Shown: positions 1-64,000, numbered from the stretch's first letter. The stretch is 64,000 nucleotides of DNA from Desulfosudis oleivorans (GCA_020723305.1 DYJC01000004.1:136261-200260); one strand, 5' to 3'. The notes: generated from the sequence alone by a model not told the origin. Program-made: numbers and translations.

Positions 1-173
1 GTATTCTTCATATAACAATCAAAAAAAATACGAAAAGTTCTTATTTTATAATCTGTTGTAACCAATCAAACATTTTTATCATCGTTCCGGCTGAAGCGGT
101 TTCTGTTGTTCAAACAGAATAATGCTTTCGGCCAATTCAAGTAATCCCATATTGATTCATAAGGAGGCTGGTA

Positions 174-641
174 ATGAAAAAGACTGTATTGTTTGTGTTT
201 ATTGGCATTGCCCTGATCTTTCTATCAGGTTCTGCCTATTCGGAAGAAAAGGCTACAAAGGATGAAGTGGTTGCCAAATGCAAGGAAGCTGCCAAGATGG
301 CGCAGGAAAAAGGACTGGAGGAAACCCTGAAGGTTTTGAATGATAAAAATGGCCCCTTTGTCTGGAAAGACACCTATGTGTTCTGCATCGATATTGAAAA
401 ACAGTGCAACACCGCCCATCCGGAAAGACCTCAGCTCATTGGTAAGAATCTTTTCAATCTGAAAGATAAAAACGGCAAGCTCTTTTTCGCCGAGTTCATC
501 AATGTGGCCAAAGAAAAAGGGGAAGGCTGGGTGAGCTACTACTGGCCCAAACCGAATTCCAGTGAACCGGTTCCGAAAATCACCTATGTTTTCCGGGTAC
601 CCAATACAAATGCAGCCATGGGGGCAGGCATCTATGAATAA
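174..641 (+). CDS. Secreted single-Cache (sCache_2-like) domain protein
   Basis: 155-aa ORF with AAGGAGG a few nt upstream of the ATG. N-terminal signal peptide (MKKTVLFVFIGIALIFLSGSAYS/EE). Cache_2-type motifs: HPERPQLIGKNLFNLKDKNGK and GEGWVSYYWPKP. Confidence 0.75.
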   Translation: MKKTVLFVFIGIALIFLSGSAYSEEKATKDEVVAKCKEAAKMAQEKGLEETLKVLNDKNGPFVWKDTYVFCIDIEKQCNTAHPERPQLIGKNLFNLKDKNGKLFFAEFINVAKEKGEGWVSYYWPKPNSSEPVPKITYVFRVPNTNAAMGAGIYE

Positions 642-2822
642 ATGATAAACAGGAAGGCGATGAACAAACTTGAAAAAGACTTTCATCGCCACTTCCCTCT
701 TTCCAAACAAAAATACAGTATGGAGATTTCAATGTCGATCGCGGTTGAAAAAAATCAACAAAAAATCAATATCCATTCCATTAAAGCCAGAATCATTATT
801 CTATCCGTAATTGGTATTTCAGGCATGTTCATGATTGGCGGGATCGGAAAGTATATGCAGAATTTCATCAAACAGGAAAATGAGATCAGCCGCCTGAGCC
901 AGGTTTCATCCAGTATTATTTCTACGATCTTAATGACCGAAGATCGCTTTATCCGGTCTGCAGATACTGCCCTCATACAGAAATCCCAAACCCTTCGGAA
1001 TCAATTTGAAAGAGTGATCGAAAACATCAAACTTTCAACAAAAGACATTGAAATCAAAAGTCTTACAGATAACATGCAGCAACTGGCGAGAAAAAGCACC
1101 GCTCTTTTTGAGTCCATTGTAGCCGATACCCTCGTCATGAACACGGCCAAGAGTGAACTCCGCAGTGCCTTTTCGATCTTCAACTCGCTGCTGAACGACA
1201 TTATCCATATCATTGATCAGGAAGAAACCGAGCTTTCTTTGAACGGCGAACCGCTTCCATCACAAAAAGAGGCTGTGCGGAGATATTTCAAACAGCTTCT
1301 GGGAATTCAAAATGAAATCATGCTGAACTTGAATGAAAATCTCTTTCTGAGCAACCAAGCTGACAAGTATTCTTCAAAAAGGCAGGAGCTTCAAAAAAAG
1401 ATCGATCTGGAGGTTCAGAACACAGAAACCGTTGTAAAAGCGGTTAATATTGACATTTATCAATCATCTTTGAAAAAGGCGCGTGAAAAAATCGGTGAAA
1501 TCGATGGAATCGAAAAGCGGATAAACGATTTCTGGCTGAAAAATCAGAACGCCATCCGGCAGATCGCCGAAGCAGGTGAACAATCCAAAACCATGGCCAA
1601 TAAGATTACAGAGCTGAGCAGCATCAGGGTTGAACGTGCTGAAAAGATCAGCAACCGGGTCGTTGCCTTCGGCATTATAAGCATCTTTGTCGTTATGGCT
1701 TTTTTGAGCATTTTTGTGTATCGCTCCCTTTCAAGCCCCATTACGAGAACCATTGAACTGGCCGATGCCATCGGCCGGGGAGATCTTTCCAACAGGCTCA
1801 ACCTGAACCGGAAAGATGAAATCGGCCGTCTGGCCCGGACACTGGACACCATGGCAGACAGTCTGGAGGCAAAGGGCAAACTAGCTGAATCCATATCTCA
1901 GGGAGATCTGACCCATGAAGTTCAATTGAATTCAGACGATGACAGCCTTGGAAAATCCTTGCAGACCATGAACCGCAATCTAAATCAGATTCTTTATCAG
2001 GTTAATGAGGCGGTGTTCCAGGTGGCTTCCGGCTCCACACAGGTGTCTGATGCCAGCCAAGCCCTTTCTCAGGGTGCGACGGAACAAGCCTCCTCCCTGG
2101 AGGAGATCACCAGTTCCTTGGCGGAAATCGGCTCCCAGATCACAGCCAATGCTGAAAATGCGCGACAAGCCGAGGGTTTGTCATCCAAGGCTCGTGAGGC
2201 AGCAAAAGAGGGTGTTCAGCAGATGTCGGAAGTCACCATTGCCATGAGTGCCATTACAGACTCCAGCAAAGAGATGAAAAAAATTATCGGTACAATCGAC
2301 AATATCGCCTTTCAGACCAATCTGCTGGCACTGAATGCCGCGGTAGAGGCTGCACGTGCAGGGAAACACGGCAAAGGATTTGCCGTAGTGGCCCAAGAGG
2401 TGCGGAACCTGTCCGGACGAAGCGCCAAAGCAGCAGAAGAGACCGCCCTGTTGATTGAATCAGCCGTGAAACGGATCAGTGAAGGAAATGGTATGGTTGA
2501 AACCACGGCAAGAACATTGTCCCAGATTCAATCCGATACTTCTATGGTAGCAGATCTGGTTGGGAAAATTGCATCTGCCAGCAATGAACAGGCCATGGGC
2601 CTATCCCAGATCAACCAGGGGTTGGCACAGATCGACAGTGTTACCCAGCAGAATACCGCCCATGCAGAGCAAACCTCCGCAGCCTCTCAGGAACTGGCTT
2701 CTCAGGCAGCCCATGTCAAGGAACTTCTCAACCATTTCCGTTTACAAAAACATTCGGAAGGTTCACCCCGGATTAAAGAAGATTCTTTTGCCGGTGATCT
2801 TCTGCAATTACCACCGGCTTGA
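642..2822 (+). CDS. Methyl-accepting chemotaxis protein (helical periplasmic region, HAMP, MCP signalling domain)
   Basis: 726-aa ORF whose ATG directly follows the TAA of the upstream gene. TM helices lie near aa 50-70 and aa 345-365. HAMP region ([19 protein letters not shown]). Canonical MCP hairpin tip ([36 protein letters not shown]). Confidence 0.9.
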
Positions 2823-3106
2823 ATATAAAGAAAACCGGACACAGAGCATGACATGCTCCTTTCCATGAATACTTTTCCGTATACAGCAAAGAAACTCATA
2901 TCAGAGCATTATTAACATTGCCCATGCAATGATTACTCTCATCCCCATTCCGGGCTTATATCAAGCGAATGCAGCGGACGCAAAAAGCTTGCCGCACAGT
3001 TTCAACCAAAAAAAACAAAGCAGCTTAAAAATAACCATATTTTTCTTGAAAAAAATCAAAAAGTGAACTAAATTTATCATAAAAATGGTTCACAAAGGAG
3101 ATTCGT

Positions 3107-3361
3107 ATGAAATCAATTACAATCCATGGGATCGAGAACGATCTCAATAAAAAAATATCGGAAAAATCCAAGGAGTATGGATTAAGTCAGAACCGCACTG
3201 TAAAACTTATACTTAAAAATACTTTGTTAGCCGATCAAAAGGCATCGAGGAGAGAAATGTTTTCTGATTTATTTGGAAAATGGGCCCCCTCTGAAAAAGC
3301 AGAATTTGAAAAACGCATTATTGATTTGGAAAAAGTAAATGAATCGGATTGGATAAAATGA
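3107..3361 (+). CDS. Ribbon-helix-helix antitoxin (VapB/FitA-like)
   Basis: 84-aa ORF with an AAGGAG RBS. N-terminal beta-strand/helix pattern (SITIHGIENDLNKKISEKSKEYGLSQNRTVKLILK). Its stop overlaps the PIN gene start in an ATGA at 3358-3361. Confidence 0.7.
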   Translation: MKSITIHGIENDLNKKISEKSKEYGLSQNRTVKLILKNTLLADQKASRREMFSDLFGKWAPSEKAEFEKRIIDLEKVNESDWIK

Positions 3362-3756
3362 CAAAAATTTTGCTCGACACAAATGCATACAGCGGATTCA
3401 TGTCAGGTGATCAACTTGTATTTGACTACATCGTTGAATCAGAAATTGTTTACATTTCAACCATTATGCTTGGGGAACTTTTTGCAGGATTTCAAGGTGG
3501 TAACAGATATGCAGCAAATAAAAATGAATTGAAAACCTTCTTAAACAAAGATGGGGTAACGATTATCGATGTAACAATTGAAACATCGGAAATATTTGGA
3601 GAAATAAAAACAGACTTGAACAAGAAAGGCAAGATGATTCCGCTTAATGATATATGGATCGCCGCACACGCAGTAGAAACCGGTGCAAAACTGCTCACGT
3701 ATGATACGCATTTTAAAAACATCGACGGATTGCGAATGTGGGCGGAATTAAAATAA
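3358..3756 (+). CDS. vapC: PIN-domain ribonuclease toxin VapC
   Basis: 132 aa counted from the ATG at 3358. PIN signature: ILLDTNAY near the N-terminus, with acidic residues later (IPLNDIWIAAHA). Coupled to the upstream antitoxin. Confidence 0.85.
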   Translation: MTKILLDTNAYSGFMSGDQLVFDYIVESEIVYISTIMLGELFAGFQGGNRYAANKNELKTFLNKDGVTIIDVTIETSEIFGEIKTDLNKKGKMIPLNDIWIAAHAVETGAKLLTYDTHFKNIDGLRMWAELK

Positions 3757-3835
3757 CCAAACCATTCCGCCCGACAATCGCTTTGATCAGATTAGACGAT
3801 AAACAACTTTTGCAAATATCCGGCATTCATCTATC

Positions 3836-5725
3836 TTACGGATACAGAAGTTCAGCCAACTTGCTTAGGCCCAGATCCATTAGAACATCTTTTTTCGGAA
3901 TGCCCTCCTTGTCAAGGCCTCTCAACTTGTAGAACTCCTTCAACATCAAATCCATGTCCGGCACACTGCCTTCCGATGGACCGGTCTCCATCGGGGTCAT
4001 CAGGCGTTTGGGCAGCCTGTCATCTTTTGCCCGCGCTCCGAAAAGGTTGGTCAGGCCCCGTTTCAGGTACCAGACCCTGCGGCCGGCATTCAATACATCT
4101 TCCAGGGTATAATCAAATCCAGTGACATGATTCACCATGTCCACGGCAGGTGTTGCGGTCAGAGGTCCGGCTCCCAGGTTGCAGAAAACCGCGCAATTGG
4201 AAAAAAACATCCCGTAATCCTGTGCGGCCACATTCATTTCTGCCCGGCCTTCGCTTCCCAAAGGAAGTTCACTGGACAGTTCCGGAATCTCCGGAATAAA
4301 TATGGCGCCGCCTTCTACCTCAAAGGTCAGACTTGCCTCATGGCAGGCCCCCCGGGGCGATACTCCGTATGCCAGACCAAAGCCATGGGCACTTCTCGGA
4401 TCATGCATGGGAGATTCCAGGCCCTTTACCGTGGTGAGAAAATCATGGGAATTCTTTCCGATATGATCCGCTGCTTTCCGGCTTCCCTGGCAGAGTATGG
4501 CACCCAGGCCTTCTTTTTTCCCGATCTTTTCCGTCATTTTGACAATGGCTTCTGAATTTCCCCAGGTAAGATCCAACCCGTCGGTATCCTTTGTTGTAAT
4601 CAATCCCTTTTCAAAACATTCGATGGCAAAAGCAATGGTTGAACCGCAGGAAATGGTATCCATGCCGAATTTGTTGCAGATCTCATTGGCTTTGGCAACC
4701 GACTCAATGCTTGAGTTCAGACACATGGTACCAAAAGTGGCAACGGTTTCATATTCCGGGCTAGGCCCCTTTTTCATTTTAAAAGGGCCCTCTTTGACTT
4801 CCGCTTCTTTTTTGCAGGCCACGCCGCATCCAAAGCAGGTTCTGCTTCCGGCAGAGATCTTCTGTTCAATAACTGCGGGTCCCAGCTCATCGATTTCATC
4901 CCATTCGGTCATTTGCCAGTTCTTTATGGGGATATCTCCGGAAAGAATCCCTACATCCATATGGGAAGGCGTACCGGATGACTGCATTGCGGAAATAAAA
5001 ATGCTGCCCTCATACACTTCCTTGAGTTCATCCCGAAGCTCTTTCAATCGATCCGGATAGGCGGGTGTGACCTTCCCGCTTCCGGTCACATAAATCGCCT
5101 TGAGCTTTTTGGAACCCCATACTGTGCCCATGCCGGTCCTGCCGGCAACATGACCTTTGTCATGAACCAGGGATGCAAAACGGACAAGGTTTTCACCTGC
5201 CGGCCCAATGGCCAACACCTGCCCTTTTTTGGATGACTCATCCTTGAGATCGGCCTTCATGGAATCGGTCACCGCGTAAACATCTTTTCCCCAGTATTGC
5301 CCGGCATCCCTCAGCTCAACCACATCATCCTTGATGAACAGATAGACCGGTTTTTCCGAGGCACCGGTGATGACAATCCCGTCGTATCCCGCAAATTTGA
5401 GGCCGGCTCCAAAGTAACCGCCGACATTGGCGTCACCCCAGAAACCGGTATATGGAGATTTTGCACATACGGTCCACCTTGCCACACCGTTCATCATCAT
5501 TCCGGTCAGCGGACCTGTCATGAGTACAAAAGGATTGTCCGGAGACAAAGCATCAAAATCCGGCTTTCCATAGATCAGATCCAAAAAAATCCGGGTGCCG
5601 AATCCAAGCCCGCCGATGTTTTCTCTGGCAAAGTCTGGATCCAACGGCTTTTTCAATATGTTCCGGGTTGTCAGGTCAACATACAAGATCGTTCCTGCAT
5701 ATCCGCCCATCTGTTTTTTCCCCAT
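3836..5725 (-). CDS. aor: Tungsten-type aldehyde:ferredoxin oxidoreductase
   Basis: 629 aa. AOR N-terminus (GGYAGTILYVDLTT), a 4Fe-4S Cys motif (RTCFGCGVACKK) and full-length family resemblance. Confidence 0.9.
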   Translation of the reverse strand: MGKKQMGGYAGTILYVDLTTRNILKKPLDPDFARENIGGLGFGTRIFLDLIYGKPDFDALSPDNPFVLMTGPLTGMMMNGVARWTVCAKSPYTGFWGDANVGGYFGAGLKFAGYDGIVITGASEKPVYLFIKDDVVELRDAGQYWGKDVYAVTDSMKADLKDESSKKGQVLAIGPAGENLVRFASLVHDKGHVAGRTGMGTVWGSKKLKAIYVTGSGKVTPAYPDRLKELRDELKEVYEGSIFISAMQSSGTPSHMDVGILSGDIPIKNWQMTEWDEIDELGPAVIEQKISAGSRTCFGCGVACKKEAEVKEGPFKMKKGPSPEYETVATFGTMCLNSSIESVAKANEICNKFGMDTISCGSTIAFAIECFEKGLITTKDTDGLDLTWGNSEAIVKMTEKIGKKEGLGAILCQGSRKAADHIGKNSHDFLTTVKGLESPMHDPRSAHGFGLAYGVSPRGACHEASLTFEVEGGAIFIPEIPELSSELPLGSEGRAEMNVAAQDYGMFFSNCAVFCNLGAGPLTATPAVDMVNHVTGFDYTLEDVLNAGRRVWYLKRGLTNLFGARAKDDRLPKRLMTPMETGPSEGSVPDMDLMLKEFYKLRGLDKEGIPKKDVLMDLGLSKLAELLYP

Positions 5726-5791
5726 ATTGCCACCTCATATCTGTTTAAAAAAAAAGAACCGGTGCGTTTCAGCGACCCGGAACATCTTGGT

Positions 5792-6205
5792 TTAATGAAT
5801 GTTGTATTCGCCATACCCATTTTCCATCAGATACTGAGGATACATGGCATAACTGGGCTTGATGGCCGGAAGAAGCTTCAGGATTTTGGGAACCGGTCCT
5901 TTTGCAATCATCTGTCTCCGGGTCAATGCCATGGTCAGATTGACCTTCCCGAACCAGAACTTATGGGCAATATCCGCATTCATCTTCATATCCACAATCA
6001 CTTTGGTATCCATATCTCCGGATCGGACATCTATTTTTTCCCCGGAACAGTCAATCACCAGCACAAGATCCGGATCCGTATAGTTGAAACGGATGATCAA
6101 TTTGGATTCCAGAAGCTTGTCCGCAATCACAGGCGTATTTGCAAGCAGTCGAAAAAATCCACCCAGTACCTCATTAAATTTTTCAGAACTTTCAAAAACC
6201 GGCAT
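5792..6205 (-). CDS. SCP2 sterol-carrier-like domain protein
   Basis: 137-aa ORF lying between the adh and aor genes on the same strand. SCP2-like pattern (DCSGEKIDVRSGD...KVNLTMALTRRQMIAKG). Confidence 0.7.
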   Translation of the reverse strand: MPVFESSEKFNEVLGGFFRLLANTPVIADKLLESKLIIRFNYTDPDLVLVIDCSGEKIDVRSGDMDTKVIVDMKMNADIAHKFWFGKVNLTMALTRRQMIAKGPVPKILKLLPAIKPSYAMYPQYLMENGYGEYNIH

Positions 6206-6228
6206 TTGATCTCTCCTTTTTTAATAGA

Positions 6229-7404
6229 TTAATATGCATTCTTCAAATGAACCAGAATATTCTCTGATAGTACCTCACGAACATTATAGACCGTGGTACC
6301 GTCTTCCTGCGCTGCCTGCGCAATTTTTTCCAGACTTTCTTTCTTCACGCCTGCCTCTCTCAGGTTCAAAGGCATGGCTCCAAGGGCATGCATTTTCTTA
6401 TGCAGTTCACGAACCGCCTGAATGGCCTTCCGGGCTGCATCATCTACGGACAGTCCGGTCACATCCTGCCCCATAAAATAGGCCAGTCTGGCAAACTTTT
6501 CCTTGCATTCCTCAAAATTGTATTCCATGCCGTGGGCCAGAAGGATACCGTTGGCAACACCATGAGGAACCCTCGCGATTCCGCCGGTAGCATGGGCCAT
6601 GCTGTGAACACAGCCAACCATGGAATGGGAAAAGGATGTGCCTGCAATATTGGAAGCAATCAGCATAGCACCCCTGGCTTCCAGATCATCCCCATCCTCG
6701 ATGGCTTTGACAAGATTCTTGAAAATCAGCTCGATGGCAGCAACCGCCAGTGCCTCGGAATGGGGGGAAGAATCCACGCCCACAAAGGATTCCACAGCAT
6801 GGGTCAGCGCATCCATTCCGGTTGAAGCGGTCAGCTTCGGCGGCAGGGATTGTGTCATGACCGGGTCCAGAACAGCCAGTTTCGGCAGGAGATACCCGTC
6901 TGAAAAAGCCAGCTTGACCTTGTTTTCCACATCATAAATAACCGCAACAAGAGTGCATTCACTCCCTGTCCCGGCAGTGGTGGGTATGACAACCAGCGGT
7001 TTCAGGGGTGCGGTGAGCGTTCCGGCACCGGAGTAATCCTCAATCAGATCACCGCCATGGGAAAAGGTGAAATTGGCTGCCTTGGCGGCATCGATAACAC
7101 TTCCTCCACCCACTGCGATTAATCCTTCCGCTCCGGACTCTATAGCCAGTTTGCTGATCTCCTTTACAGCGGTGATCGAAGCATCCTGAGGAACATCCAG
7201 GTAGGTTCCGGTAATCGTATATCCGCCCTGTTCTATTCCTTCTTTAATACTGTCAAGCAACCCAAGATCGTTGATGACATGATCAGACACCATAAAAAAA
7301 TTACTTACATTCAAGGCATCCAGCTCGTGTGAAAAATCGGATGCAAGACCTGCACCGTAAATCATTTTGGTGGGATGATGAAATTGATAAAATTCTGGCA
7401 GCAT
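6229..7404 (-). CDS. Iron-containing (group III) alcohol dehydrogenase
   Basis: 391 aa. GGGSVIDAAKA motif and His-rich metal site (DALTHAVE, HSMAHATG). Confidence 0.9.
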   Translation of the reverse strand: MLPEFYQFHHPTKMIYGAGLASDFSHELDALNVSNFFMVSDHVINDLGLLDSIKEGIEQGGYTITGTYLDVPQDASITAVKEISKLAIESGAEGLIAVGGGSVIDAAKAANFTFSHGGDLIEDYSGAGTLTAPLKPLVVIPTTAGTGSECTLVAVIYDVENKVKLAFSDGYLLPKLAVLDPVMTQSLPPKLTASTGMDALTHAVESFVGVDSSPHSEALAVAAIELIFKNLVKAIEDGDDLEARGAMLIASNIAGTSFSHSMVGCVHSMAHATGGIARVPHGVANGILLAHGMEYNFEECKEKFARLAYFMGQDVTGLSVDDAARKAIQAVRELHKKMHALGAMPLNLREAGVKKESLEKIAQAAQEDGTTVYNVREVLSENILVHLKNAY

Positions 7405-7513
7405 TTGTCCTCCTTGTTTTGCCGGAATGCAGGAAACCGGCAGACCTATCCTGCACAGGCATCAATTAATGACTTGACGAACGGTTGAATATTAGCCATA
7501 TCGATAGTACATC

Positions 7514-7573
7514 ATAAAACAGATAACAATATTTAAGAGTGTTTTATTAAAAAAAGTGTTTTACCGTAAAACA
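7514..7573. promoter_or_regulatory. Cluster of four TGTTTTA/TAAAACA half-sites (two inverted repeats) in an AT-rich divergent promoter region
   Basis: ATAAAACA (7514-7521) is inverted relative to TGTTTTAT (7540-7547). A perfect palindrome TGTTTTAC-c-GTAAAACA lies at 7557-7573. TAAAACAGATAA occurs twice, about 50 bp apart. Confidence 0.35.
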
Positions 7574-7601
7574 GATAAATTGTATAGAACAGGAATTGCT
7601 A

Positions 7602-9824
7602 ATGATTAAAGGCAAACAAGCAAATTCTGCCCTTTTGGCTGTTTTCCCAAATCTTGAAACATTACATAATTTCATCAAAAAAAGTGACAACCGGAAACTA
7701 TTTCATTCTTTTGTCAACTTTGCTTTTCAGGAAGGCATCATTCAGACATGCGATGAAAATGCCTTTACCCGGTTCATCCAGTCCCATGCAAAGGACAATT
7801 CCTCCTACTCGCCCCCCATGGATCTTACATTTGAAGAATTGCTCAAGAAAAAAAAAGAGCTCCTGCACATCGGCATCTCGGAACGGGCGCTCACCGATCG
7901 GGTCAATGCCCTGATCCTGAAAAAAAAAATAGCCCTGCCAAAGCTGACCAACACGATGCTGACCCGGTTGAAAAAAGAACCCGCAGATACGCCCCACAAG
8001 CGAAATGCCCTCCGAGCGGTTTCGTTCTGGCTCGGGTATGAGCGGCCGGATCTTGATCCATCCTGGAATTATGAAGCCCTGTTAAAACTTTGTCACGAAA
8101 CCAACCAGCCCCAGAGCTACAACGAAGGCGTAAGGATCGGGCTGACCCTGTCCAGCCGGGGGGATGTCATTGGTCATGATGCCGTGGTATGGCTGAAAAA
8201 TAATGTAAAAAATTATATCCAGGGGTCGATTCATCTTTTTCCTTACGGCAGTTGGGGAAAAGTAAAATCTCACGATATCACAACAATTTATATTGATTTC
8301 CCCAAGGAAGGCAGGGCCAACTACCCCACATCGTATAAACGGAGCATCCGCAATGCCATATCGGTTGCCCATCAGATGGCCATCCGCTGGGCATTGTCCG
8401 ATTATTGCACGAAAAACCGGTTTTTATCCATCGGCATTGCGACCGGTGACTTTGCCAATCTGGATAACTATCTTCTGCCTATCCTCAATGCCAAACTTCC
8501 CGGAGACCCGGTGATCCGGATGACGGATTACACCCACCAGTGCATCCTGATCAGTGATATCCGCACGGTTTTTTGCCCGAATCCAAAGGAAGCAACCCTC
8601 TTTAACGGTGAGGCCCTGAATATATGGTGGGTGTCAGGACTCTGGAGCTCCATTTACTGGGATTTCATACCCCATCTCCTGGAAGATGAAATCATGCAGA
8701 ACAAACCCTCTTCCGTGGATCTGTTAAACCAGTTTTTCATTTTTCCGGAGCAGCTTGAAGAAAAAATCGAGCCCAATGCCGTTACCCGATTTTTCTCCTT
8801 TCCCCATAATACGCTCCTGGGAATCGAGATCGCAAAAACACTTTACTACAGGCAAAGTTTCTGGGAGGCAAACGAGATCCTGCGTATTGTACTCAGTATT
8901 GACCCGACCAATCTCAACGCCAGGGCACTTCGAATGGTGATCTTTCGAAATCTCGCCATTGAAGCCCCTTCTCATGCCATTGCCGGGGTTCAATTCAAAC
9001 GTGCGGAAGAGGAGGCCCAGTTCATTCTTGAAAACTGCAACACCCTGGATGAGGATTTTTACTGCGAATATGCAGTGATCAATCTATCCAGGGCATTGAA
9101 TATACTCCGGCGAATGCGTAAAAATGATGATTCTGATGCGCATTTTCCGGATTTCCGGCAATTGCAATCCGAGGTCTCGGATCTGTTTACCCGGGCTGAA
9201 AAACTGTTTGAGCGGGGAATCATGGTTTCACCCACAGGATACCGGTCTATCTATCTTCTGGTGTGCACACAGATTGTAAGGGATATCCTGCAAACCCATG
9301 ATGAGTTCTTTACCGAACCCCATAACCCGATCAGCGCTCCCAAAAGGGAATACCGGCAGAAAGCACTGGATATTTTTGTGGCGTTAAACTGGGTGCGAAA
9401 GGATGCTTCCGGTCAAATCCAGTATGATTACCTGGAAAAGATCCTGACCCAGAGTTTCAGCAGACATGATGAATCCGTGACCCTGAAGGCGTATCGTCCT
9501 ACCCTGTTTTTCTGTTTTGCGGTTGTACTTTGGGATTTTTTCCCAATCCGGACTGTCAATATCGTGAAACACGCTCTTCAATTCCTTCAGGCAACCATTC
9601 CCATGGCCCGGGAGCTTGCAAAACAAAACCTGTGCATCTATTCCTATACCCGTTGCTATGGAGAAATCCTGAAACCCGCAACCTTTATTCAGCACATTGA
9701 AAAATCGATTCAGATGATCGAAGCCAGTGCCGGTTCACTGAAAGAGCTGGAAAAAATGGATCCCTCCCAGGCTATTGACGAGGAAGGGGATAACCATTTC
9801 ACGTTGCTCACCATTCATATATAA
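7602..9824 (+). CDS. Large orphan protein (possible N-terminal HTH, central cyclase-homology-like fold, C-terminal TPR-like helical region)
   Basis: One long uninterrupted ORF of 741 aa from the ATG at 7602 (a TTG at 7596 is also possible). There are no strong family signatures; the domain guesses come from weak pattern resemblance only (LSIGIATGDFANLD...PGDPVIRMTDYT). Confidence 0.6.
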   Translation: MIKGKQANSALLAVFPNLETLHNFIKKSDNRKLFHSFVNFAFQEGIIQTCDENAFTRFIQSHAKDNSSYSPPMDLTFEELLKKKKELLHIGISERALTDRVNALILKKKIALPKLTNTMLTRLKKEPADTPHKRNALRAVSFWLGYERPDLDPSWNYEALLKLCHETNQPQSYNEGVRIGLTLSSRGDVIGHDAVVWLKNNVKNYIQGSIHLFPYGSWGKVKSHDITTIYIDFPKEGRANYPTSYKRSIRNAISVAHQMAIRWALSDYCTKNRFLSIGIATGDFANLDNYLLPILNAKLPGDPVIRMTDYTHQCILISDIRTVFCPNPKEATLFNGEALNIWWVSGLWSSIYWDFIPHLLEDEIMQNKPSSVDLLNQFFIFPEQLEEKIEPNAVTRFFSFPHNTLLGIEIAKTLYYRQSFWEANEILRIVLSIDPTNLNARALRMVIFRNLAIEAPSHAIAGVQFKRAEEEAQFILENCNTLDEDFYCEYAVINLSRALNILRRMRKNDDSDAHFPDFRQLQSEVSDLFTRAEKLFERGIMVSPTGYRSIYLLVCTQIVRDILQTHDEFFTEPHNPISAPKREYRQKALDIFVALNWVRKDASGQIQYDYLEKILTQSFSRHDESVTLKAYRPTLFFCFAVVLWDFFPIRTVNIVKHALQFLQATIPMARELAKQNLCIYSYTRCYGEILKPATFIQHIEKSIQMIEASAGSLKELEKMDPSQAIDEEGDNHFTLLTIHI

Positions 9825-9838
9825 ATCCAAATTGTTGA

Positions 9839-10066
9839 CAGAAAGTACTGGGTCCCGGCTGCCCCAAATGCCGGCAAACAGAAAAAGTGGTTAAGGAAGC
9901 GGTTGCCGAATCCGGGGTGGACGCAGAGGTGGAAAAAGTTACCGACCTGATGAAAATTGCCGGTTACGGTGTGTTCGGTACCCCGGCGATAGTGATCGAC
10001 GATGAAGTAAAATCAGTGGGCAAGATCCCCACCAAAAAGGATGTTCTGTCCTGGCTGAAAAAGTAA
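9839..10066 (+). pseudogene. Thioredoxin-fold redox-active disulfide protein (MTH895-like, ars-associated) lacking a start codon
   Basis: The frame reads QKVLGPGCPKCRQTEKVVKEAV...GTPAIVIDDEVKSVGKIPTKKDVLSWLKK*. An in-frame TGA lies at 9836-9838, and no ATG, GTG or TTG precedes the CPKC motif. Confidence 0.55.
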
Positions 10067-10075
10067 GGAGATCAC

Positions 10076-11167
10076 ATGACCGATTCAACGATCAAACAAT
10101 TGAGTTTTCTGGACCGCTTTCTGACACTTTGGATTTTTCTCGCCATGTTTGCCGGCGTTGGCGGAGGGTACTTGTTTCCGGAAATCAAAAATTTCATCAA
10201 CCATTTTTCCGTGGGAACTACCAACATTCCCATTGCCGTTGGTCTGATCCTGATGATGTACCCGCCACTTGCCAAGGTGAAATATGAAAAACTCGGTTTC
10301 GTGTTCCGAGATGTCAAGGTGCTGGCTCTTTCCCTGTTACAGAACTGGATCATCGGCCCGATCCTGATGTTTCTGCTGGCGATTGCTTTTCTGTCCGGTC
10401 ACCAGGAGTACATGGTGGGATTGATTCTCATCGGCCTGGCACGCTGTATCGCCATGGTGATTGTCTGGAATGATCTGGCCAAGGGCGACAGGGAGTATTG
10501 TGCAGGGCTGGTGGCTTTTAATTCCATCTTCCAGGTACTGTTTTTTTCGGTTTATGCCTGGATATTCATTACTGTTCTGCCCCGATGGATAGGCCTTACA
10601 GGTATGGTGGTGGATATCTCTATCGGTCAGATTGCCGAAAGCGTTTTTATTTATCTTGGCATTCCTTTTATCGCCGGCGTGCTTTCACGGATAATCGGTC
10701 TGAAAACCATAGGAATTGAACGCTATGAAAACCAATTTATCCCAAAGATCAGCCCCATTACCCTGATCGCCCTGCTTTTCACCATTCTGATCATGTTCTC
10801 GCTGAAAGGGGAGTATATTGTTCAACTGCCGCTTGATGTCGTACGAGTGGCTATCCCGTTGTGTATCTATTTCGTGATCATGTTCTTTGTTTCCTTCCGG
10901 CTTTCCATAAAAGCAAAGGCGACCTATGAACAATCCACTACCTTGTCCTTTACGGCTGCATCCAACAATTTTGAATTGGCCATTGCCGTGGCTGTGGCTG
11001 TCTTTGGACTGGATTCAGGCCAGGCTTTTGCTGCTGTCATCGGTCCCCTGGTAGAGGTTCCGGTACTGATTTCTCTGGTAAACGCTGCATTGTGGTTCAA
11101 ACGCAAATACTTTCCCTTTGCTGTGGAAACACCCACCGGTGTCTGCCATGTTACCTGCAAATCTTGA
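10076..11167 (+). CDS. acr3: ACR3-family arsenite efflux transporter
   Basis: 363 aa with a GGAG RBS. Typical ACR3 N-terminus ([24 protein letters not shown]) and a polytopic membrane profile. Confidence 0.92.
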
Positions 11168-11202
11168 ATAAAGATACATTTTATCCCAGAGGAGGAAATC
11201 GG

Positions 11203-11444
11203 ATGACAAAAATAAGGCGATCATCACGATCCAGCAGAAGATCGCAACAGGGGTTCTTTTCATCGTGCTTTTTGGTATCGGTTGCTGCATCCCCATTGCC
11301 ATTGCCGGTTCCAGCATAGCCCTGGTGCGCCGCATCCTGGAAAACATCCGTTTTCAGCAAGGAGGGCTATGGTTCCGGAAAATAGCCGGTGTTGCCATCG
11401 CCGGATTAGGGGGTTATTTCATTATTCAACCGCTTGTAGGATAA
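11203..11444 (+). pseudogene. Small 2-TM membrane protein resembling the C-terminal end of CcdA/DsbD-type proteins; frame broken in an A-run
   Basis: AGGAGG (11190-11195) plus ATG 11203 opens a frame that ends after 38 codons. The -1 frame from 11205 encodes ...NKAIITIQQKIATGVLFIVLFGIGCCIPIAIAGSS...GVAIAGLGGYFIIQPLVG*. A -1 slip on the A-run AAAAA (11208-11212) would join the two frames. Confidence 0.35.
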
Positions 11445-11456
11445 TAAAAAATTAAT

Positions 11457-11485
11457 TTGACTTCTTTTTAGACAATTGGTAAAAT
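11457..11485 (+). promoter_or_regulatory. Sigma70-type promoter candidate upstream of the second MCP
   Basis: TTGACT (11457-11462), a 17-nt spacer, then TAAAAT (11480-11485). This implies a ~220-nt AT-rich leader. Confidence 0.35.
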
Positions 11486-11709
11486 TTATCAACTTATAAG
11501 ATAGTTTGATTCAAGCCTTATCTTCTCTACTTCATCTTTTCTGTGAACGGATCGATTTATACAATTTTAACAAACTACTTGTAAATACAGCGATTCCTTA
11601 TCTTCATAGCAATCATTAATTTATTTGCCATTTGAAATCAAAACAATAACTATATGCTTTTCATAATTCGAAACACATACCATCCACATGATTATATAAG
11701 GAGAAAATT

Positions 11710-13677
11710 ATGAAAATCGGACCAAAAATGATTCTATTTTCAACCCTGCCAACCCTTGCTGCATTAATCCTTTTACTGTTCATTCAAATATTGATTGTAA
11801 ATCAGCAAACGAAAACACAGATTGCCAGTGTCCGTAAACAGCAGGAAGAGGCTGTCGTGGAGAAACTGAAAGGAGAAATTGATATTGCAGTTACCATTGT
11901 AAACAATCTTCGGAAAAGCGAGAAAAGCAAAGAGGAATGCAAAGATATCATTAAAAATTTATGGTTTGGTGAAACAAAAAAAGATTACATTTGGATACAC
12001 TCATATAATACGCAGAATATAGATAAACCTGAAATGATTATGCATCCTGCTCTTCCCAACCTTGATGGAAAGGATATCTCAGATTTCAAGGATCTGGAAC
12101 GATTTGAAAATTTTTTTTACCGGGGTAAAAAATATCCGAAAGGCGCATCAGAGCTATCCGGTATAACGGTTACCAATCTGTTTAGTGATATGAATAGAGT
12201 CTGCAATAAATCCGGAGAAGGTGTTGTCCGGTACTATTGGAACAAACCAGGTGAAGATAAAGATACTGCTTTCAGCAAATTTTCATATGTCAAGCTCATT
12301 CCGGAATGGGGTTGGGTTCTCGGCACCGGTGCCTATGCTGACCATATTGATGTTCTCGTGGCTGATATGGAAAAAGAGATTTTATCCAATAAAAAACGGT
12401 TAATTAATTCAACACTTGCATTAGCTGCAATCCTCATTACTGTTTTGGTTGTGATTATCTCCTTATTTGCACGGAAAATTACAGGCGCCATTAAAAACCT
12501 TACAGATGCTGCAAAATGTATGGCAAAAGGAGATACGCAGAAGATGGTGGAGGTCACTTCCAGCGATGAACTGGGGCAGATGGCTGATGCATTCAAAAAT
12601 TTGACTGAGGTTCAAAGAGAAAGAGCCACTCTTGCAAGTGCTATTGCAAAAGGGGATCTTACCATGGAGGTAGAATTAGCCTCAGATGTCGATACCCTTG
12701 GGAATGCACTTCGAACAATGAATCTTAGTTTAAATGAAATCGTTAACGAATTGAATCTTGCTGCGCAGCAGGTCGATACAGGGGCTCGTCAAGTTTCAGA
12801 TTCCAGTCAGTCACTTTCGCAGGGGGCTACAGAGCAGGCTGCTTCACTGGAAGAGATTACAAGCTCGATGACCGAGATCGGCGCCCAGACCAATACAAGT
12901 GCTGAAAATGCATCTCAAGCAAATCAACTTGCCAAAGCAATGCGTGAAACAGGGCAAAATGGTACTCAGCAGATGAAGGAGATGGTTATTGCCATGAAAA
13001 CCATCAGTGATGCAAGTAAAGAAATCAATAAAATTATAAAGACGATTGATGATATTGCTTTTCAGACAAATCTTCTTGCCTTAAATGCAGCTGTAGAAGC
13101 AGCCCGTGCGGGTAAACATGGTAAAGGTTTTGCTGTAGTGGCCCAGGAAGTCCGGACATTGGCAGCACGAAGTGCCAAAGCCGCACAGGAGACAGCGGAG
13201 TTGATCGAAAGCACGATTAAAAAAGTTGATGATGGGAATAATATTGCGGAGAAGACAGCAAATGCCCTGAATGAAATCAATAACGGTATAGGTAAAGTTG
13301 CTGATCTGGTCGGTGAGATTGCTGTTGCAAGTAATGAACAGGCCCAGGGGATTTCACAAGCTAACCAAGGGCTTTCTCAGATCGACAGTGTAACACAGCA
13401 AAATACGGCTAATGCCGAAGAAACCTCTGCTTCTTCTGAGGAGCTTTCATCACAGGCGACAATAGTTCGTGAGCTTTTAAAGCGTTTCAAGTTAAAGGAA
13501 AGAGCTACAACTTTTCAGCCGTCCGTCTCACAAAAAAGTAAGAAGCAAGATCCTATTTTCCAAAAAACAGACACCCCTCATTCATGGGGAAATCCGGCAA
13601 CGACTCATCAAAAACAAAAGCTTTCTTCCCCAGAGCAAATAATCGCTTTGGATGATAATGATTTCGGAAAATATTAA
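11710..13677 (+). CDS. Methyl-accepting chemotaxis protein with a fused periplasmic sCache_2 domain
   Basis: 655 aa with an AAGGAG RBS. Cache_2 motifs (DYIWIHSYN...[20 protein letters not shown]...[13 protein letters not shown]), a HAMP region and the MCP tip ([36 protein letters not shown]). Confidence 0.9.
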
Positions 13678-13712
13678 CTTCTTGCGATGTAATTATTGCT
13701 CACCAAACATAT

Positions 13713-13855
13713 GAGCCAATTTCAAAAGTCTGTTGTTGTGGTTCCGGCGAAAACTAGACACGCAATGAAGCGTAGCGCTATCCAGTATTTTCGGCTCTTT
13801 TCTGGGCACCGACTTTCGCCGGTGTGACGCTTTTTAATCGTTTTGAAATTAGCTC
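13713..13855 (+). mobile_element. MITE-like repeat, copy A (long 143-bp form)
   Basis: Terminal inverted repeats GAGCCAATTTCAAAAG ... CGTTTTGAAATTAGCTC. Internal inverted pair CCGGCGAAA/TTTCGCCGG. Near-identical copies lie at 47560, 51322 and 53615. Confidence 0.8.
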
Positions 13856-14010
13856 TCTTTTAAAAAATATTGCGTAAAATCAATCCCCGATGACACCCTG
13901 ATTTCAGCTCAACCTTCTTCCGTTTTATAAACTCTCTGCAATGGTATCCGAATAAAATAATTTTAAAGGCTCAACTATTTGGATTGAAGATAAGCATTTA
14001 TTATGTTACC

Positions 14011-14022
14011 CATGTATACATG
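14011..14022. promoter_or_regulatory. Perfect 12-bp palindrome CATGTATACATG, a candidate operator of the TA operon
   Basis: A perfect palindrome about 28 nt upstream of the antitoxin ATG, nested inside the AAGCAT...ATGCTT arms (13992-14025). Confidence 0.35.
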
Positions 14023-14049
14023 CTTATAGACACCATTATGGAGTGTATT

Positions 14050-14298
14050 ATGAATACAGAAAAAGTGCGTTTAAATATTACATTGCCCAAAGACCTTGTA
14101 GCCTTATTAAATAAAATGGCCGGACCAAGACAGCGGAACCGATTTATTGCAGATTCTCTTAAAGAGCGGATAGCAGGAATGGAAAAAGTCGAACTGCAAA
14201 AAAAAATGAAGGAAGGCTACAAGGCAACTGCAAAAGAAGGACTTGAAGTTACAAAAGAATTTAAAGCCGCTGATCTGGAGGGCTGGGATGAATATTAA
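14050..14298 (+). CDS. CopG/RHH-type antitoxin (MazE-like partner)
   Basis: 82 aa counted from ATG 14050, with a GGAG RBS. RHH N-terminus (KVRLNITLPKDLVALLNKMAGPRQRNRFIADSLKERI). Overlaps the toxin gene start. Confidence 0.75.
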   Translation: MNTEKVRLNITLPKDLVALLNKMAGPRQRNRFIADSLKERIAGMEKVELQKKMKEGYKATAKEGLEVTKEFKAADLEGWDEY

Positions 14299-14632
14299 AA
14301 GGGGCTGTGTTTATCTTGCCGCACTTGATCCCACGGTTGAAAAGGAAATTTCCAAAACCAGACCCGTGGTTGTTGTATCCAATGATATTAATAACACCCA
14401 TGCCGGCACCGTCAGCGTTCTTCCGGTTACATCAAAAAATACGGAAAAAATTTATCCTTTTGAAATATTCCTTTCAAAAGGCTCCGCCAACCTTCCAAAA
14501 AATTCAAAAGTCAAAGCAGACCAGATCAGAACCATTGATAAAAGCCGGATTGTACAATTCATCGGCGTGTTGAATGAAAAAGAAATGTTACAAATCGAAA
14601 GAGCCATTACGATCCATTTCGGACTGCTTTAA
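14288..14632 (+). CDS. PemK/MazF-family endoribonuclease toxin
   Basis: 114 aa counted from ATG 14288. Family pattern: RGCVYLAALDPTVEKEISKTRPVVVVSND...VLPVTS...KVKADQIRTIDKSR. Confidence 0.85.
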   Translation: MNIKRGCVYLAALDPTVEKEISKTRPVVVVSNDINNTHAGTVSVLPVTSKNTEKIYPFEIFLSKGSANLPKNSKVKADQIRTIDKSRIVQFIGVLNEKEMLQIERAITIHFGLL

Positions 14633-14647
14633 CAGGATACTAAAAAT

Positions 14648-15886
14648 TCACGACGCCCTTCTTCGCTTGAACACCTTCGCACCCCGATGGGAAAACAGCT
14701 TGAAAATCGTATGATAGACATTTTCATCCGGATCAGGGTTCTGGCCATTTCCGATGTATCTCATCTGATTTTCATACCAGGTGATTTCAAGCATGGCCAA
14801 TTTATCAATAAATCCGATTCCGCTTGTACGTGGTTTTACCTGACTGAGATACGGTTCTCCGGATAAAATTTTAGCCGGCATATCCGGGTCAATGACCAAC
14901 GGTCTTGCAATGCCTGTCATGGCAACACCGGAATGCTGGATCGCATCCGCCATTATTTTGCTGCTTCGAAATCCGCCGGTCAGAATCACCGGCGTATGGA
15001 TCGACTGTACGGCTTTTTCAGCAAAATCGATAAAAAAAGGCTTCTGTTCTTCCGGTTTTTTCCCACCACCCATCATGACCGGCGATTCATAGGTTCCGCC
15101 GGATATCTCAATCAGATCCATTCCCTCACTGGAAAGCGCTTGTATGACCGTCAATGCATCCTCTTCAGAAAAACCCTGCTTATGAAAATCGGAAGAATTG
15201 ATCTTGATTCCGATTGGAAACTCCGGACCAACCTGCTTCCGCATTTCCCGATAGATCTCCATGACAAACCGCATCCTTCCTTCGATCTCTCCTCCCCATT
15301 TATCGGTTCTCTGATTATAGATGGGCGACAGAAACTGACTGACCAGATACCCATGCGCTCCATGAATCTGGACGCCGGTAAATCCGGCTTTTTTCACAAT
15401 GAAAGCGGATTTACCGAACTTCCGGATCAACTCTCTGATCTCTTGATCCATCAGCTCACGGGGCGTGTTAAAGGCATATTTCAAGGTGGATTTATAAGGG
15501 ATGGCTGAGGGTGCCACAGGTTTTGCGGATAAAAAAGAGGGTGACTGCCGTCCGGGGTGATTCAACTGCACCCAGATATGGGTATCCTTCTTCTTCCCGC
15601 TGTCCGCCCAATTTTTCAGCAACTCTATGTCACTGTTTTCATCGATCACGACATTGCGCGGTTCTCCCAGCGCTTGTTTATCGATCATTGCATTGCCGGT
15701 TATCAGCAGACCGACGCCTCCGGATGCCCATCTTCCATATAGATTGACAAGGGCGGATGTGGGCTGATGGTTTTTATCTCCCATGATTTCACTCATGGCT
15801 GATTTTCCAATCCGGTTTTTGATGGTCGCTCCACAGGGAAGTTCCAGTTTTTTCGCAAGAACGGATTTATCATGCTGTAATTTCAT
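14648..15886 (-). CDS. Old-Yellow-Enzyme family NADH:flavin oxidoreductase
   Basis: 412 aa. OYE signature: GVQIHGAHGYLVSQFLSPIYNQRTDKWGG. Confidence 0.85.
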   Translation of the reverse strand: MKLQHDKSVLAKKLELPCGATIKNRIGKSAMSEIMGDKNHQPTSALVNLYGRWASGGVGLLITGNAMIDKQALGEPRNVVIDENSDIELLKNWADSGKKKDTHIWVQLNHPGRQSPSFLSAKPVAPSAIPYKSTLKYAFNTPRELMDQEIRELIRKFGKSAFIVKKAGFTGVQIHGAHGYLVSQFLSPIYNQRTDKWGGEIEGRMRFVMEIYREMRKQVGPEFPIGIKINSSDFHKQGFSEEDALTVIQALSSEGMDLIEISGGTYESPVMMGGGKKPEEQKPFFIDFAEKAVQSIHTPVILTGGFRSSKIMADAIQHSGVAMTGIARPLVIDPDMPAKILSGEPYLSQVKPRTSGIGFIDKLAMLEITWYENQMRYIGNGQNPDPDENVYHTIFKLFSHRGAKVFKRRRAS

Positions 15887-16098
15887 TGTATTGTCTCCTC
15901 AATTTGCCGGAACAGGGTTATTGGTCATTTAAAATTTTTCTGCCAAAAAATCATAATGTTTTCTGGTATCCGGAAACTAAGCATGTAATGCAGGATTTCA
16001 AGTCGATTGTCCGAATCTTGTTCGGAAACAGATAGTCATTGCCCATTGATTGTTGATCACTCATCGCATAACGGTAGATATCCCTGCGCTTTGAAATC

Positions 16099-16113
16099 TG
16101 GCACCTCTCTTGC
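16099..16113 (+). promoter_or_regulatory. Sigma54 (-24/-12) promoter
   Basis: TGGCACctctcTTGC matches TGGCAC-N5-TTGC exactly. It lies ~50 nt upstream of ATG 16167. A TCCGAA-n5-TTCGGA palindrome at 16010-16026 is a possible enhancer site. Confidence 0.55.
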
Positions 16114-16166
16114 TCTGTTATCATGCAGGTGCATCCACATCAATGATACTGCAAAGGACGAATCTG

Positions 16167-16586
16167 ATGAAAATTCAACATTCTGGGTATCAAACCCCCT
16201 CCCCTGCCAAATTGCAGGAACCGCTGACAGGGGAACAAAAAAAAACGCTTCAGGAAATTCTTTCCAGCTATAAACCGGAAAACTTTTCCAGTCAGGATCA
16301 AATCGCCTTGGGCCGGAATCTGAAAGAGGCGGGAATCCCCAGAACCCTGGAGGTGGAAAAAATGATCCGGGAAAAAGGGTTTCCCCTCCGGACATACCTG
16401 TCAAACATCGGAATACCGGACTCGACTGGTTATCAAAACGATCAACTGGTCACCCCCCGGATCATCTCCCTGTTCAAACTGCACAATGCAGGGGAACTTA
16501 CTGACACAGAGTTCCATGATCAGCTGGAGCAGGTAAAACGACAGTATCCAAAATCTTCCGGAAACCTGATCAACCGGCCCATATGA
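16167..16586 (+). CDS. Hypothetical protein (139 aa)
   Basis: ORF starting at ATG 16167 (MKIQHSGYQ...) downstream of the sigma54 motif. I recognise no family. Confidence 0.45.
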   Translation: MKIQHSGYQTPSPAKLQEPLTGEQKKTLQEILSSYKPENFSSQDQIALGRNLKEAGIPRTLEVEKMIREKGFPLRTYLSNIGIPDSTGYQNDQLVTPRIISLFKLHNAGELTDTEFHDQLEQVKRQYPKSSGNLINRPI

Positions 16587-16607
16587 TGAAATACCCCGGA
16601 TTTCTTA

Positions 16608-17768
16608 TTAAAGCGCTTTGATATTCATCCAGCTCAACACGGTTCCCTTTTTTCTTTCATAATCACTGAGACCGCCATAAACCAGATAACTGTTCTTCGG
16701 ATCGATCCCGGACATGGCCTGAAAATAGGAAAGCCCTTTGAAAAAATCTTCATGGATTGTCTCACCGGACTTGATCTCAACAGCTTTTAATTGTTCACCG
16801 TTTTCAATCAGCATATCGATTTCGTTCCCGGTATTGTTTCTCCAGAAAAAGACATTGGAACGTAGCCCTTCATGATATCGCATTTTGACGTATTCGGAGA
16901 TAATGAACGATTCAAAAATATTCCCTCTCAGGTAATGAGTGCTTAATTGCTGCGGGGTCTCGATATCCAACAATGAGCATAAAATACCGGTATCAAAAAA
17001 AAAGAGCTTGGGTTGCTTAACAAGACGTTTGTTGAAATTTTTATGATGCGGCCGGTGAAGGAAAATAATAAAACTGGTTTCGAGAATGGAGAGCCATGAG
17101 TCCACTGTTTTATAATTGATGCCAATCTCATTACCCAGGCTGGACAGATTGAGCAGTTGTCCGGTTCTTCCTGCACACAATCGGACAAAACGCTGAAACA
17201 AGGACAAATCACCAATGTTTTTCATGCTTCTTACATCACGTTCAATATAGGTCTGAAGATAAGATGGATAATAGTCCGGTGCTTCCATCTCCCTGTCATA
17301 AATAGCCGGATAGAATCCAGTGTGCATAATACGGTCAAGACTGTCCGGCAGTCTGTCGGAATGCGCAAGTTCAGATAAGCCAAAGGGCATCAGATGAAGA
17401 ATGGCTGCTCTGCCTGCAAGGCTCTGGGTGATTTTTTCAAGAAGCAAAAAATTCTGAGAGCCGGTCAAAATGAACTTCCCCATTTCCCTGGATTCATCCA
17501 CAATCACCTGAATATAAGAGAACATGTCCGGCATTTTCTGAGCCTCATCAATCACCACACCTTTTGATGCATATGCTCTCAATAAACGTAGTGGATCTTC
17601 CGACAGGGTAGAGAAATCATTCAGGTTTTCCAGATTCATATAATGGTAATCCGGAAACAGTGCACGTACCAGTGTTGTTTTTCCGGATTGTCTTGGGCCG
17701 GTCAGAGAGATCACCGGAAACACCTTGACCATGGAAACAATTTTTTTTTCAAGCGCTCTTGGGATCAT
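16608..17768 (-). CDS. AAA ATPase with DUF4143-type C-terminal domain
   Basis: 386 aa. Walker A motif GPRQSGKTTL and Walker B VVIDEAQ. The architecture is typical of the AAA_14/DUF4143 family. Confidence 0.85.
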   Translation of the reverse strand: MIPRALEKKIVSMVKVFPVISLTGPRQSGKTTLVRALFPDYHYMNLENLNDFSTLSEDPLRLLRAYASKGVVIDEAQKMPDMFSYIQVIVDESREMGKFILTGSQNFLLLEKITQSLAGRAAILHLMPFGLSELAHSDRLPDSLDRIMHTGFYPAIYDREMEAPDYYPSYLQTYIERDVRSMKNIGDLSLFQRFVRLCAGRTGQLLNLSSLGNEIGINYKTVDSWLSILETSFIIFLHRPHHKNFNKRLVKQPKLFFFDTGILCSLLDIETPQQLSTHYLRGNIFESFIISEYVKMRYHEGLRSNVFFWRNNTGNEIDMLIENGEQLKAVEIKSGETIHEDFFKGLSYFQAMSGIDPKNSYLVYGGLSDYERKKGTVLSWMNIKAL

Positions 17769-17868
17769 CTTTTTTCCGGAAACAACAGGTTATGTTGTTG
17801 TGGTTTGTTTATCCTCCATATATCTTTACAATTTAGGAATGTCAATCCTAAATTGTAAGATAAGCAGG

Positions 17869-18825
17869 TCACACTTTCGGACGAAATCCGAAAAAATAAT
17901 CGTTTATATGCTCCTTTATGGGAGAGATCTGATCAATATCAATAGCATTTTCCGGACAGACCGCTGCACATATACCACAGCCGATGCAATCCTCTGTCAC
18001 ACGGACCTGCCGGTTCTGAATGCGTATGGCTTGTTTCGGGCATCTTGTTTCACAGACCCCACAGGCGGAACACTCCTTTATGACATGAGCCTTCCATCCG
18101 ATAGATCGGAATCGATCCTGAATATCCTTTCCCACCCTCCGATAATTTTTTAACGCTATGCAGCAGCAGGGACAGCAAAAACAGATCTCCAGAAACTGAT
18201 GCATTTTATCAGAATCGATCCCCCAGACAAACTCTTCGGCTTCGACCCAGATTGTCTGGCAGACCAAGCCGTATCCTGCTGCTTTCCGGACGTGTGCAAG
18301 CGCCTCATCAATGGAAACCGATCGGGCAATCCCCCTCTTCTCGGTCACTCTTGACCCTTCTCCAATAAAAATACACCCGAAATCCGCAGGGTAATCCTTA
18401 CACTTGATACCCCCATCCCGGCAGATGCATTTGTGCATGATGGCCCGATAGGAGGATTCCTGAATCGCTTTTTCAACCAGGGTGATCGGCAGCACGACAT
18501 TCTGATTGGCTCTCAGGCTTTTATCCAGATTGATCACATATCCCTGGGTATAGTTTTTTTCCGGATGGTCAAAACGCAAAATCTTTTTCATGATCGGGCC
18601 AACCACAGGATATTTTGAAACCCCTGCAAGCTTGTCCACGGTCTGAAAAATGGCGGTATAAATACCCCAATTCCTGTTGTTAATGGCGAACTTTTCTTTT
18701 ATAATAGCCTTCAGACTGTTTCTGGACACAAGATACCTCCGCGTTGTCTGGACGGGCTGAACATCACACGATTCGACAAATAGGAGCATGCTCCTGATTT
18801 TGTCAAGACATTTATCCGGAATCAA
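17869..18825 (-). CDS. Cys-rich 4Fe-4S dicluster domain protein
   Basis: 318 aa. Two ferredoxin motifs at the C-terminus (CSACGVCETRCP, CIGCGICAAVCP) plus a CFCCPCCC cluster. The start codon is uncertain: 18825 or 18789. Confidence 0.7.
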   Translation of the reverse strand: MIPDKCLDKIRSMLLFVESCDVQPVQTTRRYLVSRNSLKAIIKEKFAINNRNWGIYTAIFQTVDKLAGVSKYPVVGPIMKKILRFDHPEKNYTQGYVINLDKSLRANQNVVLPITLVEKAIQESSYRAIMHKCICRDGGIKCKDYPADFGCIFIGEGSRVTEKRGIARSVSIDEALAHVRKAAGYGLVCQTIWVEAEEFVWGIDSDKMHQFLEICFCCPCCCIALKNYRRVGKDIQDRFRSIGWKAHVIKECSACGVCETRCPKQAIRIQNRQVRVTEDCIGCGICAAVCPENAIDIDQISPIKEHINDYFFGFRPKV

Positions 18826-18839
18826 CAGACGAGCTGAAA

Positions 18840-19433
18840 ATGAGTTTTTTATCCGCCACCCTGATTCTGTTCTTTATCATGGACCCGCTGGGCAATATTC
18901 CCATCTTTCACTCCATACTTCAGAAAGTTCCGGATCAAAAAAGAACCGGAATCATAATACGGGAACTGATATTCGCCTATCTCATTCTTCTGTTTTTCCT
19001 CATGGCCGGAGAACCGATGCTGAACCTTCTCGGCCTGAAACAATCATCCCTCAGCATAACCGGCGGGATTGTGCTTTTCCTGATTGCCATCGGGATGGTA
19101 TATCCCCAGCATGGCATCAAAGGAGACAGTGAACATGAAGACCCGTTTATTGTCCCGCTTGCCATGCCGCTGATCGCAGGGCCATCGGCCATTGCAGCCC
19201 TGCTGCTCATGGCCAGCAGAGATCCGGACAGGATCGGGACCTGGATTGGCGCTCTTTCTCTGGCATGGGGAATCACTTTTCTGATTCTTCTTTTATCCGG
19301 GGTTATGATGAGGTTTGTGGGGAAAAAGGGGCTCCGGGCCATGGCAAGGCTTATGGGCATGCTTCTGATCATGATGTCCGTACAGATGTTTCTGGATGGT
19401 CTGGAGAGTTATATCCAGACGCTATCCCATTAA
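18840..19433 (+). CDS. MarC-family (UPF0056) integral membrane protein
   Basis: 197 aa. N-terminal motif IMDPLGNIPIF and a six-TM-like profile. Confidence 0.85.
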   Translation: MSFLSATLILFFIMDPLGNIPIFHSILQKVPDQKRTGIIIRELIFAYLILLFFLMAGEPMLNLLGLKQSSLSITGGIVLFLIAIGMVYPQHGIKGDSEHEDPFIVPLAMPLIAGPSAIAALLLMASRDPDRIGTWIGALSLAWGITFLILLLSGVMMRFVGKKGLRAMARLMGMLLIMMSVQMFLDGLESYIQTLSH

Positions 19434-19442
19434 TCTGCCACA

Positions 19443-19484
19443 AAAACTCCAGCAGAACAGGGGCTTTCGTTCTGCTGGAGTTTT
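19443..19484. terminator. Bidirectional rho-independent terminator
   Basis: A perfect 16-bp stem AAAACTCCAGCAGAAC / GTTCTGCTGGAGTTTT with a 10-nt loop. A/T runs lie on both sides, and it sits between convergent genes. Confidence 0.7.
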
Positions 19485-19512
19485 GATTGATCCCATCTGA
19501 ACAGAAGTCAAA

Positions 19513-20130
19513 TCAATAATCACAAATCGATTGTTCCACACTGACCGGAATGCCCTCGTAGGGGGTCCACCGGTTGGATTTTATCTCTTCGGGGTTACGC
19601 ATGTTTTTCAGGATCTCGATACTGGTCTTGTACCCTCTGCGTAGACGGCATGAATCAATGGCCATCCCGCATATCTGGGATACTGCCTGCACCAGGTTCA
19701 CATCTTCCAGGGTGAAATCCCATGGCTCGGCGGTATAGACACGCAGCGCTCCGATCACTTTCCCGTGTACGACAATGGGAACCCCAAGGATAGAGGAAAT
19801 CCCTTCTTTTCTTGCCTCTTCCGGATACTGAATCCGGGGATCATCCAGAACATCATAAATCGCAACCGGACCCTCCCCAAGCGATTCCTGAATCGAACGC
19901 ATAAAATGAATCGGACCCTTTTCAAGGTATGTCTTGCTCAACCCAAATGAGGCTGCCAGCTCAAGCTCATCGGTTTTCCGGTTCAGCAGAAATATCGAGC
20001 AGCCCTTTACACCCAACGCGGTTTTCACGCTCTCTGCGGTCATCAGGACGACTTCTTCCGGATCTTTGCTCTCGGAAATGGCCCTTGTCACTTTCAGAAA
20101 GGTTGCATAATGAACAAAATGTTTTTGCAT
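19513..20130 (-). CDS. Stand-alone GAF domain protein
   Basis: 205 aa from the ATG at 20130, which has an AAGGAGG RBS 6 nt upstream. GAF-like pattern (ISESKDPEEVVLMTAESVKTALGVKGCSIFLL...LGVPIVVHGKVIGALRVY). Confidence 0.75.
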   Translation of the reverse strand: MQKHFVHYATFLKVTRAISESKDPEEVVLMTAESVKTALGVKGCSIFLLNRKTDELELAASFGLSKTYLEKGPIHFMRSIQESLGEGPVAIYDVLDDPRIQYPEEARKEGISSILGVPIVVHGKVIGALRVYTAEPWDFTLEDVNLVQAVSQICGMAIDSCRLRRGYKTSIEILKNMRNPEEIKSNRWTPYEGIPVSVEQSICDY

Positions 20131-20385
20131 GGGTAACCTCCTTTTCTTTCGTTTAATGATATGATCCATAATCCGAAAAATTGTTTGTCAACATATAGGC
20201 CGACAAACCAGCTCCGATGAGCTTGAAAAAGATGGCAGATGCTTTCAGACTCAGATTTCAGATAAAAAAGAATGGAGAACCGGTTGATTGGATATGATAT
20301 GAATTATCTATATCCTATCAACAGAATGATTGTCAATCACCGTTTGGAATTCAAATCCAGAGTGTAAATACTGAAACAAGTCTGC

Positions 20386-20414
20386 TTGACACACCCATAT
20401 TTCTTGACTATGAA
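20386..20414 (+). promoter_or_regulatory. Sigma70-type promoter candidate for the ligase gene
   Basis: TTGACA (20386-20391), a 17-nt spacer, then TATGAA (20409-20414). The ATG follows 30 nt downstream. Confidence 0.4.
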
Positions 20415-20443
20415 ATAATAAAAAGAAGAGGAATCAGATTACC

Positions 20444-22096
20444 ATGAATATTGCCGGCCGGCTCACCGAACAAGCCAGAAAACAGCCACATAAAAAAGCC
20501 ATTACCATACCCCGGAAAAACCGGTTCAAATCAGGATACCGATATGAATCCCTGACCTTTTCAGAGCTCGAAGAACGTTCCCGGCAGTATGCCATCGGGC
20601 TCAAAAATATGGGTTTTGCAAAAGGAGACCGGACTCTCGTTTTTGTCCGTCCATCCCTTGATTTTTCCGCCATCACCTTTGCTTTGTTCAAACTTGGATT
20701 GATTCCCGTGTTTATTGATCCCGGGATGGGAAAAGAAAATCTGCTGAGAGCCATTCAGCAGGTCAAACCCATCGGACTGATTGCTGTCCCGGAGGTCCAT
20801 ATTTTACGGCTTTTCTATGCCAAGGCTTTTGATTCCATAAAATATTTTATCACGACCGGTAACACCCGGTGGGGAAAGATGAAAAGCCTGAAACAGCTCC
20901 GGTCATCGGGTCACGATACAGCCGATCAGGATATCGAAGCGGTGAATCCGGAAGATACTGCGGCCATTCTCTTTACATCCGGCGGAACCGGAATCCCCAA
21001 AGGGGTTGTGTACACGCATCAGATCTTTTCCGACCAGACCGACATCCTCAAAGAGATATACCATCTTTCGGAAAAGGATGTGGATATCCCGGGATTTCCC
21101 CTGTTCTCGCTGTTTATCATCGCAATGGGAATCCAGAGCTGTATTCCGGATATGAATCCCTCAAAACCAGCCAAGGCTGATCCCAAAAAGCTGGTGGCCA
21201 ATATTCAGGACAATCAGGCCACCTTTGCAGCCGGATCTCCTGCCATATGGGAACGTGTGGCGGATTATTGCCTGAAACACCAGATCACCCTTCCGACTGT
21301 CCGATCCCTGGTCATGTTCGGAGCGCCCATTTCCACAGCCCTTCACCGGAAATTCAGGGATGTTCTGATCAACGGAACCACCTATACTCCTTATGGAGCG
21401 ACCGAATCTCTTCCGGTTTCCAATGTCAGTGGAAAGTATGTCCTGGAAAATACAAGCGACCTCACCCATCAGGGAAAGGGAACCTGTCTGGGCACGCCGG
21501 TTCCCACCATCCAGGTGAAAATTATCCGGATTTCCGACCAGGCTATCGAGAATTTCAAGGATGTTATCGAGATGCCGGCCGGCCAGATGGGAGAGATTAT
21601 TGTTTCCGGATCCGTTGTTACCCGAGAGTACTACCAGATGCCGGAAAAAACCAGAGAAACCAAAATATTCGATCATGAAAACAATCGATTCTGGCACCGT
21701 ATGGGCGATATCGGATACCTGGATCATCAGGGACGCCTCTGGTTTGGCGGACGATTAACCCACCGGGTTGAAACCCGGAACGGCCTGCTGAGTTCCGTAC
21801 AATGCGAGGCGATTTTCAACCAGCATCCGGAGGTGAAGCGGACTGCCCTCATCGGGTTGAAGCGACATGGTGAAACCATCCCGGCGATTGTAGTGGAAAG
21901 GATGGATCAAACCATACCCCAGGGCCCCAAAAAAAAGATGATGATCAAAGAACTTCGCCGCCTGGGAAAAGAATACGATCATACCCAAAATATCAACGAG
22001 TTTTTTTTCCATCCTTCCTTTCCCGTGGATGTCCGGCACAATATCAAGATCGACCGGCTCAAATTACGGGACGAGGCCATGGCAGGAAAGCTTTAA
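20444..22096 (+). CDS. AMP-dependent synthetase / fatty-acid-CoA ligase family protein
   Basis: 550 aa. AMP-binding signature LFTSGGTGIPKGV and the later motif YGATE. Confidence 0.85.
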   Translation: MNIAGRLTEQARKQPHKKAITIPRKNRFKSGYRYESLTFSELEERSRQYAIGLKNMGFAKGDRTLVFVRPSLDFSAITFALFKLGLIPVFIDPGMGKENLLRAIQQVKPIGLIAVPEVHILRLFYAKAFDSIKYFITTGNTRWGKMKSLKQLRSSGHDTADQDIEAVNPEDTAAILFTSGGTGIPKGVVYTHQIFSDQTDILKEIYHLSEKDVDIPGFPLFSLFIIAMGIQSCIPDMNPSKPAKADPKKLVANIQDNQATFAAGSPAIWERVADYCLKHQITLPTVRSLVMFGAPISTALHRKFRDVLINGTTYTPYGATESLPVSNVSGKYVLENTSDLTHQGKGTCLGTPVPTIQVKIIRISDQAIENFKDVIEMPAGQMGEIIVSGSVVTREYYQMPEKTRETKIFDHENNRFWHRMGDIGYLDHQGRLWFGGRLTHRVETRNGLLSSVQCEAIFNQHPEVKRTALIGLKRHGETIPAIVVERMDQTIPQGPKKKMMIKELRRLGKEYDHTQNINEFFFHPSFPVDVRHNIKIDRLKLRDEAMAGKL

Positions 22097-22962
22097 CCGG
22101 TCACCTGATCTGTTTCAGCCGCCTCCCATCCGAGAATCGCTTTTTTTCTGGCTGTTCCCCAGCGATATTGATGAATCTTACCGGATTTTGCAATCACCCG
22201 ATGGCAGGGAATGAGATAAGAAATCGGATTCCTTGCAATGGCATTGGCAGCAGCCCGGACAGATGCGGGCCTGTTGATACGGGCTGCAATATCCTGGTAG
22301 CTCAATAATTTTCCGGGCGGTATGGCCAAGAGTGCCCGCCACACATTGATCTGGAAATTGGTACCCTTGACGTGCAGAGGAAAGGGTTTTGGATTCCTTG
22401 CATGACTCACATCAAATACACGTTTCAGGATCAATCGGATAGAAACCGGATCATGAACAAAATCAGAACCCGGCCATGTCTCTTCAAGCTGGGAAAAGGA
22501 ATTGTTCCGATCCTCTCCATCCACGAATCCGAGAAAACAGATTCCTCTCTGTGTCACTGCAAGCAGGCATTCCCCAAACAATGACCCACCGAATCCATAG
22601 GTAATTTTTAATCCTGACCCCATGCGTTTGAATTCGCCCGGCGTCATGGCATCCAGTGTGACAAACAGGTCATGAAGACGCCCTGGACCGGACAGCCCGG
22701 CATCCAGCGAAACGTCAAGAAGGCTTTTGGATTCAGCCAATTTTTTCTTGGTATACTCAAGGGTCAGGGTCTGGAGGAACTGGGTTGGACTGATGCCTGC
22801 CCATTGTTTGAAGAGCCTGGAAAAGTGATATCTGCTCAGATTCACACTTTCCGCGATCTGATCCAGATCAGGCTGAGATTGGATGTTTTTTTCCAGAAAC
22901 CGAATCGCTTTTTCAATCCTCAGGTAATCCCGGTGCTGCTGCAAAAAATCGGATGCCGTCAT
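22093..22962 (-). CDS. AraC-type HTH fused to methylated-DNA-protein-cysteine methyltransferase (Ada/Ogt-like)
   Basis: 289 aa. AraC HTH (LSRYHFSRLFKQWAGISPTQF) and the MGMT active site IPCHRV. Confidence 0.85.
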   Translation of the reverse strand: MTASDFLQQHRDYLRIEKAIRFLEKNIQSQPDLDQIAESVNLSRYHFSRLFKQWAGISPTQFLQTLTLEYTKKKLAESKSLLDVSLDAGLSGPGRLHDLFVTLDAMTPGEFKRMGSGLKITYGFGGSLFGECLLAVTQRGICFLGFVDGEDRNNSFSQLEETWPGSDFVHDPVSIRLILKRVFDVSHARNPKPFPLHVKGTNFQINVWRALLAIPPGKLLSYQDIAARINRPASVRAAANAIARNPISYLIPCHRVIAKSGKIHQYRWGTARKKAILGWEAAETDQVTG

Positions 22963-23221
22963 CTTGATTCTCCTTCCTCCTGAGTTCGCACCTTACTGGA
23001 ATCAAATCACAATTGCCACCCGAATCTTGCTTATTTTTCATCATTATTCAACATTTATAAATACCAATAAATAAAAGAGTGATCCCCAATCCGCTCAGAC
23101 AGTGAACGACTCCGCTATAAAACCATTCATTCCGCTCAACCCGGACCTGATTAGGTAAAGGGAGAAAACACACCCATAGTGAGGATGAATCGTCTTTGCT
23201 ATTGAAAAGTATCTCTTATCT

Positions 23222-23536
23222 TTATTTTATATAAGAACAGCAGTAATCCGTAGGGCGTTTAACATGTAAACTGAATTTCGATTTTGCAGGCACTTCAAAT
23301 ACCCCTCCGTCTGTAATTGTTTTCCATCCTTCTGAGGCTGTGATGAGTACTTCAAGATCCCCTGAGATGATTTCCATGATTTCTTTATCATCCGTATTGA
23401 ACTCATATTTGCCGGGAAGCATGATTCCGAGGGTCTTTCGGGAACCATCTGAAAAAACAACCGTGCGACTGGTAACCTTTCCATCAAAGTAAATGTTTGC
23501 TTTTTTAATTATTGTTACATCCTTAAATTCCGACAT
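23222..23536 (-). CDS. ppnP: Pyrimidine/purine nucleoside phosphorylase PpnP (DUF1255, cupin)
   Basis: 104 aa. [14 protein letters not shown]...[22 protein letters not shown] is typical of the YaiE/PpnP family. Confidence 0.85.
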
Positions 23537-23702
23537 GAATTTCTCCTTCCTTGATTTGTTTCATTTTTAAAAAAATATTTTCATTTGATTCAGCAGGGTA
23601 CTTTTTCAAGTTGTTAACTGGAGCTCAAGAATATCTTTCATGAGGCTAAAATGCTTATCATGTGAGTAAATTTCACGATGAAAAGGCTCATGGCAAAATG
23701 GA

Positions 23703-23990
23703 TTATTCCGCATGCGCCATCTCCTCAGCAATCATTTCAGCCTGATTCAGCACCGTCTCGGTTGCCGGCTTTTGCATATCCGGCGGATAGCCATACTGCC
23801 GCAAGGTCCTCTTGACAATGACCTTCAACTTGGTCTTAACGTTTTCCTTGATGGTCCAGTCAAGGGAGGCGTTTTCCCTGACCCGTTCAAAAAGCACCAC
23901 GGCAAGTTCCCGTAATTTGTCTTTCCCCATAACATCTCGGGCGCTGTCGTTATTGGCAATGGCGGATTCGGTAATTTTAGTCATCGTCAT
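23703..23990 (-). pseudogene. hsdR: C-terminal stub of a type I restriction enzyme R subunit (HsdR, DUF3387-like tail)
   Basis: 95-aa ORF ...LDWTIKENVKTKLKVIVKRTLRQYGYPPDMQKPATETVLNQAEMIAEE. This matches only the extreme C-terminus of the ~1000-aa HsdR proteins. It overlaps the rhuM stop. Confidence 0.6.
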
Positions 23991-24993
23991 CTTTTTTTCC
24001 CATAAGGCGTTTCACTTCTTTGTCGAAATCCGAGACGTATTCCCTGTCCTGGACAACCCGGTATTTTTCATACTCCTTGGCGACCAGCGCCAGGGCGACT
24101 TCATGGCTGATGCACCCCGCATTAGTAAGAATTTCATATTCGCTGAACTGTAAAAAGGCATTCAGTTTTTCGATCCAGTCTTTCATATACATGGGTTTGT
24201 TCCGCACGGCCTGCAATTCCGCAAAATCCAGGTACATGGTGACAATGCGGTTCAAATGGTCAAGTTCCGGTTTGTTCAGATAATTCTTCGCAACCGTAAC
24301 ATCGCTTGGCATTATCTTTCCTTCCGGCCCCTTGCGCCATGAAGTTAATCCCAGATTGGGTTTTTTGCTGTCTGCACGTTTGGCTATGATCTCCGCGGCA
24401 GTCTGCCCGGTAATGGCAAAATGCAGTTTGTTTTGAACCGTTGCAAAAAATTTTTTGGTGTCTGCCGCTTTTGGCGAATAGTCAATCGACGTTGCATAAA
24501 TGTCGGTAATTTTCTGATAGGCCATCCGCTCACTGGCTCGGATGTCCCTGATCTCCTCCAGCAACTCATCAAAAAATCGTGTACTGAAACGGGAACCGTA
24601 CTTAAAACGATCGCTGTCAATGGCAAAACCTTTGTGGATATATTGTTGAAGGATAGAAATCGCCCATTGCCGGAACTGGGTACCCCGTTCGGAATTGACC
24701 CTGTATCCAACGGCAATGATGGCTTCCAGAGAATAAAATTTTGTCTGATAGGTTTTGCCGTCCTCGGCAGCATGTGCATAATTTGCACATACTAATTCTT
24801 CCTGTAATTCCTTTTGGGTAAAAATATTTTTTACGTGCTTTGTAACAACGCTGCGGTCAACGTCAAAAAGTTCCGCCATTCTCTTTTGCGGCAGCCAGAT
24901 GTTTTCATTGGCATAAAGCACTTCGATATTAATTTTTCCGTCCGCTGTCTGATAGACGGTAATCTCATTGTCCGGAATTTTTTTCTTCATCAT
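23977..24993 (-). CDS. rhuM: RhuM-family protein (commonly embedded in type I R-M loci)
   Basis: 338 aa. N-terminus ITVYQTADGKINIEVLYANENIWLPQKRMAELFDVDRSVVTKH...YSLEAIIAVGYRVNSERGTQFRQWA. Confidence 0.85.
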   Translation of the reverse strand: MMKKKIPDNEITVYQTADGKINIEVLYANENIWLPQKRMAELFDVDRSVVTKHVKNIFTQKELQEELVCANYAHAAEDGKTYQTKFYSLEAIIAVGYRVNSERGTQFRQWAISILQQYIHKGFAIDSDRFKYGSRFSTRFFDELLEEIRDIRASERMAYQKITDIYATSIDYSPKAADTKKFFATVQNKLHFAITGQTAAEIIAKRADSKKPNLGLTSWRKGPEGKIMPSDVTVAKNYLNKPELDHLNRIVTMYLDFAELQAVRNKPMYMKDWIEKLNAFLQFSEYEILTNAGCISHEVALALVAKEYEKYRVVQDREYVSDFDKEVKRLMGKKDDDD

Positions 24994-25174
24994 TCAGTTT
25001 CCTTACATCCAGCAAGTTCCGTTTGACCTTGATTTTCTTGATTCAAAGATTCAACGGAATTTGGAAAACCAGAGCAACAACTTGTTGCCCATTTGCCGGT
25101 TTGTCCAATTGCGAAGCAATTTGCTGCGCAAATACATTTTTCCCGGACCAGAAGCGATGCCATTGTCGCATAAG

Positions 25175-25381
25175 CTAAAGATTTCTTTTTGAAAATCCCT
25201 TCATATCAGGATTGGTAAACCGCTCCTTGAAATCAAAATCATCCTCTTCATCGGCAAGCCCCACATAGCGGCCCGGTGTCAGCACAAAATCCAGTTCTCG
25301 AACCCGGTCAATGGGGACGGAGCAGCAGGACCCTTTCACATCCTCATCATTCCCATCCGGGTTCCGCCAGTAATGATACAT
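25175..25381 (-). pseudogene. hsdM: C-terminal stub of a type I R-M methyltransferase subunit (HsdM)
   Basis: 68-aa ORF ...VPIDRVRELDFVLTPGRYVGLADEEDDFDFKERF, which matches HsdM C-terminal tails. The N-terminal ~450 aa are absent, and the sequence upstream switches to AT-rich DNA. Confidence 0.6.
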
Positions 25382-25711
25382 GCTGGAAATGGCGTCAATG
25401 TTTTACATAATAGTAAATATTAGAAATTATTCAACTCTTTTTTCTCACATCAAAACAAGATGATTTGATCTCATATCCAATTTTCTCGGATTCTCGGATT
25501 GGATGCAAAATTCCGTTTTCCATCCATCTTTTTCAGGAAACTACGAATACAAGATATTGTATAAATTATTTATTGACACACAATTATGTTCTGACATATT
25601 TATATCTGATTATAATAAAAAACAGTGAATCAAGATGAGAATCATATCCATACTCCATTAAAATTTTTTTTCATATTATAACAAACGCTTATAATCTGAA
25701 TAGGTGAAACA

Positions 25712-28654
25712 ATGAAAAAATACTATCCAAAAGGGGATGACGGAAAAACAGAAACAAAAACCGTCCAAAGCGGGATAGCACCAAATCAACTGATCGCCAA
25801 ACGGTATTTAACCAAATTTGAAATCCGTAAAGATGCGATGATCAACGTCCATATGGCGTTTGACCGGGAAAGAGACATGAATGTTTCGCTGATGTCCCTT
25901 CCTCCTGAACTCTTAAAAAATACGGATTTGCTGGCTGATTTAAAACTGGATCTCTCTGCTGCATCCAAGCTGAATCACAATAATATTGCACAACTGTACA
26001 GTATCGACACCTGGAATAAAATTGTTTTCTGCGTGATGGAATATATCCCGGGACATACGCTGGCCGGACACCTGGAAGAAAAAGGAGGAAAACTCGGTCT
26101 TGATGAATCCATCCCATTGCTGCGGCAGATCGCAAGTGGACTCGACTATTGCCATTCCCTCACCACACCATTGTCCCACCTGGGGTTGAAGCCTCAAAAT
26201 ATATTATTGACTGAAGACAACCTGGTTAAAATCGCTGATTTCGGGCTTGCGAATATTTTAAGTTCTCCTGCAGCCCGGCTTCCCGGGAGAGAAGAACCCG
26301 AGACACTTGCGTACAGGGCTCCGGAACAGCTATCCGGAAAAGAAGCCGGGCCCTGGACAGATATTTACTCCCTTGCGGCTGTTGCTTATGAAATGCTGTC
26401 CGGAAGACCGCCGGTTCAAGGAGAGGATCTGCGATCCCAGATCGCAAATCAAAACGCAAAAAAAATCGATGGTCTGCCGGATCACGTCAATGATGCCCTG
26501 TTGATGGCTCTTTCAAAAGAACCATCAAGCCGGCCCAAAAAGGCCGGGGATTTCATTGCCATGATCGCCGGAGAAAAACCAATTCCAAAACCAGGGAAAA
26601 CAAAGCCATCCCAAACCGGAAAAAAGAAATCCATTCTCCTTCCAGGGTTCATCGGTGTACTCATTCTTTTCATTCTTGGAGGACTCGGATTCTTTCTATC
26701 CCAGAAAGATACAGTCACAGTCAGCCGGAAACCGGCTCCGGAAATCGAAAAGCCGGCCAAGCGTATCGTCATCCCGAAAATATTTACTGAAAAGAAAAAA
26801 CCGGAACCCCAACCGGATAAAAAAATAGAAGACATCGCACTGCCCATTATTCCGGAAAAATCACCGGAAATAAAAGAGGAAGCCATATTGACCGGCAAGG
26901 CCTCCATTGTCAGCATCCCGGAGGGAGCGGAAGTATTTCTAAACGGAGTAAACAAAGGAATAACCCCTGTTGTAATCAATGACATTGAAGAGGGAAAGTA
27001 CGATGTCTCTATCCGGAAAGAAGGTTTTGAGCCATACACGGAAAAAATGATGATCTCCTCTGCGAAGACGGTTGAGATAACGGCAACTCTCCTGCCGATT
27101 TATGGAACACTCCTGATCATAAGCGAGCCACCGGGTGCGGAAGTATACATCGATAGCATAAAATCCGGAATTACACCTGTCAGTTTGAACCAGGTAAAAA
27201 AGGGGAATCATCACGTCCGGGTCGATAAGCCGGGATATGAAATCTGGACAAAAAATATTGCGATTGTCCCCGGTGAACAGGTCTCACTGACAGCTCAGTT
27301 ATCAGATGCCATGGGAAACATCAGCATTACAAGCAACCCGGATGATGCAATGATTTTTATCTCCGGAATTGAGAGTGGAAAAACCCCGCTGATTCTGAAA
27401 GTCGAAAAAGGAATACGACCTATTGAGATTCAAAAACCCGGCTATGAACCCTGGAAACAGAATGTAAAGGTAATCGCCGGCGAAAATATCGAAATCAAGG
27501 CGGAACTCATACAGAGCAGAGGAGGCGGCCTTCAGGTGAACAGCCAGCCGTCTGATGCGGATGTTTTTGTTTCCGGGAAAAACCTTGGGAAAACCCCTCT
27601 GAACCTGAAAGAGATACAATCCGGAAAGATAACGATTGAGGTCCGGAAACAATGCTATGCAAACAGTTCCCAGACAGTATCCATCAAATCCGGTATCCTT
27701 TCCAAAATTGATTTCCCCCTGAAACCGGAATGCGGAACGGTTATCGTGAAAAGTGATCCGGAAGATGCAAAATGGTATCTGGATGACGCCTATATCGGAA
27801 ATACTCCCGGCACACTGGAGAATATACCCGCAGGAAAACACAATATCAAAATTACAAAAGATCAGTATTCGGAGTGGATGGAAACCAGTGCGATCGCACC
27901 GGGCAAATCCCAGACCATCATCGCCAAACTGAAACCAGTACTTCCGGATCCAGGTGCAACATGGCGGGAGCCCACAACCGGAATGGAGTTTGTCTGGGTC
28001 GAGAGTGGATGTTTCAATATGGGGAGCCTTCCGGATGAACTGGGCAGAGAAGAGGATGAAGGTCCGGTTCATAAGGTATGTGTAGACGGTTTCTGGATGG
28101 GAAAATATGAGGTTACTCAGGGACAGTGGAAAGCCGTAATGAAAAAAAATCCTTCTTTCTTCAATCGAAAAGAAAAGTATCCGGCAGACAGTGTCTCCAT
28201 AAATGACGTTCAGCTTTTTATTCAAACCCTGAGCAAAACGAGTAACGACCGTTTTTCTTTCAGACTTCCGACAGAAACGGAATGGGAATATGCATGCAAA
28301 AGCGGTGGACAGACAGAACGATTCTCAGGAGGAGACCGCCCCAATGCCGTAGCCTGGTTTAAAGCAAACAGCAACCGGACAACCCACTCTGTTGGAGAAA
28401 AAGCGCCCAATAATATCGATCTCTACGATATGAGCGGAAACGTTTCCGAATGGGTTGAAGATACCTATTCGGCAGATGCTTACAAATTCCACAGTGAAAA
28501 AAATCCAATCCATAAGAAGAGCAGTCCAAACCGAGTCATCCGGGGTGGAAACTGGAGCCAGGATGAAAAAAATTGCAGGTCTGCAGAGAGAGCTTTTGCT
28601 CCTGCAGAAGAAAGAAATAAAACAATCGGATTCAGGCTTGTGAAGATCCAGTAA
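25712..28654 (+). CDS. Membrane-spanning pseudokinase: degenerate Ser/Thr-kinase-like domain, one TM helix, five PEGA repeats, FGE-sulfatase (SUMF1)-like domain
   Basis: 980 aa with an AGGTGA RBS. Kinase-fold motifs are retained (LKPQN, DFG aa175-177, APE aa203-205), but the Gly loop is absent, VAIK reads VSLM, and HRD reads HLG. TM helix at aa 308-330. PEGA-like repeats span aa 396-741. FGE-like C-terminus: FWMGKYEVTQGQW...NVSEWVED...RVIRGGNW...GFRLV. Confidence 0.85.
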   Translation: MKKYYPKGDDGKTETKTVQSGIAPNQLIAKRYLTKFEIRKDAMINVHMAFDRERDMNVSLMSLPPELLKNTDLLADLKLDLSAASKLNHNNIAQLYSIDTWNKIVFCVMEYIPGHTLAGHLEEKGGKLGLDESIPLLRQIASGLDYCHSLTTPLSHLGLKPQNILLTEDNLVKIADFGLANILSSPAARLPGREEPETLAYRAPEQLSGKEAGPWTDIYSLAAVAYEMLSGRPPVQGEDLRSQIANQNAKKIDGLPDHVNDALLMALSKEPSSRPKKAGDFIAMIAGEKPIPKPGKTKPSQTGKKKSILLPGFIGVLILFILGGLGFFLSQKDTVTVSRKPAPEIEKPAKRIVIPKIFTEKKKPEPQPDKKIEDIALPIIPEKSPEIKEEAILTGKASIVSIPEGAEVFLNGVNKGITPVVINDIEEGKYDVSIRKEGFEPYTEKMMISSAKTVEITATLLPIYGTLLIISEPPGAEVYIDSIKSGITPVSLNQVKKGNHHVRVDKPGYEIWTKNIAIVPGEQVSLTAQLSDAMGNISITSNPDDAMIFISGIESGKTPLILKVEKGIRPIEIQKPGYEPWKQNVKVIAGENIEIKAELIQSRGGGLQVNSQPSDADVFVSGKNLGKTPLNLKEIQSGKITIEVRKQCYANSSQTVSIKSGILSKIDFPLKPECGTVIVKSDPEDAKWYLDDAYIGNTPGTLENIPAGKHNIKITKDQYSEWMETSAIAPGKSQTIIAKLKPVLPDPGATWREPTTGMEFVWVESGCFNMGSLPDELGREEDEGPVHKVCVDGFWMGKYEVTQGQWKAVMKKNPSFFNRKEKYPADSVSINDVQLFIQTLSKTSNDRFSFRLPTETEWEYACKSGGQTERFSGGDRPNAVAWFKANSNRTTHSVGEKAPNNIDLYDMSGNVSEWVEDTYSADAYKFHSEKNPIHKKSSPNRVIRGGNWSQDEKNCRSAERAFAPAEERNKTIGFRLVKIQ
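26897..27934 (+). repeat. Five tandem ~68-aa PEGA-type repeats (protein-level) within the pseudokinase gene
   Basis: Repeat cores: SIPEGAEVFLNG...GITP; SEPPGAEVYIDS...GITP; SNPDDAMIFISG...GKTP; SQPSDADVFVSG...GKTP; SDPEDAKWYLDD...GNTP. Each is followed by a G(K/N)H/Y..V.(K)(P/E)GY(E) motif. Confidence 0.8.
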
Positions 28655-28655
28655 C

Positions 28656-30269
28656 ATGAAGTTACAATGGCAAATCAGAGATGTCATCGACCTTGAATAT
28701 TTTCTAAATAACGGTACGGATCTCCGGGAAGGAGCAGATCACAGCGTTCTTTCCCGGACGGATCGAAAAACTTATCTGGAGTATATTCAACCAGCCCTGC
28801 TCCGAAACAAAAAGTCCATCAACGATAAAAAATGGATTCTCCGCTTCTGGCTGGAACACAAAAAAGAAACCGTGAAAACCAGTGGTGAGGGCAAAGTACT
28901 ACCAGGCGAAAGCTATCAAACCATCTTCTGGTTCATGCTGCTTTTCCTCATTGCCGTCGGTATCGCAACCGGTTCGGCAGCAACCCTCTCCTTCCTGTTC
29001 TATAAAGGAGTCTCTCCGATAAACGTCTCTGCATTTTTGGGCATTTTTGTTTTACTTCAGATTGCACTGGTTATGCTGACCGTGGTTCTATCGGTCATGA
29101 GGAGGCATATCCGACTGCTGCACAATCTTTCCATCACCCACAGGATTCTGGGTTCCCTGTTTGCCGGACTGAGCTTCAAATTAAGGGAAACTGCGGTTTC
29201 CGCACTTCCTGCAAAGGATCGAAACCGGCTGATGGCTGCCATTGGAATGGGAAAGGGAAAATATTCTCAATACGACTTCCTCTTTTTCCGGCCATTTTTC
29301 ATCCTGATGCAGGTCTTTGCAGTCTGTTTCAACGTGGGAATCCTTCTCTCTCTGATATTCAAGGTGATTGTTTCGGATCTGGCCTTTGGGTGGCAATCCA
29401 CCCTGCAGTTCAGCGCTCAGGTTGTCCATCAGGCGGTTGTTCTGTTCTCCCTTCCCTGGTCCTGGTTTGTACCCCCGGAGCTGGCCCACCCCACAATCGA
29501 ACAGATTGAAGGGAGCCGAATTGTTTTAAAAGACGGAATCTATCACCTCTCCACCTCGGGCATGATTTCCTGGTGGCCGTTTCTCTGTTTTGCAATTGCT
29601 TTTTATGGTCTGCTTCCACGGGTCATCCTTCTCCTGACCGGTATTATCGGTCAACGGCGGGCCATATCCAGAATCGATTTTCAAACTGCGGAATGCGATC
29701 AACTGATCCGGAATCTGACCACACCGGAAATCCGCACAAACGGATCTCCTATTGAACCAACTCATGATACAGAATCATTGTCTGCTCCTATTCTTCAGAA
29801 TGGCATCCCTGTCCATGATTCCCCTTTGACTGCAACCGGCGACGCCGTCATCGCCATTGTTCCGGATGATATCGATGCCTCCTGCCCGGAAGATGAGATT
29901 CGAACCCGGATTGACAAAATCACAGGGCATAAGTTGATCCGGAAAATCTCTTTTGGTGCAGATACAATACAATCCATTGAATCGATTCAAGAGATTCTGA
30001 TCCACCATGCACCGGAAAACAGGAACGCCTCCATTCTGATTCTTCGGGAGGCATGGCAGCCGCCCATCCGGGAAGCACTTCTGTTTCTCAAGCACCTCAG
30101 GAAAACCATTGGAAACCAGCCGATCATCCGAATCGGTCTGATCGGAAAACCCCTGCCGACAACCATTTTCACCCTGCCTGATCCAAACGATATAACCATT
30201 TGGAAGCTAGCCATTGCCTCACTGGGCGATCCTGCCATGACGGTGGTTATCCTCGGGGGAAAATCATGA
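28656..30269 (+). CDS. Polytopic membrane protein with soluble N- and C-terminal domains (DUF2868-like architecture)
   Basis: 537 aa, starting 1 nt after the stop of the upstream gene. About five hydrophobic helices between aa ~95 and 345. The family label rests on remembered architecture and the partner gene and has not been verified. Confidence 0.6.
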   Translation: MKLQWQIRDVIDLEYFLNNGTDLREGADHSVLSRTDRKTYLEYIQPALLRNKKSINDKKWILRFWLEHKKETVKTSGEGKVLPGESYQTIFWFMLLFLIAVGIATGSAATLSFLFYKGVSPINVSAFLGIFVLLQIALVMLTVVLSVMRRHIRLLHNLSITHRILGSLFAGLSFKLRETAVSALPAKDRNRLMAAIGMGKGKYSQYDFLFFRPFFILMQVFAVCFNVGILLSLIFKVIVSDLAFGWQSTLQFSAQVVHQAVVLFSLPWSWFVPPELAHPTIEQIEGSRIVLKDGIYHLSTSGMISWWPFLCFAIAFYGLLPRVILLLTGIIGQRRAISRIDFQTAECDQLIRNLTTPEIRTNGSPIEPTHDTESLSAPILQNGIPVHDSPLTATGDAVIAIVPDDIDASCPEDEIRTRIDKITGHKLIRKISFGADTIQSIESIQEILIHHAPENRNASILILREAWQPPIREALLFLKHLRKTIGNQPIIRIGLIGKPLPTTIFTLPDPNDITIWKLAIASLGDPAMTVVILGGKS

Positions 30270-31678
30270 ATCATAAGCATATCCCTGAGTTTGCGGTCCT
30301 CGGGCATCCGAATGAAGGTAAGTCCTCTGTTGTTTCCACACTGACGGAAGATGATAGTGTTATCATCAGCCCCACACCGGGAGAAACCCGAAAGTGCCGG
30401 TCACTCCCCGTATTCATTGATGGGAAAGAAGTTATCTGTTTTACCGACACCCCGGGTTTCCAGGTTCCTCAAAAAAGTCTGGAATGGTTTCGAAATTATT
30501 CAGGCCCGGCAAATGAAATCGTGCAGCAATTCATCCTTGCCAATAAGAACACAAAGGATTACCGGGACGAATGTGAACTGTTTGCTCCCATTGCCCGCGG
30601 TGCCGGCATCATCTATGTTGCGGACGGTTCAAGACCGGTCCGGCGTGATGACCGGGCGGAGATGGAAATATTAAGACTAACCGCCAGACCGCGGATGGCG
30701 ATCATCAACTCAAAAGACACACATAGTGATTACTCGGAAGAGTGGAAAAACGAGTTCCGAAAAAACTTCAACATCATCCGGGTTTTTAATGCCCATAATG
30801 CCACATACAAAGAACGGATTGCCCTCCTGTCCAGCTTAAAAGGGATCGACCAGGAATGGGAAGCAGCGCTGGATGATGTCATCTCGGCATTCAAGATGGA
30901 CTGGGATCATCGCATTCACCTGACTGCCGGTTTGATCACGGATCTGCTGGCTGTCTGCCTGACCCATAAGGCCACCCGGATCATCTCCGGTAATGCCCTG
31001 GAAAAAGAGGAAAAAACCAGACTCGAAAGTGCATATAAAGATGAACTGCTTGCAGTTGAAAAAAAGACCCATGAAAAAATCAGAAAGTTGTTCAAGCACA
31101 ATGTATTTCAAATTGAATTTCCACCGCATTCGATTTTAATACAAGACCTGTTCAGTGAAAAAACATGGCAGATGCTCGGGCTGACCAAAGGCCAACTGGT
31201 GACTGCCGGTGCAGCCTTTGGAGGCGCCGCAGGGATCATGATCGACATTGCGACAGTTGGTCACTCTCTGGGACTTTTCGCTGCTGTCGGAAGTGCTTTC
31301 GGCGCCGGCTCCGCGCTGTTCGGAAGCCGGCAGATGGCAAAGGCAAAAGTAGTCGGCCTGCCCATCGGCGGATACCGGATTACCGTCGGTCCCAACCGGA
31401 ACATCCAGTTTATGTATGTTCTCCTGGATCGTGCCCTGCTTTACTATTCTCAAATCATCAATTGGACTCACGGAAGAAGAGGCTATCCCGGAATCCATAC
31501 GGATATGATAGATGCAAAAAACAATAAACAGGGTTTTACCGCCCTGTTTTCAGACGAATTCAGACAGGCATGCAATCTCTTCTTCCGGGAGATACAGAAA
31601 AAGGACACCGGCCGACAGGAAATTGCAAAACAGAAAATGCAGGAAATCATCAAATCATTTCTGGATCAGCAGGCGTAA
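30266..31678 (+). CDS. P-loop GTPase with C-terminal glycine-zipper membrane hairpin (MMR_HSR1 + DUF3482-like)
   Basis: 470 aa from ATG 30266, in an ATGA overlap with the upstream stop. G1 GHPNEGKS, G3 DTPG, G4-like INSKD. Gly/Ala-rich hydrophobic segment: AGAAFGGAAGIMIDIATVGHSLGLFAAVGSAFGAGSALFG. Confidence 0.75.
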   Translation: MNHKHIPEFAVLGHPNEGKSSVVSTLTEDDSVIISPTPGETRKCRSLPVFIDGKEVICFTDTPGFQVPQKSLEWFRNYSGPANEIVQQFILANKNTKDYRDECELFAPIARGAGIIYVADGSRPVRRDDRAEMEILRLTARPRMAIINSKDTHSDYSEEWKNEFRKNFNIIRVFNAHNATYKERIALLSSLKGIDQEWEAALDDVISAFKMDWDHRIHLTAGLITDLLAVCLTHKATRIISGNALEKEEKTRLESAYKDELLAVEKKTHEKIRKLFKHNVFQIEFPPHSILIQDLFSEKTWQMLGLTKGQLVTAGAAFGGAAGIMIDIATVGHSLGLFAAVGSAFGAGSALFGSRQMAKAKVVGLPIGGYRITVGPNRNIQFMYVLLDRALLYYSQIINWTHGRRGYPGIHTDMIDAKNNKQGFTALFSDEFRQACNLFFREIQKKDTGRQEIAKQKMQEIIKSFLDQQA

Positions 31679-31725
31679 GTTTCACTTATGTCATCAATCT
31701 GATAAAAGCGAGGTCTTCCTTTACT

Positions 31726-32523
31726 ATGATTACCATCCTATTGACCTATCTGGGAGTCGGCGCTGTTGCCGGAGTGCTTGCAGGACTTTTGGGGATCGGC
31801 GGAGGGCTGGTTATCGTGCCCATGCTGGTGTTCTGTCTGACCCGGCAGGGAACTGCCCCGCAAGCGGTCATGCATATTGCCCTTGGGACGTCCATGGCCA
31901 GCATCATGTTCACGGCTGTATCGAGCTTCATGGCGCATCACAAAAGGGGAGCTGTACACTGGCCTGCTGTAGGCCGCATTGTTCCGGGAATCCTGGCCGG
32001 CACCTTCCTGGGTTCATGCGTGGCAGCAAGGCTCTCCACCAACTTTCTCAAGACCTTCTTTGTGATTTTTCTTTACTATGTGGCCTTTCAGATGCTGGCC
32101 AATAGAAAACCCCGGCCATCCCGTGGCCTGCCGGGAAAAGCGGGCATGTTCGGTGCCGGCAGCATTATCGGTCTGGTCTCCAGCCTGGTAGGAATCGGCG
32201 GGGGCACCTTATCAGTACCTTTTTTGATGTGGTGCAATCTTGCAGTTCACCATGCCATCGGAACCTCGGCAGCCATTGGTTTCCCCATCGCCATTGCCGG
32301 AACAGCCGGCTATGTCCTGAATGGCCTTCACGCCAAAGGTTTGCCGGATCTCTCTCTGGGATACATCTATCTTCCCGCCCTGGCCGGTATTGTCGCTGCC
32401 AGCGTCCTGACCGCACCTCTGGGTGTTCGTCTGGCCCATCGTCTGCCGGTTGCAAAACTCAAACGCGTGTTCGCCGTTCTCCTGATCATCACAGGAACCC
32501 GCATTCTGGCGGGTTTGATTTGA
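31726..32523 (+). CDS. TauE/SafE (TSUP, DUF81) family anion exporter
   Basis: 265 aa from ATG 31726. Motif GVLAGLLGIGGGLVIVPML, repeated in the second half as GLVSSLVGIGGGTLSVPFL. Confidence 0.85.
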   Translation: MITILLTYLGVGAVAGVLAGLLGIGGGLVIVPMLVFCLTRQGTAPQAVMHIALGTSMASIMFTAVSSFMAHHKRGAVHWPAVGRIVPGILAGTFLGSCVAARLSTNFLKTFFVIFLYYVAFQMLANRKPRPSRGLPGKAGMFGAGSIIGLVSSLVGIGGGTLSVPFLMWCNLAVHHAIGTSAAIGFPIAIAGTAGYVLNGLHAKGLPDLSLGYIYLPALAGIVAASVLTAPLGVRLAHRLPVAKLKRVFAVLLIITGTRILAGLI

Positions 32524-32619
32524 TCAACCCATATTTATTTGTCGGGTTCATATTGAATCCAAATTGCAATTGTGCTATCTGAAAAAAAGATGACTTAACT
32601 TTTTCCAAGGAGTGATTCA

Positions 32620-33102
32620 ATGAAATTAACAGCCCGCGATGTGATGGTGAAGGAGTTCAACACGATTCAACAAAATGCGCCTGTTGGAGATGCCGTGCGC
32701 ATGATTTTACAGGGTAAGACCCGTGAAACAGGATATAAAACCGTCAGCCTGATGGTTACGGACAAATTCGGAGAATTGGCCGGTGTGGTTTCCATGTTTG
32801 ATATCCTGTATCATCTGCGGCCGCCGATTTTAAATATCATAGGCGACAGTATCAATTTCCCGGAAACGGAACTCGATTCTTTTATCGAAAGATTCAAAGG
32901 GTTAAGCGTTGCACAGGTCATGAACTCCCCTGTCCGGTTTATATCTCCGGATACGGATCTGATGGTAATTATCGACCGGATGGTGAAAGAAAAAAGCAGA
33001 CGGCTGCCGGTTGTGGAAAATTCCAAAGTGATCGGCATTGTTTATCTGGCCGAAGTTTTCTGCCATATCTCCAAAAACTGGCTGAAGATTGACCTCAAGT
33101 GA
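32620..33102 (+). CDS. CBS-domain pair protein
   Basis: 160 aa with an AAGGAG RBS. Two CBS-like units (ARDVMVKEFNTI...; VAQVMNSPVRFISPDTDL...RRLPVVENSKVIGIV). Confidence 0.8.
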   Translation: MKLTARDVMVKEFNTIQQNAPVGDAVRMILQGKTRETGYKTVSLMVTDKFGELAGVVSMFDILYHLRPPILNIIGDSINFPETELDSFIERFKGLSVAQVMNSPVRFISPDTDLMVIIDRMVKEKSRRLPVVENSKVIGIVYLAEVFCHISKNWLKIDLK

Positions 33103-33225
33103 TTTTATCAATAAAAGTCGCTACAGTCCGCCAAAAATTTTTATTGCTTTTATCGCCTACATAAGGAATAAGAACAAAATCAATTTTATTGTTCTGCCTT
33201 GTCTTTTTTTAAGGAGGTTTTCATT

Positions 33226-33360
33226 ATGGATAACTGGACATTCGGACTGACCCTGATGTTCGTCGGCATGGGGGGCACAATGACGGCTCTGGCCTTTCTT
33301 GCCATCCTCATGGATCTTTTGAAAAGGGTTTTTCCGGTAAAAGAAGAACAGAAAGAATAA
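33226..33360 (+). CDS. OadG-like gamma subunit of a Na+-translocating decarboxylase (44 aa; not in the ORF track)
   Basis: An AAGGAGG RBS followed by MDNWTFGLTLMFVGMGGTMTALAFLAILMDLLKRVFPVKEEQKE*. It has a single TM helix and sits immediately upstream of the beta subunit. Confidence 0.6.
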   Translation: MDNWTFGLTLMFVGMGGTMTALAFLAILMDLLKRVFPVKEEQKE

Positions 33361-33383
33361 CGACTGAAAAGTGAGATGACACC

Positions 33384-34535
33384 ATGATTGAAGCAATTAT
33401 TAATGGACTCAGCGGGCTGGGTGCCGGCCTTGCCCATATGCACTGGTCCAATCCGGTTATGATGGCAATTGGATGCCTTCTCCTCTATCTGGGGATCAAA
33501 AAAGACGTCGAACCGATGCTTCTTGTTCCCATTGGCTTTGGTGCTGTACTGGTCAACATTCCCTTGGCAGATCTGATGGGAGAGGAGGGATTTTTACGAA
33601 CGATTTACAACATGGGGGTAACCAATGAGTTGTTTCCCCTTCTGATTTTCATAGGCATCGGTGCCATGACGGATTTTGGTCCGTTGTTGGAAAATCCTAA
33701 AATTTTTCTACTAGGTGCTGCCGGTCAGTTTGGAATCTTTCTGACCATCGGCCTGGCCCTGGCTTTCGGCTTTGACAAGCTTGATGCAGTAGCCATCGGC
33801 ATTATCGGTGCCTGTGACGGTCCCACGGCAATTTATGTAACATCGAAATACGCCCCCCATCTCCTGGGAGCCGTATCCGTAGCAGCCTACTCTTACATGT
33901 CACTTGTTCCGGTGATTCAGCCGCCGATCATGAAGTTTCTGACAACGGAAAAAGAACGCGCCATTGATATGAACGCCACCAACACGGACAATAAACCTGT
34001 TTCCAAGGAAGCAAGAATCATATTCCCCATCGTCGTCACGGTCGTCGGAGGCCTTATCGCTCCCCAAGGAGTGCCGCTTCTGGCAACCATCATGCTGGGA
34101 AATCTGATGAGAGAATGCGGCGTGGTAAACCGCCTCTACAAAGCATCTGAAAATGAGATCGCCAATGTTGTTACTCTGCTGCTGGGGATATCCATCGGTG
34201 CCACGATGGAAGGACAAGCTTTCCTGAAAGGCCAGACATTGCTCATTCTGGCGTTCGGATTTGTGGCCATCTGTCTGGATACGGTATGCGGAGTGCTTTT
34301 CGGCAAACTCATGAACCTGGTCACAGGCGGAAAAATCAACCCATTGATCGGTGCTGCCGGCATCTCCGCCTATCCAATGGCCGCCCGCGTGGTTCAGCGT
34401 GAGGGTCAGAAATACAATAAATTCAACTTTCTTCTCATGCACGCCGTGGGTGCCAACACCGGCGGACAGGTAGGGTCGGTCATGGCTGCGGCCATTATGC
34501 TCTCCGTGCTGAAAGGAATGGGTATCATACCATAA
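33384..34535 (+). CDS. Na+-translocating decarboxylase beta subunit (OadB/GcdB/MmdB family)
   Basis: 383 aa. Polytopic, with family-typical segments (LLYLGIKKDVEPMLLVPIGFG...GISAYPMAARV). Confidence 0.9.
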   Translation: MIEAIINGLSGLGAGLAHMHWSNPVMMAIGCLLLYLGIKKDVEPMLLVPIGFGAVLVNIPLADLMGEEGFLRTIYNMGVTNELFPLLIFIGIGAMTDFGPLLENPKIFLLGAAGQFGIFLTIGLALAFGFDKLDAVAIGIIGACDGPTAIYVTSKYAPHLLGAVSVAAYSYMSLVPVIQPPIMKFLTTEKERAIDMNATNTDNKPVSKEARIIFPIVVTVVGGLIAPQGVPLLATIMLGNLMRECGVVNRLYKASENEIANVVTLLLGISIGATMEGQAFLKGQTLLILAFGFVAICLDTVCGVLFGKLMNLVTGGKINPLIGAAGISAYPMAARVVQREGQKYNKFNFLLMHAVGANTGGQVGSVMAAAIMLSVLKGMGIIP

Positions 34536-34546
34536 AATAATTCCAC

Positions 34547-35044
34547 CTATTCGTTTATCAGACGGGCCAGATCATCGATCCGGGAATGATTTATGACTGC
34601 TTTTTTCTTCAGGCTGGAAGGAGAAAAAAGAGCAAATGTCCCTGTAGCCTTTGCACACAGTTGTTTTTTTTCAGTAAAGAGAAACCCTTCCATTATCGCT
34701 TCCCGATCATGATTCACCTGTATAACCGATCCCTTGGCCATCAACTCTGTTTCAATCAGAACCGGTTTCAAAAATTGGACATGGATTTCTTTGGTCATGA
34801 TGAACTTCTTCAGGATATACAATGCGGTCCGGCTCATGATCTCATCCAGAATCGCGGTAATAATTCCGCCATGAACGAGATTTTCCCACCCGCATAAATG
34901 TTCTGAAACCGTTACCCAGGAGAACACGGATTCATCCTTTGAATAAAACTTCATTCGAAGTCCGGAAGGGTTGATGGGACTGCACCCGAAACATTTATGA
35001 TTTTCTAGATTCAACAATGGCTTGTAACCTGCTCTCGGGTTCAT
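34547..35044 (-). CDS. PaaI-type hotdog-fold thioesterase
   Basis: 165 aa. FGCSPINPSGLRMKF...LVHGGIITAILDEIM pattern. Confidence 0.75.
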   Translation of the reverse strand: MNPRAGYKPLLNLENHKCFGCSPINPSGLRMKFYSKDESVFSWVTVSEHLCGWENLVHGGIITAILDEIMSRTALYILKKFIMTKEIHVQFLKPVLIETELMAKGSVIQVNHDREAIMEGFLFTEKKQLCAKATGTFALFSPSSLKKKAVINHSRIDDLARLINE

Positions 35045-35226
35045 ATTCAGTGTAAAACCTTTTTTTTAACGGTTAGGATATTGAATTACCAAAATAATAT
35101 CATCTCCTCGGAAATATTCCAAGCTCCTTTTTTTTAAAAGACGTTGCTTTTCGGATTTCATGAGCCGGTACTGCACAGAATTTCAGGGGATAAGTAAAAG
35201 TGTTGGGTTTCAACCTGAATATGGAA

Positions 35227-35274
35227 ACCGACTTTCGCCGGTGTGATGCTTTTTTTGAATTTTGAAATCAGCTC
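35227..35274 (+). mobile_element. MITE-like repeat, right-half fragment (copy E)
   Basis: ACCGACTTTCGCCGGTGTGATGCTTTTTTTGAATTTTGAAATCAGCTC matches the right ~48 nt of copies A and B. No left half is present. Confidence 0.55.
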
Positions 35275-35389
35275 CATGGAAAAAAAATATTGACAATAAA
35301 TTAAAAAAAATAGTTTATAGAAAAACTATTCATTTTTTTCAGTATAACAAACCTTGCTGGGTAAAAACCTATTAAAAGGAGTAACGCAC

Positions 35390-36145
35390 TTGGACTTAGG
35401 AATTTTTGGAAGTATTCATTTTACTTGGGCTTTTCTTACCAGCTTGCTCAGTATCGTAATCATCGATCTTATCTTGGCTGGAGACAACGCCGTTGTGATC
35501 GCCATGGCGGTTCGATCCTTGCCTGCTGATAAAAGAAAAAAGGGGATCATCCTTGGAGCCGGGGCGGCGGTGCTGCTCAGGGTTATAGCCACGTTTTTTG
35601 TATCCCAGATGCTGCAGATCCACTATGTGAAACTCGTGGGCGGGGCGCTGATCCTCTGGATTGCGGTCAAGCTTTTCATGGAAGGCGCTCCGGAAGAAGG
35701 CACTGAGCGCGAGGCCACAACGATTGCACAGGCGATAAAAATCATTGTCATCGCCGACATCACCATGTCCATCGACAATATGCTGGCAGTAGGAGGCGCC
35801 TCCCACGGCAATATGTTCCTGCTTCTATTCGGACTTGGGCTCAGCATCCCCCTTGTAGTACTCACCAGCAACCTGTTGTCCATGCTTATGGACAAATACC
35901 CTATCATCATCTATATCGGCGCTGGTGTCCTTGGAAAGGTCGGCGGTGAAATGCTCATGACCGATCCCTTTACCGTCAAATTGTTACAGCCCAGTCCCAT
36001 GTTCCGGTATGCGGTGGAGGCTGGTTTTGCAATCGGCGTGATTGTGGTCGGAAAACTCTGGATGCGCTGGATGATCAAGAAAGATCAGAAAGAAACCATG
36101 GGTGATATTCGTGAAATGGCTTCCAAGGCGGAAAAACAAAAATAA
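35390..36145 (+). CDS. TerC/YjbE-family integral membrane protein
   Basis: A TTG start at 35390 with an AAAGGAG RBS 8 nt upstream (the track begins at TTG 35354). Motif IIDLILAGDNAVVIAMA, repeated as ADITMSIDNMLAV. Confidence 0.8.
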   Translation: MDLGIFGSIHFTWAFLTSLLSIVIIDLILAGDNAVVIAMAVRSLPADKRKKGIILGAGAAVLLRVIATFFVSQMLQIHYVKLVGGALILWIAVKLFMEGAPEEGTEREATTIAQAIKIIVIADITMSIDNMLAVGGASHGNMFLLLFGLGLSIPLVVLTSNLLSMLMDKYPIIIYIGAGVLGKVGGEMLMTDPFTVKLLQPSPMFRYAVEAGFAIGVIVVGKLWMRWMIKKDQKETMGDIREMASKAEKQK

Positions 36146-36154
36146 GGAAATAAT

Positions 36155-36958
36155 ATGGCAATTTTAACAATATCGAGAGAACTCGGCAGTGGTGGAAGGG
36201 AAATCGGCCAGGCAATTGCCCAGGATCTGGGATACGATTTTGTGGATAAGGCGCGAATTTTAAATGACTTGCAGGGCATAGGCAAGAATTGGGAAAAATG
36301 GGGCGAATCCATGGATGAACGTTGCCCCACCATCTGGGAAAAATATGACTGGTCTTTTCGCGGCTTCGGCGCTCTGATTCAGAGCACCATATTGAACTAC
36401 GCCATGAAGGATAGCGTGGTTTTAATAGGAAGAGGAGCCAATTTCATTCTTGAGGGGATTCCCTTTGCCGATAGAATACATGTGATGGCTCCAATAGAGA
36501 ATCGTATTTCGCAAATTATGGTACGTGAGTCCATGAACCGCGAAGCCGCCCTCTGGCTTATAGAAAAAACAGACCGTGACCGAAGTTGTTTCATCTTTTC
36601 CTTGTATGGCAAGCGCTGGGGCGACCCGGAGGAATACGATGATGTGGTAAACACTGCCGAACAATCAGTCGATAATATCACGGCCACAATAAAAGAGATT
36701 TTAAATCAAAAGGATCGGCACCCCAATGAACCCGGCTGGAAGGAACTTGAAATGCGTGCGGCAGCCGCCAAGGTAAAAACCGGAATCCTGACCGACCAGA
36801 GTATTTTCATTCCAACCCTGGATATATTTTATGACGGAAGCAGCATCGTAGTAAAAGGGATCATTCATAATCCCAAGGAGCATAAAAAAATTGAGACAAA
36901 AGCAGCTTCCCTTGCGGGCAATTATCCTTTGCGGTGCGACCTGCATTACCGGAGATAG
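36155..36958 (+). CDS. Cytidylate-kinase-like family protein
   Basis: 267 aa. N-terminal ILTISRELGSGGREIGQAIAQDLGY is typical of the CMP-kinase-like (AAA_18-type) family. Confidence 0.7.
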   Translation: MAILTISRELGSGGREIGQAIAQDLGYDFVDKARILNDLQGIGKNWEKWGESMDERCPTIWEKYDWSFRGFGALIQSTILNYAMKDSVVLIGRGANFILEGIPFADRIHVMAPIENRISQIMVRESMNREAALWLIEKTDRDRSCFIFSLYGKRWGDPEEYDDVVNTAEQSVDNITATIKEILNQKDRHPNEPGWKELEMRAAAAKVKTGILTDQSIFIPTLDIFYDGSSIVVKGIIHNPKEHKKIETKAASLAGNYPLRCDLHYRR

Positions 36959-36989
36959 TCTCCTTCAACCCTTTCGCAAAACCGGAATC

Positions 36990-37030
36990 AGAGGCTATCA
37001 CAGAGATCAAATCCATTTCTGATAGCCTCT
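36990..37030. terminator. Hairpin between convergent genes (terminator candidate)
   Basis: A perfect 11-bp inverted repeat AGAGGCTATCA ... TGATAGCCTCT with a 19-nt spacer. No strong T-run follows. Confidence 0.45.
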
Positions 37031-37099
37031 ATCCAACTCCGGTAAAAAAGAATCATGATGGCGATCCAAAAAGCTGACAATGCCGAAACCTAAACTGTT

Positions 37100-38236
37100 T
37101 CATTTTCCCTGCCACCACTTGAAAATCCGGTAGTCATCCAGCATTCTCGATTCCTTTTTCAGAATGGCCATGGGTGGTACCAGATTGAGATCCTTGATGT
37201 CCCGTGCCGTACTGGAGCGCGCCATGGAATTCAGGTTGGACAGCATGGTGGCGGACATTCGCGCTCTTGTATCAGCATCGGCAGTCGCGCTGTGGGGCGT
37301 GAAGATAAAACACAGGTCGGGCCGTTCCTTGGCGATCTGACGGAACTCATTCAGGGTCTCCGCCGGCATGGGCTCATCCTCGTGAACATCCAAGGCCAGA
37401 TGGATCGAAATGTCCTTGTTTTTGAGCAAACGGATCAGGGCTTCGGTATCAATAACGCCACCCCGGGCCGTGTTGACCAGAAGAGCATGTGGCCTCATGA
37501 GACGCAACAGTCGCTCGCCGATGTAATGATGGGTACTCTCATCCAGTGGTATGTGTATGGAAATAATGTCGGCGGTCTTAAAAAGATGTTCCACGTCTTC
37601 ATAATAGTTGAGATTTGAATATTTTTCCTCCATTTCCCCACTTTGGAAAATGTCGTTGTAGGCGATATGGATGTCCCACGGCGCCACACGGTGCACCACC
37701 TCCCGGCCGATTTCCCCCATACCCAGAATACCATACGTCAGATTTTGGGTATTCTTGGCAATATGCCGGTCAAGATCCCATTTTTCATCCAATTTCCATT
37801 GGTTGTTCCAGACATAGTTGTTGAGCCCAACAATATTCCGCAGATTGGCAAGAATCAGGGAAACGGTGTATTCGGCAATGGTTCCGGCGAGAACCCCGGG
37901 TGTGTTGGTGACAACAACTCCCGGCTGGAGGTGGATGTGATTCCAACCTACGTTGCTAGTGCTGACGGCCTTGACGCTGGGAATGGAGGCAATCGACTCG
38001 GTGATCCGGTGACCTAAGTGACAGCCGATGAAATCCACTTCTTTCTCTTTCACTACGCGTATCATTTCTTCCTCGCTTGGGAAGCGGTTTTCAGAAACAA
38101 TCACGTGAGCCGCAGTGTTGAGGTTGCTCCAGACCTTGTTGATCATGAACTTATACTTTACGGAGACCTTCGGATTATCGGCAATCTCCCGAAAAACAGG
38201 AGATGCCAGGTATACGGTTGGAGTGGTTCCGCTCAT
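37100..38236 (-). CDS. D-isomer-specific 2-hydroxyacid dehydrogenase family protein
   Basis: 378 aa. NAD-binding motif GILGMGEIGREV. Its AAGGAGG RBS overlaps the true stop of the hydrogenase large subunit. Confidence 0.85.
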   Translation of the reverse strand: MSGTTPTVYLASPVFREIADNPKVSVKYKFMINKVWSNLNTAAHVIVSENRFPSEEEMIRVVKEKEVDFIGCHLGHRITESIASIPSVKAVSTSNVGWNHIHLQPGVVVTNTPGVLAGTIAEYTVSLILANLRNIVGLNNYVWNNQWKLDEKWDLDRHIAKNTQNLTYGILGMGEIGREVVHRVAPWDIHIAYNDIFQSGEMEEKYSNLNYYEDVEHLFKTADIISIHIPLDESTHHYIGERLLRLMRPHALLVNTARGGVIDTEALIRLLKNKDISIHLALDVHEDEPMPAETLNEFRQIAKERPDLCFIFTPHSATADADTRARMSATMLSNLNSMARSSTARDIKDLNLVPPMAILKKESRMLDDYRIFKWWQGK

Positions 38237-38248
38237 GTTTTTCCTCCT

Positions 38249-39700
38249 TTACTTTCGTTCAGGCCATTCCCGGATGACCTTGTTATGGGCGTCCATGATG
38301 GTGATGGATACGATGTGATCGCCGTCCAGGCGATGCGTTGCGCAGCTGATTCAGGGATCATAGGCGCGCACCGCCATTTCGATCCGGTTGAGGATCCCCT
38401 CCGTCACATTGCCGTCATGAATCAATAGTCGGGCGGCCTGCTTCACACTCAGGTTCATGGGCCCGAGATTGTGTGTTGTTCCGACGATAAGGTTGGCGCG
38501 GGTGATCAAACCGTTCTGGTCGGTGGAATAATCGTGGATCAGGGTGCCGCGCGGAGCTTCCACACATCCCACGCCTCGTCCGGCTTTAGGTTCAAAGGGC
38601 GCCCGTACGTTTGAGTCGGTAATGACCGGGTCGTTCAAAATCTCTATGGCCCTCTCTCCGGCATAAACCCCTTCAATCAGCCGGGCATAATGGTACAGCA
38701 AGGTGGCCTGGGCCGGCCGGCCGAACAGGGACCGGAACTCCTCCAGCTCGGCCTGGGCTTTGGGGGTGGCCATCCGGTCGGCCACATTAATGCGGGCCAG
38801 TGTGTTGGCTCGGTATATTCCTTTTGGATGATCCACATCCAGTGCAAAACCTTCATTCCAGCAGCGGGCATAGGGGAACTTGCCGTAAGAGTAAGGTTCC
38901 ACATGTTCACCTATATAATCGGCATAGTCCTCTACAAGAAAATCCGTAAAAGTTCCGTCAGCCTTCATCAAACGAATTTTGCCGTCATACAGGTTATGGG
39001 CACCGTTCTCATCAACGGTTCCGATAAAACCGGTAGTGATGACACCCAGGGTCTTGATGGCATCCATATATTTGGGGAACACATTCTTTTTGGCAAAATC
39101 CAGCGTGAACATCGAGAAATCCAGCACCTGCCTCATCTTGTCCAGAATATCGCGCCGCTCCTCTTCCAGCAGGGGTTTGGAAAAACCGCCCGGCACTCCG
39201 GCGACCGGGTGAATGGTCTTGCGTGAGAACTTGTCCAGGATCATCTTGACCATATAGCGCGTCTTGATCACCTGCTGGGCCAGTTCCGGATTGGCCTTGG
39301 CAATACCCACCACGTTGCGTACAGAGTAATCAGAGTCCGGACCGATGACAAAGTCCGGTGCTGCCAGGAAGTAGAAGTTCAAGAGTTTATCTTCTGCGTG
39401 TGCGATAGTCTGCATCAACTCCCGCAACTTGTGACCGGCCGGTGTCGGTGTCACTCCGAAGCAACGATCCACAGCTTTGTTGGAAGCCAGATGATGCATC
39501 CATGGGCAGATACCGCAAATCCGGCATACAATGTCCGGAAGCTCCTCGGCCGGTTTACCTTCGACAAATTTTTCGAATCCCCGCAGGGACATGTAGTTTA
39601 TACGGGCATCCTGATAGTTGCCAGCGTCGTCCAGCCAGATATTGATGGCCGCATGTCCCTCGATACGGGTTATCGGTTGAATGGTAATGGTTTGTGTCAT
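38249..39700 (-). CDS. mvhA: [NiFeSe] hydrogenase large subunit (Mvh/Vhu-type), selenocysteine at TGA 38351-38353
   Basis: N-terminal Ni site RICGIC. The track ORF stops at ...AVRAYDP-TGA. Reading through gives DP-U-ISCATH, the canonical DPCxxCxxH motif, plus a 27-aa tail up to TAA 38249-38251. That extension exactly fills the gap to the next gene. Confidence 0.85.
38318..38334 (-). promoter_or_regulatory. SECIS-like hairpin for mvhA
   Basis: RNA AUCGCC-UGGAC-GGCGAU, starting 16 nt 3' of the UGA. Confidence 0.55.
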
Positions 39701-39701
39701 A

Positions 39702-40643
39702 TCAACTCGATCTCCTTTCTTGGGTTACCGGTTTGAGCAAAGAATGGGCTCCTGAAAACCGAAGCAGCAAAGGTCGATTGGGGATGGATTTCAAATCAAT
39801 GCCGTTGGAGGCCAGCGCATTGAGCATATCCAGAAGCTGATTTCCCTCATGGCGCACCGGACCGGAGCATCCACGGCACGGTACACGGGCGGAGATACAG
39901 CGAGGTGTTATCGCGTCCCCTCCGCAACCGGCCCTGGTGACCGGCCCCATGCAGAGAAACCCCTGTTCGAGCAGACATCTCATCCGGTCGAGGGGTTCTC
40001 CAGGGGCACCGTACTTCGGAGCCGATAGAAATCGCCGGACTTTTTGGAGCTCTCCCTTGCCCTGACGCACGGTGGGGCAGGTGTCGCAAACGCTCTTGGA
40101 TGGCACCTCAAGGGGTTTGCCTTGCACAAGAGCGACCAGGGCGGAAAAAATATGATCCGGATGGGGCGGGCAACCCGGCAAATGGATATCCACCTTGATT
40201 TTCTCGTCCAGCGCATAACAGGTATTGAGGAGCGGAGGAATGCCGTCAGCCGGGTAGGCTCCCGGACGGTCGGTGGTTTCTGTGGAAAAGGCGCGGTCCA
40301 TGATCTCGTCCACTGTGTAGGTGTTTGCAAGGGACGGGATACCACCGTGTGTGGCGCAGGTCCCAAGAGCGATAATGAGGTTGCATCGTTTGCGCATCTC
40401 TAAGGCCACTTCCAAATGCTCCTCATTCCGGATGCCGCCACTGATGATGCCGACGTCTGCCTCCGGCAGCGAAAGGTGTTTCCGGTCACCAAGCTGTCCG
40501 TAATATTTGCTGTCCACTAAGGCCGGAAGGTGAACGATGTCCGCCACCGCCAGTATGTCAAGCAAACGCTCGCCCATGTCGATGATGGAAATTTCACATC
40601 CGGAGCACGAATTCAACCATTCACTCGAAACTCGGACACCCAT
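39702..40643 (-). CDS. mvhG: [NiFe] hydrogenase small subunit (MvhG-type)
   Basis: 313 aa with an AGGAGG RBS. N-terminal LNSCSGCEISI and further Fe-S Cys clusters. Its stop lies 1 nt from the large-subunit ATG. Confidence 0.85.
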   Translation of the reverse strand: MGVRVSSEWLNSCSGCEISIIDMGERLLDILAVADIVHLPALVDSKYYGQLGDRKHLSLPEADVGIISGGIRNEEHLEVALEMRKRCNLIIALGTCATHGGIPSLANTYTVDEIMDRAFSTETTDRPGAYPADGIPPLLNTCYALDEKIKVDIHLPGCPPHPDHIFSALVALVQGKPLEVPSKSVCDTCPTVRQGKGELQKVRRFLSAPKYGAPGEPLDRMRCLLEQGFLCMGPVTRAGCGGDAITPRCISARVPCRGCSGPVRHEGNQLLDMLNALASNGIDLKSIPNRPLLLRFSGAHSLLKPVTQERRSS

Positions 40644-40708
40644 GTTGGTCTCCTCCTGAAAGTTTTGTTAAAAAAGCCATTTTGAAGTGATTACCTTTTT
40701 CATTCCGG

Positions 40709-41827
40709 TTATCCTTTTACACGAACTCCTTTTTTTCCCAGTTTCCGGCGATTCTGCTGAGCGCTTCTGCGTTTTCCGGCTGAACTGGCGCGAACGATGG
40801 TAAGTGCCTGGGAAGCAAAGCCCGGATCATCTTTGACACTGAACTCTTCGATAGCGCCGGCGCTCCTTGCATCGGCAAAGACGGCCCGGCCCTGAGCCGA
40901 GCGGGTGATGACCGTGGTCCAGCCTTCCTCGGCGCCGATACCTCCGAATGAAATATCCGCAAATTCAGAGGAGTAATCCGGACAGAAGCTGCACGCAAAC
41001 CGCCTTATACCCTGCATTTCTTCCATGGCGATTTGCCTGACTTCACCACTCTTGAGATGCACCATCAGCTCTTCCTTGATGTTGATCTTGCGTACCTCAT
41101 TCCATTCAAATCCATTGTTTTCCGAAAGAGTACGTCGCTCACTATCCCCGAAAAGAAAATTTCCCGAGCAGAACAACCCCAGACAGAATTTGATGGATTC
41201 CGACGGAACCAGTCCAAGGGTCTGCATGCGCCTTACGGATTTGATCTGGCATGGGGTACCTACTAGGGCGACACGCTTCAACCCTTTTTTCATCATCGGA
41301 TCGAGTTCCTCGATGGAGGAAAAGGTAAGATACTGATCACTGAAATTCTTCATGCCGTGAGAGGTATCAAAGTAAAATCCGGCAGCCTCTTTAATTTCCT
41401 CGCTGGAGGTGGCCAGAAAAGGTCTACGCTGAAAGGGGCCGGACTGTTTGGTGACGATTGCGCCGTCAATACGGCCGCGCTCCAGAAGATGCAGGAGCAG
41501 GCCCGTAACAACGCCGCCGTCGGTAGCGATGCGGCGTACCGACGCATCCCCGGATCGGGCGACAGTCGTTTCTATGATCCGGCCCATGGGCGCTATCCAA
41601 CCCAGCCGTTCCCGGGTTTCGGCTTCCAGCTCATCCACCTCAGGGCAGATGGCATGGCACAATCCGCACTCGACGCACTTTTCAATTTCACTGTAAAGAG
41701 GTTTGCCATCCGCATCCAGGTCAAGGGCCCCGTAGTTAACAGCGCTGCAGAAGGTGACGCAGCCGCCGCAGCGGTGGCAAAGCCCTGGTTTCTGAACTTC
41801 CTGAATCAGGTCAAAAAAAGTTTTCAT
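40709..41827 (-). CDS. FrhB/FdhB-family (F420 hydrogenase/dehydrogenase beta-like) Fe-S flavoprotein
   Basis: 372 aa from ATG 41827 with an AAAGGAG RBS. Cys motifs CHRCGGCVTFC and CVECGLCHAICP. FrhB-like core (VALVGTPCQIKSVR...FCLGLFCSGNF). Confidence 0.8.
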   Translation of the reverse strand: MKTFFDLIQEVQKPGLCHRCGGCVTFCSAVNYGALDLDADGKPLYSEIEKCVECGLCHAICPEVDELEAETRERLGWIAPMGRIIETTVARSGDASVRRIATDGGVVTGLLLHLLERGRIDGAIVTKQSGPFQRRPFLATSSEEIKEAAGFYFDTSHGMKNFSDQYLTFSSIEELDPMMKKGLKRVALVGTPCQIKSVRRMQTLGLVPSESIKFCLGLFCSGNFLFGDSERRTLSENNGFEWNEVRKINIKEELMVHLKSGEVRQIAMEEMQGIRRFACSFCPDYSSEFADISFGGIGAEEGWTTVITRSAQGRAVFADARSAGAIEEFSVKDDPGFASQALTIVRASSAGKRRSAQQNRRKLGKKGVRVKG

Positions 41828-41864
41828 AACCGCTCCTTTCCGGGAGTGTCTGTGTGACTTCGGT

Positions 41865-43163
41865 TCATAGACCGACCTTCGAAAGGTCCGATCCAAGATA
41901 GGTCCGTTCGTTTTCGCCTAAGATCCCCATCGAAAGACAGATGATTGTCCACAGATGGATCGTATGATATTTGCCTTTAAAATATCCGTTGAGATCATGG
42001 ATCTGGGAATGACAATTGTGACAAGGGGCAACGCAATAATCAGCTCCGGTATTTGCGATCTGATCGAACTTAATCTTGCCAAAGCTGCGCCGGGCTTCCG
42101 GGTATCCGCCCTGGAGAGCCCCGCCGCCTCCACCGCAGCAATAGTTGTTGGAGCAGTTTGGGGTCATATCCACAAAGTTTTCCTCGCCCACAACCCGTTT
42201 GGTCACAAACCGCAGGTCTTCGGCATAGGCATCTCCGTAAGTCTTTCGTACCTGATTACATGGATCCTGAGCCGTGAATTTAACCTTCCGATCTTTGTTC
42301 CAGTCGGAATTGACCCTGAGCTTGCCCTCGCGGATCCATTTAGCGTATAATTGTACGATGGTAGTAATTTCAAAGTTGTGAGGGATGTTGAATTTTTTCA
42401 GTCCGGCCCGGACTGCAAAGAGTTCATGCCCTCACTCCGTGTTGACCCAATACTTGCATCCCAGATCATCCACGGCCTTGGCCTTGATGCGAACGATGCG
42501 CTCCCAGTTTTCATCATCGGCCATGAACATACAGTAGTTTTCAGCAGCCCAACCTTTGGTGCCGTAAGTCCAGTCCGCCCCGACAGTGCTCATGATCTTC
42601 CACAGTGGCACCATCTCGTCCGGCTCGGTGACGGGCTCCCGGGAATTCTGGTTAAGAAAGAATTCAGCCCCGGCTTTGTTGATAGGCGCCGTAAGGTTTT
42701 CCCAACCAGGCTGACTTGCCCGGACTTCTTCCAGGACATCCTCCACCACCATACGAAAATCCTCCCCGCTTGCACCCATGGCGCTGCAACTTTCGTTGAC
42801 GAGAGCCATATCACAGGAAGCACGGATTCCTTTAGGACGCTCTTCCCTAGGCCAGCTCTTGCGGGCATGATAAACAAGCTGGGGAATATCGATTTTCATC
42901 GGGCAGACATAAATGCAGCGCCAGCAGAGTGTGCAATTCCAGACCCACTCGGTTTTTAAAATCTGGTCATCCAGACCCATCGCGGCCATGCGCAGGAACC
43001 TTCGTGGATCCATATCCGCAAGGCCCGTGGCCGGGCAACCGGAGGCACAGGCTCCGCAGGTCAGGCAGGCGTTAAGATTCCCGCCATCGGGCAACAACTG
43101 CATGACCTTGTCCTTGAAAATGCTCTTTCTCTCTTTTCCGATCTTGACGGATTCAACGGTCAT
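41865..43163 (-). CDS. HdrC/HdrB-like fused Fe-S protein (2x[4Fe-4S] + CCG domains), selenocysteine at TGA 42432-42434
   Basis: Track ORFs 42432..43163 and 41865..42206 share one frame: 1299 nt, or 433 codons. The bridging sequence reads ...YWVNTE-U-GHELFAVRAGLKKF...DPCNQV...NYCCGGGGG...PCHNC. Confidence 0.75.
42399..42415 (-). promoter_or_regulatory. SECIS-like hairpin for the hdrCB-like gene
   Basis: RNA CAGUCCG-GGC-CGGACUG, starting 16 nt 3' of the UGA. Confidence 0.55.
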
Positions 43164-43169
43164 GGTCGC

Positions 43170-43628
43170 TCACCTCCCTTCCACATTGGTGTACGTTTCG
43201 GGTGCGGCTGACTTTTGCCGGCTCATGGGGCCGGGGCCCATGCCGCGGATTTTTTCAGTGAAACGGGTTACAACTTCGGCAAATCTTGGTGCCTCGGCAG
43301 ATGACACCCACTCGACAGTAAACCGTTCCGGGTCGATTCCCTGTATTTCAAGGACGATTTTGGCAGCTTCGCTTCGGTTCAGGGCCTTTTGATTACCTTC
43401 CAGGTAATGGCATTCCCCGAGATGTCAGCCCATCATGATGACCCCGTCTGCCCCACGATTAAAAGCTTCGAGGACAAGATCGGGGTGGACCATGCCGGAG
43501 CACATCACCCGCACGGCGCGCATGTTGGCCGGGTACTGCAACCGCCCCACGCCTGCCAAGTCTCCACCGGCATAGGCGCACCAGTTGCAGAGAAATCCCA
43601 GAATGACCGGTTCAAATTTTTCAGCCAT
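43170..43628 (-). CDS. mvhD: MvhD (hydrogenase delta subunit) with selenocysteine at TGA 43425-43427
   Basis: The track ORF ends at ...GADGVIMMG-TGA. Reading through gives G-U-HLGECHYLEGN (family motif GCHxGDCHY) and then ...IDPERFTVEWVSSAE to TGA 43170-43172. That stop lies 6 nt before the next ATG. Confidence 0.8.
43392..43408 (-). promoter_or_regulatory. SECIS-like hairpin for mvhD
   Basis: RNA AUUACC-UGGAA-GGUAAU, starting 16 nt 3' of the UGA. Confidence 0.55.
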
Positions 43629-43656
43629 GGTTGTGTTCTCCTTTATTATTGATCAT

Positions 43657-46600
43657 TCAAGCAACATCCTCAAGGGCCGCAACAACCTGAGCCCGCAATT
43701 GGTCCATCGTGAAACCATGAACATAAACCCCGCCCTTCGGGCATGTTGCCGAGCATAACCCGCACCCCTTGCACAGCGCCTTGTCGGTTGCGATCCTAAA
43801 ATGTCCTTGGCCATTTGCCGCCTGGTAGTTCTCGAGTTTGATGGCACGATAGGGACAGACATCCAAACACAGGGCGCAACCATCGCATTTATCGGTAACA
43901 AAAGACTTGATAGCGTCCAGGGTCATTTCGGTCTGGGACAGAATGACTGCTGCCCGTGCTGCCGCTGCCTTGGCCTGGGCAATGGTTTCGTTAAGCGGTT
44001 TGGGGTAGTTGCATAGTCCGGCAACAAAAAGGCCGTCCACCGACATATCCACGGGTCGCAGTTTCGGGTGGGCTTCGTTCAGGAAACCGTCGGCATTCGC
44101 AGCACATTTATAAAGTTCCGTCAGTTCGTGGGAATCGTTTGCCTCCATTGCAGCGGCCAGCACCACATGATCAACTGCGATACTGATCGGCATCCGCAGG
44201 ATGGGATCATAGGTCTTAACCGTCAGATCCTTTCCATCAAGGCTTACGGCCGGCTTCCTTTCCGGTCCATAACTGATGAAGAGCACTCCCAGATCCCGGG
44301 CCTTGCGATAGAGATCTTCCCGCTCACCGTATGTCCGGATGTCACGGTAAAGCACATAGACATTCATTTTTGGATTGAGCCCCTTGAGATGAATGACAGC
44401 CTTGACCGAATGGGTGCAGCAGATACGGCTGCAGTAAGGACGGCGTTCATCACGGGAACCGACACATTGTATGAAAACAATGCTCTGGGCTTTTTTAAGG
44501 CTTGCAGGATCATCGCGAAGCATGGCATCCAGATCCAGATGGGTGATGACCCGCGGATCCTGACCGAACAGATACTCCTCCGGCCGGGATTCCCGGCCGC
44601 CAATGGCCAGCACCGCGACACCATAGGCTATCTCGCGTTGTCCGCCGTTGACCTGAACCGTGCCGGAAAAATTACCGACAGAACCCTTGGCAGACGTGAC
44701 AGAGGCGTTTTTGAGTACCTGGATATTGGAGTGGGTTTCCACACGCTTGATGAGACTTTCCAGGTATGGCCGGATGGCTTCGCCCTGATCGGTAGTATTC
44801 ACTTTCCAGGCATTGCCGCCGAGACGGTCTGACTTTTCCAGCAGAACAGTTTCAAAATTCTGGTCAGCCAGACTCAAAGCCGTTTGCATCCCGGCCACTC
44901 CGCCGCCGATGACAAGGGCTTTCGGAATCACATTTACCTTGGTTCTCTCAATGGGTACGCTCAAGGCAGCCTTGGCTATCGCCATGCGAACCTGGTCCTT
45001 GGCTTTGGCCGTAGCCATTTCCGGTTCACGCTGATGAACCCATGCATTCTGGTTACGGATATTGGCCATCTCCACCAGGTATGGATTCAATCCTGTCTCC
45101 TGGAGGGTTTCCTGAAACAGAGCCTCGTGCGTACGCGGAGTGCAGGCCGCAATGATAATCCGGTTCAGGGAGTGTTCCACGATTTTTTTGGCCATCATCT
45201 CCTGTGTATCGGCCGAACAACTGAAAAGATTGTTTTCAACATGCACAACATGCGGCAGACTGCGTGCGTATCTCGCTACTTCGTCCACGTTGATGATGCC
45301 GGAAATGTTGATGCCGCAGGAGCAGATGAATACACCGATACGCACTTCTTCATTGGCAATACTGCGTTCAGATGGATAGATTTTTTGCTGGGTCAACTCG
45401 CCCCGGGATCGAATCAGTGCCGTGGTTGCTTCTACGGCAGCGGTGGAAGCCTCCGTCACCGCCCGCGGAATGGCTTTGGGAGTCTGAAAAGCACCGGCCA
45501 CATAGACTCCCGGCCGATTGGAGCAGGCCGGAGAGAAATCCGAAGTCTTGGCAAAGCGATATTGGTTAAGATCCAGTTTAAAGATGTCTGCCAGTTGCTT
45601 GACGTCCGTGGTCGGTTCCAACCCAATCGAAAGCACCGCCATATCGAAATGTTCGATCATGACCTGGCCGTCCTCCTGGGCGTAGCGCATGGTGACCCCG
45701 CAGTTGTCTTGTCCTGCCTCGATGGTGTGTGGCCGGGCTTTTACAAAACGCACGCCTTTGGCCTTGGCGCTTTCGTAGAATCGATCAAAATCCTTTCCGT
45801 GGCTGCGGATATCCATATAAAAAATACTCTGTTTCAGCCCCTCTCCGGCAATATGCTCGGCGGTTACCAGCGCCTCCTTGATGGCGTACATACAACATAC
45901 GCTAGAACAATAGCCGTTCTCGCACCGGTTGGTATTTCGCGAGCCCACGCACTGGATCCAGGCAATGCTTTTGGGTTCTCTGTGGTCCGAAGGACGCACA
46001 AGGTGTCCCATGCAAGGTCCGCCTGAAGATAGCAGGCGCTCATACTCCAGGCTGGTGACCACATCCGGAATTTTTCCATAGCCATAGAAGTCAAATCCCG
46101 ACGGATCAAAAGGCTTGAAACCCGGCGACAGGATGACGGCCCCCACATTCAGATCGACGATTTCCTCCTGGTCTTCGAAATTAATGGCGGAAGTGGGGCA
46201 GAACTTTTCGCAGGCTTTGCATTTTCCGCGTTTGAGGTAGATGCAGGTTTCACCGTCGATGGCGTATTTCAACGGCACAGACTGGCCATATTTGATATAG
46301 GCAGAGGTGCGCTGATTCAACCCCAGATTGAACTCGTCATCCACCTTGCGGGGGCATTTCTGCGCACACAAGCCGCAGGCAATGCATTTTTCCATATCGA
46401 TGTAACGTGGATTCTTCTTGACCTTGACGACGAAATTCCCAACTTCGCCGGAAACATCAACGACTTCCGACAACGTGAGGAGATTTACATTTAAATGCCG
46501 GCCGACCTCGACCAGTTTGGGGGAGATGATTCACATGGCGCAGTCGTTGGTGGGAAAGGTTTTGTCAAGCTGGGCCATGGCTCCGCCGATTCCGGAACTC

Positions 46601-46710
46601 TTTTCCACCAGGTGGACAAAATAACCGGAGTTGGCCAGATCCAGCGTTGCCTGCATGCCTGCGATTCCACCACCCACTACCAATACTGATCCGATGGGCT
46701 TTGCTGACAT
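43657..46710 (-). CDS. hdrA: Tandem-module HdrA-like flavoprotein (about 1017 aa), selenocysteine at TGA 46531-46533
   Basis: ATG 46710 has a GAGGTG RBS. The sequence reads GGGIAGMQ...[18 protein letters not shown] and continues straight into the 938-aa track ORF. A second module repeats GGGVAGMQ and IQCVGSRD...CSRICC. Ferredoxin motifs lie mid-protein and at the C-terminus. Confidence 0.8.
46498..46515 (-). promoter_or_regulatory. SECIS-like hairpin for hdrA
   Basis: RNA CUGGUC-GAGGUC-GGCCGG (6 bp, including two G-U pairs), starting 15 nt 3' of the UGA. The loop contains GGUC. Confidence 0.5.
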
Positions 46711-46977
46711 AGTCACCTCTTTGCTGTTAAAATTAAGGTTTTGGGTGAAGGGAAGGTCACCCTTTGAAGGAACTGTTTCGTTGCCGATCAGCTCCTGTAG
46801 GATATTTTCAGAAATGCCGTACTCCCGGCAGAAAATCCGGAACACGTTTTTATCGATCAGGTATTTCTTTCCAACCGTCGCCGTCGCTTTCAGCTTGCCG
46901 GAGTTGATCCAGTTCGTTACGGTGTTGCGGTGTACACCGAGTTTCCGGGCAAGTTGACCAACATGGATTGCGATCAT
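46711..46977 (-). other. In-frame HTH (excisionase/MerR-like, HTH_17-type) coding segment continuous with hdrA
   Basis: ATG 46977 has a GGAGG RBS 5 nt upstream. It encodes [46 protein letters not shown]... with no stop codon before the hdrA ATG at 46710. Confidence 0.5.
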
Positions 46978-46988
46978 GCAAACCTCCG

Positions 46989-47486
46989 TCAGATTGGTGT
47001 TAAGCCGATTTCCTCCATGATCCGTGCGCACATGCGCGGAACAGCCGTTTGAACCGGCTCTGAAAGTCCGACCGTAACCTCGTCGGGCAGGGTTGTCACC
47101 TGGACAACAAATACTTTCAAATCAATGGGGCTTTCTTCCTTTAATTCTTTTAACATGTTCGTGGTGGGGAACTGATGCAAAGAGAAATCGCAGATTTTTT
47201 CAGGCTGGATCTGTTCGATGTTAATTTCCCTGATTTCTCCGGGTGTGAACTCCGAACTGCTGGTAGCATCAATGATGATTATCTTACCGGGTTTTCGAGG
47301 TGACAACAGAATATCGAAAAGAAGATCCCGGATGGAAGTTCCGCAGTCGATTGTTGCTATGGTATCCGGCAGTTGATGATGTTCTTCCAGATATTGAATA
47401 ACCGCCGGACCAAAGCCGTCATCCCCGATCAGGGGATTTCCACAGCCAAGCACCAGACAATCATATTCAAATATCGGCTTTAGCAT
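46989..47486 (-). CDS. Hydrogenase maturation endopeptidase
   Basis: 165 aa. The N-terminus [16 protein letters not shown] is typical of the HycI/HybD/FrhD family. It is the first gene of the operon. Confidence 0.85.
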
Positions 47487-47494
47487 ATTGTGCT

Positions 47495-47523
47495 ATTTAT
47501 GCGAAGTCAACATGGCCTGTCAA
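47495..47523 (-). promoter_or_regulatory. Sigma70-type promoter candidate for the hydrogenase/hdr operon (near-leaderless geometry)
   Basis: On the minus strand: TTGACA (47523-47518), a 17-nt spacer, ATAAAT (47500-47495), then only 8 nt (agcacaat) before ATG 47486, with no SD sequence. Confidence 0.35.
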
Positions 47524-47559
47524 GAAAAAATATGCAATTTGTGCAATTTTTTATTATAT

Positions 47560-47702
47560 GCGCCTGTTTCAAAAGTCTTTTGTTGTCATTCCGGCGAAAG
47601 CCGGACACACAGTGAAGCCTTGCGCTATCCAGTATTTTCAATTCTTTTCTGGACACCGGCCTTCGCCGGTGTGACGGTTTTTCATCGTTTTGAAATTAGC
47701 TC
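47560..47702 (+). mobile_element. MITE-like repeat, copy B (long 143-bp form)
   Basis: Collinear with copy A. The left terminus is degenerate (GCGCCTGTTTCAAAAG); the right terminus is CGTTTTGAAATTAGCTC. It is flanked by ATAT on both sides. Confidence 0.8.
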
Positions 47703-47841
47703 ATATGACCACCTTCATATGTGTCCGTCAACATTCGAAAATTATCTATCGTTTTAAATATAAAAACCCCCTCCCTGCCAGTTAAAATACCATGAAATTC
47801 ATTCTTGACATATTCGTTTTTCATGGTATACATCTTGTCCC

Positions 47842-48990
47842 ATGATCCCACGAACATCCATACTCGCTACTCTGAAAAACGCGCTGGCCCGCAGTCGCAT
47901 AGTGGTTCTTGCAGGGCCTCGGCAATGCGGGAAAACAACGCTGGCCCGTGAACTGCTTGACGAAGAATCAGTCAACTACTTTGACCTCGAAGACCCATCA
48001 AGCCTGGCCCGTCTGGATGAACCCTTGACCGCGCTCGGGCCGCTCAAGGGGTTGGTGGTGATCGACGAGGTTCAACGACGCCCGGACCTGTTTCCAGTGC
48101 TGCGGGTGCTGGCTGACCGAAGAGATACTCCGGCCCGGTTCCTTATTCTCGGCAGTGCTTCGGGAGATCTTTTACGGCAGACCTCGGAAAGCCTTGCCGG
48201 AAAAATGGAACGGGTCACCATCGGCGGCTTTTCACTGGGAGAAGTTGGGATTCAAGAGGAAGATCGGTTGTGGCTTCGGGGCGGATTTCCTCTTTCTTAC
48301 CTGGCCCAAAGCAATATCGACAGCCTTGCGTGGCGTAAAAGCTTTATTCAAACTTTGCTTGAACGTGATTTTCCTCAATGGGGTGTGCGTGTTCCGGCAA
48401 TAACCCTTCAGCGATTCTGGGCCATGACAGCTCATTACAATGGACTTATCTGGAATTCGGCTGAGCCAGCCCGGGCTCTTGATGTAAGCGAGCCAACCGT
48501 CCGGCGCCACTTGGACCTGCTGACAGACGCCCTTATGATTCGTCAATTACCGCCGTATCATGTAAATTTAAAAAAACGGCAAGTGAAATCGCCGAAAATT
48601 TACATCCGGGACACCGGACTTCTACACCAGCTGCTCGGCATCGATTCCATGAAGGTACTGCTCACCCACCCAAAGCTGGGTGCATCGTGGGAGGGATTTG
48701 TCATTGAGCAGGTGTTGCAGATCGAACCTCATGACGAAGCCTTTTTCTGGGCCACTCACCAGGGTGCCGAGATCGACCTGATACTACGGCGGGGAAATGA
48801 ATTATTCGGTGTCGAATGTAAACGAACCGATACACCCCGGCTGACACCATCGATCCGGAATGCGATTGAAGATCTGGGATTAAAGCATGTACTCATTCTC
48901 TACCCAGGTATACGGCGGTTCCCATTATCGGATCAGGTGGAAGCTGTTCCCGCAGATACCATCGTCAAAGGCATATCGTTGTTTGAATAG
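47842..48990 (+). CDS. AAA ATPase with DUF4143-type C-terminal domain (second, divergent paralogue)
   Basis: 382 aa. Walker A GPRQCGKTTL and Walker B VVIDEVQ. Confidence 0.85.
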   Translation: MIPRTSILATLKNALARSRIVVLAGPRQCGKTTLARELLDEESVNYFDLEDPSSLARLDEPLTALGPLKGLVVIDEVQRRPDLFPVLRVLADRRDTPARFLILGSASGDLLRQTSESLAGKMERVTIGGFSLGEVGIQEEDRLWLRGGFPLSYLAQSNIDSLAWRKSFIQTLLERDFPQWGVRVPAITLQRFWAMTAHYNGLIWNSAEPARALDVSEPTVRRHLDLLTDALMIRQLPPYHVNLKKRQVKSPKIYIRDTGLLHQLLGIDSMKVLLTHPKLGASWEGFVIEQVLQIEPHDEAFFWATHQGAEIDLILRRGNELFGVECKRTDTPRLTPSIRNAIEDLGLKHVLILYPGIRRFPLSDQVEAVPADTIVKGISLFE

Positions 48991-48997
48991 CCGTTCC

Positions 48998-49717
48998 TTA
49001 CAGACTTTTTTCAATCTCCATCGCGATCTTCCGGGCCGCTTCCACCGGATTAACGGCATCCCGTATGGGACGTCCGATCACCAAGTAGTCAGACCCGTTT
49101 TGTATGGCACGAGCCGGTGTCATAACCCTTTCCTGATCATCCTTTCCGGAAGCTTCCCATGAAGGCCGGATGCCTGGCGTGATCGCAAAAAACCCATCAC
49201 CAAGTGTTTTTTTCACCTGCATCGCCTCATGACCGGAGCAGACAATTCCGGCACAGCCGGCTTCTTTGGCCATGGTTGCCCGCTGGATAACCAGTTTCTG
49301 AATATCTTCCGCGTATTGTTTCTGAAATCCAGCCATCCGGATATCTTCGGAATTAACACTGGTCAATACGGTCACTCCAAGGACACCTGTTTTTCCCTGA
49401 CTCCCTTGCACGGCCGCTTCCAGCATTTTTTTGGATTCGCCGCAATGAACCGTCGTAAAACAAACCCCCAGTTCGGAAATAACGCGCATTGCCCTTTGAA
49501 CCGTTGTGGGGATGTCATGCAGCTTCAGATCCAGAAAAATCTTGGTGTTGCCTTTTTCATGAATCATCTCAATTATCCGGGGCCCTGCATGAATAAAAAG
49601 TTCAAGCCCCACCTTGAACATGCCGACATGCCCTGAGAGAATCTCAATAAAAGGTTTGGCCGCTTCCATAGAAGGGACATCCAGGGGGAAAACAATATAC
49701 TCTTTTGCCTGTTTCAT
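48998..49717 (-). CDS. pyrF: Orotidine-5'-phosphate decarboxylase
   Basis: 239 aa from ATG 49717 (MKQAKEYIVFPLDV). Signature FLDLKLHDIPTTV. The 63-aa upstream extension in the track is unlikely to be real. Confidence 0.88.
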   Translation of the reverse strand: MKQAKEYIVFPLDVPSMEAAKPFIEILSGHVGMFKVGLELFIHAGPRIIEMIHEKGNTKIFLDLKLHDIPTTVQRAMRVISELGVCFTTVHCGESKKMLEAAVQGSQGKTGVLGVTVLTSVNSEDIRMAGFQKQYAEDIQKLVIQRATMAKEAGCAGIVCSGHEAMQVKKTLGDGFFAITPGIRPSWEASGKDDQERVMTPARAIQNGSDYLVIGRPIRDAVNPVEAARKIAMEIEKSL

Positions 49718-50102
49718 AACCTGTTTCCAAAATTCCGCATCAAGTTGTTTTATATGCAGTCTGATACTGCGGGCTATCCATGTCCCAGAAAAACTTTTTA
49801 AAACAGATGTAATGATATTCTTCCAAAAAAACAACCCCCATCCGGTGTATCGGGAATCCTGAATCTTTACAGACGCAATTGATAAAATTTGTTGATGCCA
49901 AACCATTAAAAATATGTTATATACAATTATAATCTCACAAACCGGGTTCTCGTTTGCGTAATAACCGGTAATAAAATCCTGAGTTCACCCGGACTTTAAC
50001 ATAAACAAATCAATTCCATCCAAAATTAACTTCACTGACGACAAAGGAGCTGAAAGACCTTTTATCAGTCAAGTTCTTTCACCAAACCAAATAGGTACAA
50101 AT

Positions 50103-51308
50103 ATGAGCATTCTGATTGCAGAAGATGAATCAATATCAAGAATTCTTTTAAAAAAAATGTTGGAAAAATTCGGCCATACGGTAATTATAGCAACAGATGG
50201 ACTAATGGCATGGGAATTGTTTCAGAAACACCAGCCTGCTGTTGTGATTACGGATTGGATGATGCCGGGAATGGACGGCATATCACTGTGCCAAAAAATA
50301 AGAAAAGAGGCTGTTTCAAGATATGTTTATATTATCATTGTTACAGCAAAAAATAATAAGACAGATGCAATAAAAGGACTTGAGGCAGGAGCGGATGATT
50401 ATATCGTCAAGCCGTTTTCCCCGGATGAAATACATGCAAGAATACGCTCGAGTGAAAGAATTATTCAACTTGAGAATAATTATAAAAAAGCCAGTTTGCA
50501 GCTCGTGCAGTCTGAAAAAATGGCTTCGGTTGGGCAGCTCGCCGCCGGGGTAGCGCATGAAATCAATAATCCTACAGGTTTTGTAAGCAGCAACTTAAAA
50601 ACGCTCTCGGACTATCAGGCGGATATCATTCAACTTATCCATATGTACAAACAGCTTTTGGAAAAAATTGAACTTTCTTATAAAAATCCTGAAAATAAAG
50701 ATGCTGTCCTGGAAGAGGTTGAAAAGATAAAAGCTTTTGAAAAAAATATTGATATTGCCTTTATTCAGGACGACTTTTCCAGTCTGATAAAAGATTGCCG
50801 TGATGGAATGGATAGAATCAAAAAGATCGTAATCGATCTGAAGGATTTTGCTCATCCGGGCAGTGATACGATGAAGATGGCGGATATTAATGCAGGCATT
50901 GAGTCCACGCTTAATGTGATTAATAATGAAATAAAATATAACGCCATTGTCAAAAAAGATTTTAGCGAACTTCCTTTGATAAACTGCTACCCACAGCAGC
51001 TGAATCAGGTTTTTATGAACATTATTGTAAATGCGGCTCATGCAATAACGGAAAAAGGGGAAATTACAGTTGCGACAAAATTAATCGATTCAAATGTTGT
51101 TGTTACCATACAGGATAATGGCTGTGGAATTAAAAAAGAAAATATCGGAAAAATTTTCGATCCTTTTTTTACAACCAAAGAGGTTGGAAAAGGCACAGGT
51201 CTTGGGCTGAATGTGGCATACAATATTATTAAAAAGCATAACGGAACAATAGAGGTTCAAAGCGAGGAAGGAATGGGCACAATGTTCACGATTACAATTC
51301 CGGCTTAA
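50103..51308 (+). CDS. Hybrid receiver-histidine kinase (REC-HisKA-HATPase_c)
   Basis: 401 aa. REC (ILIAEDE...[13 protein letters not shown]...TAK), H-box GVAHEINNP, and ATPase G-boxes (DNGCGI, GTGLGL). The gene is visibly more AT-rich than its neighbours. Confidence 0.88.
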
Positions 51309-51321
51309 ACCAAAAACAATT

Positions 51322-51443
51322 GAGCCAATTTCAAAACGATTAAAAAGCATCACACCGGCGAAAGTCTGTGCCCAGAAAAGAGCCGAAAATACCGGATTCA
51401 AATTTTCGCCTGAACTGCAACAACAGACCTTTGAAATTGGCTC
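51322..51443 (-). mobile_element. MITE-like repeat, copy C (short 122-bp form, inverted relative to A and B)
   Basis: Perfect termini GAGCCAATTTCAAAA...TTTGAAATTGGCTC. Flanked by AATT on both sides. It lies between convergent kinase genes. Confidence 0.85.
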
Positions 51444-51481
51444 AATTATTCATCATTTGATTATGATAGATAAGTTATAAG

Positions 51482-53095
51482 TTATAAAGCGTTTGAAAGA
51501 ACCGGCAGATGAATGGTGAACACCGTGCCTTTTCCGGCCTTACTGCTGACATTGATGCGTCCATGATGGCTCTCGATGATCTTATAAGCGATGTTCAGGC
51601 CCAGGCCCGTTCCTTTCCCGATCTCCTTGGTCGTAAAAAACGGATCGAATATTCTGGAAATGTGTTGCTCCGGTATACCAGCGCCCGTATCAGCGATTTC
51701 CACCTGAATTTCCTTATCCAGAGCACGTGTGGTGATGCGGATTTCACCCCGTGTTTCAATGGCCTGGGCTGCGTTGACCAGAAGATTCATGAACACCTGA
51801 TTCAGTTGTTGCGGAAAGGCATCGATGAAAGGCAACTCACCGTAATCCTTGATCACCTCGGCTTTGTACTTGATCTCATTCCAGATCACGTTCAGGGTTG
51901 ATTCAATCCCTGCGTTGATGTCGCAGGCAACCTTGTTCACTTCCCCAGGGTGGGAAAAATCTTTCAGATCCATGACGATCTTCTTCACCCGATCCAGACC
52001 TTCCCGGCATTCCGACAAGAGATTCGTCATATCCTCCATCAGATAATCGATATCGATATTTTTTTCCAGTGCTTCAATTTCACGAAGCGACTCTTCTTGT
52101 TGTGATCCGCCTTGTCCAAATGCATTACAAAAAATTCGATACTGACCGATCATTGTTTTCAGATCCTGCGCATACTCCCCCATTGTTTTAATATTACTGC
52201 TGATAAATCCTATGGGATTATTGATTTCGTGCGCCACACCTGCGGCAAGCTGCCCGATGGAGGACATTTTGTCGGATTGCACAAGCATGGTTTGGGCCTG
52301 CTTGAGTGCTTCCATATTTTTTTTCTGCTGGGTGACATCATGAAAAGTCACCACCATTCCTCGGATCTGGCCATCATGACGAAACAGATTTGCGCTGATC
52401 AACACATCCAGCAGATCCCCATCTTTGGTATACCGCCTGGTTTCAAATCCAGTACAGCTCTCTCCTTCCAATACCTTGCGGACCTGGTCACCGGTAGCTT
52501 TCTTTTGATCCTCCGGAACAAAATCGATTCTTCTGCCCAGCAGTTCTTCTTTTTTCCAGCCGAAAACAATGCTGAAAGCCGGGTTGACGTATCCGACTTC
52601 ACCTTCCATATTGTATACGACAATGGGATCCGCGGCAGCATCCATGACCGCATGAATTTCCTCTTCTTTTTGAACTAGAATATTGGCTAGTTGATTATAC
52701 TCCGTCCAGCGATCGGTTTTCGGTTTCCGGGTGTTTCCCCACCATAGACCACAGGCAATTCTGGCCTGCAACTCCTGTGGATCGATCGGACAAACAATGA
52801 AATCATCCAATCCGCTCTGGACCAGTTCCAGTCCATCGGCAGTCCGATCGATGATGGCCAGCAAAACAATATACCGGACAGCGTTGAAAGCCCGGATATC
52901 AAGGCACATGCGCAGAATTTCCGGTAAAGGTTTGCCTCTCCCATCCAGGAGAATTACATCCGGCAGATCCTCATTCACGATCTGTAAGTTCATCTCCTCA
53001 TTATCGAGAAGCACCATCCTGAAGTCTTCCATATGAAGATGGCCATACAACTCCTGTTTCCGGTTTGAGATGATCGCTATTTTCGGTTTGTCCAT
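51482..53095 (-). CDS. Sensor histidine kinase (degenerate REC-like N-terminus, PAS, HisKA, HATPase_c)
   Basis: 537 aa. PAS region ([21 protein letters not shown]), H-box GVAHEINNP and G-boxes (DTGAGI, GTGLGL). The kinase core is clearly paralogous to 50103..51308. Confidence 0.88.
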
Positions 53096-53168
53096 AGGAT
53101 ACCTTTTTCAAAAGCAAATTAAGTGCTGTCGGGGATTTTCTATCTCTTACAGTCTTATGGTCTGATCT

Positions 53169-53600
53169 TCATTTATTTCTTTCCCTCATCCGAATCCCAT
53201 GGGTTTCCAACAGTTCGCTGTACTCTCCTCGCATAAAACGAAGCAGCTCGGTTCTGCCCGTAGCGGCCGGCACCCCTTTGTTCATAAGAAACTGTTGGAT
53301 TTTGCCGAATATTTCCCGGCGTTTCAGACCCTCTGGAGAAGAATCCCGGCGTTCTGAAAAAAAATCAAGCAAGGTAGAGCCGCAAACACAATTGCGAAAC
53401 AATTCCACGATGGTTTCTTCCTGATCGCCGATGGAACTTTTCAAGCCCGTGCTGCCGGGAACCGCCTGGGACTTGCGGATAAATTCCTCCGCTGAGTGGA
53501 ACAGGCATCCGCAATTGGGGCATTTTTTGGGAAATGCGCTTTCCGACAAGGCCTTCAAGCCTGAATAAAGACTGGTGAAATCATCATGTATATCCGCCAT
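53169..53600 (-). CDS. Hypothetical Cys-rich protein (possible zinc ribbon)
   Basis: 143 aa from ATG 53600 (MADIHDD...). Cys pairs CPNCGC and CVCG. The longer track start (53627) runs into MITE copy D. Confidence 0.5.
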   Translation of the reverse strand: MADIHDDFTSLYSGLKALSESAFPKKCPNCGCLFHSAEEFIRKSQAVPGSTGLKSSIGDQEETIVELFRNCVCGSTLLDFFSERRDSSPEGLKRREIFGKIQQFLMNKGVPAATGRTELLRFMRGEYSELLETHGIRMRERNK

Positions 53601-53614
53601 GAAAATTGTCCTGT

Positions 53615-53736
53615 GAGCCAATTTCAAAACTATTATAAAGCGTCACACCGGCGAAAGTCAGTGCATAAAAAAGAGCCGAAAGTACTAGATCTTAATTTTC
53701 GCCGGAACTACAACAACAGACTTTTGAAATTGGCTC
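53615..53736 (-). mobile_element. MITE-like repeat, copy D (short 122-bp form)
   Basis: Perfect termini GAGCCAATTTCAAAA...TTTTGAAATTGGCTC. It is flanked by the non-palindromic direct repeat CTGT (53611-53614 and 53737-53740). Confidence 0.85.
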
Positions 53737-53746
53737 CTGTGTATTT

Positions 53747-54622
53747 TTATTCTCTTCTCTCAAGGTCGGCTGACACTACTCCTTTTTTTTCCATTACCAT
53801 TACCATGCCTTTTCCACGGAATCGGCCGGAAAGCGGAATGAATCCGATCCGGAATCGACCACCTGCCAGATCACATTCATTCATATACAAAACAGCCTGA
53901 TGTGAAATAGCCGCCCGGATATTCTTTTCTACTGCTTCCGGAAAATAATCGGAAACCGATGTTCCCAAATCAATCTTTTGCCCGTCAAAAGACAATTCCT
54001 GTGCCATACGGTTGATCAGCACGATCATTCCTTCCAAGCTGACGCCGATGATGCTGACAGGTATATCTTCCAGAATGGCATGAGATAGCTCAAGCGCCTG
54101 ATTCTTGATTTCGATTTCGTTCGTCCGTTTGCGGACCATCTCCTCAAGGTTGTTGTTCATGCTGATCAGTTCTTCGTTCTGCCGGATTATTTTTTCTTGC
54201 AGTTGTTTGTTGGCTTGAGAAAGTTCATATTGATCCAAGGCCTGCCGGATTTCCAGCTTCAGGTTTTGATCATTCCAGGGTTTCAGGAAAAATTTGTAAA
54301 TATGCCCCTTATTGATGGCATCGGTGATGGCATCCACTTCCGTATATCCGGTCAGCGTAATCCGGATAATGTCCGGATATTTTTCCTTCACCACCTTAAA
54401 AAATTCCGTGCCGCTCATCTCCGGCATACGGTGATCGGAAATGACCAGATGTACATTGTTTTTTTCCAGCAAGGCCAACCCTTCCGCTCCGCTTCCGGCC
54501 GTCAGGATCTGATAATTTTCCTTGCGAAGTAAGCGTTTAAGCGCATTCAGGATATTCGCTTCATCATCGACGCATAAAATGCAGTGTTGTGCAACGCTCG
54601 TCTGTTGAGCATTATTTGTCAT
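53747..54622 (-). CDS. Response regulator (REC, coiled coil, PAS-like C-terminal domain)
   Basis: 291 aa. REC motifs (ILCVDDE...LVISDHRMPEMSG...LKPW). Confidence 0.8.
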   Translation of the reverse strand: MTNNAQQTSVAQHCILCVDDEANILNALKRLLRKENYQILTAGSGAEGLALLEKNNVHLVISDHRMPEMSGTEFFKVVKEKYPDIIRITLTGYTEVDAITDAINKGHIYKFFLKPWNDQNLKLEIRQALDQYELSQANKQLQEKIIRQNEELISMNNNLEEMVRKRTNEIEIKNQALELSHAILEDIPVSIIGVSLEGMIVLINRMAQELSFDGQKIDLGTSVSDYFPEAVEKNIRAAISHQAVLYMNECDLAGGRFRIGFIPLSGRFRGKGMVMVMEKKGVVSADLERRE

Positions 54623-54678
54623 CTTCCCTCCATTGACAACTTCAAGACCGGTTATAGACTATTCAGAACCTCTTTTCC

Positions 54679-55599
54679 CTATAAATCTTCTTCCCCTGTT
54701 TCTTTTCCCTCATCCTTTTGCTTTGAGCTTTGAACTCCACTGATACTGCTTTCTTCCCCCATGAAAAAACGGCAGGCAGAGGTGATTTCTTCCGCCAGGC
54801 CGGGAAGCCAGTCCTGCATGGATCGAATGGCGGTTTTCATCTTCACGGCAGCTGACTGATCCAGTTCGGAAATATATTTTCGATCCTTGATTTCAGCCAG
54901 AAAAGCATTCGAGAGAATATCGGCTGTATGAACGACCATCAGCATATCCTGATCGGAAGATGCGTTGCTGCATTGATGATGAAATTTGATCGTATCGATC
55001 AAAGCCCGTGGAAGTTGCCATCTTTCGGCCAGATAACCTCCGATACGAGCATGATTCAAAACATCCGCTTCCTTTTCAGCCGCCATAAAGGAAATGTTTT
55101 GTTGGCTCATCAAACCCATGATATCCTGAAACTGTTCCTTGAAATGCTGATAAAGCACAATTTTACCGATATCGTGCAACAATCCGCTTAGAAAACACGT
55201 TTCCGGATTGCCGATATGGATCAATTCGGATAATTTTTTGGCTGTCAAAGCAGTTGCAATCGAATGTTTCCAATAGCCTTTCACATCAAAGTCGCCGGTT
55301 TTACCGGCAAAGGCTTCGATTACGGAAACGGATACCACCACGTTCCGCACGGAATTGAATCCCAGCATGGCAATGGCTTCCGACAAGGTGTTCACCCGTG
55401 ATCGCAAACCGAAAAAAGCCGAATTCACAAGCTTCAGCAGGCGGGAAACAATGGCCTGATCCTTTTCAATCGTTTCGCATAAACGTTCGATCGTGATTTC
55501 TTCCTCCTGAAGCATCCGGTTCACCTTCATGGCGATTTCCGGTAATGTTGGCAGATCTCGGATACGTTCCAGTTTTTTATATGCAGCGCTTTTATCCAT
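54679..55599 (-). CDS. HDOD domain protein
   Basis: 306 aa. LPTLPEIAMKVNRML...GLLHDIGKIVL pattern. Confidence 0.85.
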   Translation of the reverse strand: MDKSAAYKKLERIRDLPTLPEIAMKVNRMLQEEEITIERLCETIEKDQAIVSRLLKLVNSAFFGLRSRVNTLSEAIAMLGFNSVRNVVVSVSVIEAFAGKTGDFDVKGYWKHSIATALTAKKLSELIHIGNPETCFLSGLLHDIGKIVLYQHFKEQFQDIMGLMSQQNISFMAAEKEADVLNHARIGGYLAERWQLPRALIDTIKFHHQCSNASSDQDMLMVVHTADILSNAFLAEIKDRKYISELDQSAAVKMKTAIRSMQDWLPGLAEEITSACRFFMGEESSISGVQSSKQKDEGKETGEEDL

Positions 55600-55602
55600 C
55601 CA

Positions 55603-56976
55603 TCACTCCTTGGATTTTGAAACAACAATTTCCAGATTCTCTTCGATCAACTCAGCACGGAAAAGCCTCCTGATCGTCCCAATCAGATATGTGTCGAGGA
55701 CAATATCCTTGGAAAGCAGTAATTTCCCATCCATTGTGCGCAGATCCTTGGCCAGTTTCATGCCGCCTTCCAGATAGCGCACCCGGACCTGCTGGGTGCT
55801 TCTGTTTTCCCTTTGCCGCCGGTCCTCTCCGGTATATTTAATCAGTTTCATGATGACTTCCGGATCATACTTATTATTTTCCCCCAACATGAGTGATCTC
55901 TCACCGATCTCATGCAGCATGGCGGCAGAGGTAAGATCCTCAAGGTTCTTTATTATCTCGGAACCAAAAGCGATCTTGGCCTTTTTGATCATTTTGTTCT
56001 TGTCTTCCGGCCAGAGATTGACAATTTTGGCGTATTCCCCTGCAGCGGCGATAATCCGGGAGCCCAGTGGTATGGCTTCGGCTTTCAGACTGTTGGGCGT
56101 TCCGCTCCCGTCAAAGTGCTCGTGATGGTGAAGAACGATTTCCGTAACCGGTTTCAGCTTTTCCACGTTCTGGATTAAAAACAACGAAATGGTAACATGC
56201 TCCCGGAAAAATTTCGCTTCACCCTGGGTCATCTCGGACTCGTCTTTGATCATCAACTCAGCCGGTAATCCAAGTAAACCGATATCGTGTAAAAGACCTG
56301 CGATCTCGATATGCTCCAAAGCCTCATCCTGAACATTGTAATCCTTGGCCACCCGTTTAGCCAGGCTTGCCGTTTGCTTGGCATAGCTCCCCAGACTTGG
56401 ATTGATCGCATCCACAAAAGTGATCAACAGGTTAATGGTGCTGATAAAACTTTTATTCAGGGCCTTGTTCTTTTTCTCCAGTTCGAGGGTCTTGGCTTCA
56501 ATGATGCTTTTCTGTTTCATCCCCAGCTCGTACAGTTGCTTGTTCTGATTCTGCACCAGAGCATTCAGACGCCGATTCTCCAGAACGAGTTCATACTGTT
56601 CAAGAGCCTGCTCCACTTGAACCAGCAGTTGCTCATCATTCCAGGGTTTGGTAAAATACCGATGAATTTCACCTTTATTGACCGCATCGACGATGGCAGA
56701 CACATCGGAATAACCGGTCAATAGAATACGGATGATCTCCGGCCGGATGCGTTTGGCTTGTTCCAGAAATTCCGAGCCGCTCATTCCCGGCATGCGCTGA
56801 TCGGAAATGATCAGGGAGATCGATTCCTTGTTGCTTTCCAGACAGACCAGGCCATCCGCACCATTCAAGGCCGTATGGATCTGATAGCCTTTGTTCCGAA
56901 ACACCCGTTTCAGGGCATTGGCGATATTGGCTTCATCGTCCACGATCAGAATTTGGTGCTGATAGGATGGTTTCAT
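55603..56976 (-). CDS. Response regulator with HD-GYP-type phosphodiesterase domain (variant motif)
   Basis: 457 aa. REC (ILIVDDE...SDQRMPGMSG...TKPW), LLHDIGLLG, and HHHEHFDGSGTPN, in which GYP reads GTP. Confidence 0.85.
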   Translation of the reverse strand: MKPSYQHQILIVDDEANIANALKRVFRNKGYQIHTALNGADGLVCLESNKESISLIISDQRMPGMSGSEFLEQAKRIRPEIIRILLTGYSDVSAIVDAVNKGEIHRYFTKPWNDEQLLVQVEQALEQYELVLENRRLNALVQNQNKQLYELGMKQKSIIEAKTLELEKKNKALNKSFISTINLLITFVDAINPSLGSYAKQTASLAKRVAKDYNVQDEALEHIEIAGLLHDIGLLGLPAELMIKDESEMTQGEAKFFREHVTISLFLIQNVEKLKPVTEIVLHHHEHFDGSGTPNSLKAEAIPLGSRIIAAAGEYAKIVNLWPEDKNKMIKKAKIAFGSEIIKNLEDLTSAAMLHEIGERSLMLGENNKYDPEVIMKLIKYTGEDRRQRENRSTQQVRVRYLEGGMKLAKDLRTMDGKLLLSKDIVLDTYLIGTIRRLFRAELIEENLEIVVSKSKE

Positions 56977-57004
56977 TTTCCTGCCTTTTATAATTGATAC
57001 TCTT

Positions 57005-58084
57005 TCAGCTTCTTTTCAGGCCGGTTTTTTGACCGGCTTTTTTTTGTTGAATTTCCATAAAAACAGCCAGAATATCCGGATCGAATTTCTTCCCTGAAAG
57101 GTTCGTCATCTCCAGCAGTACCCTTTCCCGGCTCCAGGCCCCCTTATAAGGCTGCTTATGGGAAAATTCATCGAAAGCATCCGCAATAGCCACAATACGA
57201 GCAGGGAGTGGAATGGCAGAACCGGAAAGACCATCGGGAAAGCCGCTGCCATCCCAATTTTCATGATGGCTGCGGGCGATTTGCCGTGCGATCTGATAAA
57301 AAGGTTTGACGCCCAGAATTTTTTCCCCTGCCTGGGTGTGGTTACGCATGACATGCTGCTCCCGGTCCGTGAGTGGTCCCGACTTCCTCAGTACCTCGTC
57401 CGGCACATAAATTTTACCCACATCATGCAGAATACTGAACCGGCTGATCTTACCCGCCTCATCGGTTGTCAAACCAAGACCATTACAGATATCCAGTGTC
57501 AAATCCAGAATCCGGTAGATATGCGCACCAGTGTCGTCGTCCTTTGCCTCCGCCGCTTTAGCCAGCATGGCAATGCTCTCCTCCACCGCTTCGTCCAGCA
57601 ACAGCGTTCGCCGCCGGACTATCTCTTCCAGATCTTCATTCAGCTCCTTTAGTTTCTGATTTTGTTCGGCGGTGATCTTCAACAGCATCCTGTTCTGAAC
57701 CATCAGATTGTAATGTTCAAAAGCCCGGCGCAGGGTTGACTTGAGGTCTTCCATATCCCAGGGTTTCTTTACGTACCCGTATAAATGCAACTGATTGATG
57801 GCGGATACGGCATTTTCCAAAGAGGCATGGCCGGTGATGAGAATCTCCACCAGATCCGGCTTTTTCTCTTTGGCTTGCTCCAAAAAGGCGACGCCGTTCA
57901 TTTCCGGCATCATAAAATCAGACAGCACCACGCCGACATCATGAGCTTCCAGCACATTCAGCCCCTCTTTGCCGGATTGGGCCATATGGATCGTGTACCC
58001 TTCCTTGCGCAACATTCTTTCCAGGCTGGTGGCGACCCGCGGCTCATCATCCACGATCAGCAAAGTTTGATTCAGCTCGAACAT
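57005..58084 (-). CDS. Response regulator with HD-GYP-type phosphodiesterase domain (variant motif)
   Basis: 359 aa. REC (LLIVDDE...SDFMMPEMNG...KKPW), ILHDVGKI, and HHENWDGSGFPDGL, in which GYP reads GFP. Confidence 0.85.
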   Translation of the reverse strand: MFELNQTLLIVDDEPRVATSLERMLRKEGYTIHMAQSGKEGLNVLEAHDVGVVLSDFMMPEMNGVAFLEQAKEKKPDLVEILITGHASLENAVSAINQLHLYGYVKKPWDMEDLKSTLRRAFEHYNLMVQNRMLLKITAEQNQKLKELNEDLEEIVRRRTLLLDEAVEESIAMLAKAAEAKDDDTGAHIYRILDLTLDICNGLGLTTDEAGKISRFSILHDVGKIYVPDEVLRKSGPLTDREQHVMRNHTQAGEKILGVKPFYQIARQIARSHHENWDGSGFPDGLSGSAIPLPARIVAIADAFDEFSHKQPYKGAWSRERVLLEMTNLSGKKFDPDILAVFMEIQQKKAGQKTGLKRS

Positions 58085-58113
58085 GATTTACCTCCTTAGT
58101 ATAGACTGTGGCC

Positions 58114-59823
58114 TTAAATAGGCATCCGGATCATAAAAGTGGTTCCCTTATCCTCTTCGGTGATAAAATCCATGCTTCCTCCATGCAGCTCCGTAATGAT
58201 ACGGTACGCGACATTCAATCCCTGTCCGATTCCACGGCCGACTTCCTTGGTGGTAAAAAAGGGATCGAATATCCGGTGCCGAATGGATTCCGGAATCCCG
58301 GAACCATTATCGCTGAACCGGATCTCCACGGAATCATTCTTTTTGCGGGTCGAAACGGAGATTGTCCCCTTTGTACCGTCTGTTTTATACACAGCTTCCT
58401 CAACAGCATGTGCCGCGTTGATCAGGAGATTTAAAAAAACCTGATTCATTTCACCGGCCAGGCAAAACACCTGCGGCAAGGTTGCATCAAAATCGGTTTC
58501 AACCACAGCCACCGGTTTCCATTCGTTTTGGGAGATGGTGATGGAGCTTTCAATCGCCTTGTTCAGATTCACCGAGGTTTTCCCATCCTTATTCGGACGG
58601 GAAAAATCACGCATGGAAAGGACGATTTTGTTCACATGGTAGATACCCTCCAGAGATTGAGTGATGGACTGGGGTATCTCCGTAAGAAGATACTCCATGT
58701 CCGAAGTTTTCAATAAAGTTTCAAGTTCATCAACGATTTCCGTACCCGGCTTCTCCTTTCTAATCTCTTCCGATAATCGCATGACAAAATCAAGAACCGG
58801 TTTCAAATCGCCCAATGCATCTTCAAGAAACCGAAGATTGTCCCTTACGTATTGAGCGGGAGTATTGATTTCATGGGCAATACCGGCAGCCAGCCGTCCA
58901 ATACTTTCCAGCTTCTGCGCCTGCAACAGTTTTTTTTCAAGCTGCTTACGTTCCGTGATATCGAGTATGACACCGACAATCCCGGCGATATGGCCTTCCG
59001 TATCCTTATAAACATCCTTATGAAAAACAACATCATGTAATGAACCATCCGCGAATTTTACTGACGCTTCATACACCTGCCTGCCGCCTTCCTGAATCAA
59101 TTTCATATCCGCCTGGTGATACACTTTTGCCAGTTCCGATGGCGCGATATCAAACACTGTTTTTCCCACAATCCGGTCTTTCGGCACCCCGGAGTAACTC
59201 TTAAAAGCCAGATTGCCGCCCCTGTATACCCCTTCCCGATCCTTGTAAAAAATCGGCGCAGGAATGGCATCCATAAGAATTTGCAGAAAAAAAAGCTGAT
59301 CATGAAGCTGATTCGCCGCCTCTTCCTTCTCCTTCCGGGCGGTTTCCAGCTTCTGCACGGTTTCCTGCAACTCCAGGGTCCGGTCATAAATCTTCTTTTC
59401 CAGCATCTGATGGTAGGCTTTTTCCTTCAATTCCAATCCACGGCGCCTCAGGGCATTGGCAACACTGATCAGAAGCTGACTGCTGTCCACAGGCTTGATG
59501 ACATAACCATACAGATCCAGGGCAATGGCTTCGCGGGCGGTTTGCAAGTCTTCAACCACCGTTACAATAATAACGGCCGTATCCGGGTATTCTGAACGGA
59601 CAAACCGGATCAGATCCAGCCCGGATTCCCCCGGCATCTGCAAGTCGGAAAGAACCATGTCAAAACATGTCTGCTTAAAACAGGCCCGCGCTTCCGCTGC
59701 ATCGCACGCCATGCTGCAATGATATCCGTTGTCCGTCAGTATCCTGTTCAGCATATGCCGGACCATTTCCTCATCGTCCACAATAAGGACGCTCCCTGAT
59801 GATTCCGGATTCATCCCTTTCAT
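58114..59823 (-). CDS. Hybrid histidine kinase (REC-PAS-HisKA-HATPase_c)
   Basis: 569 aa. REC (VLIVDDE...SDLQMPGESG), a PAS region, H-box GIAHEINTP and G-boxes (DNGSGI, GIGQGL). Confidence 0.88.
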   Translation of the reverse strand: MKGMNPESSGSVLIVDDEEMVRHMLNRILTDNGYHCSMACDAAEARACFKQTCFDMVLSDLQMPGESGLDLIRFVRSEYPDTAVIIVTVVEDLQTAREAIALDLYGYVIKPVDSSQLLISVANALRRRGLELKEKAYHQMLEKKIYDRTLELQETVQKLETARKEKEEAANQLHDQLFFLQILMDAIPAPIFYKDREGVYRGGNLAFKSYSGVPKDRIVGKTVFDIAPSELAKVYHQADMKLIQEGGRQVYEASVKFADGSLHDVVFHKDVYKDTEGHIAGIVGVILDITERKQLEKKLLQAQKLESIGRLAAGIAHEINTPAQYVRDNLRFLEDALGDLKPVLDFVMRLSEEIRKEKPGTEIVDELETLLKTSDMEYLLTEIPQSITQSLEGIYHVNKIVLSMRDFSRPNKDGKTSVNLNKAIESSITISQNEWKPVAVVETDFDATLPQVFCLAGEMNQVFLNLLINAAHAVEEAVYKTDGTKGTISVSTRKKNDSVEIRFSDNGSGIPESIRHRIFDPFFTTKEVGRGIGQGLNVAYRIITELHGGSMDFITEEDKGTTFMIRMPI

Positions 59824-59861
59824 TTCAGTTGATCCTTTTTTAGGATAGGTTGTGAGGCAGG

Positions 59862-61763
59862 CTATCGCCTGAAGTCTATTGCTCGCCTGATCTGTTCAGC
59901 CAGGTCTTTTTTTTCAAACGGTTTTTGCAACAAGGCGCGGACACCCATTGACTTCACCTGATTCTCACTAATCCGCTCGCTGAACCCGGTACAAATCATC
60001 ACCGGGACGTCAGGCCGGATGGCCATCAGTTCCCGGGCCAGGATGTCTCCGGTCATCCCGGGCATGGTCATATCGGTAATCACCAGATCAAATTTTTCCG
60101 GATGATTCCGGAAATTTTCCAGCGCCTCCAGGGGATCTGTATAGGTTGTCACACGATACCCTAACGACCCTAGCAGCCGCTTCGCCAAATCGGTCAATGT
60201 CGTTTCATCGTCCACAAACAGAATGCTTTCATGACCCAGGGGAATTTTGTTGCCATCATCCATCGGTTTTTTGAAAACCGGTTCAGCCTGCTTCGGAAAG
60301 TAGAGATGGAATGTTGTTCCTTTCCCGGTCTTGCTTTCCACCCGGATCATTCCGCCATGGTTTTTAACAATGCCGTATACTACCGAGAGCCCCAGCCCGG
60401 TTCCTACACCCTTGGGCTTGGTGGTGAAATAGGGTTCAAACAGATGTTCCAGGACATGCTCCTGCATGCCGGTTCCCGTATCTGCGACAACGACTCTCAG
60501 ATAATGCCCGGGACGCGCCGGGAGTGATGAGACATCCGGAATGACTGCCATATCGTCCTCTTCGATGCTGACCGAAAGATGTCCTCCATTTTCCCGCATG
60601 GCATGATGGGCGTTGACGCATAGATTCATAATCACCTGGTGAATCTGAGTAGGGTCTCCCATCACATACCCATCCGCAGGAAATTTCTGATTCATGGAGA
60701 TGGTTGCGGGCAGAGTTGCCCGCAGCATCTTGAGTGACTCTTTGATGATCAGACTCATTTTCACCGGCATGAATTTGCTCTCCGCCTGGCGGCTGAAAGC
60801 CAGAATCTGATACACCAGATTCTTGGCGCGGTGTCCGGACTTCAGAACATTCGTCAAATAACCATGCAACACCTCGCCGGACAAATCCCGCTGCTGGGCC
60901 AATTCCGTATATCCGATGATCGCCGAAAGTATATTGTTGAAATCATGCGCAATGCCACCGGCCAACAATCCAATGGACTCCATCTTCTGGGCCTGCCGCA
61001 ACTGTTCCTCCAGAACAAGCCTCTCTGTGATGTCCGTGCCCACTTCCACTGCTCCTGTAACCTTGCCTGTCAGATCCGTCACCGGACAGCCTTTGAGGAT
61101 CAGGGTTCTGCCTTTCTGATTTACATGCATATCCGTTTCCGTATTACCTGACCGGATCGCCTGTTCCACTGGGCAATCCGGACAGACTTCCATCCGGCTC
61201 TGCATTATCTCGAAACAGCGCCTGCCGGTCATCTCTTCTCTTGCCAGACCAGCGGAACGGCAGGCAGCCAGGTTGGGCCAGACAATTTTCAGGTCCGTAT
61301 CCTGTAAAATAATGTTATCGTCAATGGCATCCAGAATGGTCCGCATGCGCAATTCCGCTTCCCGAAGTTGTTCCTGGGCTTGATGACGTTCCAGGGCATA
61401 ACAGAGAACACGGGCCAGAAAATCACCTGAAAATCGCCCTTTGACCAGATAATCCTGGACCCCTTCCCGAAGTGCGATCATGCCGGTCTCTTCATCATCG
61501 TTTCCGGTTATGACAACAATCGGAAGACCTTCGGCTGCCTTCCGAAGCTTCCGCAGGGTATCTATGCCGGTGCTGTCCGGGAGTCCCAGATCCACTAACA
61601 CCAGTTGGAACATGTTATCCGCCAACCGGTCCAGGGCATCGGCAAGCCGGGAAACCCAAACAAATTGAAACCCCGCCTGACGTGCATCCGACAGCAACAC
61701 CTGGATCAATTCAGCATCCCCCGGGTTGTCCTCAATCAGCAGAACTGTAATCTTCTCTTTCAT
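59862..61763 (-). CDS. Hybrid histidine kinase (REC-PAS-HisKA-HATPase_c-REC)
   Basis: 633 aa. N-terminal REC ([10 protein letters not shown]...[10 protein letters not shown]), H-box GIAHDFNN, G-boxes, and a C-terminal REC (ILFVDDE...[10 protein letters not shown]). Its ATGA overlaps the stop of the upstream gene. Confidence 0.88.
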
Positions 61764-62218
61764 TTCTTTATCCCATTAGGTGGCAAGGTGACGATTGTCA
61801 TCCAGAAGTTCTCTATGGATTTCACGACATTGATAAACTGCATCAGATCGATAGGTTTGGTGATGAAGCAGTTGGCATGCAGATTATAAATTTGGATCAC
61901 ATCCTCCTCATTCCGGGATGTGGTCAGAATCACCACGGGTATGCGCCTCAAGTTTTCATCATCCTTGATTACAGATAGAACTTCCCAGCCGTCTTTCCGG
62001 GGCAGGTTAAGGTCCAGCAGAATCAAATCCGGCCGCAATGCTTCCCGGTAATGGCCTTCCTTTTTTAAATAGGCCAGGGCCGCCTCTCCGTCACCGACAA
62101 CATGCAGGTTGTTCAGTATTTTACTGGTTTCCATTGCTTCCCGTGTCAGATCCGCGTCTCCGGGATTATCCTCCACCAGCAAGATTTCAATGGGTTTCAT
62201 CAATGGATGTTCTGTCAT
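61760..62218 (-). CDS. Single-domain response regulator (CheY-like)
   Basis: 152 aa from ATG 62218 with a GGGAGGG RBS 6 nt upstream. Motif [10 protein letters not shown]...[11 protein letters not shown]...TKP. The longer track start lies within repeat-derived sequence. Confidence 0.85.
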
Positions 62219-62280
62219 GGGAATCCCTCCCTTCCGTCCCATAAGTGCTAAATTGATAAACTCGTAAAAAGTCTCTGAAT

Positions 62281-62353
62281 CGTCATGCCGGACTTGATCC
62301 GGCATCCAGCACCTATTGAAAATACTGGACTCCGGTTTTCACCGGAGTGACGG
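62281..62353 (+). mobile_element. Diverged short relative of the MITE core (copy F)
   Basis: CGTCATGCCGGACTTGATCCGGCAT...TACTGGACTCCGGTTTTCACCGGAGTGACGG parallels the core of copy B (GTCATTCCGGCGAAAGCCGGACA...TTCTGGACACCGGCCTTCGCCGGTGTGACGG). The family terminal repeats are not recognisable. Confidence 0.45.
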
Positions 62354-62365
62354 AATTGAGAAATT

Positions 62366-64000
62366 TTACAGTTCCGTCCCCTTCATTGTAAAATAGAATG
62401 TCGAGCCTTTGCCCAGCTCCGATTCAAACCAGATCGCACCGCCATGACGCTCCACGATGCGTTTGCACAAAGCAAGACCGATACCGGTTCCGGGATATTC
62501 ATCACGGGTATGCAGCCGCTGAAAGATGATGAATATTTTATCCTTATATTGAAGGTCAATGCCGATTCCATTGTCCGTCACGCCAAATCGCCAGTCCTGA
62601 CCGGTTTTTTGAGCCGATACATGAATCCTCGGCAAGCCGTTGCTGCTTTTGTACTTGATTCCATTTCCGATCAGATTCTGAAATACCTGAGTCAGTTGGG
62701 TGGGATCAGCCCAGACCAAAGGTAGTTCAGAGCTGGTCACCAGGACGCCGGATTCCTGAATGACGTTATGCAGATTGGCCAAGGCTGAGCCAAGGGCAGC
62801 ATGGCTGTCCACTGCCTGTAAATCCGAACCTTTTGTCGTTACACGGGAATAGGTGAGCAGGTCGTTGATCAGAGTCTGCATCCGGATGGCTCCATCCACG
62901 GCATAATGGATGTATTTATGGGCTTTCTCATCCAATTGATTCTGGTAACGCTCCGACAGAAGCCGGCAGTAACTGGAAACCATGCGAAGGGGCTCTTGCA
63001 GGTCGTGGGAGGCTGCATACGCAAATTGCTGCAAATCCCGGTTGGAGCGCTCCAGTTCAAAGAGAGCATCCATCAGTTTTTTTTCCACTGCTTTTCGCTC
63101 CGTAATTTCAGACTTCAACTCGTCCCGCGAAACCAATGTTGCGTCCAGTTGCCGTACCATGCCTTCAAAAGCCCGTGCAAGGTCTCCGATTTCATCCCCG
63201 GCCAAGGTATCTGCCCGGAAATCCCGATGACCCAGGCTGATTTTTCCGGTTTCCTCGATCAATCGTTTGATCGGCCGGGTAAACATCCGTGCCAGGATCA
63301 AGCCGGCCAACAAAGCGAATAGTATTGCACCGGCACAAAACATCACAATTTTTTTCCGCAGCCGTAAAATAGATACAAAGGCCTCGGCCTGGCCGATCTC
63401 GGTGATCATGCACAACTCCCATTCTGGAATCCAGTGATAGGCTCCGATGACGGGTTCTCCACGGTAATCCTTGTAAAAGCCGGTTCCGTTGCTGTGCAGC
63501 AGGGCCTTTTGCACACCCTGTGTATGAACCGATTTTTTTAACGCAAACTCCTTGCCGAACCTCGGTTCCGTGATAAAAAAGTTGAATTTATTGACCAGAT
63601 AAGTATCCTCGGTTGAACGCTTGCTACTGCTCCGCATCATAATCTCGGATAAACCAACCAGATCGAGCCGACCGGCCAGAACAGCGATTGTGTTCCCCTG
63701 CTCGTCCTTGATGGGCGTTGCGATGGTCATGGCCGGTCTCTGCAACGTAATGGAATAGTACATATTTTCAATAAAAGTACTGGTTTTCCCTTTCTGAAAA
63801 AAAAGCCGGTGTTCACGGTATTTGCCCTCTTGCCGCGGGTCTGTGGACAGCAGGATCAGTCCGTCCTCCTTTCGCAGGATAAACAACTCGAAAAAACCGC
63901 TTTTATCCTTGACCGGCCTTAAAAATTTTTCGACAATATCCTTGTGAAAGGATTCATGAGCCGGATTCCCCATATCATGGACAGGTATGGCGGCTGCAAT
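62366..64000 (-). CDS. Sensor histidine kinase (Cache-like periplasmic domain, HAMP, HisKA, HATPase_c); 5' end beyond the window
   Basis: The reading frame stays open to the window edge. There is a TM helix (VMFCAGAILFALLAGLILARMF), a HAMP region, the H-box AASHDLQEP and G-boxes (DNGIGI, GTGIGL). Confidence 0.85.
   Translation of the reverse strand: MAAAIPVHDMGNPAHESFHKDIVEKFLRPVKDKSGFFELFILRKEDGLILLSTDPRQEGKYREHRLFFQKGKTSTFIENMYYSITLQRPAMTIATPIKDEQGNTIAVLAGRLDLVGLSEIMMRSSSKRSTEDTYLVNKFNFFITEPRFGKEFALKKSVHTQGVQKALLHSNGTGFYKDYRGEPVIGAYHWIPEWELCMITEIGQAEAFVSILRLRKKIVMFCAGAILFALLAGLILARMFTRPIKRLIEETGKISLGHRDFRADTLAGDEIGDLARAFEGMVRQLDATLVSRDELKSEITERKAVEKKLMDALFELERSNRDLQQFAYAASHDLQEPLRMVSSYCRLLSERYQNQLDEKAHKYIHYAVDGAIRMQTLINDLLTYSRVTTKGSDLQAVDSHAALGSALANLHNVIQESGVLVTSSELPLVWADPTQLTQVFQNLIGNGIKYKSSNGLPRIHVSAQKTGQDWRFGVTDNGIGIDLQYKDKIFIIFQRLHTRDEYPGTGIGLALCKRIVERHGGAIWFESELGKGSTFYFTMKGTEL

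Follow-up and report, generated by a model that had tools for sequence, protein, structure and literature searches.

Hairpins at a shared distance from four in-frame UGA codons: candidate bacterial selenocysteine insertion sequences in a Desulfobacterales-type hdr-mvh operon

Four hairpins on the minus strand of an operon from Desulfosudis oleivorans, each starting 15-16 nt past an in-frame UGA (in hdrA, mvhD, an hdrCB/GlpC-like gene and mvhA), are very probably bacterial selenocysteine insertion sequences (bSECIS), as judged from the sequence and its relatives. The original prediction for this window (the whole stretch of DNA analysed, 64,000 nucleotides) had placed SelB-binding hairpins of 6-7 bp behind all four codons. 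The hairpins were recovered at that spacing, with sequences exactly as quoted, and the bacterial SECIS reading is supported by the known selenoprotein families concerned, by the coupling of the hairpins to UGA, by selection at the RNA level and by the fit to a published model. The operon belongs to a Desulfobacterales-type bacterium and consists of hycI, HTH-hdrA, mvhD, the hdrCB(GlpC)-like gene, an frhB-like gene, mvhG and mvhA (Table 1).

Table 1. Genes, UGA codons and hairpins of the operon (positions counted from the first letter of the window)
Feature	Position	Strand	Evidence or remark
hycI-like hydrogenase maturation protease	46989..47486	-	First gene of the cluster; Pfam PF01750, E = 3e-20
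hdrA-like gene, HTH_17 fused to duplicated HdrA, ~1106 codons	43657..46977	-	Translation; Pfam Pyr_redox_2, Fer4, HTH_17
hdrA Sec codon UGA	46531-46533	-	Motif NDCAM-U-IISPK
hdrA hairpin CUGGUC-GAGGUC-GGCCGG	46498..46515	-	UGA +15 nt; spans +19 to +36
hdrA terminator UGA	43657-43659	-
mvhD (FlpD family)	43170..43628	-	Pfam PF02662, E = 6.5e-50
mvhD Sec codon UGA	43425-43427	-	Motif MMG-U-HLGECHY
mvhD hairpin AUUACC-UGGAA-GGUAAU	43392..43408	-	UGA +16 nt; spans +20 to +36
hdrCB-like/GlpC-type Fe-S oxidoreductase (Fer4 + CCG domain)	41865..43163	-	Pfam PF02754, PF13183
hdrCB-like Sec codon UGA	42432-42434	-	Motif VNTE-U-GHELF
hdrCB hairpin CAGUCCG-GGC-CGGACUG	42399..42415	-	UGA +16 nt; spans +20 to +36
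frhB/fdhB-like Fe-S flavoprotein gene, no Sec	40709..41827	-	Pfam PF04432, PF04422
mvhG, [NiFe] hydrogenase small subunit, no Sec	39702..40643	-	Pfam PF01058
mvhA, [NiFeSe] hydrogenase large subunit	38249..39700	-	Pfam PF00374; translation
mvhA Sec codon UGA	38351-38353	-	Motif AYDP-U-ISCATH
mvhA hairpin AUCGCC-UGGAC-GGCGAU	38318..38334	-	UGA +16 nt; spans +20 to +36
mvhA stop TAA	38249-38251	-

Each in-frame UGA of the four operon genes occupies the position of a redox or metal-ligand cysteine, and the four represent four known selenoprotein families, aligned with the conserved Cys of their homologues. The hdrA site is TGA at 36 homologous sites and Cys at 8 (aligned motif CAM[C/U]), and the mvhD site is TGA in 16 homologues and TGC/TGT in 40 (G[C/U]H). 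In the hdrCB-like gene, the Sec column is occupied by Cys in 120/120 full-length protein homologues (TE[C/U]GH) and the site is TGA in 80/80 related genomic loci. The mvhA site is TGA in 8/8 homologues within loci, and also in two syntenic loci, L081 and L082, where the hycI-like gene has an identical position as well. Gene callers cut these selenoprotein genes short; the top protein-database matches are all Cys paralogues, whereas TGA is found in each of the 80 closest genomic loci. What look like four breaks in genes of the operon are almost certainly selenocysteine codons, and HdrA, MvhD, the GlpC-like protein and MvhA should be annotated as full-length selenoproteins rather than as fragments or pseudogenes.

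The four hairpins share more than their distance from the UGA. With the U of UGA numbered +1, all four loops carry GG at +27/+28, that is, 23-24 nt past the UGA, and +36 is the last position of each 3' arm. The mvhD hairpin is better read as 7 bp, AUUACCU-GGA-AGGUAAU with the loop GGA, and the hdrA hairpin likewise as 7 bp, two of them G.U (CUGGUCG-AGGU-CGGCCGG), so that the GG-bearing loops are U-GG-AC in mvhA, GG-A in mvhD, GG-C in hdrCB and A-GG-U in hdrA. A C-C/G-G clamp tops the stem in three of the four gene families. Across the four gene families in 80 related Desulfobacterales loci, G is found at +27 in 141/141 Sec-UGA sites.

That such a recurrent spacing is hard to explain by chance, as had been argued from the four sequences, is borne out by several counts. 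A hairpin of at least 6 bp at offset 15-16 follows 2.3% of all window positions and likewise only 2.3% of the in-frame codons of the operon, a background that gives about 3e-7 for hairpins behind four of four UGAs. A hairpin combined with GG at +27/28 follows 4/2834 non-UGA operon codons versus 4/4 Sec UGAs. Under random synonymous recoding with the peptides kept, the probabilities of the hairpin are 0.12, 0.063, 0.026 and 0.070, jointly about 1e-5. The UGAs at 43659, 43172, 41867 and 39704, which are the terminators of hdrA, mvhD, hdrCB and mvhG in the same operon, are followed by no such hairpin (0/4).

The hairpins are evolutionarily coupled to UGA. The comparative set comprised about 80 related Desulfobacterales loci or genomes, with 141 Sec sites and about 50 Cys sites. 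The mvhD hairpin is found in 16/16 Sec forms versus 0/40 Cys forms, and the hdrA hairpin in 31/36 Sec forms, with 4 more in a shifted position, versus 0/8 Cys forms. The hdrCB hairpin is present in 76/81 Sec forms, with none in that register among the Cys forms examined, and it is destroyed in the Cys orthologues of L081/L082. In the syntenic operon of these two loci three sites have turned to Cys and no longer have the hairpin. The mvhA site there still has its UGA and its hairpin, the latter with further changes in L081 (ACCGUC-UGGAU-GGCGGU). The set, with one syntenic operon switched at three of four sites, is a clear example from nature of SECIS and UGA evolving together.

Selection on the RNA is visible at the third codon positions, whose entropy is about 0 bits in hairpin codons versus 1-1.9 bits in the flanks, and in the pattern of stem changes. 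Among 76 distinct hdrCB orthologues, 69 have GC as the closing pair, 5 have UA and 1 has AU, and another pair of the stem is AU in 59, GU in 14 and GC in 2; the hdrCB covariation score was reached by 0/500 shuffles. Compensatory changes occur also in mvhA (U-A to C-G in 2/8, C-G to U-A in 1/8). The mvhD stem is invariant across 15 distinct Sec forms, wobble sites included, and in the hdrA stem 98.7% of cells are paired among 34 orthologues, all changes being wobble-compatible. No two-sided covariation was found in the hdrA and mvhD stems, for which the evidence is one of conservation. The hairpin register is not absolutely fixed, because five hdrA orthologues form a stronger hairpin, UGAGUGC-GGUCG-GCACUUA, 5 nt further downstream, in which a C-G pair has changed synonymously to U-A.

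Folding gave a more mixed picture. The expectation that minimum-free-energy (MFE) folds would favour the stems held for hdrA and hdrCB, whose hairpins are both the MFE and the centroid structure (hdrA, -10.2 kcal/mol, -9.1 alone, pair probabilities 0.82-0.91; hdrCB, -9.1 kcal/mol alone, pair probabilities 0.87-1.0). It failed in part for mvhA (-7.8 kcal/mol for the hairpin alone), where folds of 40, 45 and 70 nt have the stem as their MFE structure and a competing fold is preferred at 50-60 nt; the pair probability of this stem is about 0.3, versus 0.8-1.0 for the other three. The mvhD hairpin alone reaches -4.5 kcal/mol, and its 50-nt MFE fold with a lower helix, in which CUCGGG may pair with CCCUGA, reaches -15.4 kcal/mol (z = -1.93). 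Stability as such is unremarkable and not better than that of shuffled controls, with dinucleotide-shuffle z-scores of -0.05, -1.93, -1.61 and -0.40.

In the parts of its description drawn on here, the bSECIS model (bSECISearch, Zhang & Gladyshev 2005; PMC13188914) has a stem of 4-16 bp, a loop of 3-9 nt with G[G/U] at its start, within the first two positions, a UGA-to-loop distance of 16-37 nt and an MFE of -7.5 kcal/mol or lower. All four sites likewise have a stem-loop within the coding region just 3' of an in-frame UGA, with loops of 3-5 nt, stems of 6-7 bp, UGA-to-loop distances of 22, 23, 23 and 22 nt, and G followed by G at loop position 1 or 2. The pairing of UGA with Cys in homologues and the conservation of TGA elsewhere agree as well. 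The mvhD hairpin alone lies above the energy limit (-4.5 kcal/mol), and with its lower helix, at 50 nt, below it (-15.4 kcal/mol). Otherwise nothing essential differs here, and the register is held within far narrower limits than those of the generic model. No Rfam SECIS family matched in the window at its gathering score, and none did in 38000-47200 when E was allowed up to 10.

The SECIS elements of E. coli fdhF and fdnG, which have been defined by experiment as SelB-binding hairpins, are likewise UGA-proximal with a G-rich apical loop, and tethering of SelB is presumably alike. The fdhF element has a minimal hairpin 11 nt after the UGA, with a U bulging from its upper stem and with the loop GGUC (G23/U24), whereas the present hairpins start at 15-16 nt, lack a bulge and have the loops UGGAC, GGA, GGC and AGGU, the G of the loop standing at +27, about 4 nt farther from the UGA than in fdhF. 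By this analogy the hairpins would work like the fdhF SECIS but differ from it in sequence type. Archaeal and eukaryotic SECIS elements share the function of turning UGA into Sec, but they are located in untranslated regions and built around a kink-turn or GAA_A core.

An operon of similar content has been described. Zhang et al. 2006 (PMC1794560) reported a five-gene, four-selenoprotein operon, glpC-hdrA-frhD-frhG-frhA, in the Deltaproteobacteria Syntrophobacter fumaroxidans and Desulfotalea psychrophila. It shares with the present operon the Sec-bearing HdrA, FrhD/MvhD, GlpC-type Fe-S oxidoreductase and hydrogenase large subunit, clustered with the small subunit, and its HdrA is a fused double HdrA, as here. 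The present operon differs in gene order (hycI, hdrA, mvhD, glpC-like, frhB-like, mvhG, mvhA), in the extra frhB-like gene and in the HTH_17 domain fused to HdrA. Since this type of operon is already known to encode four selenoproteins, the finding is well supported but ordinary; it suggests a tight lineage-specific register and adds no new mechanism.

If the hairpins arose as side effects of codon bias and conserved peptide motifs, with no RNA function, one would expect somewhat hairpin-permissive peptides, and these are indeed found: recoding yields the hairpin in 2.6-12% of cases, versus the 2.3% background. The unexceptional folding energies and the lack of two-sided covariation in the hdrA and mvhD stems also agree with this explanation, which is nevertheless very improbable given the joint recoding probability. 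Four-fold degenerate sites, moreover, are frozen solely inside the hairpin and solely in Sec forms, and Cys orthologues with similar peptides (A-F-R-V-G-L, H-Y-Q-D-G-N) use stem-breaking codons. Where replacements do occur, they come with compensating synonymous changes, such as CGG/GCC to CUG/GCA in hdrCB and the U-A to C-G change of mvhA. It appears just as implausible that the UGAs are read without SelB, by reassignment or near-cognate read-through, the hairpin serving only to cause pausing or to stimulate read-through in a general way. Within the 64-kb window no selA, selB, selC, selD or tRNA-Sec was found, which is in line with such decoding; against it, four genes of the same operon end at an ordinary UGA stop, all four sites stand at Cys positions of known selenoprotein families, and the loop has an invariant G with G or U after it, the signature by which SelB recognises elements of the bSECIS model and one that generic stimulators lack.

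A somewhat unlikely possibility, which refines the SECIS interpretation and does not replace it, is that the functional elements are larger or different, the 6-7-bp hairpins being only part of them together with the lower helices of mvhD and hdrCB or the downstream hairpin of hdrA. The gain in energy from the mvhD lower helix, the extension of the stem through GAAUUUUUU/AAAAAAUUC in many hdrCB orthologues and the alternative hairpin of the five hdrA orthologues all point in this direction. The lower helices, however, are unconserved across orthologues, the main-register hdrA hairpin is pairable in 34/34 orthologues, and in E. coli the upper stem-loop is reportedly all that is needed (Liu et al. 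1998).

If the hairpins are bSECIS elements, they would be expected to act in the way established for E. coli and Moorella. SelB, in the SelB-GTP-Sec-tRNASec complex, would use its C-terminal winged-helix domain to bind the upper stem and the loop at the time when the hairpin has reached the point where mRNA enters the ribosome. With the distance to the UGA fixed, Sec-tRNASec would be at the A site as the UGA arrives, and Sec would be inserted there with no termination by release factor 2. UGAs lacking the hairpin, such as the stops of hdrA, mvhD, hdrCB and mvhG, would terminate normally.

The suggestion that the four hairpins could serve as a lineage-specific descriptor for finding further selenoproteins stood in one respect and fell in another. 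In a scan of 1.29 Mb the descriptor recovered 130/141 known sites; it also matched 53 non-site TGAs, versus 65 expected by chance, and among these 53 were 0 plausible genes. The pattern is thus unspecific as a stand-alone descriptor, and since its matches outside known sites are at about chance level, filters for ORFs and Cys homologues are needed, as the literature already states. It is conceivable, as a tentative reading, that Desulfobacterales use an unusually rigid SECIS register, with the loop G at +27, the end of the 3' arm at +36 and the C-C/G-G clamp in three of four unrelated families, which might reflect a lineage-specific geometry of SelB and the ribosome. If so, the register combined with the ORF and Cys-homologue filters could sharpen the search for selenoproteins in this clade, which is rich in them, and the five hdrA orthologues that have another hairpin 5 nt downstream would represent snapshots of SECIS turnover.

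In the window, a minus-strand gene cluster at 38.2-47.5 kb, identified from translations and Pfam scans, contains four genes that are each crossed by an in-frame UGA, with the frame staying open beyond it (see the table). All four protein families are listed selenoproteins. HdrA, FrhD/MvhD, GlpC and the hydrogenase large subunit were described in 2006 as a four-selenoprotein operon in Deltaproteobacteria (PMC1794560), and their clustering is repeated in a 2026 review (PMC13188914). MvhD contains one Sec only, the second position of its motif being Cys (G-U-HLGE-C-HY); FrhD/MvhD proteins have two Sec residues in archaeal forms and one in bacterial forms (PMC1976440). On the same strand, no hairpin of the kind that follows the four in-frame codons is found after the UGA terminators of hdrA (43657-43659), mvhD (43170-43172), hdrCB (41865-41867) and mvhG (39702-39704), so that UGA has two meanings within a few kb, told apart only by the hairpin.

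Genes of the minus-strand cluster and their in-frame UGA codons
Feature	Position in window	Strand	Basis or context
hycI	46989-47486	minus	translation and Pfam scans
HTH_17-HdrA fusion	46977-43657	minus	translation and Pfam scans
mvhD/FlpD	43628-43170	minus	translation and Pfam scans
HdrC/HdrB-like (GlpC-type) Fe-S/CCG protein (hdrCB)	43163-41865	minus	translation and Pfam scans
FrhB-like protein	41827-40709	minus	translation and Pfam scans
mvhG	40643-39702	minus	translation and Pfam scans
mvhA	39700-38249	minus	translation and Pfam scans
HdrA in-frame UGA	46533	minus	NDCAM-U-IISPK; frame open 957 codons beyond
MvhD in-frame UGA	43427	minus	MMG-U-HLGECHY; frame open 84 codons beyond
HdrCB-like in-frame UGA	42434	minus	VNTE-U-GHELF; frame open 188 codons beyond
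MvhA in-frame UGA	38353	minus	AYDP-U-ISCATH; frame open 33 codons beyond

The sequences first reported after the four UGAs match the window exactly, and their stems are recovered by RNAfold. In mvhD and hdrCB a 7-bp stem closing a 3-nt loop (GGA and GGC, respectively) is the better reading; in hdrA it is a 7-bp stem, including two G.U pairs, with the loop AGGU. Numbered from the U of UGA (+1), every loop carries GG at +27/+28 and every 3' arm finishes at +36; this is a sharper regularity than the common start 15-16 nt after the UGA on which the original prediction was based. That prediction had also held the shared spacing hard to explain by chance, and the counts agree. Hairpins of at least 6 bp at an offset of 15-16 nt occur at 2.3% of all window positions and equally often (2.3%) after the operon's 2838 in-frame codons, compared with 4/4 of the UGAs, and when GG at +27/+28 is added the pattern is found at 4 of 2834 non-UGA codons of the operon against all four UGAs. 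With the peptides fixed, the hairpin arises by random synonymous recoding at frequencies of 12%, 6.3%, 2.6% and 7.0%, a joint probability of about 1e-5.

Folding energy is less distinctive. Minimum-free-energy (MFE) folds favour the proposed stems in hdrA, hdrCB and mvhD (pair probabilities 0.8-1.0). The mvhA stem is favoured less: its probability within 60 nt of context is about 0.3, and at 50 nt a competing fold is the MFE structure. Against dinucleotide shuffles no hairpin stands out significantly in stability (z = -0.05 to -1.93), which means that stability alone is insufficient to flag the four sites, and MFE places them no higher than the top 5-18% of operon codons. The mvhD hairpin has an energy of -4.5 kcal/mol; the other three reach -7.8 (mvhA), -9.1 (hdrCB) and -9.1 kcal/mol (hdrA). 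In the consensus for the bacterial selenocysteine insertion sequence (bSECIS; PMC13188914), the loop measures 3-9 nt and the stem 4-16 bp, the loop starts with G[G/U], the UGA-to-loop distance is 16-37 nt and the MFE is at most -7.5 kcal/mol. All four hairpins fit it in loop (3-5 nt), stem (6-7 bp), loop G and UGA-to-loop spacing (22-23 nt); mvhD satisfies the energy limit only if its lower helix is counted.

Comparison across related loci bears on whether the hairpins serve the UGA or the protein sequence. A protein search with the HdrCB-like product returned only full-length homologues of at most 70% identity (n = 120), and Cys fills the UGA column in every one of them (TE-C-GH). A genome scan with the alignment of these homologues (A1) retrieved 80 loci from Desulfobacterales and other Thermodesulfobacteriota, up to 85% identical, and TGA occupies the column in 80/80, indicating that Sec forms are common and that truncated gene calls keep them out of sight in protein databases. 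At the homologous sites of these loci, mvhD has 16 TGA and 40 TGC/TGT codons, hdrA 36 TGA and 8 Cys codons, and mvhA 8 TGA codons. Hairpin presence follows the UGA: the hairpin at offset 15-16 is found in 16/16 Sec forms and 0/40 Cys forms of mvhD, and in 31/36 Sec forms (a further 4 being shifted) and 0/8 Cys forms of hdrA. For hdrCB, which has no Cys forms in these loci, it is found in 76/81 Sec forms.

The strongest single evidence that the hairpins serve the UGA and not the protein comes from L081 and L082, two contigs of a related MAG from which the best protein match (P0001) also comes. Both possess the same operon in the same gene order, the HTH_17-HdrA fusion included (L081 3363-12600; L082 2473-11760). 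Their codons are TGT in HdrA, TGT in MvhD and TGC in HdrCB, and none of the three hairpins remains; the peptides are similar (for example A-F-R-V-G-L against A-V-R-A-G-L) but differ in codons. Their MvhA keeps both TGA and hairpin, with bases that are altered yet still pair (ACCGUC-UGGAU-GGCGGU). These loci are a clean case of piecemeal Sec-to-Cys, or Cys-to-Sec, switching inside one operon.

Substitution patterns point the same way. G is present at +27 in 141/141 Sec sites, and third-codon-position entropy is about 0 bits in the hairpin codons, including the four-fold degenerate GUC, CGG and GGU, against 1-1.9 bits in the flanks. The hdrCB stem shows two-sided compensation: its closing pair is GC in 69 cases, UA in 5 and AU in 1, and another pair is AU in 59, GU in 14 and GC in 2; the observed covariation score is reached by 0/500 shuffles. 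Compensatory changes in mvhA comprise U-A to C-G in 2/8 and C-G to U-A in 1/8, and the stems of hdrA and mvhD are invariant or changed to wobble pairs only. The coupling of hairpin to UGA, the frozen third positions, the compensatory pairs and the fit to the consensus in loop, stem, loop G and spacing together support the SECIS reading, and the four hairpins are very probably bacterial SECIS elements, a further example of a familiar element within an operon type already described.

The SECIS of E. coli fdhF has an 11-nt spacing, a bulged U and loop bases G23/U24. The present hairpins start later and are unbulged, and their loop G lies about 4 nt further downstream; by analogy, they would function as the fdhF element does with a different type of sequence. 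As in the established bacterial mechanism, the loop and upper stem would tether SelB-GTP-Sec-tRNASec, and this complex would deliver Sec on arrival of the UGA at the A site. The 64-kb window contains no sel genes, and ARAGORN detected no tRNA or tRNA-Sec in it; Rfam gave neither a SECIS nor another credible match, at gathering score or at E up to 10.

A rigid register specific to this lineage would be modestly novel and is proposed only tentatively. In five hdrA orthologues (L051:6456-6506, L041:4728-4778, L011:6563-6613, L033:6391-6441 and L032:306-356) the main-register stem survives via G.U wobbles only, GAGUGCGGUCGGCAC standing in place of the window's GAGGUCGGCCGGCAU. A stronger hairpin, UGAGUGC-GGUCG-GCACUUA with the loop GGUCG, lies 5 nt downstream and shows covariation in a synonymous C-G to U-A switch. 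The geometry is thus not absolutely fixed, and the shifted hairpins may represent SECIS turnover. The 7-bp hairpin CCUAUUC-UGUCU-GGAUGGG, present at offset 10 after the Cys codon of an hdrCB-like Cys paralogue in Desulfonema magnum (L083:8727-8776), is unrelated and is either a chance structure or a remnant. It would pass the generic bSECIS rules for loop and spacing, indicating that these are permissive.

The four hairpins had also been proposed as a lineage descriptor for finding further selenoproteins. A joint multi-family covariance model was dropped, since MAFFT put hdrCB one column off mvhA and mvhD and the hdrA register was offset by one, leaving no common structure line on a tool-made alignment; an explicit descriptor was used instead (stem of at least 6 bp at offset 15-16, loop of 3-6 nt, G at +27 within the first two loop positions, G/U at +28). 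Over 1.29 Mb (the window and 84 loci) it matched 185 TGA triplets against 65 expected by chance. It proved sensitive, recovering 130/141 known sites, but not specific: two further matches are the mvhA sites of L081 and L082, and the other 53 are at chance level with none in a plausible gene. The search for further selenoprotein genes in the window and 84 loci, made with the descriptor and, independently of any SECIS, with TGA-split ORFs unshadowed by another frame, returned only ordinary gene ends and non-coding frames. Two individual candidates were rejected. An Ada-like methyltransferase at 22093-22962 (minus), with AraC-HTH and methylated-DNA-protein-cysteine methyltransferase domains, has Cys (PCHR), although Sec-containing members are known in its family; in the OYE-like gene (14648-15886) there is no continuation past a TGA.

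Lateral transfer has been proposed in the literature for this operon type. It was considered here on the higher G+C content of the operon (0.535 in 38236-46977 vs 0.463 in the rest of the window); the GC3 excess is small (0.59-0.64, slightly above the 0.50-0.62 of neighbouring genes), and no conclusion was drawn.

Several other features of the region were observed. HdrA carries at its N-terminus, as an in-frame fusion, an HTH_17 (excisionase/MerR-like) DNA-binding domain (46846-46962, minus; PF12728, E = 2.6e-9), an odd pairing of a DNA-binding domain with an electron-bifurcating flavoprotein that is found also in the Cys-type L081/L082 orthologue (1109-aa product). A 742-aa ORF at 7596-9824 (plus) has no Pfam match at E <= 1e-5. 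Paralogous AAA_14 + DUF4143 ATPase genes are located at 16608-17768 (minus) and 47842-48990 (plus), one of which lies immediately upstream of the hydrogenase cluster. The product of 25712-28654 is a Ser/Thr kinase that combines PEGA repeats with an FGE-sulfatase domain, and 50103-63973 is dense in two-component and HD-domain signalling genes (response regulators, PAS histidine kinases, HD-GYP-like HD_5, HDOD), mainly on the minus strand.
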